A DNA stretch of 64,000 bases, from contig JAAYTD010000013.1 in assembly GCA_012518115.1 (NCBI GenBank), forward strand, positions 64,179 through 128,178, given 5' to 3'. Positions 1 through 64,000 of the stretch are shown in pieces. Made by a program: the position numbers and the translations under genes. This stretch comes from Ignavibacteria bacterium (GTDB lineage Bacteria; Bacteroidota; Ignavibacteria; Kapaibacteriales; UBA2268). The notes beneath the pieces were generated by a model. The model had not been told where the DNA came from and searched no databases. It worked only from the letters and a program-made list of their open reading frames with translations. How positions within the stretch are numbered: position 1 is the stretch's first letter; the number at the start of each line of letters is the position of its first letter.

Positions 1-113
1 ATTTATTTAAAAATATTTTTAAGATTATATTGCAAAAATACAAAAACAATTTAAAATAAAAAAAGAAAATTTTGTTATTTTTTAATACTAGCTCTACATA
101 ATCGCTCGTTTAA

Positions 114-147
114 TAAAAAAGTGAGGATAATATCTCCTCACTTTTTA
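114..147. terminator. Rho-independent terminator hairpin downstream of purB (minus strand); stem gtgagga/tcctcac flanked by an A-run and a T-run, so potentially bidirectional
   Basis: Seen in sequence: aaaaaa-GTGAGGA-taatatc-TCCTCAC-ttttt at 114-146, immediately 3-prime of the purB stop. Confidence 0.6.
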
Positions 148-186
148 TTGTTATTTATAGAAATGACTGAACAATCGGGATAATTT

Positions 187-1482
187 TTATTTTATTCCGC
201 AGCGTTTAAAAATAAACTCAACACCTTTGAAAATCTCATCAAAAGAGAAAGCTTTTTCAACTTCAGCTTTTGTTAAATTCTGCATAATATTTTCATTTTC
301 TAAAAGTGTTTGCATAAATGGCACGCCTTCTTCCCAAGTTCTCATAGCAGATTTTTGTACCATTTCGTAAGCTTCTTGTCGCTTTAATCCTTTTTCAATT
401 AATTTCAACATTATTTTTTGAGAACAGAACAATCCTTTAGTTAAGTCAAGATTTTTCTTCATATTATCAGGATAAACAACAAGATTTTCAACTACATTAA
501 TTGTTCTATTTAAAATATAGTCAAAAGTAACTGTAGCATCGGGCAAAGCAATTCGTTCTACGCTTGAATGTGAAATGTCACGTTCGTGCCATAGAACATT
601 ATTTTCTATAGTAGCTATTAGATAGGAGCGTATAAGTCTTGCTTGTCCAGATATATTTTCTGAGCTTATAGGATTTCTTTTGTGTGGCATAGCGCTACTA
701 CCTTTTTGTCCCGGTGAGAAGAACTCTTCAGCTTCTAAAACTTCTGTTCTTTGCAAATGTCTGATTTCTGTTGCAATTTTTTCAAGCAAAGTAGCTGCTA
801 TAGCTAATGCTGATATAAATGCTGCATGAGCATCGCGTTGAATAACTTGAGTTGAAATTGTAACAGGTTTTAGTCCTAATTTTTCACATACGTATTTTTC
901 TATTTCAGGTGATATATGTTCGTAAGTTCCTACCGCACCGCTAATCATTCCAACGCTAGTATCTTGCAAAGCATTTTCAATTCTTTTTATATTTCGCTTA
1001 CATTCTTCGTACCATAGAGCCATTTTCAGCCCGAAAGTAGTAGGTTCGGCATGGATTCCGTGACTTCTTCCTATGCAAACTGTAAATTTATGCTCAATTG
1101 CACGTTTTTTCAAAACTTCAGCTAATTTGTTTAGTTCTTCTAAAATAATTTCGCCTGCTTTTTTTATTTGTACTGCTAACGCTGTATCCAAAACATCACT
1201 TGAAGTCATACCTAAGTGTATCCAACGTGAAGCTTCACCAACGTATTCTTCTACGCAAGTTATAAAAGCTATCATATCATGCTTAGTTTTTTGTTCAATT
1301 TCTTCAATGCGTGCTACGTCGATTTTTGCTTTCTTTTTTATTATTTCTAATTCATCTTGTGGCACTAATCCTAATTTAGCTTGAGCTTCACAGGCTAAAA
1401 TTTCTACTTCAAGCCATAAATTATATTTATATTTATCTGACCAAATGTTCGCCATTTCAGGGCGTGAGTAACGTGGTATCAT
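187..1482 (-). CDS. purB: Adenylosuccinate lyase
   Basis: Translation MIPRYSRPEMANIWSDKYKYNLWLEVEILACEAQ..., ~431 aa, matches the fumarate-lyase family PurB N-terminus and length of Bacillus-type PurB. The start was moved to the internal ATG (MIPRY) because the upstream 14 codons of the tracked ORF look non-native. Confidence 0.9.
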   Translation of the reverse strand: MIPRYSRPEMANIWSDKYKYNLWLEVEILACEAQAKLGLVPQDELEIIKKKAKIDVARIEEIEQKTKHDMIAFITCVEEYVGEASRWIHLGMTSSDVLDTALAVQIKKAGEIILEELNKLAEVLKKRAIEHKFTVCIGRSHGIHAEPTTFGLKMALWYEECKRNIKRIENALQDTSVGMISGAVGTYEHISPEIEKYVCEKLGLKPVTISTQVIQRDAHAAFISALAIAATLLEKIATEIRHLQRTEVLEAEEFFSPGQKGSSAMPHKRNPISSENISGQARLIRSYLIATIENNVLWHERDISHSSVERIALPDATVTFDYILNRTINVVENLVVYPDNMKKNLDLTKGLFCSQKIMLKLIEKGLKRQEAYEMVQKSAMRTWEEGVPFMQTLLENENIMQNLTKAEVEKAFSFDEIFKGVEFIFKRCGIK

Positions 1483-1566
1483 GTTTTTCTTACTATCAAT
1501 TTTTGAAAAAAAAAGGCAGTGCATATTTTTGCCTGCCTATGATATTAATTGTATATAAAGATATTT

Positions 1567-2493
1567 TTAGAAATCTTTTTTATTATTATCCGTTGAAGCA
1601 ATTCTATAATGCTCAATATCTCTTGGACTTAATCTCCTACCTTCAATAAAACGTTTACTATAAAAAGTTGATTCTAAAGAAGAAACGGTAACGCCTTTTC
1701 GAGAGCTAGCGTGAGCAAATAAATTATCACCAAGATAAATACCAACATGCGATGCAAATTTCCTTGAGTAAGTATGGAAAAAGACTAAATCACCGAATTC
1801 TAATTTATTATGTTTAACCTTATGTCCAACTTTAATTTGTTCTCTTGCAGTACGAGGCAAAATAATTTGACAAGCTTCGTGAAAAATTTGTTGTGTCCAA
1901 GCAGAACAATCAACGCTTTTTGTAGTATTACCACCAAATTTATAAGGAGTACCGAACCAATCCATTATAATGGACGTTAGTTCTTCTTTACTTGTACCGA
2001 AGACGGTTTTTTCTTCTTCCGCATCGCTACCACCCATAGCTAAAAGCCAAATAGAGCGAAAATCTTCAAGATTAACTTCTACGTCGTCTTCGGCTTCTAA
2101 TTCTGCTATATTTTCCCCCTCTTCACCTTCAGAGTTTGTTGTATCCATATAGGATCTCAAAAGTGCTATATCGCTTTTAGAAGAGCGAATATCGTCAATA
2201 GAAATTGAATCTACATTCAAATCAACATAAGCGGAAGATGCTTTCGTTGTGTCTACAACTTCTAATCCTGCGAGCTCTGCGACTTCCTCAGAACTTTGTA
2301 TTATAGCTAATGCTTCAGCTTTAGTTTTAGTTTTATTATAAGTTCTTGTACGCTTTGTTCTACTTCTTTTCTTTTTCTTAGAATATGCAACATCATTTAT
2401 CGAAAGACAAAAAAATGCCAGAAGTATTATCGTTACAACAACTTTAATTTTAGAAAGTACATTTAGTTTACTAATCATTTTCTGATTCAACAT
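1567..2493 (-). CDS. NlpC/P60-family cell-wall peptidase with N-terminal signal anchor and an acidic/low-complexity linker
   Basis: C-terminal ~110 aa (GTPYKFGGNTTKSVDCSAW...HVGIYLGDNLFAHAS) show the Cys-His NlpC/P60 catalytic signature. N-terminus has a hydrophobic TM/signal segment followed by a K/R/T-rich stretch. Confidence 0.8.
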   Translation of the reverse strand: MLNQKMISKLNVLSKIKVVVTIILLAFFCLSINDVAYSKKKKRSRTKRTRTYNKTKTKAEALAIIQSSEEVAELAGLEVVDTTKASSAYVDLNVDSISIDDIRSSKSDIALLRSYMDTTNSEGEEGENIAELEAEDDVEVNLEDFRSIWLLAMGGSDAEEEKTVFGTSKEELTSIIMDWFGTPYKFGGNTTKSVDCSAWTQQIFHEACQIILPRTAREQIKVGHKVKHNKLEFGDLVFFHTYSRKFASHVGIYLGDNLFAHASSRKGVTVSSLESTFYSKRFIEGRRLSPRDIEHYRIASTDNNKKDF

Positions 2494-2771
2494 TTATTTT
2501 ACATAACTCTTTTTTCAAGGATTGCTCTTAATTTTTTTATATATTAAGAGAATACCTTGATATTCATTATTATATACAATAAAATAGCAGCAAAATTTTA
2601 TTAAGATACTAAATTACATACATAAGAAGTGTGCAAGATAATATTTTTTTATTTAAAAATCAAACTTTTTATAAAAAAAACTTGTGTTTTTTTTGAGAAA
2701 TATAAGCAAATATTCGTGTAATTGTCTTGAAAATAAAAAGATAAGTAGACGTGTTTTTTTTAATATTTTTT

Positions 2772-4424
2772 TCAATCTATAATGATAAATTCCGTTCTTC
2801 TGTTCTTTTTTCTATTTTCTTCTGTGTCGTTCGGAGCTATTGGTTTTGATTTTCCATACCCTTCAACTTCTAATCTATTTTCATCAACACCAAGTTTTAT
2901 TAATTCGTTGCGTACTGCTTTAGCGCGTTCAAGAGAAAGCTTTATGTTATATTTATCGCTACCAAGATTGTCAGTATGTCCGCAAATTTTTACTTTTATA
3001 TTTGTATTGCGTTTTAATTGACTAGCTATATCATCAATTAAATCACGAGAGCTCGGACTTATAGTAGCCTTGTCATATTCAAATTCAATATCTACAAGAG
3101 TTATTGAGCCAGTTTCTGCAAAGTCGTTAAAAGTTGATTTATCATATTGCCCGATCAGGGTAAAATTTTCATTAATTTCATTTAAATCAAGTTTTAATTT
3201 TATATCATGCAAGTCATTGCAAGGTTGAGGCTTGTAAGTTATTCTATAATAATTTGTTAAGAGCTTATAGATATATTGAAATACTTTTGAAAAATCGGAA
3301 ATTTTTTGAATATAAAATAATCTACCTTCAGTATCTTTTGCAATTTTTTCTAAGTCTCTAATAGTGTATCCCATAGAAAACTTATCTAAACTTGATATTT
3401 CTTTTGTATCTGTATATAAAAAAATTGGGAATACTTGAACTTTTTCTTTACGAAGTGCGCCTATTGTTTTTTTGTAGTTAAACATAGAACTAAAGCCGTC
3501 AGTAAGCAAAATAATAATGCGTCTATAGTCATCAGGTACATTTTTTAAAACCGACAAAGCTGAATCTAAAGCGAGTAAAATATCTGTGCCACTACCATAC
3601 TTTTTACTTGCCATACCGTTAATTTTGAACTGTTCTTTAAATAGCGATTTACTTTGTGTTGGATGTACTTCAATCGTCGGTCTGCTTGTGAATTTTACAG
3701 CTGAAAGATAATCATTCTCTTTGACTTTCGTTGTGGAATAAATTGTAGCTTGCTGCAAAATAACTGTTCGTTTCTCGCCCATAGAAGGAGAATGATCTAA
3801 GACATAACAAATAGAAAAATTAGGACTTGTAAGTGCCTTAATTTCTTCAATCTTAAAATTATCTATTCTGTGTGCAACTCCCTTGCAAGAGTCAATAAGA
3901 GATGTCCAATAATCTTTATAATTTTCTTTAGCTAAGCCAGATACAAAATAACCTTTATTGTTTGTTACAATTGCGTTAATGACAATAGAATCAGGAAAAG
4001 AACTTGCATCTATTGAAGAAATTTTAGCATTAAAATAAATGTCTTCTTCGGGTAAATAAAAATCCTCTAAAGAATTGTTTTCTTCGCTTGCTTCTTTGCT
4101 GGCTATTTCCTTAGTTTCGTTAGAACTAGCTCTACTATAAGTTTCTTTTGAGTGTGAAGTATCTGTTTCTGTAGCTAGTGAAAAGTTAGAAGATTTATCT
4201 TTAGCTGTTTTGCTGTTTTTCAGTTCGGAAATATCAACAAAATGTTCTTTATAATCTATATTATCAGGATTACTACTCGCTATAATATGAGATAAATTTG
4301 TCAATTCTGTAGAATCTTTTTTCGCTTTATCTTGCATTTTTTTAAATGATTCTGTTAGAAGAATAGTGCAAGAATTAGAAAAAAAACAGATAGAAAAAAG
4401 TAGTAAAAAGATCTTTAATTTCAT
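2772..4424 (-). CDS. Lipoprotein with von Willebrand factor A (vWA) domain and C-terminal OmpA-like peptidoglycan-binding domain
   Basis: Lipoprotein-type signal (LLLFSICFFSNSC); vWA-like block (ILLTDGFSS); C-terminal GHTDNLGSDKYNIKLSLERAKAVRNELIKLGV...NRRTEFII is the canonical OmpA C-terminal motif. Start overlaps the stop of the upstream gene by 1 nt (4424). Confidence 0.8.
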   Translation of the reverse strand: MKLKIFLLLFSICFFSNSCTILLTESFKKMQDKAKKDSTELTNLSHIIASSNPDNIDYKEHFVDISELKNSKTAKDKSSNFSLATETDTSHSKETYSRASSNETKEIASKEASEENNSLEDFYLPEEDIYFNAKISSIDASSFPDSIVINAIVTNNKGYFVSGLAKENYKDYWTSLIDSCKGVAHRIDNFKIEEIKALTSPNFSICYVLDHSPSMGEKRTVILQQATIYSTTKVKENDYLSAVKFTSRPTIEVHPTQSKSLFKEQFKINGMASKKYGSGTDILLALDSALSVLKNVPDDYRRIIILLTDGFSSMFNYKKTIGALRKEKVQVFPIFLYTDTKEISSLDKFSMGYTIRDLEKIAKDTEGRLFYIQKISDFSKVFQYIYKLLTNYYRITYKPQPCNDLHDIKLKLDLNEINENFTLIGQYDKSTFNDFAETGSITLVDIEFEYDKATISPSSRDLIDDIASQLKRNTNIKVKICGHTDNLGSDKYNIKLSLERAKAVRNELIKLGVDENRLEVEGYGKSKPIAPNDTEENRKKNRRTEFIIID

Positions 4425-5116
4425 TATTTTATTAAAACAAAAGGATAAAAATGCATGCCTAAATCTGTTTCAAGAAAAATCCAATATTTTCCCATCGGTG
4501 AATTACTATCTAAATCTATAGTTAAATTATCTCTGCCAATTTTTTCTTTATAAAACTCTTTTTGCCATATTTGTTCGCCCGCTTCATTGAAAATTTTGAA
4601 TTTTATAGAAGAAGGTAAATCTGCAAAATACTCTACATTAAAAGTTGTATTTTTAATAGCTGGATTTGGATATATATTAGATATTTTTGCAAACTTTGCA
4701 TAATTAGAATGAATAAGCGGATTTTTTGAAATTATTGAAACCGCAGTATCAATTTTAAGATTGTTGTCATCTGCTATTATATCAAAGAAAAGTAAATTAG
4801 TTATTGTATCGTTTCCAGCAAGAGCGGTGCCGTAAATCGTCAAATTAATTTCGCTTGCATTAAGATTTTGAGCCGAACAATTTATTTCAAAATAATCGCG
4901 TTCTAAGTCCATTAAATATAAGTCGTTAATCTTTATTGAATCAACAAAGAAAACGGTAGGATTAGAGCTGGCTAGTTTAAAAGACAATTCGCTGATTTGT
5001 TTTTCTACAATCCAATTTTTAAAAGTAAAATTCATACTTTTGCCTGCTTCGCCATAGTATTGCGAGAAGCAAATGTTGCTAAGTAAAAAGAATAGAATGA
5101 TAAAATATGTTTTCAT
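4424..5116 (-). CDS. Secreted protein with putative T9SS (Por) C-terminal sorting domain
   Basis: Signal peptide MKTYFIILFFLLSNICFSQ. Last ~80 aa begin with YPNP and show alternating hydrophobic strands (IKFKIFNEAGEQIW...GKYWIFLETD), typical of TIGR04183-type CTDs. Start chosen at the internal ATG preceding the signal peptide. Confidence 0.5.
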   Translation of the reverse strand: MKTYFIILFFLLSNICFSQYYGEAGKSMNFTFKNWIVEKQISELSFKLASSNPTVFFVDSIKINDLYLMDLERDYFEINCSAQNLNASEINLTIYGTALAGNDTITNLLFFDIIADDNNLKIDTAVSIISKNPLIHSNYAKFAKISNIYPNPAIKNTTFNVEYFADLPSSIKFKIFNEAGEQIWQKEFYKEKIGRDNLTIDLDSNSPMGKYWIFLETDLGMHFYPFVLIK

Positions 5117-5259
5117 TAATATTACATTTTTCCATATACTTACAATTTGTAAATATATGGAAAAAATAATTTCTTGCAAAAAATATATTTAAAGTTTATA
5201 AAAAACTTCTTTTGAAAAACAATAAATCTAAATAACGTATTTTCTAAAATCAAAGATGT

Positions 5260-6015
5260 TTATTCTGGCATTGCTTTCCAAGGAACAATGCCGACACTTG
5301 CAGTTTTACCTGTTTTTGTGGTAAATTCTACATTCACAAGTCCAAATTTATGATTTGCAAAATAAGTTATTTTTTCAATAAACGGTTCATTTACAATTTC
5401 TTCGACTTTTGTTACTTTAATTTTCCACCAAACAAGATCATAGCTTTCCTTGTCTTCATCTTTATAAACAACAGTTCTAACAAACTTTTCACCTTGAGAA
5501 TTAACAAACTCATATTTATCGCCAACTTTACAATTATATTTTATAAGTGTAAACGGTTTTATAGGGTCGTGAAGAAAGCCTTGAATTCCTTGATCTGTAA
5601 TTTTTGTTTTGATATCGTATTCAAAAAAACTGTTTTGCGAATCGGAAGTATCTAATTTAAAGTTATACTTTTTTTTCATCGCATCAATCCAAGCATTTTT
5701 TACATCTACGTCAATGGTTTCTAAACCTAAAAGTGTATCTAAAATTAACTTAGCTTTTTTGTCAAAATTAACTTTTAGATGTATTGTAACAATACCTTCT
5801 TCATTTTTTGTTACAAATGCTTTTGGTTCAAATTTTCCATCTTTAAAATCACCGATTTTTTGATAAATCCCATATTCAGCACCTACTTCATTTTGTGGAA
5901 GATTCCAATTTCCTCCTAAAGTATTCGGGTCTTCTGCAATTTCTGTTTCGCAGGAAGAAAACAGTATAGCAAGAAGAATAAGTGATAAAATTAAATAGAA
6001 ATTATGCTTATACAT
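5260..6015 (-). CDS. Hypothetical lipoprotein
   Basis: N-terminal lipobox LILLAILFSSC; no recognisable domain by eye. Confidence 0.5.
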   Translation of the reverse strand: MYKHNFYLILSLILLAILFSSCETEIAEDPNTLGGNWNLPQNEVGAEYGIYQKIGDFKDGKFEPKAFVTKNEEGIVTIHLKVNFDKKAKLILDTLLGLETIDVDVKNAWIDAMKKKYNFKLDTSDSQNSFFEYDIKTKITDQGIQGFLHDPIKPFTLIKYNCKVGDKYEFVNSQGEKFVRTVVYKDEDKESYDLVWWKIKVTKVEEIVNEPFIEKITYFANHKFGLVNVEFTTKTGKTASVGIVPWKAMPE

Positions 6016-6139
6016 AAAACACCTCTAAAAAGTAAAATAAACGAAAGAATTAATTTGTAAATATATATATAAATTATCAAAAAATAAGCAAGAAGATAAA
6101 AAATAGTTTTGTTTTTGTTTGTGTTTTAATTTTATCTAT

Positions 6140-6520
6140 AATATTGGCACTCCTTAATTTGACCTCTCCAAACTCTCCCAAAGAGGGGAATTTTAAAACT
6201 CTCCTCCTTTGGAGGAGCCGGAGGAGGTTATTAATTATATATCCTTAAAAATCCCGTAGGGATGACATGATTAATAGACTACCCCGTCAAGCTAGCGTTT
6301 GCCACCCCTTCGTCCCGAAGGGGAATTTGTAGCCCGACCTTCAGGCAAGTATAATTTTAAAAATCATACTAATCATACAAATCCCATAAATCATAGTTCA
6401 GACAATTTATAGACTACCCCGTCAAACTTCGTTTGCCACCCCTTCGTCCCGAAGGGGAATTTGTAGCCTGACCTTTATGGAAAAACATCACATAAATCAT
6501 ACAAATCGCAGTTCAGACAA
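6140..6520. repeat. Intergenic mosaic of GC-rich palindromic repeat modules (REP/BIME-like), including two tandem ~125-bp units each containing gactaccccgtcaa...gccaccccttcgtcccgaaggggaatttgtagcc
   Basis: Seen in sequence: modules at 6225-6263 (atccttaaaaatcccgtagggat) and at 6277-6339 and 6412-6473 (near-identical). The same modules recur in reverse complement at 15125-15600 and at 23521-23590. Confidence 0.7.
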
Positions 6521-6560
6521 AAAAAAGACTGTCCGATTTTTTTCGCACAGTCTTTTTTTA
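6519..6560. terminator. Rho-independent terminator downstream of rocA (minus strand); A-run/hairpin/T-run, bidirectional in form
   Basis: aaaaaaaa-GACTGTCCGA-ttttttt-TCGCACAGTC-ttttttt; imperfect ~10-bp stem. Confidence 0.55.
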
Positions 6561-6582
6561 TTAATTTAGCCTTTTTCTATTA

Positions 6583-8127
6583 TTAGCGAGATGCTATAGA
6601 TTTTCCTTGTAAGAACAGCATCAAATAGTCGCGGCTACCAGCTTTAGAATCTGTTCCACTCATATTGAAACCGCCGAATGGATGAACATCTACCATAGCT
6701 CCTGTACATTTTCTATTAATATATAGGTTACCTACGTGGAATTCATTTTTAGCGCGTTCAATTTTATGAGGATTAAGTGTAAATACTGAACCTGTTAATC
6801 CGTAAATAGTATTATTTGCAACACTTAGTGAATGATCGTAATCCCGTGTTTTGCAAACAGCAAGAACTGGACCGAAGATTTCTTCTTGCATTATGCGAGC
6901 ATTTTCATCAACATCAATAAAGATTGTTGGTTCAATGTAATATCCGTTTGTACTTGAATCAACTTTTTTGCCACCGCATAACAATTTTCCTTCTTTTTTT
7001 CCTATTTCTATATATTCTAGAACTGATTCATATTGACTCTTGTTAGCGCAAGGTCCTGCTTGTGCATCATCAATAGGATCGCCTACTTTAATAGCTTCTG
7101 TTTTTTCTTTAATCATTTTCACAAATTCATCATAAACTTTTTCATCTACGATAGCACGTGAACAAGCGGAGCATTTTTGTCCTTGGAAACCAAAAGCGGA
7201 GCCTACTACAGCAGTAGCTGCTTCTTCAAGATTTGCTTCGCTATCTACAACTATTGCATCTTTTCCGCCCATTTCTGCGATAACGCGTTTAATCCAGATT
7301 TGTCCCGGAGAAACAACGTTTGCTCTTTCGAAAATGCGTAATCCGACATCTTTCGAGCCTGTGAAAGATATGAAGCGAGTTTTTGGATGTTCTACTATAT
7401 AATCACCTGTTTCTGAACCACTTGCAACTAAGAAGTTAAGTACACCGTCAGGAAGTCCAACTTTTTTAAATATATCAACTAAAAGCCACGCCATCATAGG
7501 TGTATCTGATGATGGTTTCAATACAACAGTATTTCCTGTTACTATAGCGGAAGTTGTAATTCCTGTCATAATTGCGAATGGGAAGTTCCAAGGTGGAATT
7601 ACTACGCCAACTCCAAGTGGGATATATTTATATTCGTTAATTTCGCCTGGGAAAGGTGTTAAATCTTGATTTTTTGAATAGCGAATAGCTTCACGTCCGT
7701 AAAACTCAAGAAAATCTATTGCTTCGCAAGTATCAGCGTCAGCTTCAAGGTAATTTTTTCCTATTTCGGAAATCATCCAAGCATTTATTTCTAAACGACG
7801 TTTTCTAACTTCTTCAGCAGCGCGGAACAAATAATTTGCGCGAATTTCTGCAGGAACAGTTTTCCATGTTTCAAAAGCTTTTGATGCAGCTTCAATAGCT
7901 TCATTAGCATCTTTTTGACCTGCTTTTTGAAAAGTTCCTATAACTTCTGTAGGTCTTGCTGGATTTGTAGAAATTGTTTTTTTGTCGGTAAAGACTTCTT
8001 TACCATTAATAATATTTGGAAATTCTTTGCCAAATTGTGAGCGAACAAAATCAATTGCTTCTCTTTGACTACGCTTGATTTCAGCGTTTGAAAAATCTAA
8101 ATAAGTTGCATTGCTAAATTCTAACAT
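6583..8127 (-). CDS. rocA: 1-pyrroline-5-carboxylate (L-glutamate gamma-semialdehyde) dehydrogenase
   Basis: 514 aa. Long blocks nearly identical to Bacillus RocA-type P5CDH (EADADTCEAIDFLEFY, KRVIAEMGGKD, ARIMQEEIFGPVLAVCK, FHVGNLYINRKCTGAMV, PFGGFNMSGTDSKAG). ALDH-superfamily catalytic Cys present (GQKCSACSRA). Confidence 0.9.
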   Translation of the reverse strand: MLEFSNATYLDFSNAEIKRSQREAIDFVRSQFGKEFPNIINGKEVFTDKKTISTNPARPTEVIGTFQKAGQKDANEAIEAASKAFETWKTVPAEIRANYLFRAAEEVRKRRLEINAWMISEIGKNYLEADADTCEAIDFLEFYGREAIRYSKNQDLTPFPGEINEYKYIPLGVGVVIPPWNFPFAIMTGITTSAIVTGNTVVLKPSSDTPMMAWLLVDIFKKVGLPDGVLNFLVASGSETGDYIVEHPKTRFISFTGSKDVGLRIFERANVVSPGQIWIKRVIAEMGGKDAIVVDSEANLEEAATAVVGSAFGFQGQKCSACSRAIVDEKVYDEFVKMIKEKTEAIKVGDPIDDAQAGPCANKSQYESVLEYIEIGKKEGKLLCGGKKVDSSTNGYYIEPTIFIDVDENARIMQEEIFGPVLAVCKTRDYDHSLSVANNTIYGLTGSVFTLNPHKIERAKNEFHVGNLYINRKCTGAMVDVHPFGGFNMSGTDSKAGSRDYLMLFLQGKSIASR

Positions 8128-8371
8128 TGCTTTTCTCCTATTTGAACAAATTATAATAAAAATAGATTAATAATATACGAATAAAAAATGAAATTTACGT
8201 AATAAAAATATGTTTTTTGAAAATTTATCTATTTTTTTGAAAAGTAAAATAAATTTTTACGTAAAACGTATATATATTCTTATGTTATTTTCAAATTAAT
8301 CCGTAAATTAACAGTCCGTAATTTACAATTAATGTAAGAAAAAAAATTGAAGAATTGAATTAGTGTTGATA

Positions 8372-8896
8372 ATGAGAACATTGGAGTTTAGAGATAGGCT
8401 TTTGAAAATCAAATTATTAGCTATGGATGTTGATGGCACTTTAACAAACAGGAGTGTTTATTACTCTAATCGTGGCGAGGAGTTAAAGCGTTTTAATGTG
8501 CATGACGGAATGGGAATAACACTACTGCATCAATCGGGTATTCAAACTTTAATTATTTCAAGTGATCCTTCAGATATTCCGACAAGACGAGTAGAAAAAC
8601 TTGGAGTAACTTATCAAATAATAGGAGCTAAGCGTAAGTTTCTTAAACTTCAAAACTTGCTTCAAGAGATAGGAATTGCACCTGAAGAAGTAGCTTATAT
8701 CGGAGATGATGTAAATGATTTAGAAGTTATAGATTATGTCGGTTTTTCGGCAGCCCCTAAAGATGCTACTGAAACAGTTAGAAACAAGGTTGATTATGTT
8801 TTAGATTATGAAGCTGGTGGAGGCGCTGTTCGTCAGTTATGCGAGTTAATACTTTTAGCTCAAGATAAACCTATAATTTTAGAATATAAAGAATAA
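8372..8896 (+). CDS. kdsC: 3-deoxy-D-manno-octulosonate-8-phosphate phosphatase (HAD superfamily)
   Basis: ~175 aa; HAD motif I LAMDVDGTLTN, motif IV IGDDVNDLEV; size and motifs typical of KdsC. The tracked ORF starts on GTG at 8363; the first ATG (MRTLEF) is at 8372. Confidence 0.75.
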   Translation: MRTLEFRDRLLKIKLLAMDVDGTLTNRSVYYSNRGEELKRFNVHDGMGITLLHQSGIQTLIISSDPSDIPTRRVEKLGVTYQIIGAKRKFLKLQNLLQEIGIAPEEVAYIGDDVNDLEVIDYVGFSAAPKDATETVRNKVDYVLDYEAGGGAVRQLCELILLAQDKPIILEYKE

Positions 8897-8968
8897 TAAG
8901 TACTTTAGTCTTTAACACTTTAGTATATATACATTTTATTTTACGAATATTTTTGGAGAATTTAAATT

Positions 8969-9325
8969 ATGCAAGACCAAGAAACAAACTACAAATCATT
9001 TATTTTAGGAGCCTTAGTTGGAGGTGTAATAGGTGCACTTTCCGCTCTTCTTTTCGCACCGAAAAGCGGCAAAGAATTGAGAAGAGATATAGCTGATACT
9101 TCTACTGACCTTTATGACCGCGCTAGTGACTATGTTTCACAGATAGTTCAAGACGGCAAAAACAAAGCTCAAAGTATTATAAATACTGCTAGACATAAAG
9201 CTGATGTAATTATTTCAGATGCAAATGATTACAAAGATTCTGTACAAAACAGATTTGATAATCTTAAAGATGCAGCAAAGGCAGGAGCAGAGGCTTTTAA
9301 AGCAGATTTAAAAAAGGATAATTAA
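8969..9325 (+). CDS. YtxH-like small membrane-anchored protein
   Basis: 118 aa; N-terminal hydrophobic helix (FILGALVGGVIGALSALLFAPKSGKELRRD) followed by a charged coiled region, the YtxH family signature. Confidence 0.6.
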   Translation: MQDQETNYKSFILGALVGGVIGALSALLFAPKSGKELRRDIADTSTDLYDRASDYVSQIVQDGKNKAQSIINTARHKADVIISDANDYKDSVQNRFDNLKDAAKAGAEAFKADLKKDN

Positions 9326-9347
9326 AAATACCTTTTCAAAAGTAAAA

Positions 9348-9384
9348 TATAGTCGGCAGATGTAAATTGCCGACTATGTTTTTA
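9348..9384 (+). terminator. Rho-independent terminator after the ytxH-like gene
   Basis: ATAGTCGGCA-gatgtaaat-TGCCGACTAT followed by ttttt. Confidence 0.65.
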
Positions 9385-9417
9385 TTGTTTTCTTAACAAA
9401 ATAAAATTGGTGAAAAA

Positions 9418-10005
9418 ATGGAATTAGAATTATTAAAAGATATATTGATTATAATGTCTTTATGTTTTCTTCTTGTAGCTATTGTTGTGTTTATAAGATT
9501 TTTTGTAACAATTAGAAAAACAGCTTTGGATGTGAACAATATGTTGCCTAAAATTGAAGAAGGGGTAGATGAAGCAAAAAAAACTATTATAGAGGTACGA
9601 ACTTCGCTTACGCCTAAATTAGAAAATTTGATTGCAACAATAAATTCTAATGTAGAAAATACGGGTGAAAAGATTTCGTTTACTTTGCAAGATATAAGCG
9701 AACTTGCTCAGGAAGGAAAACAATCTGTAAGAGTTGCAAAAGAATCATTGCAGAGTTCTTTGGAAAATATTGACAATCTTGTGTATAAAATGGAAGAAAT
9801 TACTTCAAATGTTGAACAAAATACAGGAAGCGTATTAGATGTTATAGGGAGAATTGCAAATCCTCTTAAAGATATAGTAAAAGTAGTTTCTGCACCTATA
9901 AATATAACAAAAAATGCAACAAGCCGATTTACTCGCGCAGTAGGGAAAGCGGCATCGGCATTCAAAGAAAAAATTATTGTTGGAAAAGATAAAAAAGAAG
10001 AATAG
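9418..10005 (+). CDS. DUF948-like membrane protein (YtxG-like), adjacent to the ytxH-like gene as in Firmicutes
   Basis: 195 aa; single N-terminal TM then a long predicted coiled-coil. Gene order ytxH-like then DUF948-like mirrors Bacillus ytxG/ytxH. Confidence 0.5.
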   Translation: MELELLKDILIIMSLCFLLVAIVVFIRFFVTIRKTALDVNNMLPKIEEGVDEAKKTIIEVRTSLTPKLENLIATINSNVENTGEKISFTLQDISELAQEGKQSVRVAKESLQSSLENIDNLVYKMEEITSNVEQNTGSVLDVIGRIANPLKDIVKVVSAPINITKNATSRFTRAVGKAASAFKEKIIVGKDKKEE

Positions 10006-10194
10006 AAAATATTAACTTTGAATTTAATAGACAAAAATACAAGTGCAAAAGATTTTATATTCTTAATTCATTGCATTTTTATTCAATAAATAAATAAAAA
10101 AACAAGTTGGAAAATTTATATTTTTTTCTAAATTGTTTGTGTAATTAATTATAATTTCGTATATTTGTATCTCATAGTTTGTTGAAAACGAGAA

Positions 10195-10220
10195 ACGGGC
10201 TGTAAGTAGCCCTTTTTTTT
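10195..10220 (+). terminator. Rho-independent terminator (GGGCTgtaagtAGCCC followed by T8) upstream of nusA
   Basis: Seen in sequence at 10197-10220. Confidence 0.6.
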
Positions 10221-10297
10221 ATCATTTTTATATGAAAGACATATAATTTACGTATAGATACAAGCAATATTATAATCAATCAATTAATTTATATCTG

Positions 10298-11764
10298 ATG
10301 GCACCAAGGAAAAAGAAACAAGGAGTAGATAAAAACTTAGTTATTGAAGCTTTTGCTGAGATGGCAAAAGATAAGAAGATAGACAAAGACCTTTTGCATG
10401 GCATAATAGAAGAAACTCTCTCGCTTATGGTAAAAAGAAAGTATGGCAATCATGCAGACTTTGAGATAGTTGTAAATATGGATAAAGGTGATTTGGAGCT
10501 TTATCTTATAAAAGAAATCGTTGAAGAGGTTACTGATCCTACCAAACAAATTACCTTAGAAGAAGCTCAAATGTATAGCGATGAAGAACTTGAGATTGGT
10601 GAAGAATTTATAGAAGAAATCACTTTAGAAAATATTGCTGAGAACTTTGGTAGACGTTTAATTTCTTTTGCTTCTCAAACTATGAACAGTAAGATTAGAG
10701 AAATCGAAAGAAATAATCTTTTCCTTGAATGTAAAGATAGAGTAGGTGAAATTGTTACAGGTGAAATCTATCAAGTAAGACGAAATGAAATTATTTTATA
10801 TAATAATAAATTTGAAATGAAATTGCCACGTTTAGAGCAAATTCCTAATGAAATGTTTAGAGTAAAGAAGAATAAGACTATTCGTGCAATAATTAAGGAA
10901 GTTAGACAAACTTCAGCTGTAGCACCTGAAATAATTTTAAGTAGAAGATCAGAAGAATTTTTAGTAAAACTATTAGAGATAGAAGTTCCAGAAATTTCAG
11001 ACGGTATTATCCAAGTTAAAGCAGTAGCTAGAGAACCTGGTGTTCGTGCTAAAGTATCTGTAGCTTCTTTAGATGAAAGAATAGATGCTGTAGGAGCATG
11101 TGTAGGAATAAAAGGAGTACGCATAAACTCAATTATGAGAGAACTCAACAATGAACATATTGATTTAGTTTATTATTCCGATGATCCTGTGAAATATATT
11201 TCTAATGCTTTGACACCAGCTACCATAAAAGAAATTATTCTTTCTCTAGAAACAAAAAGTGCTACGGTTATTGTTCCTGAAGAACATGTTTCGACTGCAA
11301 TAGGACGTAACGGACAAAATGTACGATTAGCTTCTCAACTTACTGGATATGATATTAAGTTGTTGAAAGAAGGTGGCGAAGATATTGAAATACAAGAGTT
11401 TGAAGAGGAAATAGGTAGTTTCTTCCTAGAAAACTTATTAGAAGCAGGAATACAAACAGCAAGAGATTTCCTTGAAACAGAGCCTGAAGTATTGTTGAAA
11501 ATAGAAGGTAGTCAAGCTGAACTTATTATGGAAATAAGAAAAGCTATGTTAATAGAATTTAATGAAAGAGAAGATAAAGAATATGTGAATTTATTGATGC
11601 AAGCGGCAGAACGAATTGATGATGAAGAAGAAAACTACGATGAAGATGAAAACACAGAGTATATAGATGACAAAGCAGAGAACGATATAGAAACAATAAA
11701 TGAAGAAGAGAGCGATGAACTTCAAAATGAAGAGACTTTGGAAGATGAAGAAAATCTTCAGTAA
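10298..11764 (+). CDS. nusA: Transcription termination/antitermination factor NusA with acidic C-terminal tail
   Basis: 488 aa; N-terminal domain, S1 and two KH regions recognisable (GEIVTGEIYQV..., GVRAKVSVASLDERIDAVGACVGIKGVRINSIMRELNNEHIDLV); D/E-rich C-terminus. Confidence 0.9.
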   Translation: MAPRKKKQGVDKNLVIEAFAEMAKDKKIDKDLLHGIIEETLSLMVKRKYGNHADFEIVVNMDKGDLELYLIKEIVEEVTDPTKQITLEEAQMYSDEELEIGEEFIEEITLENIAENFGRRLISFASQTMNSKIREIERNNLFLECKDRVGEIVTGEIYQVRRNEIILYNNKFEMKLPRLEQIPNEMFRVKKNKTIRAIIKEVRQTSAVAPEIILSRRSEEFLVKLLEIEVPEISDGIIQVKAVAREPGVRAKVSVASLDERIDAVGACVGIKGVRINSIMRELNNEHIDLVYYSDDPVKYISNALTPATIKEIILSLETKSATVIVPEEHVSTAIGRNGQNVRLASQLTGYDIKLLKEGGEDIEIQEFEEEIGSFFLENLLEAGIQTARDFLETEPEVLLKIEGSQAELIMEIRKAMLIEFNEREDKEYVNLLMQAAERIDDEEENYDEDENTEYIDDKAENDIETINEEESDELQNEETLEDEENLQ

Positions 11765-11845
11765 GTAAAAACGACAGATAACAAAAACAATTGTAAATTA
11801 TAAAATATAACTAAATATATACAAATAATTATATTAACCAAAAAT

Positions 11846-14800
11846 ATGTCATCAAAAATAAGGCTTATTAAAATTGCTTCTGAAATTAATGTTAGCAAAG
11901 ATACCATTGTAGAGTTTTTGCTTTCCCGCGGTTTTGATATAGATAATAAACCAACAGCAACACTTGATAAAAATATGCAAGATGTTGTTTATGAAAAGTT
12001 TCATAAAGAAAAGCAAAAAGCGGAAACTCAACGCGAAAAGCTATTGCAACAAAAAGAAATAAGTATTGTTGCTAAAGCAGAAGGAAAACAAGAAAGCACC
12101 GATGAAATAGCAAAAGAAGATGCTAAACCAGTTGGTGCTGCTGAGCCTGTTGCTGTTGAAAAAACTAATGAAAAAAGCATAACTGAAGAAATTGTAGATA
12201 AAGTAGATGAAGTTGTAGAAAAAACAACTGCTTCTAAAGATAAAGAATTAGAAGATGACAAGCAAAAAGAAGCTGCTGAGACTAAAGAAATTATAGATCT
12301 TAATAAATTTGATGACAAAAAAGAAACAGCTACTCAAACTACAGAAACCAAGCAAAAACAAGTAGTAAAAAAAGTAAGTGACAAAAAGAAAACTACAAGA
12401 CCTAAAGAACGCGCTGCTAAAAAAGGAAAACTTACTCAAAATCTCGGTGATTTGTTGAAAAAAACAGATATAGTTGTTGCTAAGGAAACTGATGTTACTG
12501 AATTACCTACACGAATACAAGCGAAAATTGAAGCTGAAAAACGATCTCAAAAGGGTAAAACTACAGAAAAACCTCCTTTAGGTGATACTGAAACTTCACC
12601 AGCACCTTCGTCTGAAGAAAAGTTAAGTGAAGAAAAAGAGGATGCTAAGGAGAAGATTTCAGCAAAAACTGAAACTTTACCAGCACCTCTGTCTGAAAAA
12701 AAAGAAGATATTATTGAAGAAGCTTTGGGCGAAACTAAAGATGAAGAAAGTTTTAAGCCGGGTGATAAGATGGAACTTAAAGGTTTGACAGTGCTTGGTA
12801 AAATTGATCTTAAGACAGAAGCTTCTTCTGAACGTACCGCAAGAGATAGACGGTCGAAAAGAGATAGAGCAGCAAAAAGAGATAGACGGTCGAAAAGAGA
12901 CTCTAGCGCAACAAAAGAACGTAACGAAAAAGATAAGAAAAATATTAGAGACGGTAAAGATACTAAAGACTATAGAGATAGAAGACGTAGAAATAAAGAT
13001 GAAGGTGTAAAAAGTCAAGATAAAAAGTTTATATCAAGAGGCGAGAATAGACAAAAGCCAAAAGCTGAAAGCGATACATCTAATTTCCGTTCAAAACAAA
13101 AAAGTGCTAATGCGCCGGTACAACGTGTGTTTACTGATGAACCGGCACAACCAGCTAAATTAAAAAATGCAATGTATGCGGAGAAAAAGAAAAAAAGAAG
13201 TATCCGTGAAACATTGTCTGAAGAAGATGTGAACAGAAAAATCCGCGAAACGTTAAGCGGAATGGACGATCACTCTTTGAATATAAGAAGATCTAGAATT
13301 AAGCAAAAGAAAAAAGCTGATAGAGAAGAAAAAGAAGCTAAATTGCAACAACTTTCTGAAATTGAATCGCATACACTTTCGTTAACCGAGTTCGTAACTA
13401 CAAATGATTTATCTAAATTGATAAATGTTCCTGTGAATGAAATTATCTTGAAATGCATGGAACTTGGACTTATGGTAACGATTAATCAAAGGCTTGATAA
13501 AGATACTATTTTGCTTATAGCTTCTGATTATGGTTTGGAAGTAGAATTCGAAGAAGAAGATAAGATTCCAGAAATAGAACTTATAGAAGATAAACCTTCT
13601 GATTTGTTGCCAAGACCACCTATTGTTACTATAATGGGACACGTTGATCACGGAAAAACTTCATTACTTGACCATATTAGAAATGCCAATGTGGTAGCTG
13701 GAGAAGCAGGTGGAATTACACAACATATAGGAGCATATCGTGTGGTTTTGAAAAGTGGGAAATCTATAACTTTCCTAGATACACCTGGACACGAAGCTTT
13801 TACTGCGATGAGAGCTAGAGGCGCTCAAGTTACTGATATAGTTGTATTAGTTGTCGCAGCTGATGATAGCGTAATGCCGCAAACTATTGAAGCTATAAGT
13901 CATGCAAGAGCTGCTAACGTACCTATTGTAGTAGCTATTAATAAAATAGATAAACCTGATGCTAATCCTGATAGAATTAAACAGCAACTATCCGAACAAG
14001 GAGTGCTAATAGAAGAATGGGGCGGAAAGTTTCAAAGTGCGGAAATATCAGCAAAAAAAGGAATAAACATAGATGTATTGCTTGATAAAATTTTACTCGA
14101 AGCAGAAATGTTAGATCTTAAAGCTAATCCTAACAGAAATGCTAATGGAATAGTTATAGAATCTAAAATGACAAAAGGCTGGGGTAATGTAGCTACTGTA
14201 GTAGTACAAAACGGAACTTTGGAAATAGGACATTCATTTGTTGCTGGCGCTAGCTATGGAAAAACAAGAGCTCTACTTGACGAAAGAGGAAATAAAGTAG
14301 AAGACGTATTACCGTCGCAACCTGTAGTGGTTATAGGATTTGACGGATTGCCAGAAGCGGGCGATACTTTTAATGTTGTAAGTTCAGATACTCAAGCAAG
14401 AGAAATTGCTACCAGTAGAAGACAATTGCGTAGAGAACAAGAGATGAGAAAAGTAAGACATATTACTCTCGACGATATTTCTGCTCAAATTTCTATTGGA
14501 GGCGTAAAAGACTTGTTCCTTGTTATCAAAGGAGATGTTGCAGGTTCTGTTGAAGCACTCAGCGACTCTTTACAAGAACTATCTACAGCAGAAGTTAGAG
14601 TTAATATTCTACATAAAAGTGCAGGTAATATTACTGAATCTGATGTTATGTTAGCTGCTGCTTCAAATGCTGTTATAATAGGATTTAATACCGATACTAT
14701 GAGTCAAGCAATGAGACTTGCTGATATGGAAAATGTTGAGATTAGAAACTATAATATAATATATGACTGTATTAATGAAATTCAACTAGCTCTTGAAGGT

Positions 14801-15118
14801 ATGCTGAAACCTGAAATTAAAGAAGAAATTCTAGCTACTGTAGAAGTTAGACAAATATTCAAAGTAGGAAGATCAGTACAAATAGCAGGTTGTTATGTCC
14901 TAAGTGGTAAAGTCTCAAGAAATGATAAAGTAAGGATACTTAGAAATGGGCTGCCAATACATACCGCAGTAGTAAGTTCTTTGAGAAGAGGTAAAGACGA
15001 TGTAAGAGAAGTTGAACAAAATTATGAATGTGGAATACAAATAGAAGGTTGGAACAACTACGAAGAGAATGATATTATAGAAGCTTATAAACTTGTGGAA
15101 GTTAAAAGAAACTTGTAA
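11846..15118 (+). CDS. infB: Translation initiation factor IF-2 with a long K/E/R-rich low-complexity N-terminal region
   Basis: 1090 aa; G-domain motifs GHVDHGKTSLLD, DTPGHEAF, NKIDK. Sits downstream of nusA as in the canonical nusA-infB operon. Confidence 0.95.
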   Translation: MSSKIRLIKIASEINVSKDTIVEFLLSRGFDIDNKPTATLDKNMQDVVYEKFHKEKQKAETQREKLLQQKEISIVAKAEGKQESTDEIAKEDAKPVGAAEPVAVEKTNEKSITEEIVDKVDEVVEKTTASKDKELEDDKQKEAAETKEIIDLNKFDDKKETATQTTETKQKQVVKKVSDKKKTTRPKERAAKKGKLTQNLGDLLKKTDIVVAKETDVTELPTRIQAKIEAEKRSQKGKTTEKPPLGDTETSPAPSSEEKLSEEKEDAKEKISAKTETLPAPLSEKKEDIIEEALGETKDEESFKPGDKMELKGLTVLGKIDLKTEASSERTARDRRSKRDRAAKRDRRSKRDSSATKERNEKDKKNIRDGKDTKDYRDRRRRNKDEGVKSQDKKFISRGENRQKPKAESDTSNFRSKQKSANAPVQRVFTDEPAQPAKLKNAMYAEKKKKRSIRETLSEEDVNRKIRETLSGMDDHSLNIRRSRIKQKKKADREEKEAKLQQLSEIESHTLSLTEFVTTNDLSKLINVPVNEIILKCMELGLMVTINQRLDKDTILLIASDYGLEVEFEEEDKIPEIELIEDKPSDLLPRPPIVTIMGHVDHGKTSLLDHIRNANVVAGEAGGITQHIGAYRVVLKSGKSITFLDTPGHEAFTAMRARGAQVTDIVVLVVAADDSVMPQTIEAISHARAANVPIVVAINKIDKPDANPDRIKQQLSEQGVLIEEWGGKFQSAEISAKKGINIDVLLDKILLEAEMLDLKANPNRNANGIVIESKMTKGWGNVATVVVQNGTLEIGHSFVAGASYGKTRALLDERGNKVEDVLPSQPVVVIGFDGLPEAGDTFNVVSSDTQAREIATSRRQLRREQEMRKVRHITLDDISAQISIGGVKDLFLVIKGDVAGSVEALSDSLQELSTAEVRVNILHKSAGNITESDVMLAAASNAVIIGFNTDTMSQAMRLADMENVEIRNYNIIYDCINEIQLALEGMLKPEIKEEILATVEVRQIFKVGRSVQIAGCYVLSGKVSRNDKVRILRNGLPIHTAVVSSLRRGKDDVREVEQNYECGIQIEGWNNYEENDIIEAYKLVEVKRNL

Positions 15119-15124
15119 TTTATC

Positions 15125-15600
15125 TGATTAATAGATTAGAATTAATGTTGGGCGTGTTGAATACGCCCTTTTTTGTTTGAACTGTGATTTAAAATTTTCC
15201 TTCGGTGAATGTTGGGGCGTATTGCATACGCCCTACGAAGTTTGACGGGGTAGTCTATTAATTGTCTGAACCGGGATTAACAGGATTAAAGGATTAGCAG
15301 GATTGTGCCGTAGGCACAAAATTTCGGTAAAAGAAATGTAATCTTACTTATCTCGTCCCATACGGGACGAAACATAAGCAAGTATAAGTTTTTACCGATA
15401 TTTAATCCCTACGGGATTTTTAAGGATATATAATTAATAACCACACCTCCCCGCTGCGCGGGTACTCCTCTCAAAGAGTAGAATTTTCACCTCTGCGAAG
15501 AGCTGCAAATTCCCCTTTGGTACGAAGGGGTGGCAAACGAAGTTTGACGGGGTAGTCATTAATAATATCATCCCTAACGGGATTTATTAGGATATATAAT
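15125..15600. repeat. Second locus of GC-rich palindromic mosaic repeats, at the convergent infB / glycosyltransferase junction
   Basis: Contains ttgggcgtgttgaatacgccc, ggggcgtattgcatacgccc, gtgccgtaggcac, cgtcccatacgggacg, atccctacgggat, ccgctgcgcgg, and reverse-complement copies of the gactaccccgtcaa...ccccttcg..cgaagggg module (15233-15256 and 15489-15560). Confidence 0.7.
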
Positions 15601-15644
15601 TCATAACTCTCAAGAGGAAAATTTTATAATTATGGTTCAGTTTA

Positions 15645-16784
15645 TCAATTTTTTTTAAAAACTTGACCTTTCCATTCTACTTCTTGATTAATAAGAGTAA
15701 AAGGAATAATAATTTCAAGTATGCTACACATAGTTATAAATATAATTATGCCACGTTTTAAATGTCTTCTATCCAATATGTTATATATAGGGAATAAAAC
15801 AAAAACATCACCTAATATTCTTATAATTACATTAATAGCTAGTAATATCAAGCTTGTTTCAATGATAGCAATAATAAATGTAGCGGTTATACAAGCTGAT
15901 GATAGTACATGAAGAAAAGCTTTCCAACCAAGGGATATTCCGCCGATAGCCCATCTTTTATGCTGCTTTATATATTCTTTTATTGTTGGACATGCTAAGG
16001 TTTCAACATTAGTTTTTTTATCGCATATATGTCGCACTTCATATTTTCCTTCCAATACAGCTTTAAGCAAAGTATAATCTTCTGTAACAGAAAATTCTAA
16101 ATTATGGTATCCGCCAACTTTGTAATATGCTTCTTTAGAAACCGCTAAATTATTACCGAAACAGCCTAATGCGGTGCCTAAACCTATTCCTGCACTAGCG
16201 TAAGTATTCATATAGGTCCATTCTGCATCTTGGAATTTAGCAAAAATATTTTCTCCTTTTATGCTTGTATAGGCGGCAACAAGTCCTACATTTTTATTAA
16301 TAGTATTGTCATCTTCATTTAAGAATTGAGATACAATAGTAGTTATCCATTGTTCATTTACAGTACAATCAGCATCTGTCATTAGAAAAATTTCACCTTT
16401 AGCTATATCAAATCCTGCTTGTAATGCTCCCGGTTTTCCTCTAAGATTTTGATTCTTTGTTTCTTCAGTAATATTTTTCAATATGACATTATCATATTCT
16501 TCTGTAAATTGTTTTACTATATTGGCGGTATTATCATCTGATCTATCATTTACGACAATAAGTTCAAATTTATTTTTTGGATAATCCGATTTAGTAATAG
16601 ATCTTATGCACTCGGCTATATTTTTTTCTTCATTTCTAGCGGGAACGATAACAGAGATGAAAGGAAGAGAATCGTTTATAGTAACATTTTCTTTTTTCTG
16701 TTTTCTTTCTTTATAGGAAGCAGCAACGATTATAATAATTCTTAATATATATATAATGCAGCATATTATAAATAATAATTTCAT
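15645..16784 (-). CDS. Membrane-bound family-2 glycosyltransferase of the processive type (QxxRW motif)
   Basis: 379 aa; N-terminal TM; GT-A motifs (VIVPARNEEKNI, TDADCTV) and QHKRWAIGGI followed by C-terminal TM helices, as in NodC/cellulose-synthase/ceramide-glucosyltransferase-like enzymes. Confidence 0.75.
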   Translation of the reverse strand: MKLLFIICCIIYILRIIIIVAASYKERKQKKENVTINDSLPFISVIVPARNEEKNIAECIRSITKSDYPKNKFELIVVNDRSDDNTANIVKQFTEEYDNVILKNITEETKNQNLRGKPGALQAGFDIAKGEIFLMTDADCTVNEQWITTIVSQFLNEDDNTINKNVGLVAAYTSIKGENIFAKFQDAEWTYMNTYASAGIGLGTALGCFGNNLAVSKEAYYKVGGYHNLEFSVTEDYTLLKAVLEGKYEVRHICDKKTNVETLACPTIKEYIKQHKRWAIGGISLGWKAFLHVLSSACITATFIIAIIETSLILLAINVIIRILGDVFVLFPIYNILDRRHLKRGIIIFITMCSILEIIIPFTLINQEVEWKGQVFKKN

Positions 16785-16801
16785 AACAAATACATTAAAT
16801 T

Positions 16802-16978
16802 TTAATTTTCTTCGTTGTCCTCTTGTATCATATTTTTAATAACATCTATAATTCCGTCAGAGTGTTGAACCATAGAATTTTCTATTTTTTTCATCATTTC
16901 CTTAGCTATCATTTCGGATAGTTGCCTTTTTTGTTCTTCGCTTAGATCGTCTGTTTTTACATTCTTTAATAATTTCAT
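16802..16978 (-). CDS. Small acidic hypothetical protein (58 aa), possibly co-transcribed with the GT2 gene
   Basis: Unlisted ORF MKLLKNVKTDDLSEEQKRQLSEMIAKEMMKKIENSMVQHSDGIIDVIKNMIQEDNEEN; tightly packed between pyrC and the GT2 gene; no homology recognised. Confidence 0.3.
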   Translation of the reverse strand: MKLLKNVKTDDLSEEQKRQLSEMIAKEMMKKIENSMVQHSDGIIDVIKNMIQEDNEEN

Positions 16979-17009
16979 ATAAATTCAAATATATAATTAA
17001 ATAATTAAA

Positions 17010-18293
17010 TTATAGTTCAGATGTGATAAATTTGTTATTATTTATGATAAATTTAGGTTTTCCGATAAACTTTTCGTCTATAAATGGAGAATTTATAGCT
17101 TTAGATTTAAATTTTTCTTTTTTAACAATCCATTCTTCGTTTGGAGCAAAAATAGTTAGATTAGCTGTTTCGTTTTCTGCTATTTTCACCTGTTCCATTT
17201 TCATTATTTTTCTTGGGTTAATAGCTAGTAATTCTATAATTTTATTTAATTCTATTTTTTCTTGGTGGTGTAATTTAGTTAGTACTGCACCAAGAGTAGT
17301 TTCCAATCCTATAACACCGTTAGGAACGTTTTCAAATTCAACATCGCGCTCATATTGAGAATGTGGTGCATGGTCACTAGCTATGCAATCAATAGTGCCA
17401 TCTTTTATTCCGGCTATAATAGCATCAATATCTTCTTGTTGTCTAAGCGGAGGGTTCATTTTAAAATTAATATCATAGCTTTGAATTTTTTCGTCTGTAA
17501 AATAAATATGGTGTGGAGTAACTTCTGTACTTACTCTCAATCCTTTATTTTTAGCATCTCGCACTAAATCAACAGCGCCACGTGTAGAAATATGTTGAAT
17601 ATGATAACGTCTATTTCCTGTATATTCGGATAATTTTAGATCGCGTTGAATAATAATTTCTTCAGCAATATTTGGATAGCCTTTCAATCCTAATTTTATA
17701 GAGGTTTCACTTTCATTTACTGAGAAATTTTTTGTCAAGGAATGTTCTTCGCAATGTTGTGCTAAAAGTAAATCATTTGGAGTAGCAAAATTAAAAGCAC
17801 GTTTCATAACTTCGGCTGAGCATACACAAGATCCATCGTCTGTAAAATAAACTACTCCGGCTTCATTTAGTTCTAACATTGGTGAGAGATTTAATCCTTC
17901 ACGATCTTTAGTGATAGTAGCTGCAATTTTTACAGTTACGGGTAAATTTTCAGCCTTCTTGTTGATATAGTAAACTATTGGTAGCGAATCTATAGCAGGC
18001 GAAGTATTTGGCATACAAACAAGTTCAGTAAAGCCACCGTTTGCAGCTGCAGCTACACCTGTTGCAATAGTTTCTTTCGCGGAAAAACCGGGATCTCGTA
18101 AATGAACGTGCATATCAATAAATCCGGGTGCAGCAACAAGATGACTAGCTTCAATTATTTGCATATCATCTGTTTTTTTTATTGCTTCTTCGCTTATTTT
18201 ATGTATCTTTCCATCAAGAATATGTAAATTGAGAACTTTATCAATTTTTTGTACTGGATCAATTAACCGTATATTTTCAAAAAGAATATTCAT
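17010..18293 (-). CDS. pyrC: Dihydroorotase
   Basis: HxH metal motif (IDMHVHLRDPG) near the N-terminus, cyclic amidohydrolase fold, ~427 aa. Start moved to MNILFENIRLIDP. Confidence 0.85.
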   Translation of the reverse strand: MNILFENIRLIDPVQKIDKVLNLHILDGKIHKISEEAIKKTDDMQIIEASHLVAAPGFIDMHVHLRDPGFSAKETIATGVAAAANGGFTELVCMPNTSPAIDSLPIVYYINKKAENLPVTVKIAATITKDREGLNLSPMLELNEAGVVYFTDDGSCVCSAEVMKRAFNFATPNDLLLAQHCEEHSLTKNFSVNESETSIKLGLKGYPNIAEEIIIQRDLKLSEYTGNRRYHIQHISTRGAVDLVRDAKNKGLRVSTEVTPHHIYFTDEKIQSYDINFKMNPPLRQQEDIDAIIAGIKDGTIDCIASDHAPHSQYERDVEFENVPNGVIGLETTLGAVLTKLHHQEKIELNKIIELLAINPRKIMKMEQVKIAENETANLTIFAPNEEWIVKKEKFKSKAINSPFIDEKFIGKPKFIINNNKFITSEL

Positions 18294-18586
18294 TTTTTTA
18301 AACCGATAATTAAAATAATTACAAATATACAAAAAATTATTTTTTAAAAAAAAGAGATAGTTTTTTCTTTACTATCTCTTTAGTTTAATTTGTCAAATTT
18401 GTCAAATTTGTCAAAATTTATGTCTTGCTCCATATACGCGTGTTCAAGTTCAAATCTTCTACAATTCCTATTACTAATTGCAAATCTTCGAAGTATGAAG
18501 TTATTTTTTCTTGATTTGCAACAGACGAAATAAGTTTCGTTTCAAATAGAGCTTTTTTATATGGGATAGCTACAAAGACAGAAGAA

Positions 18587-19429
18587 TCAACAAAACTTAG
18601 AGAAGGTGTTTTGTTGCATTTTTTTTTGAAAATCTACCAAACGCTGCATCATACTTGAAGACAGAATATATCTTGCTTCGACTTGGTCGCTTCCGTAAAC
18701 GGCAAATATTTTTTCAAATTCAGGGTTTTCTAATTGAATTAATTTTCCGTGTGATGAGCCTATTTTTTGGAACATTTGTCCGATTTTTCCAAATTTTCTT
18801 TCAGCAAAATCAGGAAGAACGAAGTATTTTCCATTAAAATTCTTGTGAAAATCAGCAACACAAAACAATCCGTCAAACAAAGGTGCATATTCATCTTTGT
18901 CATCATCTGATGACGAATATTTATATTTAGCATGAATTTCCGAGAACATAATTTCTGTTTTATCAATTATGCCACTTACATAGTCATCACCATAGTATTT
19001 GTCAGGATATTGAGTAAAAATTTTTGATTTTATAAATACATTTTGGGGTATATAGTTTGTAGGTTCATACTTCAGACCTTCATGAATAAAATGAATTATA
19101 GGTTCTATAATTCTCTTTTTGAACTCAATGGTAAATTTCTTCTTAATACTTCTACACTGCGCTGGTAAAGTTAAAATTAAAATAAAAGATACTATTACTG
19201 CTATTATCATAGGTATTGCAATATCATCATTATTTTCTAAAAAAATAGAGCCATATATAGCACTATTAATTAAAGCGCCAATCAGTAATACTACAGCTAT
19301 AATTAAGATAAATATAAATATTCTTTTAATTATTTGCTTTATGGTGGACTTGCGTAATGTATCAATACTGTCTAATTCGCTTTGTAAATTATTTTTATAA
19401 AATGCTTGGAACTCTTCAATAGTTTTCAT
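18587..19429 (-). CDS. DUF3137-like membrane protein (LemA-associated); C-terminus probably truncated by a frameshift at a T9/A9 homopolymer (18619-18627)
   Basis: Two TM segments then a conserved globular region, immediately downstream of lemA as is typical for DUF3137. Reading through the A9 tract in the -1 frame extends the ORF ~70 codons to ~18386. Confidence 0.55.
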   Translation of the reverse strand: MKTIEEFQAFYKNNLQSELDSIDTLRKSTIKQIIKRIFIFILIIAVVLLIGALINSAIYGSIFLENNDDIAIPMIIAVIVSFILILTLPAQCRSIKKKFTIEFKKRIIEPIIHFIHEGLKYEPTNYIPQNVFIKSKIFTQYPDKYYGDDYVSGIIDKTEIMFSEIHAKYKYSSSDDDKDEYAPLFDGLFCVADFHKNFNGKYFVLPDFAERKFGKIGQMFQKIGSSHGKLIQLENPEFEKIFAVYGSDQVEARYILSSSMMQRLVDFQKKMQQNTFSKFC

Positions 19430-19440
19430 AGTTGATAGAT

Positions 19441-20010
19441 TTATTGATTAAAAAGATCTTTAGCACTTATATTTTGTCTTTCAACTTCATTCGCTTCAAA
19501 AGAAGGTTTTGGTTTCATTCCCATTATAGCCGCAAAAATGTTAGTAGGAAACATTTGTACTGCATTATTATAGATGTTAATAGAAGCGTTGAATGCTCTA
19601 CGTGAAGCAGAAATTTGTTCTTCCACTTCGTTCATTGCACCTTGCAACTGTAGGAAATTTGTATTTGCTTTTAATTCAGGATAGTTTTCTACAGCTACAT
19701 TGATAGCGCGCAATGCATTGTTTAATTCATTATTTAAAGCGATTTGTTCATTTTCATTTAATTTGCCACTTATAGCTTTTGTTCGCAATTCCGTAACTCT
19801 TGTTAAAGTTTCTTGTTCATGTTTCATATATTGCTTAACAGTAGCTATTAAGTTAGGAATTAAATCGTAACGTTTTTTAAGATAAGCATCAATAGAAGCA
19901 AAAGCGTTTGTTACTTGGTTACGCTTAGAAATTAATGAATTATACATAATAATAAAAATTAATGCAATTAATGCAATAGCCACAATAATAATTATTGTTG
20001 TTGTTGTCAT
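19441..20010 (-). CDS. lemA: LemA family protein
   Basis: 189 aa; N-terminal TM then the LemA core (YDLIPNLIATVKQY...VENYPELKANTNFLQLQ). Confidence 0.85.
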   Translation of the reverse strand: MTTTTIIIIVAIALIALIFIIMYNSLISKRNQVTNAFASIDAYLKKRYDLIPNLIATVKQYMKHEQETLTRVTELRTKAISGKLNENEQIALNNELNNALRAINVAVENYPELKANTNFLQLQGAMNEVEEQISASRRAFNASINIYNNAVQMFPTNIFAAIMGMKPKPSFEANEVERQNISAKDLFNQ

Positions 20011-20204
20011 AAAATTAGTTCCTCTTAAAAAAAATAATATAAAAAGTTCAAACGTAAATATCTAAATATAACATTTTTTTTCTATTAATTCAATTAATAT
20101 GGGAAAAAACTAAGATTTCTTTTTTATTTCATATTATTTTTGTAATTTTGTAATAAGTAATATTTTTCTTTTTTTTATTCATAATTAAATAATGAGGTTA
20201 TATA

Positions 20205-23200
20205 ATGACACGAAGAATTACTAAATTAACAAACTTTTTGCTAATACCTTTAGCATTATTTATTTTCATTTCTCAGTCTGCTCTTTCTGCTGGCTTAATA
20301 ACAAATTCAAAGTTAAAAGAATGGATAAAATCTAATACAGATCAATTACCGGGAGTTGCTGTAAATTCAGATGGCGGGATAGATAATACTACAGCAAACT
20401 TAGAAGCATTAGCAAAAATAAATGAGTTAGATTGCAGTAAGGCCGGACTTACTACCATAGACGAATTAATTAGACATATGTCAGGTTTGGAGCAGTTAGA
20501 TTGTTCTGACAATCCTTTAACTGGATTAGATGTAAGTAACAATATAAATTTAAAAAGATTATATTGTTGGCGTAATCAACTAGCTAGCTTAGATCTAAGC
20601 AACAATAAAAAATTAGAAGAATTGTGTTGTCCTGAAAACCAACTAACTAGCTTAAGTGTGAGTAATATTACAGGAATAACATATTTGTATTGTATGGAAA
20701 ATCAACTAACTAGCTTAAGCCTTAACAATACAACAGCTTTAGTTTGTTTAATGTGTTCTGGAAATCAAATAAGTAGCTTAGATGTAAGTACGAATAACAA
20801 ACTAGAAGAATTGTATTGTGACGATAACATTCTAGTTACATTAGATATTAGTTCACTATCAAGTTTAGAAGGCTTAAATTGTTGTAATCAAGCTACAGGT
20901 TTTACTGTGTACTTAACTGAAGAACAAAAAAACAAATTTACTGAACAAAATTATTGTGATGCTATACTATCCCTGTACAAGCCTATTCCTAACCAATTAA
21001 TAAAAGATCAAAAGTTAAAAGAATGGATAAAAGCTAATAAGAATAAACTACCTGGAGTTGTTATAAATGAAGATGGTGGAATAGACAGCACTACAGCGAA
21101 CTTAGAAGCATTAGCAAAAATAAATGAGTTAGATTGCAGGGAGGCCGGACTTACTACCATAAACGAATTAATTAGACACATGCTAGGTTTGGAGAAGTTA
21201 GATTGTGCTGACAATCCTTTAACTGGATTAGATATAAGTAACAACATAAATTTAGAAGTAATATCTTGTTGGAATAATCAAATAGGTAGCTTAGATTTAA
21301 GTAACAACACAGAATTAAAAGAGTTAGATTGTTCTAAAAATCAATTAACAGAGTTAAATGTAAGTCTCACCGTAAAATTAGAAGATTTGAAGTGTTCTGA
21401 CAATCAATTAACAGATTTAGATGTAAGTTACATCGTAAAATTAGAAGATTTGAAGTGTTCTGGCAATCAATTAACTGATTTAGATTTAAGTAACAACACA
21501 GAATTAATAGAACTAGATTGTTCTGGCAATCAACTAACTAAATTAGGTGTAAGTAACAGCAAAGAATTAGAAAAATTAGATTGTTCTGGCAATAAACTAA
21601 CTAGCTTAAAGATAAATGATAAAAAAACAAATAAAACGAATTTATGTTTAAGTAGCAACACAGAATTAAAAGAGTTGGATTGTTCTAATAATCAATTAAC
21701 TGAATTAGATGTAAGTAACAACACAGGATTAGAAAAATTTCGTTGTAACGATAACATTCTTGATAACTTAGATATTAGTCCGCTATCAGATTTAGTAGAG
21801 CTACAATGCTGTAATCAAGCGGCAGGTTTTATTCTGTATTTAACTGAAGAACAAAAAAACAAGTTTACTGAAGAAGATTATTGTGATGCTATACTAAATG
21901 CAGTTTCTAATGAATTAATAACAAATTCAAAGTTAAAAGAATGGATAAAATCCCATAAAGATCAATTGCCAGGAGTTGTTATAAATGAAGACGGTGGAAT
22001 AAATAACACTACAGCAAACTTAGAAGCGCTAGCAAAAATAAACAGTTTAGAATGCAATAATTCCGAACTTACCAGCATAAATGAATTAATTAGACATATG
22101 TCAAATTTAAAGAGTTTAATCTGTAACAACAATTCTTTGACTGAATTAGATGTAAGTAAAAACATAGAATTAGAAATTTTGGATTGTTCTGACAATCAAC
22201 TAACTAGCTTAGACCTAACAAATAATATAAATCTAATACAATTAGTTTGTTCTAATAATCAACTAACTAGCTTAGATGTAAGTAAAAATACAAACATAAT
22301 GCTTTTTGTATGTTCGGGCAATCAATTAACTGGTTTAGACGTAAGTAACAACACGGGATTAGAATACTTGGATTGTTCTGACAATAAATTAACCGATTTA
22401 GATTTAAGTAAAAATACAGAATTAAAAGAGTTAGATTGTTCTCATAATCAATTAACTGAATTAGACGTAAGTAACAACACCGGCTTAGAAAGCTTGGATT
22501 GCTCTGACAATAAATTAATTCAAATTACTGGTTCCTTTGCATCATCTCGCATGGACTGTTCTCATAATCAATTAACTGAATTAGATGTAAGTAACAACAC
22601 CGGATTAGAAAGCTTAGATTGTTCTCATAATCAATTAACTAAGTTAGATGTAAGTAAAAATACAGAATTAAAAGAGTTGGATTGTTCTCATAATCAATTA
22701 ACCGATTTAGACGTAAGTAACAACACGGGATTAACAGGGTTAGATTGTTCTAATAATCAACTAACTGATTTAGATTTAAGTAAGAATACAGAATTAACAG
22801 AGTTAGATTGTTCTAATAATCAATTAACTGATTTAGATGTAAGTAACAACACGGGATTAACAGGGTTAGATTGTTCTCACAATCAACTAACTGATTTAGA
22901 TTTAAGTAAGAATACAGAATTAACAAAGTTGGATTGTTCTCATAATCAATTAACTGAATTAGATGTAAGTAAAAAAATACAATTAGATACATTGTTTTGT
23001 AATAATAATCAATTAGCCGAGTTAGATGTAAGTAAAAATATAGAATTAAAAAATTTGCGTTGTAACGATAACATTCTTAACAACTTAGATATTATCCCAC
23101 TAATAAAATTAGCGGATCTAAACTGTTGTAATCAGTTGGAAAGTTTTATTCTCTATTTAACTAAAGGACAAAAAGGCATATTTACTGAGCTACACTATTG

Positions 23201-23456
23201 CGATGCTATACTTAAAGAAGACAAAAGCATTTGTGAAATAGAATGGTTAGATATTCATCCTAATCCTACTGCAGGCAAGATCTTTATTGATAGTAAATTC
23301 ATTTCCGACGAAATAAAGATATTAAATTTAGCAGGCGAAGTTTTATATAGAGAAGCGCTTAACGCTGAAAAAACAGAAATTGATATTTCAAATCTGCCTT
23401 CTGGTGTGTATTTCGTAATCACAAAAGGAAAGATAGGAAAAGTTATTAAAAATTAG
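20205..23456 (+). CDS. Secreted leucine-rich-repeat (LRR) protein with three tandem capped LRR super-domains and a T9SS-type C-terminal sorting domain
   Basis: Signal peptide. 22-aa LRRs (LDCSxNQLTxLDVSNNTxLExL) in three blocks, each opening with NSKLKEWIKSxxDQLPGVxxNxDGGIDxTTANLEALAKIN and closing with CCNQAxGFxxYLTEEQKNKFTExxYCDAIL. C-terminal ~75 aa HPNPTAGKIFIDS...GVYFVITKGKIGKVIKN is CTD-like. Confidence 0.85.
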   Translation: MTRRITKLTNFLLIPLALFIFISQSALSAGLITNSKLKEWIKSNTDQLPGVAVNSDGGIDNTTANLEALAKINELDCSKAGLTTIDELIRHMSGLEQLDCSDNPLTGLDVSNNINLKRLYCWRNQLASLDLSNNKKLEELCCPENQLTSLSVSNITGITYLYCMENQLTSLSLNNTTALVCLMCSGNQISSLDVSTNNKLEELYCDDNILVTLDISSLSSLEGLNCCNQATGFTVYLTEEQKNKFTEQNYCDAILSLYKPIPNQLIKDQKLKEWIKANKNKLPGVVINEDGGIDSTTANLEALAKINELDCREAGLTTINELIRHMLGLEKLDCADNPLTGLDISNNINLEVISCWNNQIGSLDLSNNTELKELDCSKNQLTELNVSLTVKLEDLKCSDNQLTDLDVSYIVKLEDLKCSGNQLTDLDLSNNTELIELDCSGNQLTKLGVSNSKELEKLDCSGNKLTSLKINDKKTNKTNLCLSSNTELKELDCSNNQLTELDVSNNTGLEKFRCNDNILDNLDISPLSDLVELQCCNQAAGFILYLTEEQKNKFTEEDYCDAILNAVSNELITNSKLKEWIKSHKDQLPGVVINEDGGINNTTANLEALAKINSLECNNSELTSINELIRHMSNLKSLICNNNSLTELDVSKNIELEILDCSDNQLTSLDLTNNINLIQLVCSNNQLTSLDVSKNTNIMLFVCSGNQLTGLDVSNNTGLEYLDCSDNKLTDLDLSKNTELKELDCSHNQLTELDVSNNTGLESLDCSDNKLIQITGSFASSRMDCSHNQLTELDVSNNTGLESLDCSHNQLTKLDVSKNTELKELDCSHNQLTDLDVSNNTGLTGLDCSNNQLTDLDLSKNTELTELDCSNNQLTDLDVSNNTGLTGLDCSHNQLTDLDLSKNTELTKLDCSHNQLTELDVSKKIQLDTLFCNNNQLAELDVSKNIELKNLRCNDNILNNLDIIPLIKLADLNCCNQLESFILYLTKGQKGIFTELHYCDAILKEDKSICEIEWLDIHPNPTAGKIFIDSKFISDEIKILNLAGEVLYREALNAEKTEIDISNLPSGVYFVITKGKIGKVIKN

Positions 23457-23480
23457 TAGAAAATAATTTTTATTCCATAT

Positions 23481-23520
23481 AAACTGCTTATTGTTTTTTT
23501 CAGTAAGCAGTTTTTTTTTG
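23481..23520 (+). terminator. Rho-independent terminator after the LRR gene
   Basis: AAACTGCTTAttgtttttttcagTAAGCAGTTT followed by T9. Confidence 0.7.
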
Positions 23521-23625
23521 TTGACTACCCCGTCAATCTCGCAGGGCGTATCAACACGCCCCAACATTCACCAAAGGGGAATTTTAAAAAGCCAACTAAG
23601 TCATTGCGAGATAGTTGGCTTTATT
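23521..23625. repeat. Third locus of the GC-rich palindromic repeat family plus a 10-bp-stem hairpin (gccaactaagtcattgcgagatagttggc), at the convergent LRR / pntB junction
   Basis: gactaccccgtcaatctcgcagggcgtatcaacacgccccaacattcaccaaaggggaatttt matches modules at 6277 and 15200-15256. Confidence 0.65.
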
Positions 23626-23657
23626 TTTAAGAATATATGTGGAAATTCATATTTTTG

Positions 23658-25280
23658 TTACAGCATATCTATCAGCTTTTGGACTGATTCTTTCGCATCG
23701 CCCAACAATAGATGCACACCTTTTTCTTTTTTATACAGCGGATTATCAACCCCTGCATAGCCTGGATTAAGGTCAAAGTTACAAATGAAAATCTCTTTAG
23801 CTTGATCGACATTCAATACCGGCATTCCATAAATCGGTGTATCCACAGCGTCGCGCGCTGCTGGGTTAAGCACGTCATTAGCTCCAATTACAATTACTGC
23901 ATCCGTATTTTTGAAGTCGTCATTTATAGCGTCCATTTCATACAGTTGTTCATAAGACACATCAGCTTCCGCTAGTAGCACGTTCATATGTCCGGGCATA
24001 CGACCTGCAACAGGGTGAATCGCATAACGAACTTTTGCACCTTTACTTTCCAACTTATCCGCTAGTTGTCTAACTAAGTGTTGCGCTTGTGCCAACGCCA
24101 TACCGTAACCGGGAACAATTATTACCGATTTCGCATTTTGTAGAACATCAGCGGAATTGTCTTTTTTAGTTTCAATAGTAGAAGTTTGCGATGTTTTACT
24201 GTCTAACATTGCAATCAATTTATTCACCGATTCTTTTGCATCGCCTAACAGCAAATGAACGCCTTTTTCTTTTTTATACAGCGGATTATCCACTCCCGCA
24301 TAACCGGGATTTAAGTCAAAGTTACAAATGAAAATCTCTTTTGCTTGATCGACATTCAATACTGGCATTCCATAAATCGGTGTATCCACAGCGTCGCGTG
24401 CTGCTGGGTTGAGTACGTCATTAGCTCCAATTACAATTACTGCATCCGTATTTTTGAAGTCGTCATTTATAGCGTCCATTTCATACAGTTGTTCATAAGA
24501 CACATCAGCTTCGGCTAATAATACGTTCATATGTCCGGGCATACGTCCAGCAACAGGGTGAATAGCGTAACGAACTTTTGCACCTTTACTTTCCAACTTA
24601 TCCACTAGTTGTCTAACTAAGTGTTGCGCTTGTGCCAACGCCATACCATAACCGGGAACAATAATAACCGATTTCGCATTTTGTAGAACATCAGCAGAAT
24701 TGTTTTTTTGAATTTCAGTAGCAGCAGTTTGCGATGGCTTACTGTCTAACATTGAAATCAATTTATTAACCGATTCTTTCGCATCGCCTAACAACAAATG
24801 CACACCTTTTTCTTTTTTGTAAAGCGGATTATCCACTCCAGCATAGCCGGGATTTAAGTCGTAGTTACAAATAAATACATTTTTTGCTTGATCGACATTC
24901 AATACAGGCATTCCATAAATAGGTGTATCCACAGCATCACGAGCAGCAGGATTAAGTACGTCATTAGCTCCAATTACAATTACTGCATCCGTATTTTTGA
25001 AGTCGTCATTTATAGCGTCCATTTCGTACAGTTGTTCATAAGACACATCAGCTTCCGCTAGTAGCACATTCATATGTCCGGGCATACGACCTGCAACAGG
25101 GTGAATAGCATAGCGAACTTGTGCTCCTTTACTTTCTAACTTATCCGCTAGTTGTCTAACTAAATGTTGCGCTTGTGCCAATGCCATACCATAACCGGGA
25201 ACAATAATAACCGATTTCGCATTTTGTAGAACATTTTCAGACGATGTCTGTTTTGTTTCCACTTTTTCTTCTTTTTTAGG
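23658..25280. repeat. Three tandem ~540-bp direct repeats (about 93-95% identical by eye) inside pntB, each encoding one dIII domain
   Basis: Seen in sequence: units approximately 23658-24200, 24200-24740, 24740-25280; differences are mostly synonymous or conservative substitutions. Confidence 0.85.
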
Positions 25281-26168
25281 TTTAGCGGCAACAGCTTGTG
25301 TTTTTTCAGTTTTTTTGCCTGCTACAGATGTTTTTCCAGTCAGAATATCCATCAAGCTTCTATTCATTGAGCGGCACATAATCTGTGTAAGGAACAAGCC
25401 CGATGCTCCAACAATTCCCCCAACTGAAACCAAAAGTATATCACTTATCGCCATACCTGCAATTGCACCAGCAACACCACTTAGCGAGTTAAGCAATGAT
25501 ATAGTAATAGGCATATCTGCACCACCGACACGGATAGCAAAAGCGTATCCAAAAAGGGTGCTTATTCCAATACTTAAAAACAATATTATTGTAATATCGG
25601 TAGATGGATCTATTATATCGCCGATAAAAGCAGAGTAAACAACAGTAACTAACAGAATGATAAGACTAAAGTTAAGAATTGCGGAATGATTTTTCCAAAT
25701 TACTGGTCGTTGAGACAAAAGTTTGTGCAGTTTTCCTGCTGCTACTAAACTTCCAACAAGAGTAACAATTCCGACAACTATTGCTAATACTGCTGTTACG
25801 TTTGAAAAAATTGGATATTCTTGTTCTGGCGCCTGTCCTATTCCGAGTAAGGTAAGAATTCCCACCAAAGCCGAAGCTAAGCCTCCTACACCATTAAGCA
25901 AAGCAACTAGCTGTGGCATCTCAATCATTTTTACCCTGACGGCAAACATACTGCCAACAATAACACCTGCAAGCATATAAATGTATATACTTGCAACCGA
26001 AATTATTTCATTATATAGTAATGTAATAAGTATTCCTACGAACACACTTATTGCACTGAGGATATTTCCTGCAACGGCAGTTTTTACCTTGCTCATCATA
26101 GAAATACCCACCAATACTAATATTGATAGTATAGCACAAATTACTAAATAGACTGTTGAAGTTATCAT
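23658..26168 (-). CDS. pntB: NAD(P) transhydrogenase beta subunit with three tandem NADP(H)-binding dIII domains
   Basis: 836 aa: ~290-aa polytopic membrane domain, then three ~180-aa copies of SVIIVPGYGMALAQAQH...GRMPGHMNVLLAEADV...IVIGANDVLNPAA...GMPVLNVDQAK. The 4-nt overlap (ATGA) with the upstream pntA-II gene is typical of pnt operons. Confidence 0.9.
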   Translation of the reverse strand: MITSTVYLVICAILSILVLVGISMMSKVKTAVAGNILSAISVFVGILITLLYNEIISVASIYIYMLAGVIVGSMFAVRVKMIEMPQLVALLNGVGGLASALVGILTLLGIGQAPEQEYPIFSNVTAVLAIVVGIVTLVGSLVAAGKLHKLLSQRPVIWKNHSAILNFSLIILLVTVVYSAFIGDIIDPSTDITIILFLSIGISTLFGYAFAIRVGGADMPITISLLNSLSGVAGAIAGMAISDILLVSVGGIVGASGLFLTQIMCRSMNRSLMDILTGKTSVAGKKTEKTQAVAAKPKKEEKVETKQTSSENVLQNAKSVIIVPGYGMALAQAQHLVRQLADKLESKGAQVRYAIHPVAGRMPGHMNVLLAEADVSYEQLYEMDAINDDFKNTDAVIVIGANDVLNPAARDAVDTPIYGMPVLNVDQAKNVFICNYDLNPGYAGVDNPLYKKEKGVHLLLGDAKESVNKLISMLDSKPSQTAATEIQKNNSADVLQNAKSVIIVPGYGMALAQAQHLVRQLVDKLESKGAKVRYAIHPVAGRMPGHMNVLLAEADVSYEQLYEMDAINDDFKNTDAVIVIGANDVLNPAARDAVDTPIYGMPVLNVDQAKEIFICNFDLNPGYAGVDNPLYKKEKGVHLLLGDAKESVNKLIAMLDSKTSQTSTIETKKDNSADVLQNAKSVIIVPGYGMALAQAQHLVRQLADKLESKGAKVRYAIHPVAGRMPGHMNVLLAEADVSYEQLYEMDAINDDFKNTDAVIVIGANDVLNPAARDAVDTPIYGMPVLNVDQAKEIFICNFDLNPGYAGVDNPLYKKEKGVHLLLGDAKESVQKLIDML

Positions 26169-26476
26169 TTGCTATCTCCTTCCTTTTTCTTATGAAACAT
26201 TTTGAGCATTCGGTGTGTAACACCAAATCCGCCTACTACGTTTACCGTAGCAGCTATTACTGCCAAGCCACCCAAAATTTGTCCTAGCGCAATACTTTGG
26301 TCTTTATATAATACCGACAAACCAACGGCTGACACTGCTCCCAAAATGGTTATACCTGATAGAGCATTCATTCCCGACATTAGCGGAGTATGCAGCAAAC
26401 TCGGTACGTTTTTAATAATAGAATAACCAACAAAAGTGGCAACAATAAAAATTAAGATTAAATAAATTGGGTTCAT
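26165..26476 (-). CDS. pntAB: NAD(P) transhydrogenase alpha subunit part 2 (small membrane subunit)
   Basis: 103 aa, three to four TM helices (MNPIYLILIFIVATFVGYSIIKNVPSLLHTPLMSGMNALSGI); positioned between pntAA and pntB. Confidence 0.8.
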   Translation of the reverse strand: MNPIYLILIFIVATFVGYSIIKNVPSLLHTPLMSGMNALSGITILGAVSAVGLSVLYKDQSIALGQILGGLAVIAATVNVVGGFGVTHRMLKMFHKKKEGDSK

Positions 26477-26558
26477 TGATACAATGTTTGATTTATTTAT
26501 AAAAACATAGAGACGCGAATTTCGCGTCTCTACTTATATTATTATGTTTACTTGATTA

Positions 26559-27719
26559 TTATTTTAATCCCATAGCTTCTCGTGTACCCGCGTGAACTAT
26601 ATCGTTGTTATGTGTAACAAGTGTAGAGCGTACAATCTCATCGTTCAAATCTAAAGAGATTTTACCATCTTTCACCAAGTATTTTACAATGTTATAAATA
26701 TTTTGTGAAAACATCCATGTAGAGCTTGTAGGTAATAAGCCAGGAATATTTTTAATTCCCATAATAGTTACTCCATGAATTACCTCTTTTTTACCTGGAG
26801 GAGTTATAGCACAGTTTCCGCCTTGGTCAATGGATATATCAACAATAACAGATCCTTTTTTCATCGTTTTTACCATATCTTCAGTAATCAATATTGGAGC
26901 AATTCTACCAGGTATTAACGCACTACAAAATATAATATCCATATCTTTTATAGCTTCTGCTAATACTTCACGCTCTTTCTTCAGCCACTCCTCAGGAAGA
27001 GTCTGTGCATATCCACCTGTGCCTACAGCAAGTTCAGCTGGAACACCTGTTTCAATTACTTTTGCACCTAAACTTTGTGCTTGTTCACTTGCAGCAGGGC
27101 GTATGTCAACAGCGTGAGTTACTGCACCCAAACGTTTTGCAGTAGCTAATGCTTGCAAGCCAGCAACACCTGTTCCAATAACTAATACGTTTGCAGGTTT
27201 TGATACACCTACAGCTGTGAACATTTGCGGCATAAAAATAAACAAATCGTCTGCTGCCATTATTATTCCCTTATATCCAGCACAAGTACTCATGGTTGTG
27301 AGTGCATCCATATTTTGTGCACGTGATATGCGAGGAATACTATCAAGAGTAAGACTAATAATACCGTTCTTTGCTAGTTTTTTTACCATTTCGTGGTTAA
27401 CCGGCGATGCAGGGTGTATAAATGTAATTAAATACTGACCGCTATGCATCATATCAGCTTCGTGAACACCAAGTTTTTCATTAAAAAGTGGCTCTTTAAC
27501 TTTTAGTATTAAAGATGATTTTTCAAAAATTTCTTTAGCATCTGTAATAATCTGTGCGCCTGCTTCACGATATTGATCGTCGTAGAAAAGAGATCCTACA
27601 CCGGCACCGGCTTCGACCAACACAGTCATTCCGTCTTGCACAAACTTTTTTACTGTTTCGGGGGTAGCAGCTACGCGTGCTTCGCCCGGCATGATTTCTT
27701 TTGGAATACCTATAATCAT
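26559..27719 (-). CDS. pntAA: NAD(P) transhydrogenase alpha subunit part 1 (dI, alanine-dehydrogenase/PNT fold)
   Basis: 386 aa; MIIGIPKEIMPGEARVAATPETVKKFV N-terminus and Rossmann GxGxxG (VLVIGTGVAGLQA). Confidence 0.9.
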   Translation of the reverse strand: MIIGIPKEIMPGEARVAATPETVKKFVQDGMTVLVEAGAGVGSLFYDDQYREAGAQIITDAKEIFEKSSLILKVKEPLFNEKLGVHEADMMHSGQYLITFIHPASPVNHEMVKKLAKNGIISLTLDSIPRISRAQNMDALTTMSTCAGYKGIIMAADDLFIFMPQMFTAVGVSKPANVLVIGTGVAGLQALATAKRLGAVTHAVDIRPAASEQAQSLGAKVIETGVPAELAVGTGGYAQTLPEEWLKKEREVLAEAIKDMDIIFCSALIPGRIAPILITEDMVKTMKKGSVIVDISIDQGGNCAITPPGKKEVIHGVTIMGIKNIPGLLPTSSTWMFSQNIYNIVKYLVKDGKISLDLNDEIVRSTLVTHNNDIVHAGTREAMGLK

Positions 27720-28299
27720 AATATCAAAAATAAATTAATGTTAAAATAAAAATATTAAAATAAATTTTGTTACTTTTGTTACTACTAACTTACACAAAAG
27801 TACAAAAACAAACAAATCAAATTTCAATTCTAATTCTATAACTTAAAGATTAGATTTCAGTCATTTGATTTAATGTTTTCTATAGATAAAATAATTATCT
27901 ACTTTATTATAAAGTTTATAATTAAAATACAATTGTCAAAATTACAATTTTTTTTTGACTTTTCAAAACTTTCCTATAATTATTATTTAAAATATATTTA
28001 GTATTTATAAACAAATCTATAGTTTTTTCTTTTTATAAAAATATTTTGTATGAGAGGAAAAGCAAGATATTGGCAAGGCAAGCAAGATATTAATATTATA
28101 TCCTGTGTAAATTAATTATCACATTTTATAAATTTTTGAATAAAAAACAAAAAATATGTTGAAAAAAAATGTTTTTTTTGTTTGTTTGTGGAAAAAGTGT
28201 TATTTTAGTAGTCTTATTACGCACTCATTTGCCGAAAGCTTCTAATTATATTCGGCAAGTATAAGAAAATACAATAACTTAAAGTGTACAAATCAGTTT

Positions 28300-28821
28300 A
28301 TGGCTAATTTAGAACAAAAAAAAGTAGTTGTATCTGACTTGGTAGATATGTTCAAGAGCACTACGGGTATTTATTTTGTTGATTTTGCCAGATTAACGGT
28401 AAAAGATCTTAATGAAATCCGTAAAGAATTTAGAGATGTTTCGGCAAAAATGCTTGTGTCGAAAAATACTCTTATTTTGCGTGCTTTGTCAGAAATAGAA
28501 GTTGAATTAGCTGAAGGACAATTAGCAGGTCAAACAGCTATAATTTTTGCGGGAGAAGATGCTACGGCACCTGCGAAGATAATAAAGAAAGTTTTTGACA
28601 AAACAGGCAACCTTGGCTTGAAATTGGTACTTATCGAAGGTCAGTTATATGACGGAAAGCAATTAAATTTAGTTGCTTCTTTACCGTCGAGGACAGATTT
28701 GATGGCTGGAATTTTAGGTTCTTTGCAATCACCTGCTTCTGGAATCGTCGGTTCAATCAATGCTGTTATTCGTGATCTTGCTTCGCTTATTGAAGAGGTT
28801 GCAAAAAAGAAATCAGCATAA
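28300..28821 (+). CDS. rplJ: 50S ribosomal protein L10
   Basis: 173 aa; position immediately upstream of L7/L12; conserved L10 N-terminal region. Confidence 0.85.
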   Translation: MANLEQKKVVVSDLVDMFKSTTGIYFVDFARLTVKDLNEIRKEFRDVSAKMLVSKNTLILRALSEIEVELAEGQLAGQTAIIFAGEDATAPAKIIKKVFDKTGNLGLKLVLIEGQLYDGKQLNLVASLPSRTDLMAGILGSLQSPASGIVGSINAVIRDLASLIEEVAKKKSA

Positions 28822-28911
28822 AGTAATAATTCTTAATTTAATGGTATATGTTTTATTACTCAAAATTATTTTATTTTTTTTTAGAAACTTAACAAAAATA
28901 AAGGTATAAAA

Positions 28912-29289
28912 ATGGCTGCTAACATAGAAAAACTGTTAGAAGAAATATCAAATTTAACACTCGCAGAAGCTGCTGAGTTAAAAAAATTAATGGAAGATAA
29001 ATTTGGCGTAACTGCTGCGGCTCCAGTAATGATGGCCGGTGGTGCAGCGCCTGCAGCAGCAGAAGCTGTAGAAGAAAAAACAGAATTCGATGTTGAACTT
29101 ACAGACTTCGGAGCTAATAAACTTAATGTAATTAAAGCGGTTCGCGAAATTACCGGACTTGGCTTAAAAGATGCTAAAGATATGGTAGAAGGCGCTCCTA
29201 AAATAGTTAAAGAAGCTTGTACAAAAGAAGAAGCTGAAGAACTCAAGAAAAAATTAGAAGACGCTGGCGCTAAAGTTACATTGAAGTAA
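28912..29289 (+). CDS. rplL: 50S ribosomal protein L7/L12
   Basis: 125 aa; N-terminal dimerisation helix, Ala/Pro hinge ([18 protein letters not shown]), conserved C-terminal domain ([28 protein letters not shown]...). Confidence 0.95.
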
Positions 29290-29307
29290 TTTTCTTCTGA
29301 TAAATTT

Positions 29308-29350
29308 AAGTCTATGAATAATTTATATCTTAATTTGTTCATAGACTTTT
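29308..29350 (+). terminator. Strong hairpin plus T-run between rplL and tRNA-Trp/rpoB; candidate rplL-rpoB attenuator
   Basis: AAGTCTATGAA-(18-nt loop)-TTCATAGACTT followed by tttt at 29308-29350. Confidence 0.6.
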
Positions 29351-29351
29351 T

Positions 29352-29424
29352 ACGGGCATAGCTCAACTGGTAGAGTGACGGTCTCCAAAACCGTAGGTTG
29401 CGGGTTCGATTCCTGCTGCCCGTG
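29352..29424 (+). tRNA. trnW: tRNA-Trp (anticodon CCA)
   Basis: Cloverleaf folded by hand: acceptor ACGGGCA/TGCCCGT, D-arm GCTCAACTGGTAGAGT, anticodon loop TCTCCAAAA, T-arm GCGGGTTCGATTCCTGC. Closely resembles E. coli tRNA-Trp. Confidence 0.9.
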
Positions 29425-29666
29425 CTTATTAAACTAATAAAAATATCTTGAACATTTATCTATTTTATTAATTGTAGAAGATATATCTATTGATGAAAAT
29501 AAATAGAGAATTATGGTTCTAATCTAATAAGAAAGTATCATAATTCTTTGTTTTTATACAAAAAGTAGTTATATAATTATTGTTTTGTTACTATCATTTA
29601 ATAAAAATATAAAGATATTTTTAATCATTTTATTTCAATTCAATTCCATATAAATGAGGGCGAATA

Positions 29667-32600
29667 ATGAGCGAGATGCACTCTCCGATAGAAAAAGAGA
29701 CTTTTGAGGCAACACAAAAAACACTGAATTTGTTAGATGAATATAAAAACAGCGGTAAAGGAAAGTTGCGTATTCTCGAAAGTGAAGACGATTTAGTTAG
29801 ATTGCGTAAAAGAATTACTTTTTCACGCTCCGACCAAAAAGCACCTTATCCTGATTTACTTGATATACAGCTGAAATCTTTTGAAGATTTTTTACAAGAA
29901 GATGTGCCTCCAGCTAAACGTAGAAACATAGGCTTACAATCTGCTTTCTTAGCAGCATTTCCTATAGAAGATGCTTCTGGAACACATCAATTAGAATTTA
30001 TTGAATATTCTACTGAAAAACCAAAACTAACTGAAGAACAATGTAGTGAAAGAGAGTTAACTTATTCTAAACCGCTGAAAGTTAAATTACGTTTATCCTC
30101 AAAAGCCGATAAAAATTCTGATGAATATGTAGAAGCAGTAGAACAAGAAGTCTATTTAGGCGCTATTCCTATTATGACAGAACGTGGCACATTTATTATA
30201 AATGGTGCTGAACGAGTTATTGTTAATCAAATACATAGATCGCCCGGAGTGTTTTTTGATGATGCAATACATCCAAATGGAACAAGAATTTATTCCGCTA
30301 GAATAATACCTTTCCGTGGTTCTTGGGTAGAGTTTATAACAGATATACATGATATAATGTATGCGTATATTGACCGTAAGAAAAAATTCCCTGTTACAAC
30401 TTTATTAAGAGCTCTTGGTTTTTCTTCAGATGACGAAATATTGAATTTGTTTAATTTGACAGTTACTGTTGAACCTGAAAACTTAGATGACAGTTTTTTA
30501 GGTAGAAGAATAGCTGCTGATGTTGTAGATTTAAATACAGGTGAAATAATAGCAAATCGTGATATGTTGATAACGGAAGATATTCTAGAGATGTTTAATT
30601 CTACAGAAATTCCGCCACTTAAATTATTCGCTTATGTTGATCCTGCCGACGAACCAATTATAGCAAAAACTATATCTAAAGATGTTACTAGGAACAGAGA
30701 AGAAGCGCTTGATATGGTGTATAGGCAACTGCGTACAAGTGAAGCGCCAGATATAGAAACAGCGTGGGGATTACTAGAAAAACTGTTTTTTAATCCTAAA
30801 AAATATGACTTAGGTGAAGTAGGACGATATAGAATAAACGATAGGCTGAAGGAAGTGTTTGAAGAAATGGACGCTCCATTTGTAGAAACAACAACTTTAA
30901 CTATTAATGATATTGTTGCTATTATAAAATATCTCATTAAATTACACGCTAATAAATTGGCAGGTGATGATATAGATCATTTAGGGAATAGAAGAGTTAG
31001 AACTGTTGGCGAACAATTAACTGCTCAAATCAATCTAGGACTAGCTAGAATGACAAGGACTATTCGGGAACGATTAGGAGCAAAAGATGATACAAATATT
31101 TCGCCATCTGATTTAGTTAATGCAAGAACTATTACCTCTGTAATTAATCAGTTCTTCGGTACAAATCAACTATCTCAATTTATGGATCAAACAAATCCAC
31201 TGGCTGAACTTACTCATAAACGTAGAACTTCTGCGTTAGGGCCAGGGGGATTAACAAGAGAAAGAGCAGGCTTTGAAGTAAGAGACGTACACTATACACA
31301 TTACGGCAGACTTTGTCCTATAGAAACACCTGAAGGACCAAATATCGGACTAATTTCTTCACTAGCTCTACATGCTAGAATAAATGAATTAGGATTTATA
31401 GAAACAGCATATAGAAAAGTCGTTGATGGAAAATTAACCGATGAGATAGATTATATAACTGCAGAAGTTGAAGACGAACATGTGGTTTGTCCTGCTTCTA
31501 CTGTTGTTGATGAAACAGGGAAAATTGTTGGCGATAAAATTAGAGCAAGATTGCAAGGAAACTATATAATAGTAACGCCTGACAAAGTCCAATATATGGA
31601 CATATCAACAGATCATATAACAAGTGCTGCAGCTGCTCTAATTCCATTTCTAGAGCATGACGATGCTAACCGTGCGCTTATGGGTTCTAATATGCAAAGA
31701 CAAGCAGTCCCATTATTGCTATCTGAAGCACCTATCGTAGGAACAGGTATGGAAGCGAGAATAGCTAAAGATGCAAGAACTTTGTTATTTGCAGAAAGAA
31801 ATGGAACAGTGGAGTACGTAAGCTCTACAAAAATAAGAATAAAATATGATGATGATAGAACAGAAGAAGAAAAATTAACACAATTCGATTTTCAGCAAGA
31901 AGCAGAATATGAATTAGCTAAGTTCTTTAGAACTAACCAAGATACTTGCGTAAATCAAAGACCTATAGTTCGTGAAGGACAACGAGTTGTTGCGGGACAA
32001 CCACTTGTTGATACTTCTTCTACAGATCAAGGCGAGCTAGCTTTAGGTAGAAATATATTAGTAGCATTTATGCCGTGGCGTGGTTATAATTTTGAAGATG
32101 CGATAATTATATCAGAACAATTAGTAGCTAAAGATGTTTTTACTTCTGTTCATATTGAAGAATTTACTTTGCAAGTACGCGATACAAAACGCGGTGAAGA
32201 AGAATTTACTCGTGAAATACCGAATATATCAGAAGAAGCTACAAAAGATTTAGATGAAGACGGTATTATTCGAATTGGTGCTAAAGTGCAAGAAGGTGAT
32301 ATTATTATTGGGAAAATTACACCGAAAGGCGAAACAGATCCAACTCCAGAGGAAAAATTATTAAGAGCTATCTTTGGAGATAAAGCAGGGGATGTGAAAG
32401 ACGTTTCTCTTAAAGCTACACCAGGAATAAAAGGAGTTGTTATAAATACAAAACTTTTTTCAAGACGATTTATGAACATGGACAAAGATACTAAAGCCGA
32501 AGAGAAAATGAAGAGCGAAATGCTAGCAAGAGAAGAAAAAAGAATCATAGAAAAAGCCAAAAATGAATTCATTGAAAGATTAGGAAACTTACTTAATGAT

Positions 32601-33596
32601 GAAACTTCAATAGGAATGAAATTATCTACAGGTGTAGTGATATTTAGAAGTGGCGAAACTATGACACGCGAAGCATTAGCAAGTAAATATACAAGTGGAT
32701 TGCTTAATATAGAATTATTGCCTGAAAAAGGAGACTATCTAGCTGACAAAAAGAAAAATAGCTTGATAGATAAAATGGTGGAAAACTTAAAACATTATAT
32801 AGAAGAAACTAGAGCAGAATTCAAAGCTAGAAAAAATAGAATAGCTGCTATTGATGAGCTACAACCGGGTATCTTGCAAATGGCTAAAGTTTATCTTGCT
32901 AAGAAAAGAAAATTGCAAGTAGGCGATAAGATGGCGGGAAGACACGGAAATAAAGGTATAGTTTCTAACATAGTCAGAAGAGAAGATATGCCGTTTATGC
33001 CTGACGGAACACCTGTAGAAATTATTCTTAATCCTTTAGGTGTGCCATCGCGTATGAACTTGGGACAATTATATGAAACAGCATTAGGTTGGGCAGGTCA
33101 TAAATTAGGTGTTCATTTTGCAACTCCTATTTTTGAAGGTGCTACTTGGGAAGAAGTTAGTGATTTCTTAGAAAGAGCAGGATTGCCAAAAGATGGAAAG
33201 ACTGAACTTTATGATGGAAGAACAGGAGAGTTGTTTGATGAAAAGGTTACAGTTGGAGTAATTTATATGCTTAAATTATCCCACTTAGTTGAAGATAAAA
33301 TTCACGCACGATCTATAGGTCCTTATTCTTTAATTACACAACAACCTTTAGGCGGTAAAGCACAGTTCGGCGGTCAAAGACTCGGTGAAATGGAGGTGTG
33401 GGCGCTTGAAGCTTATGGTGCAGCTCATATTCTTAGAGAAATGCTTACGCAAAAATCTGACGACGTGCAAGGACGCGCTAGAATGTATGAGGCTATCGTA
33501 AAAGGTGAAAATATGCCTATATCTAATATCCCTGAATCGTTTAACGTTCTTGTTAGAGAAATGCAAGGTTTGTGTTTAGATTTAGTAATAGAATAA
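29667..33596 (+). CDS. rpoB: DNA-directed RNA polymerase beta subunit
   Basis: 1309 aa; conserved RpoB blocks throughout (GNRRVRTVGE, LGPGGLTRERAGFEVRDVH, KMAGRHGNKGIVS, C-terminal IPESFNVLVREMQGLCLDL). Confidence 0.97.
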   Translation: MSEMHSPIEKETFEATQKTLNLLDEYKNSGKGKLRILESEDDLVRLRKRITFSRSDQKAPYPDLLDIQLKSFEDFLQEDVPPAKRRNIGLQSAFLAAFPIEDASGTHQLEFIEYSTEKPKLTEEQCSERELTYSKPLKVKLRLSSKADKNSDEYVEAVEQEVYLGAIPIMTERGTFIINGAERVIVNQIHRSPGVFFDDAIHPNGTRIYSARIIPFRGSWVEFITDIHDIMYAYIDRKKKFPVTTLLRALGFSSDDEILNLFNLTVTVEPENLDDSFLGRRIAADVVDLNTGEIIANRDMLITEDILEMFNSTEIPPLKLFAYVDPADEPIIAKTISKDVTRNREEALDMVYRQLRTSEAPDIETAWGLLEKLFFNPKKYDLGEVGRYRINDRLKEVFEEMDAPFVETTTLTINDIVAIIKYLIKLHANKLAGDDIDHLGNRRVRTVGEQLTAQINLGLARMTRTIRERLGAKDDTNISPSDLVNARTITSVINQFFGTNQLSQFMDQTNPLAELTHKRRTSALGPGGLTRERAGFEVRDVHYTHYGRLCPIETPEGPNIGLISSLALHARINELGFIETAYRKVVDGKLTDEIDYITAEVEDEHVVCPASTVVDETGKIVGDKIRARLQGNYIIVTPDKVQYMDISTDHITSAAAALIPFLEHDDANRALMGSNMQRQAVPLLLSEAPIVGTGMEARIAKDARTLLFAERNGTVEYVSSTKIRIKYDDDRTEEEKLTQFDFQQEAEYELAKFFRTNQDTCVNQRPIVREGQRVVAGQPLVDTSSTDQGELALGRNILVAFMPWRGYNFEDAIIISEQLVAKDVFTSVHIEEFTLQVRDTKRGEEEFTREIPNISEEATKDLDEDGIIRIGAKVQEGDIIIGKITPKGETDPTPEEKLLRAIFGDKAGDVKDVSLKATPGIKGVVINTKLFSRRFMNMDKDTKAEEKMKSEMLAREEKRIIEKAKNEFIERLGNLLNDETSIGMKLSTGVVIFRSGETMTREALASKYTSGLLNIELLPEKGDYLADKKKNSLIDKMVENLKHYIEETRAEFKARKNRIAAIDELQPGILQMAKVYLAKKRKLQVGDKMAGRHGNKGIVSNIVRREDMPFMPDGTPVEIILNPLGVPSRMNLGQLYETALGWAGHKLGVHFATPIFEGATWEEVSDFLERAGLPKDGKTELYDGRTGELFDEKVTVGVIYMLKLSHLVEDKIHARSIGPYSLITQQPLGGKAQFGGQRLGEMEVWALEAYGAAHILREMLTQKSDDVQGRARMYEAIVKGENMPISNIPESFNVLVREMQGLCLDLVIE

Positions 33597-33632
33597 TTTA
33601 ATTATAGTTATACATATATTTTAATGATTATT

Positions 33633-33668
33633 GCCGCTAGGAATTTATTTTCTTAGCGGTTTTTTTTA
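33633..33668 (+). terminator. Rho-independent terminator directly after rpoB
   Basis: CCGCTAGG-aatttatttt-CTTAGCGG (one G-U pair) followed by T8. Confidence 0.6.
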
Positions 33669-34150
33669 TTCTTAATATATTTTGTTGCAGATTTTTAAAG
33701 TCTGCTTTTTTTATTTTGTGTAAGTTTTTTTTAATACAATGGCTAATAATATTATTATATAGCCTTAATCTTCAAATTTTTTTTAAAAATGATTACTAAA
33801 ACCTATAAAAAAAGCTTAATTTGCATTTGTATAATTTATAATTATATAAGAAATAATTTTTGCAAACTAACTAGCTTGTGAAATTCTATTCTGTTGTCTT
33901 GTGTTTTGCGATGAAGCTAGCTTTGGAATGGAATATGAATAACAGATTTTTGTAGGAAATTTAATTTACTTTTTGAGTAGATTTATTATAAGATTATTTC
34001 CTGCCTTACCGCCATTTATTACTGCAAAACTACCTAAACCTATAAGTGATATTTAGAAAGTTTAGGAAAGTTGAAAAATAACTGTGATATAAACTTACTA
34101 TGAAAATAACAATAAAATTAAATAAATAAAAAATTACAAAAGGTGAAAAA

Positions 34151-35224
34151 ATGCAAGAAAATTATGCTTATTGGTTAAGACAAGTAAAACGAAACGCTTT
34201 TTCTTTGTCTTATATTTCCGATGACTTAAAAACTTTTGAACTTTGTGAAGCTGCTGTAAATAAATATGGTACTAGTTTGGAGTATGTACCCGAAGAATTG
34301 AAAAGTGCTGCCTTGTGTGAGCTAGCTGTAAGACAAGACGGTGAAGCCTTAGAGTTTGTTCCTGAAGCATTACGGAGTTCTGCTTTATGCGAATTAGCAG
34401 TAAAAGATTGTGGTCGTGCTTTAGAGTATGTGCCTTTTGAATTACGAAGTGCTGCTTTGTGTGAGCTAGCTGTAAGACAAGACGGTGAAGCCTTGAAGTA
34501 TGTTCCTGAGGCATTACGAAGTTCTACTTTATGCGAATTAGCAGTAAAAGATTATGGTCGTGCTTTAGAGCATGTACCTTTTGAATTACGAAGTGTGGCT
34601 TTGTGTGAGCTAGCTATAAATAAATATGGTAGTGCTTTGGAGTTTGTCCCTAATAAATTACGGACTTTTGAATTATGCGAATTAGCTGTAAATGAGAATA
34701 GTTATGCTTTGCAGTATGTTCCCGAAGAATTAATAACTGCGGAACTTTGCGAAGCTGCTGTAAAACGGAATAGCAAGGTTTTGAAATATGTTCCTGAAAA
34801 ATTTATTACTGTAAAACTCTGCGAACAAGTAATAGAAAATATAGATGAAGAAGATGATATCTCGTCTGCATTAGAAATTATTCCTAAAAAAATCATCACT
34901 GCCGAGCTCTGTGAAAAAGCAGTGGAAAAGTGTGGTTATGCTTTGAAATATGTTCCGGAGAAATTAAAGACTGCCGAACTTTGTGAAAGAGCCGTATTAT
35001 CACGTGGATTAGCTTTGGGTTATGTTCCTAAAAAATTTAGAACTGCGGCTCTCTGTAAAAAAGCGGTAAAAGAAGACGGTTACGCCTTGTGTGCTGTACC
35101 TAAGAAATATAAAACCTTAGAGCTTTGTAAATTAGCAGTACAATTAGATTATTGTGCTTTGCAGTTTGTTCCTGCTGAACTAATAGCAGAAGTAAAAAAG
35201 ATGTTAAGAGAAGAGAACGATTGA
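34151..35224 (+). CDS. Tandem-repeat protein of ~24-aa Cys-containing repeats (DUF4116-like), array member 1
   Basis: 357 aa, ~13 repeats of xELCELAVxxxGxALEYVPxELRSxA. RBS aaaggtgaaaaaATG. C-terminus EVKKMLREEND shared with the paralogs; N-terminus diverged from the others. Confidence 0.8.
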   Translation: MQENYAYWLRQVKRNAFSLSYISDDLKTFELCEAAVNKYGTSLEYVPEELKSAALCELAVRQDGEALEFVPEALRSSALCELAVKDCGRALEYVPFELRSAALCELAVRQDGEALKYVPEALRSSTLCELAVKDYGRALEHVPFELRSVALCELAINKYGSALEFVPNKLRTFELCELAVNENSYALQYVPEELITAELCEAAVKRNSKVLKYVPEKFITVKLCEQVIENIDEEDDISSALEIIPKKIITAELCEKAVEKCGYALKYVPEKLKTAELCERAVLSRGLALGYVPKKFRTAALCKKAVKEDGYALCAVPKKYKTLELCKLAVQLDYCALQFVPAELIAEVKKMLREEND

Positions 35225-35268
35225 TTAAAGAATAAAACTAAAAAACAATAAATTTAAAAGGTGAAAAA

Positions 35269-36360
35269 ATGAAAGATAAAAAACAACAAAATTCAACAAA
35301 AGTGGAAAAGAAAGACTACAACTATTGGTTAAAAAAAGTTGCTATTTATCCCCAAGAGTTGGAATACGTTCCTACCAAATATAAGACAGCCGAACTTTGT
35401 AAAACAGCCGTAAAACATAGCGGTTGGTCATTAGAACATGTTCCCGCCGAATTAAAGACACCGGAGCTTTGCGAATTAGCTGTAAATAACTTTGGTATGG
35501 CTTTAGAGTTTGTTCCTGAAGGATTACGGAGTTCTGCTTTATGCGAATTAGCTGTAGAAGACTATGGCTGTGCTTTGGAGTATGTCCCTATGGCATTACG
35601 CACTTCCGACTTATGTGAGCTGGCTGTAAGTCAATATGGTTATGCTTTGGAATATGTTCCTGAAGAATTAAAGACTGCCGAACTTTGTGAAAGAGCCGTC
35701 TTATCACATGGATTAGCCTTGGGAGAAGTTCCTAAAAAATTACGAACTGCCGAGCTCTGTGAAGTAGCAGTAGAAAATTATGGTTATGCTTTGGAATATG
35801 TTCCGGAGAAATTAAAGACTGCCGAACTTTGTGAAAGAGCCGTCTTATCACGTGGATTAGCCTTGGGAGAAGTTCCTAAAAAATTACGAACTGCTGAGCT
35901 TTGTGAAAAAGCCGTAAAAGAAAACGGCTATGCCCTGTGTGATGTTCCTAAGAAATATAAAACTTTAGAGCTTTGTAAATTAGCAGTACAGTTGGATGAA
36001 TGTGCTTTGAATTTTGTTCCTGCTAAATATAGAACGTCTGAATTATATGAAATAATCATAAATCAACATGGACGGATGTTTAAATATGTTCCTTCTGAAT
36101 TAAAGACCGCTGATTTCTGTGAAAAAGCAGTAAAAGAAAACGGTTGTGCTTTGGAGTTTGTCCCTGAGGAATTAAAAACTGCTGAATTATGTGAAATTGC
36201 AGTAAAAACATATGGTAAGGCATTGGAGTTTGTTCCTGAGAACTTAAAAACTATAGATTTATGCAAACTCGCCGTAAAAAAAGCTCATGGTGCTTTGCAG
36301 TTTGTTCCTGTTAAATTAAAAGCAGAAGTAAAAAAAATGTTAGAAGAAGAGAATGAATAA
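35269..36360 (+). CDS. DUF4116-like 24-aa repeat protein, array member 2
   Basis: 363 aa; conserved N-terminus MKDKKQQNSTKVEKKDYNYWLKKVAIYPQELEYVP and C-terminus AEVKKMLEEENE; identical RBS/spacer. Confidence 0.8.
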   Translation: MKDKKQQNSTKVEKKDYNYWLKKVAIYPQELEYVPTKYKTAELCKTAVKHSGWSLEHVPAELKTPELCELAVNNFGMALEFVPEGLRSSALCELAVEDYGCALEYVPMALRTSDLCELAVSQYGYALEYVPEELKTAELCERAVLSHGLALGEVPKKLRTAELCEVAVENYGYALEYVPEKLKTAELCERAVLSRGLALGEVPKKLRTAELCEKAVKENGYALCDVPKKYKTLELCKLAVQLDECALNFVPAKYRTSELYEIIINQHGRMFKYVPSELKTADFCEKAVKENGCALEFVPEELKTAELCEIAVKTYGKALEFVPENLKTIDLCKLAVKKAHGALQFVPVKLKAEVKKMLEEENE

Positions 36361-36392
36361 TTAAAAAAACAATAAATTTAAAAGGTGAAAAA

Positions 36393-37991
36393 ATGAAAGA
36401 AACAAAACAAAAAAAATCAAAAAAAGTGGAAAAGAAAGACTACAACTATTGGCTAAAAAAAGTTGCTATTTATCCCCAAGAGTTAGAATACGTTCCTAAC
36501 AAATATAAGACCGCTGAACTTTGCAAAACAGCCATAAAACATGGTGGTTGGTCATTAGAACATGTTCCCGCCGAATTAAAGACACCGGAGCTTTGTAAGT
36601 TAGCAGTAAAAGAGGATGGTCGTGCCTTAGAATCTGTTCCTTCCGAATTAAAGACCGCCGAACTTTGTGCTTTAGCGGTAAAAGAAAGCAGTTGGTCATT
36701 AAAATATGTTCCTTACGAATTGAAGACATTGGAGATCTGCGTGTCAGCATTACAAGAAAACGGTTGTATGTTAAAGTATGTTCCAGATGAATTAAAGACA
36801 ACTGAATTATGTGCTTTAACCTTACAAGAAAACGTTCCTTGGGCTTTAGGATATATTCCCGAAGAATTAAGGACATCAGAACTTTGTGCTTTAGCGGTAC
36901 AAAAAAAGGGCAACGCCTTAGAATATGTTCCTGAAGAATTAAAGACATCAGAACTTTGTGCTTTAGCGGTACAAAAAAGCAGTTATGCATTGAAATATAT
37001 TCCTGAGGAATTTAAAACACCGGATTTCTATAATTTAGCAGTAACATTAAACGGTTGTGTGTTAGAATATGTTCCAGACGAATTAAAGACATCTGAACTT
37101 TGCAAGTTAGCAGTAAAACAGAATAGCAGCGCTTTAAAATATGTTCCTGAAGATTTCCGGAGTTTTGAACTTTGCAAATTGGCAGTAACATCAGACGGTA
37201 TCTTGTTAGAATATGTTCCTGAGGATTTTAGGAGCAAGAATCTTTGTGCTTTAGCAGTAAAACAAAACGGTAGAGCCTTAAAATATGTTCCTAAAGATTG
37301 CATAACTGCCGAGCTCTGTGAAATAGCAGTAGAAGATTATGGCTATGCTTTGGCGTTTGTTCCTAAAAAATTAAAAACTACAGTCTTGTGTGAAAAAGCT
37401 GTCAAGCGATACGGCAGTGCTTTGGAATTTGTTCCTAAAAAATTAAAAACTGCAGTCCTGTGTGAAAAAGCTGTCAAGCGATACGGCAGTGCTTTGGAGT
37501 TTGTTCCCAAGAAATTCATCACTACTGAACTTTGCAAACTTGCTGTAAAAAAAGATAGTGATGCTTTGGAGTATGTTCCTAAAAAATTCATCACTACCGA
37601 ACTTTGTAAATCCGCTATAAAGCGATCTAGCGGTGCTTTGTCGTATGTTCCTGAAGATTTTATCACTGCCGAACTTTGCAAACTCGCCGTAAAAGGAGAT
37701 GGTGGTGCTTTGATGTTTGTTCCTGAAGATTTTATCACTGCCGAACTCTGTGAAAGAGCTGTATTATCACGTGGATTAGCATTGGGACTTGTTCCTAAAA
37801 AATTTATCACTGCCGAACTTTGTGAAAAAGCTGTAAAACAAGATGGTGGTGCTTTGGAGGATGTTCCTAAGAAATTCAAAACCTTAGAACTTTGTAAATT
37901 AGCAGTACAATTAGATGAATATGCTTTAAGGTATGTTCCTGATGAGCTAAGAGCAGAAGTAAAAAAAATGTTAGAAGATAAGAACGATTGA
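36393..37991 (+). CDS. DUF4116-like 24-aa repeat protein, array member 3
   Basis: 532 aa, ~20 repeats; conserved termini. Confidence 0.8.
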   Translation: MKETKQKKSKKVEKKDYNYWLKKVAIYPQELEYVPNKYKTAELCKTAIKHGGWSLEHVPAELKTPELCKLAVKEDGRALESVPSELKTAELCALAVKESSWSLKYVPYELKTLEICVSALQENGCMLKYVPDELKTTELCALTLQENVPWALGYIPEELRTSELCALAVQKKGNALEYVPEELKTSELCALAVQKSSYALKYIPEEFKTPDFYNLAVTLNGCVLEYVPDELKTSELCKLAVKQNSSALKYVPEDFRSFELCKLAVTSDGILLEYVPEDFRSKNLCALAVKQNGRALKYVPKDCITAELCEIAVEDYGYALAFVPKKLKTTVLCEKAVKRYGSALEFVPKKLKTAVLCEKAVKRYGSALEFVPKKFITTELCKLAVKKDSDALEYVPKKFITTELCKSAIKRSSGALSYVPEDFITAELCKLAVKGDGGALMFVPEDFITAELCERAVLSRGLALGLVPKKFITAELCEKAVKQDGGALEDVPKKFKTLELCKLAVQLDEYALRYVPDELRAEVKKMLEDKND

Positions 37992-38035
37992 TTAAAGAAT
38001 AAAACTAAAAAACAATAAATTTAAAAGGTGAAAAA

Positions 38036-39793
38036 ATGAAAGATAAAAAACAACAAAATTCAACAAAAGTGGAAAAGAAAGACTACAACTATTGGCTAAA
38101 AAAAGTTGCTATTTATCCCCAAGAGTTAGAATACGTTCCTACCAAATATAAGACCGCCGAACTTTGTGAAAGAGCCGTAAAACATAGCGGTTGGGTACTA
38201 AAGGACGTCCCTGCTGAATTAAAGACACCGGAGCTTTGCAAGTTAGCAGTAAAAAATAATGGTTGGGCATTAGAACATGTTCCTGAAGAATTAAAGACAT
38301 CAGAACTTTGTGCTTTAGCGGTACAAGAAGAGAGTGGAGCTTTAGAGTATGTTCCCGCCGAATTGAAGACATCTGAATTATATGCTTTAACCTTACAAGA
38401 TAACGTTCCTTGGGCTTTAGGAAATATTCCCGAAGAATTAAGGACATCAGAACTCTGTGCTTTAGCGGTACAAAAAAACGGTATGGCTTTAGGATATGTT
38501 CCCGAAGAATTGAAAACGCGGGATTTCTATAATTTAGTAGTAACATTAAACGGTTGTGTATTAAAATATGTTCCTGAGGAATTGAAGACATTGGATCTCT
38601 GCAAGTTAGCAGTAACATCAGACGGCAGCGTATTAGAACATGTTCCTGAAGAATTGAAGACGTTGGAGCTTTGCAAGTTAGCAGTAACATCAGACGGCAG
38701 CGCCTTAGAATATGTTCCTGAGGATTTCAGGAGCAAGAATCTTTGTGCTTTAGCAGTAAAACAGAACGGTAGAGCCTTAGAATATGTTCCTGAAGATTGC
38801 ATAACTGCCGAGCTCTGTAAAATAGCAGTAGAAGATTATGGCTATGCTTTAGCGTTTATACCTAAAAATTTTATTACTGCAAAACTTTGTAAACTAGCAG
38901 TAAAACGAAATAGCGGGGCTTTGAAATGTGTACCTAAAAATTTTATCACTGCAAAACTCTATGAGCTAGCGATAAAAAATACGGACGTAGAATATAAAGA
39001 TTTTACCTTAAAATATGTTCCTGATGAACTTAAGACACCGGCTCTCTGTGCGTTAGCTGTAAAAAAAGATGGTCATGCTTTGGAGTATGTCCCTGAGGAA
39101 TTACGAACTGCCGAGCTTTGTGCATTAGCTGTAAAAAAAGATGGTTATGCTTTGGAGTATGTCCCTGAGGAATTACGAACTGCCGAGCTCTGTGAAATAG
39201 CAGTAGAAAATTATGGTTATGCTTTGGAATATGTTCCTGAAGAATTAAAGACTGCCGAACTTTGTGAAAAAGCCGTCTTATCACGTGGATTAGCCTTGGG
39301 AGAAGTTCCTAAAAAATTACGAACTGCCGAGCTTTGTGAAAAAGCCGTAAAAGAAAACGGCTATGCCCTGTGTGATGTTCCTAAGAAATTCAAAACTTTA
39401 GAGCTTTGTAAATTAGCAGTACAGTTGGATGAATGTGCTTTGAATTTTGTTCCTGCTAAATATAGAACGTCTGAATTATATGAAATAATCATAAATCAAC
39501 ATGGATTGATGTTTGAATATGTTCCTAAAAAAATTAAAACCGCCGACTTTTGTGAAAAAGCAGTAAAGCTATACGGTAAGGCATTGGAGTTTGTCCCTGA
39601 AGAATTAAAAACAGTTGATTTATGTGAAATTGCAGTAAAAACATCTGGTAAGGCATTGGAGTTTGTTCCTGAGAACTTAAAAACTATAGATTTATGCAAA
39701 CTCGCTGTAAAATCAAATCGCTTTGCTTTAAGGTATGTTCCTGATGAGCTAAGAGCAGAAGTAAAAAAAGTATTAGAAGAAGAGAATGATTGA
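38036..39793 (+). CDS. DUF4116-like 24-aa repeat protein, array member 4
   Basis: 585 aa; the first ~130 nt and the preceding 45-nt spacer are near-identical to member 2. Confidence 0.8.
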   Translation: MKDKKQQNSTKVEKKDYNYWLKKVAIYPQELEYVPTKYKTAELCERAVKHSGWVLKDVPAELKTPELCKLAVKNNGWALEHVPEELKTSELCALAVQEESGALEYVPAELKTSELYALTLQDNVPWALGNIPEELRTSELCALAVQKNGMALGYVPEELKTRDFYNLVVTLNGCVLKYVPEELKTLDLCKLAVTSDGSVLEHVPEELKTLELCKLAVTSDGSALEYVPEDFRSKNLCALAVKQNGRALEYVPEDCITAELCKIAVEDYGYALAFIPKNFITAKLCKLAVKRNSGALKCVPKNFITAKLYELAIKNTDVEYKDFTLKYVPDELKTPALCALAVKKDGHALEYVPEELRTAELCALAVKKDGYALEYVPEELRTAELCEIAVENYGYALEYVPEELKTAELCEKAVLSRGLALGEVPKKLRTAELCEKAVKENGYALCDVPKKFKTLELCKLAVQLDECALNFVPAKYRTSELYEIIINQHGLMFEYVPKKIKTADFCEKAVKLYGKALEFVPEELKTVDLCEIAVKTSGKALEFVPENLKTIDLCKLAVKSNRFALRYVPDELRAEVKKVLEEEND

Positions 39794-39826
39794 TTAAAAA
39801 AAACAATAAATTTAAAAGGTGAAATA

Positions 39827-41788
39827 ATGAAAGAAACAAAACAAAAAAAATCAAAAAAAGTGGAAAAGAAAGACTACAACTATTGGTTAAAAAAAGTTGC
39901 TATTTATCCCCAAGAGTTAGAATACGTTCCTAAGAAATTTAAGACCGCCGAACTTTGTAAAAAAGCAGTGAAGCATGATGGTTGGGTATTAGAATTTGTT
40001 CCTGAAGAATTAGTAACTGCAGAGCTATGCGAAATTGCTGTAAAAACAGATGGTGAGGCTTTGGCATTTGTTCCAGATGAATTCATAATACCTGAACTCT
40101 GTGCTTTAGCGGTACAAGAAGAGGGTAGAGCTTTAGAGTATGTTCCAGATGAATTAATTACATCGGAAATTTGTGCCTTAGCAGTTAAACAGAATGGTTG
40201 GGCGTTAATATATGTTCCAGATAAATTAAAAACGTCTGAACTTTGTGCCTTAGCGGTCAAACAGGACGAGGAAGGATATATATTAAATTATGTTCCAGAT
40301 GAATTAAAGACACTGGAAGTCTGCAAGTTAGCAATAGTATCAAGCAGTTATGCATTAAAATATATCCCTGCTGAATTGAGAACGCGGAATTTCTATAATT
40401 TAGCAGTAACATTAAACGGTTGTGTATTAGAATATGTTCCCGAAGAATTAAAGACGTCTGAACTTTGTGCCTTAGCAGTTAAACAGGACGGCAGAGCATT
40501 GGAGTATGTTCCAGAATATTTTAAGAGCGAGGAACTTTGTGCTTTAGCGGTCAAACAAGACGGCAGAGCATTAAAATATGTCCCTAAAGATTTTAAGAGC
40601 AAGGAGATTTGTGCCTTAGCAGTAAAAAATTATGGCTATTCATTAGAAGATGTTCCTTCTGAACTAATTACATCAGAACTTTGTGCCTTAGCGGTCGAAC
40701 AGGCCGGCTGGGCTTTAAGACATGTCCCTGAAGACTTCAGAACAGAGGAACTATGCAAACAAGCAGTAGAAGATGATGGTTTTGCTTTGGAGTATGTTCC
40801 AGACAAATTTAAGACTGCGGATCTTTGTGAAAAAGCCATATTAACACGTGCCTCAGCTTTGGAGTATGTTCCAGACAAATTTAAGACTGCGGAAATCTGT
40901 AAACTCGCCGTAAAAAAATATGGTAGGACTTTGAGATTTGTTCCTGAAAAAATAATCACTGCAAAACTCTGCAAAAATGCTGTAAAAGGATATGGTGAGA
41001 TTTTGGAGTATGTTCCAGACAAATTTAAGACTGCGGAGCTTTGTGAAAGAGCCGTATTATCAAATGGGTTAGCTTTAGAATTTGTTCCTAAAGAATTTAA
41101 GACTGCGGAGCTCTGTGAAAAAGCTGTAAAAGGAGACGCTTGTGCTTTGGGTGATGTTCCTAAAAAATTTATCACTGCGGAACTTTGTAAATTAGCAGTA
41201 GAATTAGATGATAGTGCTTTGGATTTTGTTCCTGATGAACTCCTGACTTCCGAACTTTGTGAAATAGCAGTGGAAGGTTTTGGTGATGCTTTGTATATTA
41301 TTCCTGATGAATTTAAGACCGCCGATTTATGTGAAAAAGCAGTAAAACAATATGGTTGTGCTTTGGATTTTGTTCCCGATGAATTAAAAACTGCAGATCT
41401 TTGTAAAACTGCTGTAAATAAAAATGGCCGGGCTTTAAGGTATGTTCCTGAAAAATTAAGAACTCTTGATTTATGCAAGCTTGCAGTACAAAATGACGGT
41501 GATGTCTTTAGATATATTCCTGATAAATATAAAACGCCTGAATTATATGAAATAGTCATAAATCAACATAGATGGATGTTTGAATTTGTTCCTTTTGAAT
41601 TTAAGACCGCTGATTTCTGTGAAAAAGCAGTAAAGCTATACGGTAAAGCTTTGGAGTTTGTCCCTGAAGAATTAATAACTCTTGATTTATGCAAACTAGC
41701 TGTAGAACAGAATAGCGAAGCTTTGCAGTTTGTTCCTGCCAAATTCAAAGCGGAAGTAAAAAAGATGTTAGAAGAAGAGAATGATTGA
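39827..41788 (+). CDS. DUF4116-like 24-aa repeat protein, array member 5
   Basis: 653 aa, ~25 repeats; conserved termini. Confidence 0.8.
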   Translation: MKETKQKKSKKVEKKDYNYWLKKVAIYPQELEYVPKKFKTAELCKKAVKHDGWVLEFVPEELVTAELCEIAVKTDGEALAFVPDEFIIPELCALAVQEEGRALEYVPDELITSEICALAVKQNGWALIYVPDKLKTSELCALAVKQDEEGYILNYVPDELKTLEVCKLAIVSSSYALKYIPAELRTRNFYNLAVTLNGCVLEYVPEELKTSELCALAVKQDGRALEYVPEYFKSEELCALAVKQDGRALKYVPKDFKSKEICALAVKNYGYSLEDVPSELITSELCALAVEQAGWALRHVPEDFRTEELCKQAVEDDGFALEYVPDKFKTADLCEKAILTRASALEYVPDKFKTAEICKLAVKKYGRTLRFVPEKIITAKLCKNAVKGYGEILEYVPDKFKTAELCERAVLSNGLALEFVPKEFKTAELCEKAVKGDACALGDVPKKFITAELCKLAVELDDSALDFVPDELLTSELCEIAVEGFGDALYIIPDEFKTADLCEKAVKQYGCALDFVPDELKTADLCKTAVNKNGRALRYVPEKLRTLDLCKLAVQNDGDVFRYIPDKYKTPELYEIVINQHRWMFEFVPFEFKTADFCEKAVKLYGKALEFVPEELITLDLCKLAVEQNSEALQFVPAKFKAEVKKMLEEEND

Positions 41789-41839
41789 TTAAAAAAACAA
41801 TAAATCTAAAATTTAGAAATTTAATAAAAAGGTGAAATA

Positions 41840-43527
41840 ATGAAAGAAAATAAACAAAAAAAATCAAAAAAAGTGGAAAAGAAAGATTACAACTATTGGT
41901 TAAAAAAAGTTGCTATTTATCCCCAAGAGTTAGAATACGTTCCTACCAAATATAAGACCGCAGAGCTTTGTGAAAGAGCCGTAAAACATAGCGGTTGGGT
42001 ACTAAAGGACGTCCCTGCTGAATTAAAGACACCGGAGCTTTGCAAGTTAGCAGTAAAAAATAACGGTTGGGCATTAGAACATGTTCCTGAGGAATTGAAG
42101 ACATCAGAACTTTGTGCTTTAGCGGTACAAGAAGAGGGTGGAGCTTTAGAGTATGTTCCCGCCGAATTAAAGACACCGGAGCTTTGTAAGCTAGCAGTAA
42201 AAGAGCGTGGTAGTGCATTAAAACATGTTCCTGAGGAATTGAAGACGACTGAATTATGTGCTTTAACCTTACAAGAAAACGTTCCTTGGGCTTTAGGATA
42301 TATTCCCGAAGAATTAAGGACATTAGAGCTCTGTACGTTAGCGGTACAAAAAAACGGCAATGCCTTAGAATATGTTCCTGACGAATTAAGGACATTAGAA
42401 CTCTGTACGTTAGCGGTACAAAAAAGCAGTTATGCATTGAAATATATCCCCGAGGAATTAAAAACACCGGATTTCTATAAGTTAGCAGTAACATTAAAGG
42501 GCAGTGCCTTAGAATATGTTCCTGACGAATTAAAGACAGAGGAGCTTTGCAAGTTAGCAGTAAAAAAAATAGTAGTGTATTAGAATATGTTCCTGAAAAA
42601 TTCAAGAGTTTTGAAATCTACAAGTTAGCATTAACATCAAACGGCAGTTTGTTAGAGGACGTTCCTGACGAATTAAAGACTGCCGAACTTTGTGCTTTAG
42701 TAGTCAAGCGGGATGGCAGATTATTAAAGTATGTTCCTGAAGGCTTAAAAACATTGGAACTCTGCAAGTTAGCAGTCAAACAGTATGGCGGTGCTTTGGA
42801 ATATGTTCCTGAAGATTACAAAACTGAGGAACTCTGTAAACAAGCAGTAGAACATTATGGATATGCTTTAAAATATGTTCCTAAAAAATTTAAAACTGTT
42901 GAACTTTGTGAAAAAGCACTAAAAGGAAACGGCAGTGCTTTGGGATTTGTTCCTAAAAAATTCATCACTGCTGAACTTTGTAAACAAGCAGTAGAAGGTT
43001 CTAGCTATGCTTTGCAGTACGTTCCTGAAGAATTTATCACTTCCGAACTTTGTGAATCAGCTGTAAAACGAAATAGTGAGGTTTTGAAATATGTTCCTGA
43101 AAAATTTGTTACTGTAAAACTCTGCGAACAAGTAATAGAAAGTATAGACGAAGAAGATGATATCTCGTCTGCATTAGAAATTATTCCTGAAAAATTCATC
43201 ACTGCCAAACTTTGTAAAAAAGCAGTGGAAGAGTGTGGTTATGCTTTAATGTACGTCCCTGGAAGATTAAAAACTGCGGAACTTTGTGAAAGAGCCGTAT
43301 TATCACGTGGATTAGCTTTGGGATTTGTTCCTAAAAAATTCATCACTGCCGAGCTCTGCGAAAAAGCCGTAAAAGAAAACGGCTATGCCTTGTGTGATGT
43401 TCCTAAGAAATATAAAACTTTAGAGCTTTGTAAATTAGCAGTAGAATTAGATGATTGTGCTTTGCAGTTTGTTCCTGCTAAGTTAAAAGCGGAAGTAAGA
43501 AAGATGTTAGAAGAAGAGAATGATTGA
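41840..43527 (+). pseudogene. DUF4116-like repeat gene, array member 6, interrupted by a -1 frameshift in an A8 tract (~42558-42565); could be a true pseudogene, a phase-variable switch or a homopolymer sequencing error
   Basis: ORFs 41840-42583 and 42547-43527 are contiguous repeat-protein coding in two frames. Inserting one A in gcagtaAAAAAAAAtagtagtg restores ...AVKKNSSVLEYVPEKFKSFEIYKLA..., matching the paralogs. Confidence 0.7.
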
Positions 43528-43559
43528 TTAAAAAAACAATAAATTTAAAAGGTGAAATA

Positions 43560-45248
43560 ATGAAAGATAAAAAACAAAAAAAATCAAAAAAAGTGGAAAA
43601 GAAAGACTATAACTATTGGTTAAAAAAAGTTGCTATTTATCCCCAAGAGTTGGAATACGTTCCTAAGAAATTTAAGACTGCCGAACTTTGTAAAAAAGCA
43701 GTGAAACATGGTGGTTGGGCATTAAAATATGTTCCCGAAGAATTAAAGACACCGAAGCTTTGTAAGTTAGCAGTAAAAGAGCGCGGTAGTGCATTAAAAT
43801 ATGTTCCCGAAGAATTAAAGACACCGAAGCTTTGTAAGTTAGCGGTAAAAGAAAGCGGTTGGGCTTTAGAGCATGTTCCTGATGAATTAATGACGTCTGA
43901 ACTTTGTGCTTTAGCCTTACAAGAAAACGGTTGGTGGGCTTTCGGAAATATTCCCTATGAATTACGGACGTCAGAACTCTGTGCTTTAGCGGTACAAGAA
44001 AATGGTTTGGCTCTAGGGAGTGTTCCTTCCGAACTACGGACGTCAGAACTCTGTGCTTTAGCGGTACAAAAAAACGGCAATGTATTAAGATGTGTTCCTT
44101 CCGAATTAAAGACATTAAAGCTCTGTAAGTTAGCAATAGAATCAAGCATCTCCGCATTAGAATATATTCCAGATGAATTTAAAACACGGGATTTCTATAA
44201 GTTAGCAGTAACATTAAACAGTAGTGCATTAAAATATATCCCTGAAGATTTTAGGAGCCTTGAACTCTGCAAATTAGCAGTAACATCAGACGGTAGTTTG
44301 TTAGAATATGTTCCTGAAGATTTGAGGAACTTTGAGCTTTGCAAGTTAGCAGTAACATCAGACGGTAATTTATTAGAACATGTTCCTGAAGATTTAAAAA
44401 GTTTTAAACTTTGCAAGTTAGCAGTAGAACAGAGTGGTTGGGCATTAAAGTATGTTCCTAACGAGTTAAAGACTTCCGAACTCTGTGAGAAAGCAGTAGG
44501 AGATGTTGGGTATGCTTTGTCGTATGTTCCCGAAGAATTAAAAACTACAAAGCTCTGCAAACTTGCAGTAAAAGAAAATGGTGTTGCATTAGAGTATGTT
44601 CCTAAAAAATTAAAAACTGCAAAACTTTGTGAAAGAGCCGTCTTGTCACGTGGGTTAGCATTGGAATTTGTTCCTAAAAAACTTCTTACTGCAAAGCTCT
44701 GTGAATTAGCTGTAGAACGTAATAGCGATGCTTTGAAATATGTTCCAGATGAATTAAAGACAGCCGAGCTCTGTAAATCAGCTGTAGAATGTAATAGCGA
44801 GCTTTTGAAATATGTCCCAGACGAATTTAGCACTGTCGAACTATACAATCTAGCAATAGAAAATATATACGAAGAAGATGGCATATTATCAGCAATAGAA
44901 TTTCTTCCTGAAAAATTTATCACTGCCAAATTTTGTAAAAAAGCAGTAGAAGAGTGTGGCTATTATTTGGAGTATGTTCCTGAAAAATTTAAGACTGCGG
45001 AGATCTGTGAAAGAGCCGTCTTGTCACGTGGGTTAGCTTTGCAATTTGTTCCTAAAAAATTCATCACTGCCGAACTTTGTAAAAAAGCAGTAAAAGGAGA
45101 CGGTTATGCCTTGGACGATGTTCCTAAAAAATTTATCACTGCCGAACTTTGTAAATTAGCAGTACAATCAGATGAAGATGCTTTGCAGTTTGTTCCCGCC
45201 AAGTTCAAAGCGGAAGTAAGAAAGATGTTAGAAGAAGAGAATGAATAA
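43560..45248 (+). CDS. DUF4116-like 24-aa repeat protein, array member 7
   Basis: ~562 aa from the conserved MKDKKQKKSKKVEKKDYNYW start (the tracked ORF begins 36 nt earlier); ends AEVRKMLEEENE. Confidence 0.8.
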   Translation: MKDKKQKKSKKVEKKDYNYWLKKVAIYPQELEYVPKKFKTAELCKKAVKHGGWALKYVPEELKTPKLCKLAVKERGSALKYVPEELKTPKLCKLAVKESGWALEHVPDELMTSELCALALQENGWWAFGNIPYELRTSELCALAVQENGLALGSVPSELRTSELCALAVQKNGNVLRCVPSELKTLKLCKLAIESSISALEYIPDEFKTRDFYKLAVTLNSSALKYIPEDFRSLELCKLAVTSDGSLLEYVPEDLRNFELCKLAVTSDGNLLEHVPEDLKSFKLCKLAVEQSGWALKYVPNELKTSELCEKAVGDVGYALSYVPEELKTTKLCKLAVKENGVALEYVPKKLKTAKLCERAVLSRGLALEFVPKKLLTAKLCELAVERNSDALKYVPDELKTAELCKSAVECNSELLKYVPDEFSTVELYNLAIENIYEEDGILSAIEFLPEKFITAKFCKKAVEECGYYLEYVPEKFKTAEICERAVLSRGLALQFVPKKFITAELCKKAVKGDGYALDDVPKKFITAELCKLAVQSDEDALQFVPAKFKAEVRKMLEEENE

Positions 45249-45441
45249 TGAAAGAAAAAACTAGAAAAATAATAAATTTAGAAACAGATATTTTTTTACT
45301 TATGTAGTTCTATATAATAGTATTTTCATAAAAAATCAACATATTAACAAAAAATTAACAAAAAATTGTTAAATTGAAATAAGAAATATCAAAAAATTAA
45401 TAAAAAATTAATAATAGAGTAATTAGAGAGTAAGTAGAAAA

Positions 45442-46155
45442 ATGTCTAAAGAGTATTTGACCGGTTTAAAATCTAAATTAATAGCTGTAGTTGATGATGA
45501 GCAAGATATAATAGAGCTAGTATCTGTTAATCTTAAAAAGAATGGATTTAATGTAGTTTCTTTTAATGATGGCAGTGGTTTATTTGAATATCTACAGAAG
45601 ACACTCCCTGATTTAGTTATATTAGATTTGATGTTACCAGATTACGATGGTTTTGAGATTTGCAAGTATTTAAAGAACGATCCTCGTACAGCTAAAATAC
45701 CTATAATTATGCTTACTGCTCGTGGAGATGAGACAGACAAGATTTTAGGTTTGGAAATCGGAGCAGACGATTATTTAACTAAGCCGTTTTCACCACGAGA
45801 ATTAGTTGCACGAGTTAAAGTTATTTTTCGTCGTGGTAGCAATGCTGCTAATACTAGTACGCTTATAGTTATAAATGATATTTTGGAAATAGATACCGAA
45901 AAATATGAAGTTAAGATTGAAGGAAATAAAATTGACTTAACTCCTACGGAATATAAGATATTGAAATTACTTGCTGAACGCTATGACAAAGTCTGTTCTC
46001 GTGAGCGAATTATAGATTATATAGGTTCACAAGAGAAAGGAGTTTTTGATAGGACTGTTGACGTTCATATAAAGAATTTACGTGATAAGCTAGGTAAAGC
46101 TGCGGTTTATGTAAAAAATATTCGTGGAGTTGGCTATAAATTAGAAGGTATGTAG
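45442..46155 (+). CDS. OmpR/PhoB-family response regulator (receiver plus winged-helix DNA-binding domain); no cognate histidine kinase in the window
   Basis: 237 aa; receiver motifs (VVDDE, LVILDLMLPDYDGFE, conserved K near IIMLTAR) and C-terminal winged helix (LTPTEYKILKLLAERYDKVCSRERII...VDVHIKNLRDKL). Confidence 0.85.
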   Translation: MSKEYLTGLKSKLIAVVDDEQDIIELVSVNLKKNGFNVVSFNDGSGLFEYLQKTLPDLVILDLMLPDYDGFEICKYLKNDPRTAKIPIIMLTARGDETDKILGLEIGADDYLTKPFSPRELVARVKVIFRRGSNAANTSTLIVINDILEIDTEKYEVKIEGNKIDLTPTEYKILKLLAERYDKVCSRERIIDYIGSQEKGVFDRTVDVHIKNLRDKLGKAAVYVKNIRGVGYKLEGM

Positions 46156-46256
46156 TGTTTTTACTTTATAAATTGAATTGTTTTTTTTAATAGTTCTATA
46201 AATAAAGTAAAAAATCGTATATTTGTATTTTTAAAATACATTAATAACGAAAAACT

Positions 46257-48938
46257 ATGTTAAAAGAATTTCCTAAAAGTTTTGAGCCACAGACAGCAGA
46301 AAAAAGATGGTATAAAAAATGGTTAGATAACAAACTGTTTTCTACATCGCCAAATTCTAAAAAAACACCTTATAGCATTTTAATGCCCCCACCTAATGTA
46401 ACCGGGATTTTGCATTTCGGTCATGTTTTAAATTTAACACTTCAAGACATTTACATCCGCTCAAAAAAGATGCAAGGTTATGAAACCTGTTGGTTTCCCG
46501 GTATTGATCATGCGGGAATAGCTACTCAAGCGAAAGTTGAAGCGGAATTGCGTAAAGAAGGCATTAGCCGTTATGATTTAGGACGAGAAAAATTTGTTGA
46601 ACGCGTATTTGAATGGAAAGAAAAATATGGTGGAATTATTTTGCAACAAATGCGGGAGCTCGGTATTTCCGTTGATTGGGAGCGGACGCTTTTCACTATG
46701 GACGAGTCTGCGTGCCATGCTGTACAAGAAGTATTTGTTCGTCTTTTTGATGAAGGGTTAATTTACAAAGGCAAGCGAATTGTTAATTGGTCACCTCTTG
46801 CTCAAACCGCTATTTCTGATGAAGAGGTAGAGTTTAGGGAAGTTAAAGAACATCTTTATACTTTACGTTATTATTTTGAAAATGGAAAAGATTATCTTAA
46901 AGTAGCAACTGTTCGTCCAGAGACTATTTTTGGTGATACTGCCGTTGCTGTTAATCCTAATGATGAGCGTTATAAGCACTTAATAGGAGAAAAAGTTCGC
47001 GTTCCACTTACTGACCGATATATAAAAATTGTAGGCGATGATTATGCAGATCCAACTTTTGGAACAGGTTGCGTAAAAATCACCCCAGCTCATGATCCGA
47101 ATGATTTTTTAGTGGGCGAACGCCATAATTTAGAAATAATTAATACGATTAATCCTGATGCAACTTTGAACGAGTTGGCAGGTAAATATAATACTTTAGA
47201 TAGATTTGTAGCGCGTAAAGCTATATTAGCAGATCTTGAATCGGCAGACTTAATTGAAAAAATAGAAGATTATACTCATAATGTCGGTTTTTCACAGCGT
47301 GGTGGCGAAGTGATAGAGCCATATTTAAGTGATCAATGGTTTGTCAATATGAAATCATTTGCGGAGCTAGCTTTAGAACCTGTTTTAAATGGTGAAATAA
47401 AGTTCTATCCGACGCACTGGACAAAAACCTATGAACATTGGATGCGTAACATACGCGATTGGTGTATTTCTCGTCAGCTTTGGTGGGGACATCGTATTCC
47501 TGTTTATTATACTGAAGATGGAAAATTTACAGCAGCTAGGAGCGAAGAAGAAGCTCGCGAAAAACTTAACTTGCCACCGAACACATCTCTGAAACAAGAT
47601 GAAGATACTCTTGATACTTGGTTTTCTTCTTGGCTGTGGCCTATGACTACTATGGGTTGGCTCACAGATGACGAATCTGATTTAGAAAAATTCTTGCCTA
47701 CAGATTTATTAGTAACAGCTCCTGAAATTATTTTCTTCTGGGTAGCGCGTATGATAATGGCAAGTAAGAAATTCGTAGAAAAAATTCCTTTTAAAAATGT
47801 TTACTTTACAAGCATAATTCGTGACGGACAAGGACGAAAGCTATCAAAATCATTAGGAAATTCGCCCGACCCACTCAATATTATTGCAAAATATGGAGCT
47901 GATGCAGTTCGTTTTTCAATGATATATCTCTCGCCGCTCGGACAAGATGTGCGTATGGAAGTTGATGTAAAAAATCAAGATATCGCTTCTATAGAATTAG
48001 GAAGAAATTTTGCAAATAAAATATGGAATGCAGGTAGATTCTTGCTAATGAAACAAGAAGAGGCAGGACTTAGTGAAACATCATTGGACGAAACACAGCT
48101 AAGCTATGCAGATAAATGGATACTAGCTAGATATAATTTAACTTTACAAAGAATAAACGAAGCGCTTGATAATTATAAAGTTACAGAATATGCAAAAATA
48201 CTTTATGATTTTATATGGCGAGATTTCTGCGATTGGTATGTTGAGATACTGAAAGTACAATTTTTTGCAAGCTCTGATAACGATTATAAGAAAAAATTAA
48301 TGAGATTTGCTACTAATCTATATGAGAACATCTTGAAAATTATTCATCCTGTTATGCCATTTATTAGCGAGGAGCTCTATCATTTGACGGAAAATAGAGA
48401 TGAAAATGAAAGTATTTTGCAAACTGAGTTCCCGAAAATTGATAGCAAGTATATTAATGCTGAAATTGAGCAACAATTTGAATTAGTTCAATCTGTTGTT
48501 GAAGAAGTCCGTAAGTTGCGCGCTTCTATGAACATAGTTTCGCAAAAGTTGCCCGCAATAATTTCTATTCAAGATGAAACAACTTTGAATACATTTAGAA
48601 ATTTAGATCAAGTTATAAAAAACTTATGTAAATTTACAGAGTTAGAGATAACAAAAGATGAAGTTAAATCTAAAATGTCAGTTTCAACGGTATTTCGTGG
48701 AATAGAAGTCCATTTGATGATTGCTGGCGCTGTGGATTTAGATAAAGAAAAGCAAAGAATAGAAAAAGAAATTGCTAGATTAGAAGGAAATATCAGAGTT
48801 TGTGAAAACAAATTGAAAAATGAAAAGTTTGTTAACAATGCTGCTCCTGAAATCGTGCAAAATGAACGTGAAAAATTGAAATCTATGCAAGAAAGTTTAG
48901 CTAAAAACAAAGAAAACTTGATGAATTTAGGGAAATAG
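46257..48938 (+). CDS. valS: Valine--tRNA ligase
   Basis: 893 aa; HIGH (PPNVTGILHFGH), KMSKS (KLSKSLGNSPDP), CP1 editing region and C-terminal coiled-coil, characteristic of ValRS. Confidence 0.9.
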   Translation: MLKEFPKSFEPQTAEKRWYKKWLDNKLFSTSPNSKKTPYSILMPPPNVTGILHFGHVLNLTLQDIYIRSKKMQGYETCWFPGIDHAGIATQAKVEAELRKEGISRYDLGREKFVERVFEWKEKYGGIILQQMRELGISVDWERTLFTMDESACHAVQEVFVRLFDEGLIYKGKRIVNWSPLAQTAISDEEVEFREVKEHLYTLRYYFENGKDYLKVATVRPETIFGDTAVAVNPNDERYKHLIGEKVRVPLTDRYIKIVGDDYADPTFGTGCVKITPAHDPNDFLVGERHNLEIINTINPDATLNELAGKYNTLDRFVARKAILADLESADLIEKIEDYTHNVGFSQRGGEVIEPYLSDQWFVNMKSFAELALEPVLNGEIKFYPTHWTKTYEHWMRNIRDWCISRQLWWGHRIPVYYTEDGKFTAARSEEEAREKLNLPPNTSLKQDEDTLDTWFSSWLWPMTTMGWLTDDESDLEKFLPTDLLVTAPEIIFFWVARMIMASKKFVEKIPFKNVYFTSIIRDGQGRKLSKSLGNSPDPLNIIAKYGADAVRFSMIYLSPLGQDVRMEVDVKNQDIASIELGRNFANKIWNAGRFLLMKQEEAGLSETSLDETQLSYADKWILARYNLTLQRINEALDNYKVTEYAKILYDFIWRDFCDWYVEILKVQFFASSDNDYKKKLMRFATNLYENILKIIHPVMPFISEELYHLTENRDENESILQTEFPKIDSKYINAEIEQQFELVQSVVEEVRKLRASMNIVSQKLPAIISIQDETTLNTFRNLDQVIKNLCKFTELEITKDEVKSKMSVSTVFRGIEVHLMIAGAVDLDKEKQRIEKEIARLEGNIRVCENKLKNEKFVNNAAPEIVQNEREKLKSMQESLAKNKENLMNLGK

Positions 48939-49004
48939 AGCAGTTGAATATAAAAAGCAGTGCGGTGTTAATTACAAAAACTGCTTACGGAAAAACGAAC
49001 TTGA

Positions 49005-50339
49005 ATGAATAAAAATATACTAAATCTTGCATTACCGAACATAGTAACTAATATAACAATACCTTTAGTTGGGATGGTTGATCTAGCTATAGTCGGTCAT
49101 CTCGGAAATGAAGTGTATATTAGCGCTATAGCTATAGCTACTATGATTTTCAATATGATTTATTGGAATTTCGGTTTTTTGAGAATGGGAACTACAGGCT
49201 TTACTGCTCAAGCTTATGGTGCGAATAACATTAAAGAGTCGGGGAAAATTCTTACTCGTGCTTTAATTCTTGCACTTGCATTTGCTTTGTTGATTGTATC
49301 TTTACAAAAACCGATATTAAAATTGTCGTTTTTGATTATCGCAGAAAATTTAGCTATACAAGAATTAGTAGAACAATATTTTTTCATACGGATATGGGCA
49401 GTTCCTGCGGCATTATCTCTATATGTGCTTAAAGGTTGGTTCATAGGTATGCAAGATTCAAAGTTACCTATGTGGGTAGCTATAGTGATAAATCTTGTCA
49501 ATGTTATTACAAGTTTATTGTGTGCTATTTACTTTGAAATGGGGATAGCGGGAGTAGCTTTGGGAACTTTGATAGCTCAATATACTGGGGTAATCGTTTT
49601 TATACTTGCTTTTAGATTAGGGCGTTATCGTAATATATTCGACGGATTAGACTTAAAACAGATATTTGATATGAAAGCGATGTTACGTTTTTTCAAAGTC
49701 AATTCTGATATATTTTTGCGTTCTTTGTGTTTTATTCTTATTTTTACGTTTATACCTGCTGAAGGTTCTCGGCTTGGTGATATGACTCTTGCTGTCAATA
49801 CGCTTTTGATGCAATTCTTTACTGTGTTTGCATATATTATGGACGGTTTTGCTTATGCGGGCGAAGCTTTAGTAGGACGTTACATAGGAGCAAAAGACGA
49901 TCCTTCGTTAAGACAATCAATAAGATTACTTTTTCTATGGGGAGTTGTTTTAAGTGTATTATTTGTAATTGCTTATGCGTTTTTCGGGCAAAACATTCTT
50001 CATGTTTTCACTGATAGTATTAGAGTTATTGATGCAGCACAAGAATATTACTATTGGGTCCTAATTATTCCTCTTATCGCTTTTCCTGCATTTTTATGGG
50101 ATGGAGTTTATGTTGGAGCTACTGCATCTAAAGCTATGCGAAACACTATATTCATTGCGACATTTGTTTTTTTTGCTGTATATTATTTGTTTAGCAGTAA
50201 GTTCGGAAACAACGCTTTATGGGGTGCATTTGTTGCTTTTCTTGCTTTAAGAGGAATAATACAGTTTATACTTGCAAAATCAGCAATATATAATTATAAT
50301 ATAGAGTTAGAGAACAATGTAGAGTGTATAGAAAAATAG
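49005..50339 (+). CDS. MATE-family multidrug/Na+ efflux transporter
   Basis: 444 aa, ~12 TM segments, NorM/DinF-like N-terminal pattern (LALPNIVTNITIPLVGMVDLAIVGHLG). Confidence 0.8.
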   Translation: MNKNILNLALPNIVTNITIPLVGMVDLAIVGHLGNEVYISAIAIATMIFNMIYWNFGFLRMGTTGFTAQAYGANNIKESGKILTRALILALAFALLIVSLQKPILKLSFLIIAENLAIQELVEQYFFIRIWAVPAALSLYVLKGWFIGMQDSKLPMWVAIVINLVNVITSLLCAIYFEMGIAGVALGTLIAQYTGVIVFILAFRLGRYRNIFDGLDLKQIFDMKAMLRFFKVNSDIFLRSLCFILIFTFIPAEGSRLGDMTLAVNTLLMQFFTVFAYIMDGFAYAGEALVGRYIGAKDDPSLRQSIRLLFLWGVVLSVLFVIAYAFFGQNILHVFTDSIRVIDAAQEYYYWVLIIPLIAFPAFLWDGVYVGATASKAMRNTIFIATFVFFAVYYLFSSKFGNNALWGAFVAFLALRGIIQFILAKSAIYNYNIELENNVECIEK

Positions 50340-50352
50340 GTGAAACAGAAAA

Positions 50353-51807
50353 TTAATCTTTGTCGCTACTTTTATTTTTCTTCATATTTTGCTCATATTC
50401 TTCTATCCATTTATCTTTATTTTCTAAAAAGAATTGTTTAGCTGTCTCATATTCATTTGGAATTAAGCAATCTAAAATAGCATTTTCTATATTTGATTTT
50501 ATAACTCCGACTAATTTACTTGGCGGTATATTGCATATTTCCATAATTTCTTCACCACGCACGGGCGATTGAAATTCGCGTAACTTATCTTTTTCTTGTA
50601 TTTCTATAACTTTTTGAGCAACAATATCATAGTTGTTTAGATATTGTTGAGTTAAGTTCGGATTGTTTGAGGTTATGTCGCTTCGGCAGAGAGTGAATAA
50701 ATCTTCAAGAGCTCCACCTGCTTGAAAAGCTAGTCTTCTTACAGCAGAATCCGTTACTTCGCCATCTACTAGCTGCATAGGTCGGAGATGCAAGCGAACT
50801 AAAAGTTCTACATAATCAAGATGTTCGAGAGGTAGCTTTAATTTTTTGAATATGTTTTTCATCATTTTAGCACCAACTTCTTCATGTCCAAAAAAGTGCC
50901 AGCCACTATTTTCTATGAAACGCTTTGTTTTTAACTTTCCTATATCATGGACTAATGCAGTAAAGCGTAACCATATATTATCAGTTTTGAGTGCTATATT
51001 ATCTAACACCTTCAAAGAATGATTTAACACGTCTTTATGAGCAAATTTTCGTCCATCTTTTGTTTCTACCGATTCAACTCCTTGCAGTGCAGAAAGTTCG
51101 GGGAAAACTTTGTCAAGCAAAGCTGTCTTTTTCAGAATAAAAAAAGCGATACTAGGCTTTTGTGTCGCAATACTTTTCATAAGTTCGTCTGTAATGCGTT
51201 CTTGCGAAACAATGCTTATCCTATTTGCTAATTTTGTCATAGCTTCAATAATATCATCGCTGACTGTGAAATCTAATTGGGCAGCGAAGCGCGCAGCACG
51301 CATCATTCTCAAAGGATCTTCGCTAAATGTAACCATAGGATCAAGCGGAGTAATCAGGAGCTTTTGTTGCAAATGTTCGTAGCCGTTAAATAGATCAACG
51401 ATTTCACCGGAAGTTTTGCTATTGATAGAAGCAGCCATTGCATTGACAGTAAAATCACGTCGTTTCAAGTCATCTTCAAGCGTACCTTCTTCCGTAATAG
51501 GTTTGCGTGAATTTTGATTATATGTTTCTTTGCGTGTTCCTACAAATTCTATATGCCTATTTCCTATTGGGATTAAAGCAGTACGAAACCTTTCGTAAAT
51601 TATGACTTTAGAATTAAATTCCTTTGCTACTATTTTGGCAAATTCAATTGAATCGCCACAAACTGTACAATCAATATCAGTTTGTAGCTTGCCTAACAAG
51701 TAATCGCGTACATATCCACCGACTACATAAACATCTATATTATTTTTGTCTGCAATTTTTCCTATTTTTTTTAAGATAGGTTCTTTTATTTCTATTTTTT
51801 TATTCAA
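50353..51807 (-). CDS. cca: CCA-adding tRNA nucleotidyltransferase / poly(A) polymerase family protein with HD domain
   Basis: 484 aa; PolyA_pol head (DVYVVGGYVRDYLLG...DIDCTV), RRDFTVNAMA, HD motif (VHDIGK). Confidence 0.85.
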   Translation of the reverse strand: MNKKIEIKEPILKKIGKIADKNNIDVYVVGGYVRDYLLGKLQTDIDCTVCGDSIEFAKIVAKEFNSKVIIYERFRTALIPIGNRHIEFVGTRKETYNQNSRKPITEEGTLEDDLKRRDFTVNAMAASINSKTSGEIVDLFNGYEHLQQKLLITPLDPMVTFSEDPLRMMRAARFAAQLDFTVSDDIIEAMTKLANRISIVSQERITDELMKSIATQKPSIAFFILKKTALLDKVFPELSALQGVESVETKDGRKFAHKDVLNHSLKVLDNIALKTDNIWLRFTALVHDIGKLKTKRFIENSGWHFFGHEEVGAKMMKNIFKKLKLPLEHLDYVELLVRLHLRPMQLVDGEVTDSAVRRLAFQAGGALEDLFTLCRSDITSNNPNLTQQYLNNYDIVAQKVIEIQEKDKLREFQSPVRGEEIMEICNIPPSKLVGVIKSNIENAILDCLIPNEYETAKQFFLENKDKWIEEYEQNMKKNKSSDKD

Positions 51808-52031
51808 GTTTTACTTATTTATTGATAATTATAAAAAAAAATGGTGCTATCCATATTTATTCTTACTTCTTACTTAAAATCAAAGAAATAATAACAAATA
51901 TAGCAAAAAAAATAAAAATAATATGCTTTTTCTGTATTCTTTTTTTTAATAAATATATATTTTTATCGTATTTTTACAGAAAATAATATTATATTTGTTA
52001 AATATTTATTAATTATTATAAAATTAAGACT

Positions 52032-52607
52032 ATGAAAAAACTAACATTAACAGTGTTTATATTTGCATTTACATTATATTTTACAACACAAATGCATTGT
52101 TTAGCAAACCCTTCCGTTTCAGTTGGAAAAGTATATGAAATAGTATCAGCGGAAAAATCTGAAACTGGAAAAATGGTAGATTTCTTTTTTCTTGACGATA
52201 ATGGCGAGAAAGTTTCAATTAAATCTATAGCGAAAAACAAATTTATATTTTTAAATTTTTGGGCGACTTGGTGTCCGCCGTGTCGTGCTGAAATTCCTGC
52301 TATTATTGAATTACAAGATGAACTTAAAAGTAAAGATTTAATGGTCATCGGTATTGCGTTAGAGCGTGAAAAAGATATAGCGAAAGAGAAAGAAAAAGTC
52401 CAAAATTATGTAGCTAATAACAAAATAAATTATATTAATTTTGTTACAAGTCAAGAAATAAAAAAAGCACTAGCTGATGCTTATGGTGGAATACCTTATA
52501 TTCCAACAACTTTTTTAATTGATAAAAAATATAATGTCTTTGAAAAAATACAAGGTGGACGAGAGAAAAAAGAATTTCGTGAATCACTTGATAAAATGAT
52601 GAAATAG
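52032..52607 (+). CDS. TlpA/ResA-like thiol-disulfide oxidoreductase (thioredoxin fold), secreted
   Basis: 191 aa; signal peptide; WATWCPPCRAEIP active-site CxxC. Confidence 0.85.
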   Translation: MKKLTLTVFIFAFTLYFTTQMHCLANPSVSVGKVYEIVSAEKSETGKMVDFFFLDDNGEKVSIKSIAKNKFIFLNFWATWCPPCRAEIPAIIELQDELKSKDLMVIGIALEREKDIAKEKEKVQNYVANNKINYINFVTSQEIKKALADAYGGIPYIPTTFLIDKKYNVFEKIQGGREKKEFRESLDKMMK

Positions 52608-52653
52608 ATTTTTCTTATTGATAAGTATGTGTTTTTAGAAAGATATAGAAATT

Positions 52654-53643
52654 ATGGCAAAAATTAAACTTGTTGAGGTAAAGTCTGATTTAGGTGGGAA
52701 GAAAGCGGGTGCTAGTTTAGGGATAGATGCTATACGCATAGCTTCTTACAAAAATCAAGATAATTTTGGTTTCTTTAGAAGATTTGAAGGCGAATGCTAC
52801 GATAAAATAGAAGCTGATAATCAATTGTTCAATAGACCTGATAGCCACATATATTGCAAAAAGATAAATGAACTAACAAAAATATATGAACAAACTGCTG
52901 CTGCTGTTGCTCATGGTTTGAAAAATTGTGATTTTACTATAGTTCTTGCCGGCGATCATAGCACCGCAGGTGGAACTATTTGCGGAATGAGGCAAGCTTA
53001 TCCCGATAAAAAAATAGGAGTTGTGTGGATAGATGCACATGCTGATGTTCATACACCTTATAGCTCCGACACAGGCAATATGCATGGAATGCCTGTAGCT
53101 ACTGTTATAGATGATGATAATACTGAGTGCATTTTTAACGAATTAGACAATGAAAGCATTACTTTATGGGAAAAGATAAAAAATGTTGGCGGCATAAAGA
53201 AAAAAGTAAGTTTGTCCGATTTCGTATATGTTGCTTTAAGAGATTTTGAGATCGCAGAAACAACTATTATTAATAAATATAATACAAAAGTTGTGAGAAC
53301 TATTGATCTTCGCTTGCAAGGTGCTAATGAAACGGCACATCAAATTCTGAAACACTTATCTTATTGCGATGTTATATATGTTTCTTTTGATGTCGATGCT
53401 CTGGATACTACTGTTTCTATGGGAACAGGAACTCCGTTTGAAGGAGGATTGTTTGCTTATGAAGCACGTCAGTTGTTGAAAATACTAGCTAGCTTCAATA
53501 AAGTTAAATGTATAGAAATTGCTGAAGTAAATCCTACTTTAGATGAAGATAATAAAATGGCAGAAGTTGTTTTTAATATATTTTCAACTATATGTCGCGC
53601 AGTAGATTTACGTTTTGCCCATAAAAACAGCTTTTTAATATAG
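52654..53643 (+). CDS. Arginase-family ureohydrolase (arginase / agmatinase / formiminoglutamase-like)
   Basis: 329 aa; binuclear-Mn motifs LAGDHSTAGG, WIDAHADVHTP, SFDVDALD...GTGTPFEGG. Confidence 0.75.
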   Translation: MAKIKLVEVKSDLGGKKAGASLGIDAIRIASYKNQDNFGFFRRFEGECYDKIEADNQLFNRPDSHIYCKKINELTKIYEQTAAAVAHGLKNCDFTIVLAGDHSTAGGTICGMRQAYPDKKIGVVWIDAHADVHTPYSSDTGNMHGMPVATVIDDDNTECIFNELDNESITLWEKIKNVGGIKKKVSLSDFVYVALRDFEIAETTIINKYNTKVVRTIDLRLQGANETAHQILKHLSYCDVIYVSFDVDALDTTVSMGTGTPFEGGLFAYEARQLLKILASFNKVKCIEIAEVNPTLDEDNKMAEVVFNIFSTICRAVDLRFAHKNSFLI

Positions 53644-53811
53644 GAGTTACTTTTATTAGAATTTTGGAAATGGGATAATCTATAACTTTTTATATCTAAA
53701 GAACTTTACCGAACAACATTAAATAATATAAAAAATAATAATATAAAATATATTTTTAGCTTATACGTTTATTGAATTATATAATTAACTTTTTAAAAAT
53801 GGAGTAGGGAT

Positions 53812-54327
53812 ATGAAATTACAAATTATTTTAATTTCGGTTTTAGTTTTATGTCTTAGTGCTTGTTCGGCAGGTATAAACTTAACGGATGCTTCTAAGGA
53901 TCATCCGCAAAGAGTTGTTGTTCTACCGTTGAAAGAAGACAACTATAATTGTATTAATCAATTAGAAGATATTATGCGGAACAAAGGATATGATGTGTAT
54001 AGTGGCGAACTTTTAATAGGTGAATGTACTGTAGCTTTAAGCAAATCGGAAGAAGATATTTCGTTATTAGAATTTGTAGAATATGCAAAAAAACGAGATA
54101 TATCGAAAATCATTTATGGGGAAGTTGAATATAAGTGGCAAGAATCTTCATATTCACAGGTAGGAATAATGGAGCGTGATAAAATTATAGAAGGTAATTA
54201 TGCTTTAATAGATGCTTACTGCATAGATGTTTTAACGGGCAAAAATGAGCAGATATTAAAAAATTATCGTCTTAAAAAGGTTTCTTTAGGTATGCCGAAC
54301 TTTATATATGCTTCGCCATATTTTTGA
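53812..54327 (+). CDS. Hypothetical lipoprotein
   Basis: 171 aa; lipobox VLCLSACSAG; no recognisable domain. Confidence 0.5.
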   Translation: MKLQIILISVLVLCLSACSAGINLTDASKDHPQRVVVLPLKEDNYNCINQLEDIMRNKGYDVYSGELLIGECTVALSKSEEDISLLEFVEYAKKRDISKIIYGEVEYKWQESSYSQVGIMERDKIIEGNYALIDAYCIDVLTGKNEQILKNYRLKKVSLGMPNFIYASPYF

Positions 54328-54669
54328 TCATTATATTTAATTGTTAAGAATTAATCAAGAATTAATTAAGAACATATACAAAAATATCATTTTTTTTGTT
54401 TTAACAAAGAAAAAAAACATTTTTTTTGAAAAAAATATAACAAAGACCATTTGTCAGTGATGTTTTTAAAAAAAAATGTTTTTTTTTATGTTATTTTGCA
54501 AAAATGTTATTATATTTAAATCCTATGTAATTGGTTTTATTTTTATTTTTAGAATAATTTATAATTACGATTAATAAAAACGTAATTATAATTTTGATAA
54601 AACAGAGATTTTTTTAATTAAATATATAAGTAATAACAAATTTTTTTTATTTTTTTGGAGTACAAATTT

Positions 54670-57600
54670 ATGCGTAAGCTAATTGTATTATGTTCCCTTT
54701 TAATGTTAGTGCCAGCTTCTTTGTTTGCCAGTATTTATGGAATATTGGCGGGTAAAGTTGTTGACGCTGATGGTAATGGGGTGATTGGTGCCACAGTCTT
54801 TGTAGAGGGTACCACACGTGGAACTAATGTCAGATCAAGAGATGGTAGTTTTACGGTTTCAAACATCCAAGCCGGTAGTTACACTATAAGAGTGCGTTCT
54901 ATGGGTAAGCAGGAGCAGAGAATAAATGTGCGAATCTCTGCCGACCAAACAACACGGATTAATGTTGTTTTAAGAGATGAGGCTGTACAAATGGATACAG
55001 TTGTTGTTATTGGAACTAATCCCGGCGATGGCAAGGTGGATGTTGCTCACATTGGCTCCGTAACTACTATGTCAAGCGATGAGCTGACAAGGCAAGCAAG
55101 CAGCAGTCTTGCGTCAGTTATAGGACTTAGTGCTGGTGTACAGAGTGACGGTGGTGGTTTTGCCGTGAGAGGTAGTCGTACGGAAGAAACCCAAATCAGA
55201 GTGGACGGTCTAAGTGTAAGTAACCAATTTACAGGTGGTTTTGGTGCGGGCGGTTCTTCTTATTTCCCAATGATTTCAAGTTATGCGACAGAAGAAGTGC
55301 AAGTTATCACAGGTAATTTTGCAGCTGAGTATGGCGAGGCTCAAGGCGGTGTTATTAATACTGTTATGAAAGTTGGAAGAACAGATAGATATGAAGGCTT
55401 TTTGTTCTGGCATACAAATGTACCTGCTCTCTATGGTTCGCAAGCCAACGGAGTAAAGATAGAAAAAGTTGGTAATAGTTATAAAATTTTTGATGAAGGT
55501 AAGGGATTAAGATACTTAGGATCTAACAACAATGAAATTAACTTTGGTGTTGGCGGTCCTATTCCTTTCATTAATGACAGAACTACATTTTATGTTACAG
55601 GTAGCTATCAAACTGTAACTGGTGGTGGCGGGTATGATGTGAAAGATCCTTGGGGCAACTCGCAAGTGCAATTGCCAGATGATAATTTTTGGAAGAAAAA
55701 TTTAGAAGCAAGATTACGTTTTGGTTTAACTAATAATATATCACTTGTGCTTGGCGGTAAATATGGTGTTACAAACAATGAAGGAGCATCGACAGCTTGG
55801 ATGTACAGTAATGAAATAGGTATTCCATCACTTGATGAAAATGGTAATATCTCTCCGACCGGTACACCAACTCCAAACGGAATACCGCAAAGAATAGCTA
55901 AAAACAATGTAACAAATGTTTTCGTTACAACTATTATGGCAAGATTAAATCATACTCTGAACGATAGAAGCTTTTATGAAATTACACTTGCAAACTCTGC
56001 AAACAATGATGAAACGGGACGTCGCGTAGGTTGGAATAAACCTAATTTCTTCACAGGTTTTGAAATAATGGAAGCTGTAGATAACTGGATTGTTGATGGA
56101 AGTACTTTTATTCCTGCTGTAGAAAGTGGCGGAAAAATAACAGGCGATAAAGTTATAGATTGGGCTTCTCCTATAACTTATGTTGGAATGTCTAAAGACG
56201 GATATTGTAATGCTACTTGGTACGGAATCAATCCTTTAACAGGTTACTATGAAGGTAATTTATATTCCGGTAGTACCATGAATCCTTGGGGTATTACCGG
56301 TAGAGCTGTTTCAGGTGGTGCTTCTGGATTTAATAGACGTTACGGTAGCTATTGGCAACTTGACGGAAACTATAATTTATTTCACGTACAAACAGGCAAA
56401 TTCAATCATAATTTCAAAGCAGGTTTTGAAGCAAATCTTTCAACATTACACAGACACTACAACGGCAATCCTGCTATAGGTAATCCCGTTTATGATATTT
56501 ATACAGATAAATGGGGTGGAAATATCTATGCTGGAAGTTTAGCTGAATATGATAAAACTAGCAAGCCTATGAAACAAATGAAAATAGGTGCATACGTACA
56601 AGACCAAATTACCTATAAAGGTATCGTATTTAATCCTGGATTAAGATTAGATGTCTTAAATCCTCAAACGCAATATAGAGTTGTTGATCCTGTTCGTCCT
56701 CAATTTATTCCTATTTCTTCGGACACAGGTTTTGCAGATGTATCAGTTAAGTATCAAATAAGTCCAAGACTTAGCATCAACTATCCTATTACAGAAAGAT
56801 CTTATATTTCTATTGCTTACGGCGTATTTTTCCAAAGTCCGCTTCAGCAATATATGTATGATAGATTTAATGCTGAATCTATTGGTGGTACAACTGCTCT
56901 TCTCGGTGATCCGAATATGGACGCTCAAAGAACAAATCAATATCAAGTAAGTTATAAAAATCAATTGTCAGACGAATTTGCTTTAGGTTTAACAGTATAT
57001 TACAAAGATATTTACAATCAATTAGGTGTTCAACAAGTTTTAACAGCACCTGACGCATATTTCCAATATGCAGTTTGTGAATATGGTGCAGCTAAAGGTA
57101 TTGAAGTAGATGTTAATAAATTTATGTCAAATAACTTTGCATTTAGCCTTAACTATACATTAGCTTTTACAAATGTTACTTCAAGTGGTGCTGCGTCTAA
57201 TACGTCAGTTTTACTTGATCCTTATTCAGGAAAATTAACGTTTCCATTAGCTCCTTATCCAGCTTCAGGCGATATAAGACATCGTATTAAAGGCGGTATT
57301 ACTTTCCAATTCTTTAGAGATGAAGGACCTAGTATAGCAGGTGTGAAATTTTTACAGAATGCTTATGTAACTATCAATCCTTATTGGCGTTCGGGAGTTC
57401 CTTATACTCTAACTAATATGTCTGGACAAGCGATAAGTGAAGTAAATGCTTATCGTGGTCCTAATGTTTGGAATGCTGATGCGAAAATAGCTAAATCTTT
57501 CTTCTTGCGTGATTGGTTCGGTGCAAGCTTAGGAAATGCACAAGTAGAGTTTTATGTAAACATTTATAATATGTTTAACTTGAGAGGACCAATAGGATTC

Positions 57601-57903
57601 TATACTGCAACAGGCGATCCTGATGATAGCGGAGTATTAGAAGAAGTAAAAATAGGTAATTTCCTATACACACCTTATTATGAAAAAGCAAATTATGCAA
57701 ATGCTACATCTTTTGCTGTTGACCAATATGATATATATGGAAATAGACTTTACAGTAAAGATGCAGATTTTGATAACAATGGAATTGTTACACAAGAAGA
57801 AAAATATCAGAGTTGGTTAAATGCAACAATTATGGGAATTTCTTATCGCAGTAATTATCAAGTTCCTATTCGTGTAGCAGCTGGCATACTATTTAGATTT
57901 TAA
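54670..57903 (+). CDS. TonB-dependent-receptor-like outer-membrane beta-barrel protein with N-terminal carboxypeptidase-regulatory-like domain
   Basis: Signal peptide. CarbopepD_reg-like Ig fold (GKVVDADGNGVIGATVFVEGTTRGT...GSYTIRVRS), plug-like region (DTVVVIGTN...), long strand-rich body, C-terminal aromatic ...GILFRF. Confidence 0.7.
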   Translation: MRKLIVLCSLLMLVPASLFASIYGILAGKVVDADGNGVIGATVFVEGTTRGTNVRSRDGSFTVSNIQAGSYTIRVRSMGKQEQRINVRISADQTTRINVVLRDEAVQMDTVVVIGTNPGDGKVDVAHIGSVTTMSSDELTRQASSSLASVIGLSAGVQSDGGGFAVRGSRTEETQIRVDGLSVSNQFTGGFGAGGSSYFPMISSYATEEVQVITGNFAAEYGEAQGGVINTVMKVGRTDRYEGFLFWHTNVPALYGSQANGVKIEKVGNSYKIFDEGKGLRYLGSNNNEINFGVGGPIPFINDRTTFYVTGSYQTVTGGGGYDVKDPWGNSQVQLPDDNFWKKNLEARLRFGLTNNISLVLGGKYGVTNNEGASTAWMYSNEIGIPSLDENGNISPTGTPTPNGIPQRIAKNNVTNVFVTTIMARLNHTLNDRSFYEITLANSANNDETGRRVGWNKPNFFTGFEIMEAVDNWIVDGSTFIPAVESGGKITGDKVIDWASPITYVGMSKDGYCNATWYGINPLTGYYEGNLYSGSTMNPWGITGRAVSGGASGFNRRYGSYWQLDGNYNLFHVQTGKFNHNFKAGFEANLSTLHRHYNGNPAIGNPVYDIYTDKWGGNIYAGSLAEYDKTSKPMKQMKIGAYVQDQITYKGIVFNPGLRLDVLNPQTQYRVVDPVRPQFIPISSDTGFADVSVKYQISPRLSINYPITERSYISIAYGVFFQSPLQQYMYDRFNAESIGGTTALLGDPNMDAQRTNQYQVSYKNQLSDEFALGLTVYYKDIYNQLGVQQVLTAPDAYFQYAVCEYGAAKGIEVDVNKFMSNNFAFSLNYTLAFTNVTSSGAASNTSVLLDPYSGKLTFPLAPYPASGDIRHRIKGGITFQFFRDEGPSIAGVKFLQNAYVTINPYWRSGVPYTLTNMSGQAISEVNAYRGPNVWNADAKIAKSFFLRDWFGASLGNAQVEFYVNIYNMFNLRGPIGFYTATGDPDDSGVLEEVKIGNFLYTPYYEKANYANATSFAVDQYDIYGNRLYSKDADFDNNGIVTQEEKYQSWLNATIMGISYRSNYQVPIRVAAGILFRF

Positions 57904-57928
57904 TTAAAAAATATATAGAGGAAAAAAA

Positions 57929-60900
57929 ATGACTAAAATAAAAATTATATTATCGTTATTTGTTTGCTTTTTATTAGGAAGTTATGCTAGCTATGCGGAT
58001 GTTGCTCCTGAATACAGAAAAGCAGATAATGAATTGCAAAGAAGAGTTTACGGTTATTATGATCTACAAAGAAATACTGTAAGTAATATTGAATTTGCAA
58101 TAACAAATACTGGTTCTTTATTCTATGATCAAGAAAAAAGACGTGGAACAGGTATTTGGCCACGTGGTTCATTAAACTATTATGTTTTTGGCGGTGGTAT
58201 TTGGGTTGGAGCTCAAAAGAAAAAATATTTGCAAGATGAGCAAGGAAACTACATTGATAGTACTTATACAGATACTATAGTAAGTTGGGATAGAACAAAA
58301 CCAGAAATAGTAAATGGTGATACGGTAGGTTTTGCTATGAAAACTGAATACATAGAGAAAACAGTCCGTAAGTTTGAAGCTCAAACCATCATGGAAGTTA
58401 CGTATAACCCGAATAATGCGGCAACGTTTATGACACCGGGTCGTATGGAAGATGGTGATAATGCTAATACTACAAATACATCTAAATATAGATTGTTCTT
58501 TTCTATAGATTATAGCACGGGAGATGGTTCACCGTTAGAAGAAGAAAGTGGTCCAGTTTGGCCTATATGGGACTCAAGTAGTGATCCTGAAGATTCTTTG
58601 AAATATGATAGGTATTTCGGTTGGTATATTCATGATGAAAGTAAACGTTCTCTTGATGTTTATCCGAGAGGTCCTGCATTTATTTCGGAAGAAGATATTT
58701 TTTGTACTTACAAAGATACAGATCTTACTAGATACTATGGCTTTGGTGGTCCTTCAACTCTTAAAGCTAAAGGTTATCCACTAAACATACAGTACGAACA
58801 AATGGTTTATTCTTGGAGTTTTGGTGACTACCGTGATTTTATATTCATAAAATATGAACAGCAAAACTTAGGTACGGATACTTTATGGAATATGTGGTTA
58901 GCTCCTGTATTTGACGTTGACATTGCGTTTGCAAACAACCCAAGACAAGGTGCAGGTAATGACAGATGTTCTTTCTATGGTATGGAAGGGCGACTACTTC
59001 CTGAACTTCCAGATCCTGAAAAAGCTAAAAAGAACTTTGCTTATCAATTTTCTGACGGTGATATGGGTGAGCAAGGACGTGGTTTCGGCTATGTAGGCTT
59101 TGTTTTCCTTGAATCTCCTGCTGTTATTCACGAATATGAAGATTATGATGAATATAGCGGAAAAACTTTGAAAATTAAAACAGATTCTGTAGGATTTGTA
59201 AGAAAAGATAAGAAGTTTTATACAACAGATGAACAATTAGGTCTAGTAACATATAGAAACTGGTCTATTGAAAATGACGTTACAGAAGACTTTAAAATGT
59301 ATCAATATATTTCTGAAGGAGTTACAGATGGTGATACTGGTCCTGGTGACAAACGATATATGATGGCAACAGGTCCGTTCCACTTGCGTCCGGGTGATAC
59401 TTCTCGTACTGTTGTAGGTTTAGTTCTTGCCGGTACAGGTAAAGGTGGCGATGCTGACGGAACAGATGCAGACTTAGCTGAATTGGTAAGAAAAGTTGAT
59501 TTCGCTCAATCAGTTTATGATAATAACTTTAGAGCTCCTCAACCACCTTGGCGCAGCAAAATAACAGAATGGATACCTCTTAATAACGGTATGATTATTA
59601 AATGGGACGAAGAAGCAGAAGCTTCTGAAGATAGATATGAAGCAGGTCTTGATTTTATGGGATATAAAATATATCGTGCAAGACGTTCTAACTTAGATAC
59701 TTTTGATGTAGATAATACTTCTCCTTCAACAAGATATCCAAGTGGTAAAGGACCTTTTGGGTGGAGACTTATAGCACAATATGAATTACCAAAACCTTTT
59801 GCTAAATCTCTTGTACCTGCGTACGGACCACGCGTAACAGGCGGTGAAAGAGGAGCGCAAGAATTCTCAGGAATAGATTCACTTATGGTTGTGGGCCCAG
59901 TATGGGTTAATAAAGATTCTCTTGATATTAATGCTATTAGAGTAATGAGAGTACCGCAAGGCATGTATTTCTATCCTCCTAATGTATTGTTTAATTCAAT
60001 GGTTGAGAATAACGGTGCTGCACAATTTCCAAAATTAGCAGCTACAGGTTTCTTTGAAGATAATGAATATGGAAATAGAATTGTTCCTATAATCAACAGT
60101 GTAGATACAATAGGAAGCATCTATACTAAGCCTTGGGGCCCTTACTTCAATAAAATGGTAAAAGAAAAAGGAATTAAATTTCCAATGTACTACAAAGGAC
60201 AGCATAATTACTTGTTAGATAGTGTGTTGACTGGAGTTATACATTTGAATCAATCGCTTGCTAAACTTAATCCTTTGTTCTATCAACATAAGAAGGTGCA
60301 AATTTCAGCAGATAGATATAAAGAACTTATAGCTGATACTGTTGATATAGGTGAAGTATGGGTGATTAAAGAAATTAAAAGAGATACAACTATTAATGGT
60401 AAGCCAGAAACAATTCTGATAAAACAAAAAATAGAAATTGATACTTTATATAACTTATCTACTTTTGCACCTACTACTGCAGGTGGTAATCTGATTTATA
60501 CTATCGATGCTCTTATATTGCAAAGAGATAAAGATGGCAAAAAAGATTTTAGTAAAATGTTACGTTCTTGGGATCATTTTACTTTAGTGCGTGATTCTAT
60601 CTATAGTTATATTAGTAAAGGCTGGGTTCGTGAAATTTCATTTAATGATTTTGCAGGTTCTGATAAAGTCAAAAAAGAAGTTATTATGCCATATATGAAA
60701 GAAATAACAAACGACAGAACCTTTATTGATATAGGTGATGATAATAGAGATGCTTACTTTACATTGAATGAAGATATTAGCAAAACAGAAAAATTGTTTA
60801 ATAATGTTGAATATTTCTATAAAGTTATAGCTTATGATGAAGGTGATTTCTTGCAACCTACACCTATAAAAAGGAATGAAGCTGTGCCGGGATTGCCGAA

Positions 60901-62818
60901 CTTTGCAGAAACTTATCCAAGCGCAGAAAGAGTTGGAAATAGAATTAAATTTGACGTTATTAGTATTGATGAAGAAAAAATAGGCGGTCTATACAACTTT
61001 GATCTATTTGCTATTGATGAAGATAGAGCTTCGCAACTCTTTGCAGGCGATACTTTAGAACTTGAGTTTAATGTGTTACCTCAAATGTTCCCTATAAGAG
61101 TTAGTAGCAACCAACAAGCGGCACCTATTCCATTTGGAGTTTATGCGGTAGAAGCCAAGATTACAAATTTATCTAAAGATAGTGCTGAAGTATTTAGATC
61201 ACAACTTTTCTTAGAGCCAAACAATTGTAACTTAGCTTATTCTGATTTATATACTGAATATTCTGGTTTAAGAGTTATGGCTGATTCGGCTATAGTTGAT
61301 GAAATAACAGGTGATACACTTACTTATGGATTAATGACGAACGATAGTGTTGTTACATTTAACAGTTTCTTTACAACAGGTGATTTTAAATCTAGAGACT
61401 ATTGCTATGCGAGAGGTTTCTATCCTGAGGCTTACGGTACTTTAGGCTTAAATTTCTATTCAGCTATACAACAATTTGGTGGTATTTACCGTCCAGCTAA
61501 AGCAGAAATAATAAGTTCAAATGCAACTACGGTAATTAATCCGTTACCACTTAGTATGCCTGGTGATACTTCTTCTAACAACATGATTCTTTCAACTAGA
61601 GCAGTAGGAAATGAAATGCTATTGTCGGGCTTTCACGATGGAGCTATACAGCAATTTTACGCAAATCCTGTTTACGGAAGATTTAACAATGGACCTGGTA
61701 TTTACGAAGTAGAATTTTTAGAAGGCGGTGAAGAAGAACTTGAGTTAGTTTGGCAAAACGGTAATGCTACTAAAAAAGTTCGTGCTAAATATCTAATTCC
61801 AAAAATTACTAATACAATGACTTACAAGAGACCTGCACCAGATAGAAGTGATGTTGATTCTGTAGAAGTTAGGTATAATCCTAATATAGAATATATTGAT
61901 CTTCCTGTGCAATATGAGCCAGCTCCTATAGTTAAAAACAGATTTAATTACATAAGAATGCCGTTCCCATTCCCTACAAATCTGCCGCTTGAAGGTAGAG
62001 ATGCAAAAGAAATGATAGGTAAATTTAATCTTTATGCACAATGTTATGTAAATGCAAGAAATGCTACACCGTTGACAGGTGGAAGAACAGCTGCTGAAGA
62101 TAAAAAAGTCTTGAAAAAATATGGAATTGAAGGTGGAGCATTTTTCGTAGGAACACCAGGTAGATATTATGTATCATTTAAAGATAATGAAAATACTTAT
62201 GATTTCGTACATACATTCAATATATCCGGTGCTCAATTTGTTGCCGATTATTTAATGAAAGGTGTACGTGGTTCAAACAGACAACCTTACGACAGATACG
62301 ATCAACCTTACTTGCAAAATCCTATGCCAAGTGCAGCTGATGCTGTTTATGGCGCAGATTTTAAAGCAGGTGATAAGATTAGATTTACAACACGCGGTGG
62401 AGCGCTCGGTTTCCCAGCGGACGGTGCAAAAGTTAGATTCGCTGTTTCAGAAACTAAGCCTGATAAATATACAGATGAAATGTTAGATAACATTAAAGTA
62501 GTTCCTAACCCTTATGTAGTTTCACATCAAGGACAAAAATCACCTTATGGCGCTAAATTGTATTTTACTAAACTTCCAGAAGAATGTACTATAAGAATTT
62601 ATACTGCTTCCGGTGACTTAGTAGAAACTATTAACTATAATGAAGCTTTAACAGGTGATGATGATGGAAAATATGGCGTAGCAATATGGGATTTACTTAC
62701 TAAAAACGGTCAACGTGTGCAAAGCCAAACACTCGTTGCTTTAATTGAAACACCTGATGGCGCAACAACAAAAAGAGAATTTTCTATTGTTGTAGGTGGA
62801 TTTAGAATTATAGACTAA
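57929..62818 (+). CDS. Very large secreted protein (1629 aa) with T9SS-type C-terminal sorting domain; function unknown
   Basis: Signal peptide MTKIKIILSLFVCFLLGSYASYA. C-terminal ~100 aa VVPNPYVVSHQG...CTIRIYTASGDLVETINYNE...GVAIWDLLTKNGQRVQSQTLVALIETPDG...FSIVVGGFRIID is CTD-like; 26-nt gap to the upstream receptor gene. Confidence 0.65.
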   Translation: MTKIKIILSLFVCFLLGSYASYADVAPEYRKADNELQRRVYGYYDLQRNTVSNIEFAITNTGSLFYDQEKRRGTGIWPRGSLNYYVFGGGIWVGAQKKKYLQDEQGNYIDSTYTDTIVSWDRTKPEIVNGDTVGFAMKTEYIEKTVRKFEAQTIMEVTYNPNNAATFMTPGRMEDGDNANTTNTSKYRLFFSIDYSTGDGSPLEEESGPVWPIWDSSSDPEDSLKYDRYFGWYIHDESKRSLDVYPRGPAFISEEDIFCTYKDTDLTRYYGFGGPSTLKAKGYPLNIQYEQMVYSWSFGDYRDFIFIKYEQQNLGTDTLWNMWLAPVFDVDIAFANNPRQGAGNDRCSFYGMEGRLLPELPDPEKAKKNFAYQFSDGDMGEQGRGFGYVGFVFLESPAVIHEYEDYDEYSGKTLKIKTDSVGFVRKDKKFYTTDEQLGLVTYRNWSIENDVTEDFKMYQYISEGVTDGDTGPGDKRYMMATGPFHLRPGDTSRTVVGLVLAGTGKGGDADGTDADLAELVRKVDFAQSVYDNNFRAPQPPWRSKITEWIPLNNGMIIKWDEEAEASEDRYEAGLDFMGYKIYRARRSNLDTFDVDNTSPSTRYPSGKGPFGWRLIAQYELPKPFAKSLVPAYGPRVTGGERGAQEFSGIDSLMVVGPVWVNKDSLDINAIRVMRVPQGMYFYPPNVLFNSMVENNGAAQFPKLAATGFFEDNEYGNRIVPIINSVDTIGSIYTKPWGPYFNKMVKEKGIKFPMYYKGQHNYLLDSVLTGVIHLNQSLAKLNPLFYQHKKVQISADRYKELIADTVDIGEVWVIKEIKRDTTINGKPETILIKQKIEIDTLYNLSTFAPTTAGGNLIYTIDALILQRDKDGKKDFSKMLRSWDHFTLVRDSIYSYISKGWVREISFNDFAGSDKVKKEVIMPYMKEITNDRTFIDIGDDNRDAYFTLNEDISKTEKLFNNVEYFYKVIAYDEGDFLQPTPIKRNEAVPGLPNFAETYPSAERVGNRIKFDVISIDEEKIGGLYNFDLFAIDEDRASQLFAGDTLELEFNVLPQMFPIRVSSNQQAAPIPFGVYAVEAKITNLSKDSAEVFRSQLFLEPNNCNLAYSDLYTEYSGLRVMADSAIVDEITGDTLTYGLMTNDSVVTFNSFFTTGDFKSRDYCYARGFYPEAYGTLGLNFYSAIQQFGGIYRPAKAEIISSNATTVINPLPLSMPGDTSSNNMILSTRAVGNEMLLSGFHDGAIQQFYANPVYGRFNNGPGIYEVEFLEGGEEELELVWQNGNATKKVRAKYLIPKITNTMTYKRPAPDRSDVDSVEVRYNPNIEYIDLPVQYEPAPIVKNRFNYIRMPFPFPTNLPLEGRDAKEMIGKFNLYAQCYVNARNATPLTGGRTAAEDKKVLKKYGIEGGAFFVGTPGRYYVSFKDNENTYDFVHTFNISGAQFVADYLMKGVRGSNRQPYDRYDQPYLQNPMPSAADAVYGADFKAGDKIRFTTRGGALGFPADGAKVRFAVSETKPDKYTDEMLDNIKVVPNPYVVSHQGQKSPYGAKLYFTKLPEECTIRIYTASGDLVETINYNEALTGDDDGKYGVAIWDLLTKNGQRVQSQTLVALIETPDGATTKREFSIVVGGFRIID

Positions 62819-62827
62819 TAATCAAAT

Positions 62828-62866
62828 TCGGAGGGAGAGTTACTTTCTCCTTCCGAAGATTATTTA
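62828..62866 (+). terminator. Hairpin (TCGGAGGGAGAG-ttac-TTTCTCCTTCCGA) with T-rich tail after the 1629-aa gene
   Basis: Seen in sequence; ~12-bp stem with two G-U pairs. Confidence 0.5.
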
Positions 62867-62898
62867 TTTAAATAATTAAATTGGAGAAAATACATAAA

Positions 62899-63945
62899 AT
62901 GAAAAAAATATTTTCAATAGCTTTAAGTTTATCTTTATTTGTGCTCCTACCGATAGCAAGTAAAGCAGAAGGTGGACCTGTGCATGGCTCCTCAACAGGA
63001 GGTGCTTATGCTAAAGTCGGTCTGACAGGCGGACAATTCCTTAAAATACCTCACGGAGCAAGAGGTACAGGTATGGCTGGCTGTGTTTCTACAACAACTG
63101 ATGACTTATCATCAGTATTTTGGAATCCTGCAGGAATAGCAGATATTAAATCTCTATCCGCTTCTTTTGACTATACAGATTGGTTTGCAGGTTTTTCTCA
63201 TAATTATGCTGCAGTAGCTACACCATTCGGAGAAAACTTTGCTTTAGCGGTACATTTTACAAACCTAGCTAGTGGCGATATGGAATATACTACTATGGAA
63301 AATCCTGAAGGATTGAATAGATTCTTCTCCGCAAACGATGTTTCTATGGGATTAACATTTGCAGGATATTTGACAGACCAATTCTCATTCGGTGCTACTT
63401 TCAGATATTTAGATAATTCTATTTCCGATATGAACGCTTCAGGTTTTGCTTTTGATGTAGGTACAATTTATCGAACAGGAATACAAGGAATTACGTTGGG
63501 AGTTTCTTTACACGGATTAACTTCTGATCTTACATATTCAGGTAAAAACTTAAATACAACTCATTCATTGTACCCAGCTAATTGGGCAACAGATGTTGAC
63601 GTAGCAATAACTCCGGCAGCTTTTAATATACCGTTGTTATTCCGTGCTGGCGTTTCTGCAGATATTTATAAACACGATGTTCATAAGCTAATAGGTGCTT
63701 TTGACTTTACTACTTGTTCAGATACTCCAGAACAATTTGCTGTTGGTGCTGAATATGTATGGAACGACCTAATATCTGCAAGACTTGGATATAGATTAGG
63801 ACACGATTCTTTCGGATTTGCAGGAGGTATCGGAGTGAAATATCTAACTGGTAATTTTTCGGGAAGAATAGATTATTCTATACAACCGACAAATACTTTA
63901 GGATTAGTTAATAGACTTTCCGTATATATAGATTTAGGAAGATAA
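62899..63945 (+). CDS. PorV/FadL-like outer-membrane beta-barrel protein (UPF0164-like; candidate T9SS shuttle)
   Basis: Signal peptide. N-terminal motif GGQFLKIPHGARGTGMAGCVSTTTDDLSSVFWNPAGIA resembles the GARxxxMGGA...NPAGL signature of PorV/LptO-family barrels; alternating strand pattern; terminal aromatic. Start at the ATG following a GGAG RBS (tracked ORF begins on TTG at 62881). Confidence 0.5.
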   Translation: MKKIFSIALSLSLFVLLPIASKAEGGPVHGSSTGGAYAKVGLTGGQFLKIPHGARGTGMAGCVSTTTDDLSSVFWNPAGIADIKSLSASFDYTDWFAGFSHNYAAVATPFGENFALAVHFTNLASGDMEYTTMENPEGLNRFFSANDVSMGLTFAGYLTDQFSFGATFRYLDNSISDMNASGFAFDVGTIYRTGIQGITLGVSLHGLTSDLTYSGKNLNTTHSLYPANWATDVDVAITPAAFNIPLLFRAGVSADIYKHDVHKLIGAFDFTTCSDTPEQFAVGAEYVWNDLISARLGYRLGHDSFGFAGGIGVKYLTGNFSGRIDYSIQPTNTLGLVNRLSVYIDLGR

Positions 63946-64000
63946 TATATAAATTAATCTAAAAAAAACACTAACTGTCGCAATTAACTTTGCGACAGTT

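Follow-up and report, generated by a model that had tools for sequence, protein, structure and literature searches.

Three intergenic spacers in a 64-kb stretch of bacterial DNA (the window) appear to be packed with GC-rich hairpins, which raises the question of whether they hold copies of a dispersed repeat family and, if so, of which kind. The sequence-only reading had placed such repeats at 6140-6520 (locus 1), 15125-15600 (locus 2), and 23521-23625 (locus 3), and described them as recurring in shuffled order and in both orientations. Our analysis confirmed GC-rich hairpin repeats at all three sites. The 14-mer GACTACCCCGTCAA has five exact matches in the window (6277, 6412, and 23523 on the plus strand, and 15242 and 15544 on the minus strand), while 0.15 are expected by chance and none of 100 shuffles reached five. 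Similarly, CCCCTTCGTCCCGAAGGGG is present at three sites (6305, 6439, and 15512 on the minus strand) against a chance expectation of 0.00. The GC content of the three repeat spacers is 34-38%, and that of the elements themselves 39-49%, compared to 12-26% for ordinary spacers in the window, which has an overall GC content of 33%. About ten hairpin modules are common to the three loci and occur in both orientations; stretches shared between loci in inverted orientation reach lengths of 61, 53, and 43 nt, with matches of 92%, 87%, and 95%, respectively. A BLAST search with the composites against the whole 64-kb window gave no locus beyond the three.

Some details had to be adjusted. The count of five copies holds for the 14-mer, while the full composite (14-mer, CCCCTTCG hairpin, and AATTTG) is present in three copies; in the two 14-mers outside the full composite, a GGGCGT..ACGCCC hairpin comes next instead. 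Also, cgtcccatacgggacg and gtgccgtaggcac, which had been listed as recurrent, occur once each in the window and recur in a paralogous copy elsewhere (L138). The gene context was as described, with all loci at gene ends and two between convergent genes. Specifically, locus 1 is flanked by two minus-strand genes (the 3' end of an aldehyde dehydrogenase gene and the 5' end of a 251-aa ORF), locus 2 lies between the convergent infB and GT2 genes, and locus 3 lies between the convergent genes for an LRR-T9SS protein and PntB.

The window sequence was recovered from many metagenome assemblies of anaerobic digesters and biogas and from the MAG GCA_050949285.1, where it lies in a contig of 2.56 Mb; it encodes type IX secretion C-terminal sorting domains. 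In a comparison of IF-2, two relatives had 95% and 92% identity, followed by top matches at 59-69%; matches with names, at 50-69%, carry the labels Kapabacteria, Ignavibacteria, or Bacteroidota. Based on these IF-2 relatives, we therefore place the host as an uncultured FCB-group bacterium of anaerobic digesters, with Kapabacteria/Ignavibacteria as its nearest named IF-2 relatives.

Anatomy of the elements

The conserved head of the elements consists of (A)TTAATA-GACTACCCCGTC, a mini-hairpin of 4-5 bp (AAAC-TTC-GTTT), (G)CCA, a CCCCTTC(G)-loop-(C)GAAGGGG hairpin, and AATTT. Many copies also have a conserved tail, AAATCRCAGTTCAGACAA, which is usually followed by an A-run. Head and tail could be aligned across seven copies, drawn from five or more loci, with a middle part that varies (85-185 nt), and the sizes of all elements range from 85 to 400 nt. 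Heads within loci 1 and 2 share the same orientation, and the order of modules is conserved in the head-to-tail direction. At 15191-15255 and 23523-23585 in the window, as well as in L132 and L140, the GGGCGT..ACGCCC hairpin replaces the 5' arm of the second hairpin. Longer forms contain the extra modules CTCCTC/GAGGAG, CCYGC/GCRGG, GGGAGGTGTGG, ATCCC/GGGAT, CGTCCC/GGGACG, GTGCC/GGCAC, and GGCAATC/GATTGCC. Using a covariance model of the head, we obtained scores of 45-78 bits for 16 distinct head copies (20 rows, of which four duplicate copies in the overlapping loci L144 and L146), while control loci with the bare 14-mer scored at most 27 bits.

In an alignment of 15 copies, pairing is retained in 98.6% of cells of the mini-hairpin adjacent to CGTC. 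Double-sided changes were detected in three of its five pairs (10 cells), with A-U replaced by G-C in two of them and by C-G in the third. None of 500 shuffles reached the covariation score, and the score collapsed in slid controls. Thus, as judged from this alignment, the mini-hairpin is kept by compensatory changes. In the same alignment, the CCCCTTC/GAAGGGG hairpin displayed no compensatory change, just conservation and decay. In the CCYGC/GCRGG hairpin, a C-G to U-A swap was noted by eye. As single-stranded DNA, the units fold better than shuffled sequences (z of −2.1 to −4.2). In four units, the opposite strand of the segment comprising the CTCCTC hairpin, the CCCGC hairpin, and GGGGAGGTGTGG matches the head model at the expected position with 23-27 bits, and the ends of these doublet-like units pair at 75-80%; most copies are arranged head-to-tail. 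These matches may indicate weak inverted doublets, but control loci with only the 14-mer also reach 27 bits.

Locus 1 is a block of repeat elements of ~400 nt (6117-6516, plus strand) that is absent from the close relative L140; at its right junction, ...AGTTCAGA abuts CAAAAAAAAGACTGTCC. The block includes a decayed head-like half (6160-6229, plus strand) with TTTGACCTCTCC..CTCCCAAAGAGGGGAATTTTAAAA, the hairpin CTCCTCCTTTGGAGGAG (stem at 6203-6227 in a terminator scan), and then GGAGGAGGTTAT. This half shares AGGGGAATTTTAAAA with locus 3, and the same arrangement is present at 19382-19469 in L143. Module Ma follows (6227-6263, plus strand; GTTATTAATTATATATCCTTAAAAATCCCGTAGGGAT with the hairpin ATCCC/GGGAT), of which 43 nt are 95% complementary to 15400-15442, with a third copy at 15570-15607. 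Next is element copy 1 (6270-6405, plus strand; 69.7 bits with the covariance model), which aligns from head to tail with six other copies. Its head contains ATTAATA-GACTACCCCGTC, the mini-hairpin AAGC/GTTT, GCCA, and the hairpin CCCCTTCG/CGAAGGGG, and is followed by an AT-rich middle and the tail AGTTCAGACAA. Copy 2 (6406-6519, plus strand; 74.8 bits and alignment) is arranged head-to-tail with copy 1. Of the two tandem units of ~125 bp proposed for this locus, the two head-to-tail copies are real (~135 and ~115 nt), whereas a true tandem array was not called by TRF. Beside the block lies a hairpin with a T-run after the aldehyde dehydrogenase gene (6520-6559, minus strand; inverted repeat 6520-6536/6543-6559, 94% complementary). 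This hairpin is a terminator-like host site outside the repeat family and is kept in L140.

At locus 2, module Md (15145-15175, plus strand) lies directly 3' of infB and consists of AATGTT-GGGCGTGTTGAATACGCCC and six Ts (15150-15168 plus TTTTTT in the terminator scan). Together with the AATGTT flank, further copies of Md are located at 15209-15233, at 23544-23567 in inverted orientation, and after the PFOR gene in L143. The module is also kept in L140 and L141. The main feature of locus 2 is a composite element of ~400 nt on the minus strand (15170-15565), which runs from a head at 15537-15565 to a tail and A-run at 15170-15190. A short element (15170-15262) is nested within it, along with an inverted doublet (15425-15565), Ma (15400-15442), and the hairpins CGTCCCATACGGGACG (15354-15369) and GTGCCGTAGGCAC (15306-15318). 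The composite matches the covariance model with 70.3 bits at 15506-15557 on the minus strand and with 26.5 bits on the opposite strand at 15439-15487, and its ends pair at 80% (15428-15447 with 15549-15568). At the end of the GT2 gene is a partial unit (15566-15644, minus strand) that combines a truncated CTCCTC hairpin and a CTGAAC motif resembling the tail with the Ma-like hairpin at 15570-15607. At its two ends, the locus carries TAAAATTTTCCT and AGGAAAATTTTA, a perfect inverted match over 12 nt.

In the short element of locus 3 (23521-23589, plus strand), the head GACTACCCCGTCAA occupies 23523-23536 and the Md hairpin GGGCGT..ACGCCC 23544-23561; CACCAAAGGGGAATTTTAAAA is also part of it. 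The element is wedged between two host terminators, and 37 nt of it are 89% complementary to 15188-15224. It begins 2-3 nt after the T-run of the terminator-like host hairpin of the LRR/T9SS gene (23481-23520, plus strand; terminator scan). Outside the window, a paralogous LRR gene has the same terminator with an element head immediately after it (L144, 14929-15273).

Dispersal and signs of past mobility

The sequence-only reading had named motifs confined to the three spots as evidence against a dispersed family; the motifs are not so confined. Reading the same genome 10 kb further in both directions, we identified two clear further loci, one after the LRR paralogue and one after the PFOR gene, and one weak locus, which gives a density of ~6 loci in 84 kb. 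Extrapolated to the genome, this density would correspond to on the order of 150 loci. A scan of metagenomes for an exact 21-mer identified eight contigs with a GC content of 30-37%; they represent seven different contexts, all distinct from the window loci. These copies are flanked by housekeeping genes (for FlgK, U32 peptidase, TGT, YceD, L19, PdxJ, a flavodiiron protein, and others). Because there are further loci in the same genome and seven metagenomic contexts, we conclude that the three spots are copies of a real genome-dispersed family of hairpin-rich non-coding repeats and not the result of local duplication.

Purely local duplication, or an assembly artefact limited to this genomic region, would fit with the observation that, within the 64-kb window, the three loci lie within 17.5 kb of each other. 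We consider this explanation highly improbable: loci are present on both sides of the window and in the seven other metagenomic contexts, and an artefact is ruled out because the same loci recur in at least 10 independent assemblies, including the 2.56-Mb contig.

Comparisons with relatives showed that the family is polymorphic between close relatives. L140 is 97.7% and 94.3% identical to the window on the two sides of locus 1 and has a 7-nt A-run in place of 6117-6516, while the site is filled in a second relative, L141. No target duplication is visible at this filled/empty pair, and the junctions fall in A/T runs. L140 is the only clean empty site found, and the difference could reflect a deletion in L140 instead of an insertion. 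The ~400-nt composite of locus 2 (15170-15565) has a copy in L138 that is colinear at ~89% and has unrelated flanks on both sides, i.e., it is at an unlinked site. Within these otherwise colinear copies, a 23- to 27-nt head piece with the 14-mer (~15236-15262) is present in the window and missing in L138, and therefore the head core behaves like an independent module. The orthologous site 3' of infB holds the GGGCGT hairpin in the window and, in partly deleted form, in L140, but the hairpin CCCATTCG in L141. Thus, both copies at unlinked sites and presence/absence differences between relatives, as in dispersed mobile repeats, were found. Counting against ongoing activity, loci 2 and 3 are common to relatives with 93-95% DNA identity. 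In L160, a relative ~95% identical to the window, locus 3 is kept with two substitutions and one indel over the 301 nt compared.

Searches for additional copies gave the following results. Identical small proteins (PntA-beta and L7/L12), used as a route to more empty sites, led only to the same species or to the 95%-identical relative that keeps locus 3. A six-frame peptide concatenate had no match at E≤10 among 5.8 billion proteins, i.e., no copies were found via spurious ORFs. Among viral contigs, the 14-mer gave single chance matches only and the composite pattern none, and BLAST in distant mode against plasmids and phages gave no match. As a separate observation, the short-read assemblies of the relatives L140 and L141 break exactly at elements.

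Terminators and possible function

Several elements are positioned next to terminators. At locus 1, the tail of copy 2 adjoins the A-run that complements the T-run of the aldehyde dehydrogenase terminator. The distance from the terminator T-run to the following head is 2-5 nt at locus 3 and at the paralogous LRR gene, and in L136 an element begins right after the L19 terminator. At least one module itself resembles an intrinsic terminator. Among the hairpins, only Md has the features of an intrinsic terminator, i.e., a GC-rich stem-loop and a T-run just downstream of a gene; most of the others lack a T-run in the terminator scan. After infB, AATGTT-GGGCGT..ACGCCC with T6 is the only terminator-like structure, and Md with T7 is present after the PFOR gene in L143. 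Because Md with the same flanks is also found inside elements away from gene ends (L138 and L136), the family appears to carry a portable terminator, and, based on these predictions, infB and PFOR appear to use the Md terminator.

These observations bear on the alternative that the hairpins are functional RNA or DNA signals (terminators, 3'-UTR stabilizers, or small RNAs) that were duplicated and kept by selection rather than selfish DNA. In line with this alternative, the Md hairpin and T-run directly after infB and PFOR are conserved in relatives, the mini-hairpin has compensatory changes, multi-hairpin units fold significantly better than shuffles, and the elements are always downstream of genes. 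However, Rfam gave no match to the repeats, the T-run is missing from most hairpins, and the elements are not oriented consistently with respect to the upstream gene (sense at locus 3, and antisense at loci 1 and 2). Moreover, hairpins are deleted or swapped at orthologous sites at no apparent cost, and the whole 400-nt block of locus 1 is dispensable in L140. We therefore regard selection for function as a distinctly unlikely explanation for the family as a whole.

Searches for known RNA and integrating elements covered several further candidates. At gathering scores, Rfam matched only tRNA-Trp in the whole window; for loci 1 and 2 at E≤10, the best matches reached at most 28 bits, far under the thresholds, and there was no match to group II introns, IS605-type elements, HEARO, or CRISPR. 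A tRNA or tmRNA origin was rejected, as ARAGORN detected just tRNA-Trp. Group IIC introns insert after terminators; the loci contain neither intron boundary motifs nor an Rfam domain match that would indicate a remnant of such an intron. Integron attC sites, tRNA-derived elements, and poly-A retroposons were also rejected, since none of their defining features was found. In a literature search for the element sequences, only unrelated primers were retrieved.

Relation to known repeat families and mode of spread

The likeness to REP/BIME or Correia elements proposed in the sequence-only reading holds at the level of the general class, i.e., extragenic repeats that are dispersed, mosaic, and rich in hairpins and lie at the 3' ends of genes; the specific assignments are not supported. 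A REP is an imperfect palindrome of 20-40 nt with an unpaired GTAG tag directly at its foot. As in the REP/BIME repeats of Enterobacteria and the REPIN-RAYT systems of Pseudomonas, the elements described here comprise short GC-rich extragenic hairpins downstream of genes or between convergent genes. Like REPs and REPINs, they also form mosaic clusters with many copies, have complementary changes in stems, and have been proposed to act as terminators or stabilizers. In a canonical version of this explanation, REPs would be amplified by a single-copy RAYT encoded elsewhere in the genome, and the clusters would be BIME-like mosaics. The positions of the hairpins at 3' ends and convergent junctions, the mosaic clusters, the stem-preserving changes, the weak inverted-doublet appearance (23-27 bits on the opposite strand and pairing of the ends), and GTAG/CTAC inside the most conserved 14-mer all fit with it. 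However, GTAG is not at the foot of a palindrome in this family; it is located 5 nt after the CCCCTTC hairpin in some copies only and is replaced by GCAG, GTAT, GCGT, or GAAA in others. Unlike REPINs, the copies are mostly head-to-tail rather than inverted, and the conserved units are longer (85-400 nt) with a distinct head and tail and thus asymmetric ends. BIMEs alternate palindromic units with defined linkers, whereas the heads here have the same orientation. In published surveys, head-to-tail copies within loci are rare for REPs (PMC3733652). Finally, no transposase of any kind, whether RAYT or other, was detected in 84 kb (the window and its 10-kb flanks) or beside any metagenomic copy. 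Therefore, mobilization by RAYT transposases stays a guess, and we consider a canonical REP/BIME or REPIN system unlikely.

The layout of the head resembles that of a different group. Di Nocera et al. (2013) described a superfamily of CGTC-tagged REPs that includes neisserial dRS3 and rickettsial RPE-4/6 and is reported in Chlorobi, Bacteroidetes, and Proteobacteria with no associated transposase (PMC3733652). These repeats have an unpaired CGTC, a stem of 8-9 bp that opens with A-T pairs, a loop of 4-5 nt, and the trinucleotide CCA as a tail (PMC3733652). The 15 aligned copies have this layout (CGTC, AAAC-TTC-GTTT, and GCCA), with the stem variants AAGC/GCTT, AGGC/GCCT, and CGGC/GCCG. Further similarities are the location downstream of ORFs, the lack of an associated transposase, and the distribution across phyla. 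In contrast, the elements here have a stem of 4-5 bp and a loop of 3-4 nt, both outside those ranges. Also, the hairpin lies inside a larger conserved head of 50 nt, and head-to-head dimers are not the rule. The likeness to CGTC-tagged REPs is one of layout only.

As in the Correia/NEMIS elements of Neisseria, the elements are non-autonomous and intergenic, with sizes around 100-150 nt, can supply signals for transcription, and can fold into long hairpins. Correia elements are bounded by 26-bp terminal inverted repeats and duplicate a TA target, whereas the two ends of the basic element here are unrelated and no duplication is apparent. The family could nonetheless be a classical Correia-like MITE, derived from an insertion sequence whose DDE transposase would recognize terminal inverted repeats in trans and duplicate a short AT-rich target. 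For this possibility speak the element sizes, which are within the MITE range, the TAATACCAAATTGAATWA- or TAATACCAAATTGAAT-like sequences that end some copies in inverted orientation (L133 at ~5290-5540, L134, L135, L139, and L144), and a type-B unit with imperfect inverted ends of 16-20 nt, ATTAATAGACTACCCC and GGGGAGGTGTGGTTATTAAT. Against it, head and tail are unrelated in the commonest form of the element, the candidate inverted ends are AT-rich and imperfect (75-80%), a target duplication is not visible at the single filled/empty pair, and an insertion sequence bearing such ends was not seen. On balance, a MITE of this type is also improbable.

Two other types of repeats share parts of this organization. 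The pneumococcal BOX element has the structure boxA-boxB(n)-boxC. BOX elements resemble the family as intergenic modular mosaics with a variable number and order of inner modules between conserved ends; they are unrelated in sequence and belong to a different phylum. PATEs, which are derived from IS200/IS605, have asymmetric ends and subterminal hairpins, lack inverted termini and target duplication, and can be arranged head-to-tail (PMC6006769), all of which is similar to the elements here. Unlike for PATEs, no parent insertion sequence, TnpA or TnpB gene, or definable target tetranucleotide was seen, and there was no Rfam IS605-type match.

Because the features of REPs, BIMEs, and Correia elements and the stem and loop ranges of CGTC-tagged REPs are not found, we file the family as one that works like known REP/MITE-type families without being a demonstrated member of any. 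The explanation we favor, with a probability of roughly 70%, is that the three loci hold members of a family of intergenic repeats (85-400 nt) that are non-autonomous, modular, and rich in hairpins and have not been described before. In this explanation, the elements would spread, or would once have spread, by transposition in trans. Concerning the mobilizing enzyme, we infer, purely, that the agent is probably a single-strand-DNA enzyme of the HUH/Y1 type (RAYT- or IS200-like) that would recognize hairpins and asymmetric ends. We prefer HUH/Y1 over DDE enzymes because of the asymmetric ends, the richness in hairpins, the head-to-tail arrays, and the lack of a visible duplication. The elements would survive mainly in selectively neutral space past terminators, and a few modules may have been co-opted as portable terminators.

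A search for the exact 21-mer among 185,579 species genomes, a collection that evidently does not include the source species, gave one match in a MAG of Thiomargarita (Gammaproteobacteria). Here, GCCACTCCTTCAAAGAAGGGGAAA-GACTACCCCGTCAAACTTCGTTT-GCCACCCCTTCAAAGAAGGGGAAAA fills the spacer between convergent genes for a DUF697 protein and a hydrolase, and 35 bases are identical to copies in the window. The locus was reproduced in a second assembly and is the only copy in 18 kb (46% GC, compared to 33% in the window), with genes for GOGAT, YcjX-like (DUF463), DUF697, and hydrolase proteins. The text of the Thiomargarita genome paper describes other MITEs and contains no matching sequence. Possible explanations for the match are horizontal spread of a tiny element, a shared mobilizing agent, or a mis-binned contig.

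A more far-reaching and rather unlikely interpretation is that the head and tail form the recognition unit of an unrecognized, transposase-poor mobile system that would target T-runs of intrinsic terminators, carry its own portable terminator, exchange sub-modules of 25 nt between copies, and, in view of the identical 35-nt core in Thiomargarita, cross phyla. The head in this interpretation is the conserved 50 nt comprising GACTACCCCGTC, the mini-hairpin, CCA, and the GC hairpin. If true, the family would be a natural, very small, non-coding mobile element with a broad host range and might offer a mechanism for the orphan CGTC-tagged REP superfamily.

Returning to the favored explanation, the family is previously undescribed and is a familiar kind of bacterial repeat (REP/MITE-like class) rather than a new kind of system. 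Current views are not overturned, and the finding would be routine if the mechanism is an ordinary RAYT or insertion sequence acting in trans. It adds a well-delimited repeat system, with a head, a tail, modules, one empty site, and compensatory changes, to a poorly studied lineage that is abundant in digesters. In this lineage, infB and PFOR, which are essential or central genes, appear to use a repeat module as a terminator. The CGTC-REP-like layout together with the identical core in Thiomargarita provides a handle on how orphan hairpin repeats spread.

Tandem repeats within coding sequences

The window carries a tandem array of seven paralogous genes made of DUF4116 repeats (34151-45248), in which the repeat unit is 72 nt (24 aa). 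A conserved stretch of ~47 nt, which includes AAAAGGTGAAAAAATGAAAGA, lies upstream of each array gene and reaches through the ATG. The array has a gap at 42584-43248, where the GC content is coding-like and which looks like a broken copy. A second tandem repeat, with a unit of 543 nt (181 aa), lies inside pntB (23658-26168, minus strand) and is also found in loci L147-L162; the window has three copies that are 87-91% identical. Copy number varies among same-species assemblies, with products of 474, 836 and 1017 aa as well as a broken version (808+191+127 aa). These differences could mean that the 3' (C-terminal) end of pntB carries a genuinely variable repeat, or could reflect assembly collapse/expansion.

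Repeat elements beside LRR genes and in Thiomargarita

Two paralogous LRR type IX secretion proteins are encoded at 20205-23456 of the window and, elsewhere in the same genome, at 13105-14925 of L144. Both have an LRR period of 63 nt and a common 3' end and terminator, and at both the repeat element begins directly after the terminator T-run, while the internal modules differ.

In a Thiomargarita MAG, 35 nt are identical to the repeat head (L131 1780-1865, equivalent to L146 8004-8077). This match, found in two assemblies and the sole copy within 18 kb, lies between convergent genes and is flanked by two CCCCTTCAAAGAAGGGG hairpins.

Elements at contig ends and upstream of divergent genes

Logan short-read contigs of both closest relatives end within repeat elements, L140 at one end (13307-13438) and L141 at both (1-30 and 8611-8734). 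Evidently, the repeat family causes assembly breaks in this lineage.

Three metagenomic copies of the element have in common an end module, TATAACACCATTTTGAATAAATTCT, that lies ahead of a divergent gene, ~25-75 nt before its start codon (L134, ~690-760; L135, ~2700-2760; L139, ~1320-1365). At these three sites, the element may contribute to the promoter or 5' leader of the divergent genes.

Follow-up and report, generated by a model that had tools for sequence, protein, structure and literature searches.

The window analysed here, a stretch of 64,000 nucleotides, carries on its minus strand a pntAA-pntAB-pntB operon encoding a three-subunit membrane nicotinamide-nucleotide transhydrogenase, an enzyme by which NADH and NADPH exchange reducing power. 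The first gene, pntAA (26559-27719), specifies the soluble NAD(H)-binding dI subunit of 386 aa, which was recognised both by Pfam (AlaDh_PNT_N, E 6e-44; AlaDh_PNT_C, E 2e-59) and by the NCBIfam PntA equivalog, the latter covering residues 1-376. The product of pntAB (26165-26476, 103 aa) corresponds to the 4-TM part of the membrane domain dII (Pfam PNTB_4TM, E 3e-30), and aligns with alpha2 of T. thermophilus and with the C-terminus of E. coli alpha. Both genes lie directly upstream of pntB on the same strand, and the end of pntAB overlaps the start of pntB by 4 nt. As dI is encoded as a separate polypeptide, the enzyme belongs to the three-subunit type of transhydrogenases. The pntB ORF itself (23658-26168) comprises 836 aa plus the stop codon. 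It was matched by Pfam PNTB (PF02233) with E = 0 and 1064 bits over positions 4-455 of the 456 of the profile, and by the NCBIfam PntB equivalog (NF006974) with 819.7 bits, for a cut-off of 689. Its top homologs among solved structures were the PntB proteins of E. coli (E 4.5e-99) and T. thermophilus (E 1.4e-87), and a protein identical to that of the window is present in the homolog database (P0031).

A first-pass annotation of this DNA had described a PntB with three tandem dIII domains of ~180 aa, encoded by direct repeats of ~540 bp. This was borne out by the ORF, by the Pfam PNTB profile, which falls on pntB in three stretches (the best one, aa 10-472, spanning dII and the first dIII), and by a repeat search that revealed three direct repeats within the gene at a spacing of 543 nt (family D2), equivalent to a module period of 181 aa. 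These repeats went unseen by Tandem Repeats Finder because the longest period of the program is 500. Alignment with the E. coli and T. thermophilus proteins delimits dII at aa 1-276 (25341-26168, on the minus strand like all parts of pntB), followed by a hydrophilic linker of 33 aa rich in Lys, Glu and Thr (aa 277-309, 25242-25340). The array proper starts with dIII module 1 (aa 310-474, 24747-25241) and continues through linker 1 (aa 475-490, DSKPSQTAATEIQKNN, 24699-24746), module 2 (aa 491-655, 24204-24698), linker 2 (aa 656-671, DSKTSQTSTIETKKDN, 24156-24203) and module 3 (aa 672-836, 23661-24155). Each module contains once the motif GYGMA (aa 325, 506 and 687) and once the motif GRMPGHMNVLLAEA (aa 360, 541 and 722). 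An AF2 model of PntB, obtained with a shallow alignment of 15 sequences (mean pLDDT 64) and used for secondary structure and linker disorder only, predicts helices across aa 4-276 of dII and the same alpha/beta pattern in all three dIII modules. Coil with pLDDT <50 is predicted at aa 258-308, in the region of the dII-to-dIII linker, and at aa 477-489 and 658-669 within linkers 1 and 2, respectively. As modelled, the modules of the window PntB are joined by flexible linkers of ~16 aa. Family-wide, the length of the inter-module linkers has its median at 20 aa, and their composition favours Ala, Ser, Glu, Thr, Lys and Pro.

The 495-nt cores of the three modules differ pairwise at 43-56 nt, with 33-38 synonymous versus 3-8 nonsynonymous codon differences per pair, so that the earlier remark that the copies differ at scattered, mostly synonymous or conservative positions was right, as were the examples quoted for it. 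Nei-Gojobori estimates for the module pairs gave dS values of 0.42-0.54, dN of 0.015-0.035 and omega of 0.03-0.06, whereas linkers 1 and 2 are separated by seven nonsynonymous and one synonymous difference (omega about 1.9). The combination of low omega and high dS between modules, together with the opposite pattern in the linkers, indicates modules of considerable age under strong constraint and linkers that are free to vary. Moreover, the longest identical run between the copies of the window is just 68-98 nt, which means that short reads can separate them and that the array is not a spurious expansion.

The divergence of the copies had also been put forward against an artefact in the form of collapsed reads. 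In this regard the argument reaches only half way, as it excludes a spurious expansion but not a collapse, given that four or five units are present in assemblies whose flanks are identical. Five other assemblies show 0 differences from the window over 2.4 kb upstream of the array, dII included; four of them (L084, L086, L087 and L088) are also identical to it over the 605-700 nt compared downstream, and the downstream flank of L089 departs from that of the window by a few indels and substitutions in a gapped alignment. The array of the window can be written as units A-C-D, and those of L084, L087 and L088 as A-B-C-D. L086 has three units in a composition unlike that of the window, and L089 has five (A-B-B''-C-D), with homopolymer-type indels in both array and flank, as in an error-prone long-read assembly. 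The first ~360 nt of unit B match unit C exactly, and unit B, the extra unit of L084, also has variants of its own that are absent from the other units. The array of the window thus equals the four-unit version minus one unit, across the exact repeat of ~360 nt, and the missing unit reflects either a collapse during assembly or a genuine variant produced by unequal crossover. With four or five units elsewhere between 100% identical flanks, the number of three has to be taken as a lower bound or as one variant or allele, and short-read assemblies miscount multi-dIII arrays.

To find the arrangement in other genomes, where the first-pass annotation had suggested to look for long PntBs, homologs were searched in a collection of 5.8 billion proteins, and the best 120 matches were scored for their number of dIII domains. 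All of these 120 have between three and five (21 with three, 91 with four, seven with five and one ambiguous), while loci with complete ORFs in species-representative genomes contain one, two, three or four modules in 13, 31, 19 and 6 cases, respectively. The number varies even inside genera, as seen in Proteiniphilum. Sources among the best 120 matches include Porphyromonas cangingivalis, P. bennonis, P. uenonis, P. circumdentaria and P. gingivicanis, together with Dysgonomonas massiliensis, Desulfovibrio intestinalis and Alkalicella caledoniensis, and metagenome-assembled genomes (MAGs) of Bacteroidales, Eubacteriales and Firmicutes. The same 1003-aa PntB with four modules occurs in three assemblies of P. 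cangingivalis, and the closed chromosome of A. caledoniensis (CP058559.1) encodes another four-module protein of 1010 aa; several MAG contigs, on the other hand, break or frameshift inside the array. PntBs with two to five dIII domains have a wide distribution among anaerobic members of Bacteroidales, Clostridia, Desulfovibrio and Anaerolineaceae, closed isolate genomes included. The related loci keep a PntAB of ~100 aa and a separate dI of ~385 aa throughout, with a PntAB-PntB fusion (L044) as the sole exception. The window is therefore no singular oddity. The earlier remark that no described equivalent was known still stands: we found no description of a multi-dIII or KRS-less transhydrogenase in the literature accessible to our search. 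The multi-dIII sequences are public under generic annotations, and the layout, common as it is in anaerobes, has seemingly never been described.

A close-up view of the nucleotide site shows a second peculiarity of these proteins. In E. coli numbering, GYG (314-316), H345, R350, D392, GYAG (430-433) and D450 are present in all three copies of the window, and the consensus of the clade to which they belong equals the E. coli sequence at 28 of 30 key positions. The claim that every copy retains the nucleotide-binding motifs holds for GYGMA and GRMPGHMNVLLAEA, but it fails in loop E, where the KRS motif of E. coli beta (K424-R425-S426) is replaced by N-Y-D in module 1 (24858-24866) and by N-F-D in modules 2 (24315-24323) and 3 (23772-23780). 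Loop E of module 1 reads F-I-C-N-Y-D-L-N-P-G-Y-A-G, and modules 2 and 3 have C-N-F-D, in comparison with V-F-K-R-S-M-N-T-G-Y-A-G in E. coli. Every module of the 120 multi-dIII proteins carries N-[Y/F/L]-D, so that the loop of the clade is C-N-[Y/F/L]-D as opposed to [hydrophobic]-K-R-[S/G] elsewhere. When 387 units of this NxD type were compared by columns with 63 KRx units, the columns that set the two types apart most sharply were 423-426 and 439: column 424 was Asn (100%) versus Lys (100%), column 425 was Tyr, Phe or Leu versus Arg (100%), and column 426 was Asp (98%) versus Ser or Gly, with Cys at column 423 in 95% of the NxD units.

The residues K424-R425-S426 form a motif of the NADPH site named KRS, and loops D and E are said to make the site specific to NADP(H) as against NAD(H) (PMC9529548); in the structure 2BRU of the Protein Data Bank (PDB), Arg425 touches NADP+. 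All solved dIII domains have KRS or KRG, none of them NxD, and the solved dIII homologs carry bound NADP. A conserved Lys or Arg that could compensate for the loss at the 2'-phosphate was sought, and the candidates that emerged are weak: position 327, which is Lys or Arg in 94% of the NxD units versus 49% of the KRx ones, and position 439, where Phe (81% of KRx units) becomes Tyr (100% of NxD units). The replacement of KRS by NxD probably changes how the 2'-phosphate end of the nucleotide is gripped, most likely making the hold weaker.

In a tree based on dII and the first dIII, the NxD sequences are monophyletic (34/34), with one- and two-module forms in basal or interspersed positions and forms with at least three modules as derived. 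Among 150 representatives at 50% identity, those of the NxD type have one, two or at least three modules, and the complete KRx ones always have a single module; no KRS-type protein with complete tandem dIII modules was found in this set. The only KRS-type candidates were two fragmentary sequences with partial internal duplications (P0208 and P0218). On the sequences examined, every multi-dIII PntB falls in one anaerobe-associated clade, whose members have one to five dIII copies. Within a protein, the modules share 73-100% mutual identity and form common clusters when the units are placed in a tree, positional orthology being visible only among close relatives, and in many cases the greatest divergence of the array is found in its terminal copies. 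This pattern, along with the mosaic structure of unit B, is the mark that unequal recombination and gene conversion leave on an array of long standing, and indicates that the copy number of dIII changes quickly through these two processes.

Conservation by copy position was analysed for 342 dIII units from proteins with at least three modules (3-5). Identity to the clade consensus was 79.8% for first, 79.2% for middle and 80.4% for last copies, and the 30 key residues were matched in 99.4-99.5% of cases at first, middle and last positions alike, so that no copy position is family-wide less conserved than the others. Gene conversion homogenises the copies, however, and equal conservation would therefore be partly expected even if only some of them were important. 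The decaying duplicates that the first-pass annotation had named as a refuting outcome are ruled out by the substitution pattern, and a decay of distal copies was rejected on account of the equal conservation by position and of the omega values of 0.03-0.06. No residue column recurrently marks the first copy with respect to the rest (the best one does so in 6 of 41 lineages), and a subfunctionalisation between proximal and distal copies was thus discarded as well. The variation found within proteins is concentrated in the N-terminal segment, in one helix (332-339), at positions 440-447 and in the C-terminal helix. The fifth module of P0083 is strongly diverged, showing N-L-N at loop E and a GMAG sequence instead of GYAG, and consequently modules are not equivalent in every lineage.

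A further feature of the operon lies between pntAA and pntAB. There, a terminator scan detected a GC-rich hairpin of 12 bp with GUUUUUAUAA (GUUUUU in RNA) after it, resembling a terminator or attenuator (26507-26533, minus strand). The spacer folds with -19.6 kcal/mol (z = -5.3), a value that 0 of 200 shuffled sequences equalled. The hairpin gave no match in Rfam, and a known RNA family was rejected on this basis. In a deduplicated set, stable spacer hairpins are present in 1 of 10, 12 of 27, 15 of 18 and 9 of 9 operons with one, two, three and four dIII modules, respectively, which corresponds to a Spearman rho of 0.59 between hairpin and copy number and to a Fisher p = 1.6e-5 for at least three modules versus one, in statistics that ignore phylogeny. 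The hairpin sequences are unrelated between lineages, and hairpins also occur in some operons with one or two copies. Most one-module operons have a spacer of 0-28 nt between pntAA and pntAB. The rise in hairpin frequency with dIII number suggests that the dosage of dI is raised to match, and extra dI would be expected if each added dIII engages dI. Acting as a partial terminator or as a 3'-stabilising structure, the hairpin probably raises dI relative to the membrane subunits. The change in dI:dIII stoichiometry that had been anticipated for a PntB with three dIII domains may in this manner be partly offset.

The dIII of canonical enzymes switches back and forth between dII, on which it sits face-down, and dI, on which it sits face-up, and the free (dI)2 of three-subunit enzymes has to remain attached to one dIII at all times (PMC13635403). 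In this context, the interpretation towards which we lean, by no means with certainty, is that the modules of the array are equivalent mobile hydride carriers that alternate between soluble dI and membrane dII. Each module would dock face-down on dII, where nucleotide exchange would be coupled to ion translocation, and face-up on the soluble dI dimer, where hydride transfer would take place. With several dIII modules per dII, both docking stations would be kept occupied, and the untethered dI dimer or dimers would stay captured at the membrane, which would increase the throughput per dII. Several tethered modules would also relax the constraint of a (dI)2 always bound to one dIII, while the hairpin after pntAA would increase the expression of dI with respect to the membrane subunits and adjust its supply to the dIII number. 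A weaker grip on the 2'-phosphate would in turn favour a faster exchange of the nucleotide, such that the number of carriers, instead of product release, would become limiting.

An alternative that we regard as unlikely, albeit deserving attention, is that only the membrane-proximal dIII cycles, whereas the distal modules serve to hold soluble dI dimers and their bound nucleotide near the membrane. All multi-dIII operons indeed encode three-subunit enzymes whose dI is untethered, for which the literature states that (dI)2 has to be held on a dIII, and judging by the hairpin after pntAA, more dI may be made when dIII is multiplied; the terminal copies are, furthermore, the most divergent in some lineages. 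Under such a division of labour, though, the surface of the distal modules outside the face for dI should drift, and the low omega extends instead across the whole domain. Conservation does not differ between first, middle and last copies, and the proximal copy has no recurrent residue signature that would set it apart as the only one in cycle.

Less probable still would be a changed chemistry, by which the NxD-type dIII might have NAD(H) or a different dinucleotide as its preferred ligand, or else might hold NADP(H) with so little affinity that exchange occurs without dII. If binding is weak, distal dIII-dI pairs would catalyse an uncoupled, soluble-like transhydrogenation, or the substrate pair of the whole enzyme would differ. 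The alteration of loop E described above speaks for this possibility: a motif that is part of the NADP(H) site, in one of the two loops said to define NADP(H) specificity, and with an arginine that contacts NADP+ in 2BRU, has been exchanged throughout the clade for residues that no solved structure contains. A conserved acidic residue at the position of the ribose or 2'-phosphate is, besides, a classical signature of NAD-preferring sites. Nevertheless, the glycines and tyrosine of G314-Y315-G316 and the residues H345, R350, D392, G430-Y431-A432 and D450 are all conserved, and the invariant Tyr at 439 together with the frequent Lys or Arg at 327 could bind the phosphate in another way. The dI subunit of the window retains its NAD(H)-type Asp, with which an NAD/NAD enzyme would make no sense, and these anaerobes still require a source of NADPH. 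Should the nucleotide of the NxD-type dIII turn out to be other than NADP(H), the whole functional framing would change. Finally, that the extra modules are functionless, whether as neutral or decaying duplicates or as an assembly artefact, is very improbable and has been largely refuted, for even if assemblies of the same organism differ in the number (3, 4, 5) and composition of units and several MAG contigs are interrupted within the array, the copies are old and constrained, the additional unit of L084 has private variants, closed and replicate isolate genomes contain four modules, and the trait recurs across phyla with its key residues intact.

Going beyond equivalent mobile carriers, we raise as a doubtful extension that the multi-dIII enzymes of the NxD clade might differ in mechanism from all other transhydrogenases and form a polyvalent machine, in which one dII dimer would serve 6-10 tethered dIII domains and several dI dimers, with the 2'-phosphate clamp lost and the affinity or specificity for the nucleotide altered. 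If this reading were true, the coupling stoichiometry, the rate-limiting step or the substrate pair would be unlike those of the E. coli and mitochondrial paradigm. The central issue for transhydrogenase concerns the swivelling of a single dIII between dI and dII, and the way in which this movement is coupled to ion translocation. The natural series from one to five dIII domains represents a ready-made experiment on whether dII can service a dIII without a direct tether between the two, and bears on the need for a strict anti-phase alternation and on the limit to turnover. Since the clade lacks the KRS motif, it also offers a test for the determinants of nucleotide specificity and affinity in dIII. 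These enzymes are common in anaerobes of gut, oral cavity and digesters (Porphyromonas, Dysgonomonadaceae, Clostridia, Desulfovibrio), and metabolic models now treat their genes as ordinary PntAB.

Among the known systems, the transhydrogenases of T. thermophilus (PDB 4O9U) and Rhodospirillum rubrum have the same gene order and split as the operon of the window, with a soluble dI, a 4-TM PntAB and a PntB composed of dII and dIII. The PntB of T. thermophilus aligns with that of the window end to end through the first dIII, and GYGMA, GRMPGHMNVLLAEA, D392 and GYAG are common to both types. The known three-subunit enzymes have, however, one dIII per beta subunit and KRG or KRS in loop E, whereas the window has at least three and N-Y/F-D. 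The two-subunit PntAB of E. coli (PDB 9L76, 2BRU) is the best match among solved structures, and the chemistry of the domains appears to be the same, but its dI is fused to the 4-TM segment, and it has a single dIII, the KRS motif and beta-His91, all of them unlike the window. The residue at the position of beta-H91 is Asn in the PntB of both T. thermophilus and the window, and alpha2-His42 of T. thermophilus is replaced by Ser in the window PntAB. This Ser/Asn pair at the positions of the channel histidines occurs in 57 of the 59 related loci that could be scored. A different coupling ion (e.g., Na+) was considered as a feature of the clade and dropped, as two KRS-type relatives (L090 and L091) have the same pair and the loss of the channel histidines is thus not special to the NxD clade. 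The three domains have also been rearranged in nature in the single-polypeptide transhydrogenases of protozoa (dIIb-dIII-dI-dIIa), where they have been permuted and fused with one copy of each, whereas in the window a single domain has been multiplied.

Multiplication of a mobile domain has counterparts among swinging-arm carriers, such as the E2 chains of 2-oxo-acid dehydrogenases, which contain one to three lipoyl domains, and the PUFA synthases, with their tandem ACPs. The likeness is a functional analogy only, as the carriers and dIII have no relationship in sequence or fold. In both cases we find small, mobile and nearly identical domains joined by flexible linkers of Ala, Pro and charged residues, in a number of copies that varies between species. 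Lipoyl domains and ACPs shuttle an intermediate between two catalytic stations by means of a covalent prosthetic group, and dIII may by analogy play a comparable role between dI and dII, with the difference that it would carry a free dinucleotide, bound non-covalently, and would have to reload.

Between pntAA, the gene of the soluble dI domain, and pntAB, encoding the four-transmembrane part of dII, the window carries on the minus strand a terminator-like 12-bp hairpin with a U-tract (26507-26533). Comparable hairpins of unrelated sequence were found in the same spacer of related operons, where their frequency rises with the dIII copy number, from 1/10 through 12/27 and 15/18 to 9/9 operons.

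The dIII arrays of many MAG contigs contain breaks or frameshifts, as revealed by the related loci L030, L033, L065 and L080 together with those in which the contig itself ends within the array (L001, L060, L064, L070, L071, L074-L077 and L079), so that in public assemblies built from short reads multi-dIII genes are systematically cut short or given a wrong module count. Among PntB proteins with a loop E of the N-[Y/F/L]-D type, a further variant of domain arrangement within the same clade is found in a Christensenellaceae MAG (locus L044, MSGY01000015.1, about 5506-8094), where PntAB and PntB are fused in a single ORF of 853 aa comprising 4 TM, dII and two dIII. In the database protein P0083 (1234 aa), the fifth and terminal dIII is 62-65% identical to its four sibling modules and shows a loop E reading N-L-N, a GYAG motif changed to GMAG and an altered loop D; this module may be degenerate or re-purposed.

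Convergent with pntB, and separated from it by a hairpin at 23481-23513, lies a plus-strand gene (20205-23456) for an LRR protein of 1083 aa with a T9SS C-terminal sorting domain, which is composed of tandem repeats of 63/126 nt (22140-23053) together with three internal repeats of greater length. An ordinary-looking gene of the LemA family is encoded upstream of it on the minus strand (19441-20010). In regard to taxonomy, P0031, a database protein identical to the PntB of the window, is labelled at NCBI as coming from an 'Ignavibacteria bacterium' MAG. This label looks doubtful, given that, at 89% identity (L004 and L058), the nearest species-representative genomes are those of Bacteroidales, Salinivirgaceae among them, and that the gene adjoining pntB has a T9SS tail.

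In the enzymes studied so far, channel histidines occupy the positions β-H91 (Escherichia coli) and α2-H42 (Thermus thermophilus). The window has instead an Asn at the former (pntB aa ~92, about 25891-25893) and a Ser at the latter (pntAB aa 36-41, 'MNALSG'), and 57 of 59 related loci likewise lack His at both. Since the same non-His pair occurs in two relatives with the canonical KRS motif in loop E, the missing channel histidines are not specific to the clade.

Follow-up and report, generated by a model that had tools for sequence, protein, structure and literature searches.

Unlinked rpoB and rpoC in a lineage of Kapabacteria: a rare rearrangement of known genes

In a lineage of Kapabacteria (Bacteroidota) the RNA polymerase genes rpoB and rpoC are not adjacent. 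The organism analyzed here is uncultured and occurs in anaerobic digesters. The split is clade-wide and old, and it is a rare rearrangement of known genes. The evidence comes from a window of 64 kb, which denotes the whole stretch of DNA that was analyzed, from further assemblies of the same organism, and from the corresponding loci of its relatives.

Gene order around rpoB

The following features were found at and around rpoB:

28300-28821, plus strand: rplJ, ribosomal protein L10 (Pfam PF00466, E = 9e-23)
28912-29289, plus strand: rplL, ribosomal protein L7/L12 (Pfam PF00542 and PF16320)
29308-29351, plus strand: terminator- or attenuator-like hairpin (29308-29348) with U-run (-17.3 kcal/mol, z = -5.4)
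29352-29425, plus strand: tRNA-Trp (CCA) (ARAGORN; Rfam RF00005, 68.9 bits versus a gathering score of 29)
29501-29553, plus strand: second hairpin with U-rich tail, in the spacer between tRNA-Trp and rpoB (-17.5 kcal/mol, z = -4.5)
29667-33596, plus strand: rpoB, RNA polymerase beta subunit, 1309 aa, intact (NCBI MGI6370742.1, 'Candidatus Kapaibacterium sp.')
33597-34150, no strand: AT-rich non-coding spacer of 554 bp at the usual start site of rpoC
33633-33668, plus strand: intrinsic terminator 1 after rpoB, 11-bp stem (hairpin 33633-33660) followed by T8 (-18.6 kcal/mol, z = -6.4)
33687-33712, plus strand: intrinsic terminator 2 after rpoB, 8-bp stem (hairpin 33687-33705) followed by T7 (-8.2 kcal/mol, z = -3.3)
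34151-45248, plus strand: nine tandem ORFs encoding DUF4116 repeat proteins (PF13475, E = 1e-54 to 1e-127)

The order of the locus is, thus, rplJ, rplL, hairpin, tRNA-Trp, rpoB, two intrinsic terminators, the 554-bp spacer, and nine tandem DUF4116 genes. A sequence-only reading of this DNA had named rplJ, rplL, the hairpin, tRNA-Trp, rpoB, the spacer and the array, and all of them were found at the coordinates listed. The rpoB gene is a single uninterrupted ORF with Rpb2 domains 1, 2, 3, 45, 6 and 7, all six above the Pfam gathering score.

Part of the canonical operon is present, namely rplJ-rplL directly upstream of rpoB and a hairpin in the spacer, to which the inserted tRNA-Trp is added. 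Absent are rpoC directly 3' of rpoB and, 5' of rplJ, rplK-rplA, which canonically follow tRNA-Trp and secE-nusG. Instead, Pfam analysis revealed a divergent pntA as upstream neighbor of rplJ, and none of the genes secE, nusG, rplK and rplA was found in the window or at any locus of the clade. The earlier claims that rplK-rplA are missing here and that the core transcription locus has been rearranged hold, with rpoC gone, tRNA-Trp moved beside rpoB, and rplK-rplA gone.

The absence of rpoC from the window, also claimed before, was verified by tblastn and Pfam. The rpoC of a relative yielded only a match with E = 9.9, the best match of the organism's own rpoC (E = 0.039) lay inside the repeat array, and Pfam scans detected no Rpb1 domains in the large ORFs of the window. 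The spacer contained no ORF of at least 60 aa, no Rfam match, and no rpoC remnant detectable by tblastn with the organism's own rpoC. Both terminators were called by a terminator scan, and their energies were obtained by folding in comparison with shuffled sequences; the first is the T8 hairpin that had been described as leading into a 550-bp AT-rich non-coding stretch and then the array, and the second was found in addition.

Between positions 27700 and 34300 the tRNA was the only Rfam match. An L10 leader upstream of rplJ was not matched at E <= 1 in this region, a result that applies to leaders of the described type. In sigma-70 promoter scans promoter-like matches were no more common than in shuffled sequences, and promoters of this phylum deviate from the consensus used. 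GC skew, in the window as well as around rpoC, was uninformative about replichores because it follows the gene strand.

The organism's own rpoC

The rpoC gene, which the sequence-only reading had proposed to locate, was found far from rpoB with flanks of its own. It is P0308 (MGI6369316.1), which encodes an intact protein of 1447 aa and lies on the same contig as rpoB in assembly GCA_050949285.1, a 'Candidatus Kapaibacterium sp.' MAG that consists of a single contig of 2,555,817 bp (JBMNFK010000001.1). Both genes are on the same strand, rpoC at about 458,616-462,959 and rpoB at about 2,415,166-2,419,095, i.e., they are 1.95 Mb apart on the 2.56-Mb contig; on the assumption of a circular contig the distance is 0.60 Mb. 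Rpb1 domains 1-5 (PF04997, PF00623, PF04983, PF05000, PF04998) are present in one ORF, which is neither split into rpoC1/rpoC2 nor fused to rpoB. The gene is preceded by a terminator (positions 9782-9821 of its locus, L098), which belongs to an unrelated gene, and by a spacer; a TP_methylase gene and tmk come after it.

The comparison of rpoB and rpoC distances ('mirror tree', 34 same-contig pairs) gave a weak signal toward a group of rpoC proteins of 1445-1450 aa, and the search with one of these, P0093, led to the right cluster; P0308 is 80% identical to P0093. The first nine rpoC clusters considered had no member from this genome. The search with the rpoC of the relative L007 did not have the organism's own rpoC among the 120 matches listed, and amino acid composition, used as a proxy for GC content, failed to separate the candidates.

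Distribution of the split among relatives

Adjacency of rpoB and rpoC is among the most conserved features of bacterial gene order. Among other bacteria, 74 loci from many phyla were informative, and in every one of them the start of rpoC is 30-490 nt past rpoB. The relative L007 is canonical, with the Pfam-based order tRNA-Trp-secE-nusG-rplK-rplA-rplJ-rplL-rpoB-rpoC. In six lineages with an rpoB 71-78% identical to that of the window, no rpoC follows rpoB, and the downstream genes differ in each. Such solo rpoB genes were found in L087/L088, L089, L090, L092 and L095, and they are followed by unrelated genes, e.g., for arginase or acetyl-CoA hydrolase, lpxB, or uvrA. In L093 and L094 the downstream side could not be seen because the contigs end right after rpoB. 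Solo rpoC genes are present in L101 and L102, and in L096 rpoC is preceded by 233 nt of non-coding sequence.

When 121 rpoB sequences were placed in a neighbor-joining tree, the lineages with a verified split delimited one monophyletic group of 15 tips, and none of the 34 rpoB sequences that share a contig with rpoC fell into it. For the nearest outgroups, P0134 and P0136, the canonical state is derived from the apparent location of rpoB and rpoC on one contig, and not from gene order read directly. Clade-specific indels in rpoB were limited to trivial N-terminal differences.

Could the split have arisen several times independently, in low-GC genomes that are prone to rearrangement? The flanks of both genes vary greatly among the lineages, rplJL has itself been parted from rpoB in L089, L092 and L095, and local inversions can be seen, as such a history would predict. 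However, all verified cases are in the one monophyletic group, which has no canonical member within it, they have an unusual adjacency of tRNA-Trp and rpoB in common, and the order rpoC-TP_methylase-tmk is found in two lineages (the organism's own locus and L101). Repeated origins are therefore highly improbable, and the split is a clade-wide, old trait.

The DUF4116 array

The nine ORFs downstream of the spacer contain 6-17 PF13475 repeats each, with a period of 72 nt in the DNA and 49 positions in the Pfam model. The array starts exactly at the expected place of rpoC, and its insertion or expansion might have pushed rpoC away from rpoB. This is even less probable than repeated origins. In five other lineages of the clade rpoC is also missing after rpoB, and there the position is occupied by different genes in each case and by no DUF4116 gene. 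In addition, rpoC is 0.6-1.95 Mb away and not just past the array; the array's end is at 45248, and a response-regulator gene and then valS come next. DUF4116 genes were found at none of the relatives' rpoB loci; the array is limited to this species and, therefore, was added later and did not cause the split. It is an unrelated, species-specific expansion that fills a 3' flank of rpoB that had been freed long before.

The link between array and missing rpoC that the sequence-only reading had implied is thus not upheld. It had also named a simple relocation of rpoC unrelated to the array, to be recognized from canonical relatives that lack the array. The unrelated relocation stands, but the evidence came from relatives that are split themselves.

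Authenticity of the locus

If the rpoB gene of the window were an extra copy, acquired horizontally or by duplication, a normal rpoBC operon should exist elsewhere. The evidence on a second copy covers the rpoB and rpoC loci and leaves this explanation very little room. There is no rpoB within 10 kb upstream of the organism's own rpoC, the rpoB of the window groups with those of other Kapabacteria, and its nearest relatives are equally solo. The solo rpoC genes encode proteins of 1445-1464 aa that fall into a corresponding group and have a C-terminal acidic tail in common, and rplJ-rplL are still beside rpoB, as expected for the native copy.

A misassembly at 33600-34150 had been a concern of the earlier reading. 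The identical rpoB protein with the same neighbors was found in six assemblies from different samples (three from JGI, two from ENA, and the NCBI assembly GCA_050949285.1 with its 2.56-Mb contig). The junction (33400-34400) matched at 1001 of 1001 positions in five assemblies, with one indel in the sixth, and the spacer (33597-34150) was 100% identical in five other assemblies. The flanks were 99.5-99.7% identical in five assemblies, which therefore represent different strains, while L006 matched the window exactly. Although a long AT-rich spacer in front of highly repetitive genes is a typical site for an assembler to break, and the contigs of several relatives stop just after rpoB or just before rpoC, a chimeric contig is next to impossible, because the junction was reproduced from other samples and with other assemblers, five times in strains 0.3-0.5% divergent in the flanks, and the same 2.56-Mb contig carries rpoC elsewhere with non-rpoB flanks, at a locus reproduced in two JGI samples. 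The artefact is refuted to the extent that sequence data permit, and the split is a real rearrangement.

tRNA-Trp and the hairpins upstream of rpoB

ARAGORN, Rfam and folding agree with the earlier claim that tRNA-Trp lies between rplL and rpoB and is preceded by a strong hairpin with a T-run. None of 200 shuffled sequences folded as well as the hairpin at 29308-29348. Its U-run reaches up to the last base in front of tRNA-Trp and abuts the 5' end of the tRNA; direct reading of the sequence revealed no space for a promoter directly 5' of the tRNA. The outer stem of the second hairpin (GAAUUAUG/CAUAAUUC) has the same sequence in the relatives L087 and L090, and the loops are variable.

In canonical relatives tRNA-Trp is located about 3.4 kb upstream of rpoB. 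ARAGORN placed it adjacent to rpoB in seven of eight lineages of the clade (L087, L089, L090, L091, L092, L094 and L095), and in the eighth, L093, it detected no tRNA between rplL and rpoB. The adjacency has been kept even in L089, L092 and L095, from which rplJL has moved off.

Proposed history and expression

Very probably, an old rearrangement that was fixed in one lineage of Kapabacteria broke the ancestral order tRNA-Trp-secE-nusG-rplK-rplA-rplJ-rplL-rpoB-rpoC into at least three pieces, and the array came later. The first piece would be rplJ-rplL-tRNA-Trp-rpoB, closed by rpoB's own pair of predicted terminators. The second would be a separate unit at a distant site, rpoC-TP_methylase-tmk, headed by rpoC, and the third, secE-nusG-rplK-rplA, would be at some other site.

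With this arrangement beta and beta' would be made from separate transcripts, and therefore their balance would depend on independent promoters and on translation, and not on co-transcription. The tRNA-Trp would be transcribed through read-through from rplJL. As the first hairpin abuts the tRNA on its 5' side, RNase P would excise the tRNA, and the rplJL mRNA would then end in the hairpin. For rpoB, transcription may run through the second hairpin, start at a promoter within the approximately 110 nt that precede the start codon, or do both.

A more speculative proposal, which we regard as rather unlikely, is that the adjacency of tRNA-Trp and rpoB is functional and not a leftover. The tRNA and the two hairpins would form a transcription and processing module that launches the rpoB mRNA, with beta' set separately: cuts by RNase P and RNase Z would yield a hairpin-ended rplJL mRNA, the tRNA, and a separate rpoB mRNA. 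Synthesis of beta would then be tied to the growth-rate-controlled transcription of tRNA and ribosomal proteins, and beta' would be independent at its distant locus. In that case the clade would demonstrate in nature that beta and beta' need not be co-transcribed, another control circuit having taken over.

The usual rationale for rpoB-rpoC adjacency is equal production of beta and beta' and efficient assembly. The whole clade lives with a distance of at least 0.6 Mb between the two genes, and therefore the linkage is not obligatory. The clade offers a defined set of genomes for studying subunit balance without the operon. These MAGs would be misjudged by pipelines in which rpoB-rpoC synteny serves as a plausibility check or an 'rpoBC' locus is concatenated. 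As rare genomic changes, the shared split and the adjacency of tRNA-Trp to rpoB are possible markers of this subgroup of Kapabacteria.

Comparison with known systems

The locus consists of the same genes as the canonical rplKAJL-rpoBC operon, rplJ-rplL precede rpoB, and the rplL-rpoB interval contains a terminator-like hairpin, which recalls the rplL-rpoB attenuator of E. coli. In contrast to the canonical operon, there is no rpoC downstream and no secE-nusG-rplK-rplA upstream, a tRNA is located between rplL and rpoB, and rpoB has tandem terminators. Other lineage-specific departures from the two-gene layout are the fused rpoBC of Helicobacter and Wolbachia and the split rpoC1/rpoC2 of cyanobacteria. 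In those cases the coding regions stay contiguous, whereas here they are at least 0.6 Mb apart and rpoC is one gene of 1447 aa.

According to passages of two papers, the supercluster around rpoB-rpoC is one of the best conserved of bacteria (PMC8046335, PMC6735719). For 204 genomes, Brandis 2021 lists moved rplJL genes as well as insertions, which lie between the operons or inside the operon after rplL, and its passages on changes of the supercluster do not mention separation of rpoB and rpoC (PMC8046335). Full-text literature searches retrieved plastid cases and no report of unlinked bacterial rpoB and rpoC, which is not proof of novelty. In the same passages rplJL is relocated in Haemophilus influenzae Rd, and genes are inserted within the rpoBC operon in Lactobacillaceae (PMC8046335). 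Also there, pieces of the operon could be moved or interrupted and viability was kept, but rpoB and rpoC, as described, stay adjacent, while here the pair itself has been separated, as a fixed trait of a clade. In chloroplasts of green algae, e.g., Leptosira, rpoB, rpoC1 and rpoC2 are rearranged or fragmented (PMC1931444), and RNA polymerase core genes have likewise moved off the ancestral cluster. However, the genes there are split and expanded and belong to organelle genomes, whereas here both genes are intact, of normal length, and part of a free-standing bacterial genome of 2.56 Mb.

Organization of the rpoB locus

The sequence-only reading had described an rpoB without rpoC at its 3' side and a tRNA-Trp between rplL and rpoB, and this arrangement was confirmed in every detail.

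Features of the rpoB locus in the window, plus strand
28300-28821, rplJ
28912-29289, rplL
29308-29348, strong hairpin, with a U-run reaching the base before tRNA-Trp
29352-29425, tRNA-Trp(CCA)
AT-rich spacer of 241 nt between tRNA-Trp and rpoB, holding a hairpin at 29501-29553
29667-33596, rpoB, 1309 aa, with six of six Rpb2 domains
33633-33660, intrinsic terminator 1 of rpoB, hairpin followed by T8
33687-33705, intrinsic terminator 2 of rpoB, hairpin followed by T7
Non-coding spacer of 554 bp 3' of rpoB, terminators included
34151-45248, nine tandem ORFs of DUF4116 (PF13475) repeats

The absence of an rpoC-like gene also held, as tblastn with two queries, the rpoC of a relative and the organism's own rpoC, gave only chance-level matches in the window and none at all in the 554-bp spacer. 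As had been stated, rplK-rplA is missing upstream of rplJ, where the divergent genes pntA and pntB are found instead; none of secE, nusG, rplK and rplA lies within the 64-kb window. The window, which has a GC content of about 33%, also codes for PorV, Por_Secre_tail and a CarboxypepD_reg TonB-type receptor; both the GC content and these genes indicate a member of the Bacteroidota.

The junction in other assemblies

The exact rpoB protein (MGI6370742.1, NCBI organism name 'Candidatus Kapaibacterium sp.') is present on 15 contigs, six of which were examined (L001-L006). They stem from three JGI metagenomes, two ENA assemblies (one a biogas-fermenter metagenome) and NCBI GCA_050949285.1 (contig JBMNFK010000001.1, 2,555,817 bp). 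The rpoB neighbours were alike on both sides in all six. The 1-kb junction (33400-34400) was identical at 1001 of 1001 positions in five assemblies and had one indel in the sixth. Across the surrounding 20 kb, five of the six matched the window at 99.5-99.7% identity and therefore represent different strains, while L006 was 100% identical across its 19 kb. The suspected misassembly at 33596-34151 can thus be dismissed, and the junction between rpoB and the array is no artefact.

Location of rpoC in the same genome

The own rpoC was not among the matches listed for a search with a relative's rpoC. When distances among rpoB proteins were compared with those among rpoC proteins, they pointed to a group of rpoC proteins of 1445-1464 aa, and a search with one of these, followed by listing of cluster members, led to P0308 (MGI6369316.1, 1447 aa). 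It is encoded on the same 2.56-Mb contig as rpoB.

Positions on the 2.56-Mb contig
~458,616-462,959, minus strand, rpoC
~2,415,166-2,419,095, minus strand, rpoB

The linear distance is 1,952,207 bp; were the contig circular, the two genes would be about 595 kb apart. The two protein accession numbers are 1,426 steps apart, consistent with the linear distance. Upstream of rpoC there are two genes for T9SS-sorted proteins, as well as an intrinsic terminator (9782-9821 of the rpoC locus, L098), which is followed by a spacer of about 180 nt before the start codon. Downstream, a TP_methylase gene follows after 82 nt, a gap in which no terminator was found, and then tmk. The same rpoC locus was seen again in two JGI samples.

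The split in relatives

Outside the clade, rpoC follows 30-490 nt 3' of rpoB in all 74 informative loci, from many phyla. These include the Kapabacteria/Bacteroidota relatives L007 (rpoB identity 72%) and L057 (67%), and the order in L007 is tRNA-Trp-secE-nusG-rplK-rplA-rplJ-rplL-rpoB-rpoC. The nearest relatives by rpoB (71-78% identity) differ from this layout.

Loci of relatives with rpoB (P numbers) or rpoC
P0123, P0122 (L087/L088, L090): sigma70-rplJ-rplL-tRNA-Trp-rpoB, then a convergent arginase gene
P0124 (L089): tRNA-Trp-rpoB, then acetyl-CoA hydrolase; rplL-rplJ 10 kb downstream, opposite strand
P0128 (L092): tRNA-Trp-rpoB, then lpxB and carA
P0146 (L095): tRNA-Trp-rpoB, then convergent uvrA
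P0130 (L094): rplJ-rplL-tRNA-Trp, inserted DNA methyltransferase gene, rpoB; contig stops past rpoB
P0125 (L093): recQ-rplJ-rplL-rpoB and terminator; no tRNA detected; contig stops past rpoB
L101, rpoC: divergent ftsQAZ upstream; TP_methylase-tmk downstream, matching the own rpoC locus
L102, rpoC: unrelated small genes upstream; enolase downstream
L096, rpoC: 233 nt of AT-rich non-coding sequence upstream

When 121 rpoB sequences were placed in a neighbour-joining tree, the lineages with a verified split defined a monophyletic group of 15 tips, and the 34 rpoB that are on one contig with an rpoC all fell outside this group. The solo rpoC proteins of the split clade end in a shared acidic extension, about 14 residues long (P0308 residues 1434-1447), which canonical Kapabacteria rpoC proteins do not have. 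One ancestral event is the simplest reading. The earlier view that the core transcription locus has been rearranged was correct: the unlinking of rpoB and rpoC is real, reproducible and clade-wide.

Short-read contigs of several clade members break within 30-230 nt of these genes, either after rpoB (ends of L093 and L094) or before rpoC (starts of L096, L097, L099 and L100). The AT-rich flanks of both genes seem to be hard to assemble, and such breaks may mask the split in fragmented MAGs.

tRNA-Trp and the hairpins

Canonical relatives carry tRNA-Trp ahead of secE, about 3.4 kb upstream of rpoB. In six of eight lineages of the split clade it is found 66-240 nt upstream of rpoB; a seventh has it after rplL, separated from rpoB by an inserted methyltransferase gene. 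It remains with rpoB even where rplJL departed, and the relocated tRNA-Trp is fixed beside rpoB. The insertion in the seventh lineage (L094 5638-7546) comprises an N6-adenine DNA methyltransferase gene (Eco57I/TaqI_C-type) and a 102-aa ORF.

The first hairpin stops at the first base of tRNA-Trp and leaves no room for a tRNA promoter, so that the tRNA is probably transcribed from the rplJ promoter through this hairpin and would then be freed by RNase P. The second hairpin, in the tRNA-Trp/rpoB spacer (29501-29553), has an outer stem GAAUUAUG/CAUAAUUC and a U-rich tail, which are also present in L087 (~9870-9915) and L090 (~9783-9878). The stem encloses anything between about 15 nt and about 75 nt, and in L090 a further hairpin is nested inside it. 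The element may serve rpoB in this clade as a conserved leader or terminator; an attenuator or a processing site would be other possible roles.

The DUF4116 array and a local inversion

The nine array genes are tandem paralogues on the rpoB strand and consist nearly wholly of 72-nt (24-aa) DUF4116 repeats. At 41840-43527 two DUF4116 ORFs, one of 247 aa and one of 326 aa, overlap. This split form is common to the window, L003 and L006, and a single ORF of 551-562 aa is found in L001, L002, L004 and L005; because the state differs by strain, one array member is frameshifted or polymorphic.

Among the 102 loci examined, DUF4116 genes occur only in this species, and none was found in any examined rpoB or rpoC locus of a relative. 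The proposed link between the array and the missing rpoC was accordingly not borne out: the split is unconnected with the array, which filled this flank long after rpoC had gone from it.

In L087 the minus strand upstream of sigma70-rplJ carries a block of genes for arginase, a 183-aa protein, a TonB-type receptor and a protein of ~1622-1625 aa.

Arginase block
L087, 1-7190
L090, 1-6734
Window, 52651-62818, plus strand, downstream of rpoB

The orthologues are 49-81% identical (the three larger genes 72-81%). The block lies on the opposite side and strand, and thus the rplJ-rpoB segment is inverted relative to it. About 19 kb separates rpoB from the block in the window, holding the array, a response-regulator gene, valS, and MatE, poly(A) polymerase-family and AhpC/thioredoxin-family genes.

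Other strain-variable repeats in the window

The gene pntB (NAD(P) transhydrogenase beta; 23658-26168, minus strand) has internal tandem repeats at ~23683-25234, with a unit of about 543 bp (181 aa), 91-94% mutual identity and a copy number that varies by strain. The protein has 836 aa in the window and L003 and 1017 aa in L001, L002 and L005; in L004 it is broken (808 + 191 + 127 aa). PNTB Pfam matches fall into three stretches, which suggests two or three tandem copies of the soluble C-terminal domain. The gene at 20205-23456 is built of tandem repeats of 63 and 126 nt and encodes a leucine-rich-repeat protein of 1083 aa that has a T9SS sorting domain at its C-terminus; the corresponding region differs in L004.

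Comparison with known rearrangements

Other departures from the usual rpoB-rpoC order are the fusions in Helicobacter and Wolbachia and the cyanobacterial split into rpoC1 and rpoC2, but in these the genes stay contiguous. A literature search on rpoB and rpoC yielded rearranged rpo genes in plastid genomes only, and a published bacterial case may exist. Passages from two papers (PMC8046335, PMC6735719) describe insertions, some between operons and one after rplL, as well as a relocated rplJL, and these passages do not mention a separation of rpoB from rpoC. Taken together, the genes are ordinary and intact, and their order alone is unusual; the event belongs to a known kind, the rearrangement of operon clusters.
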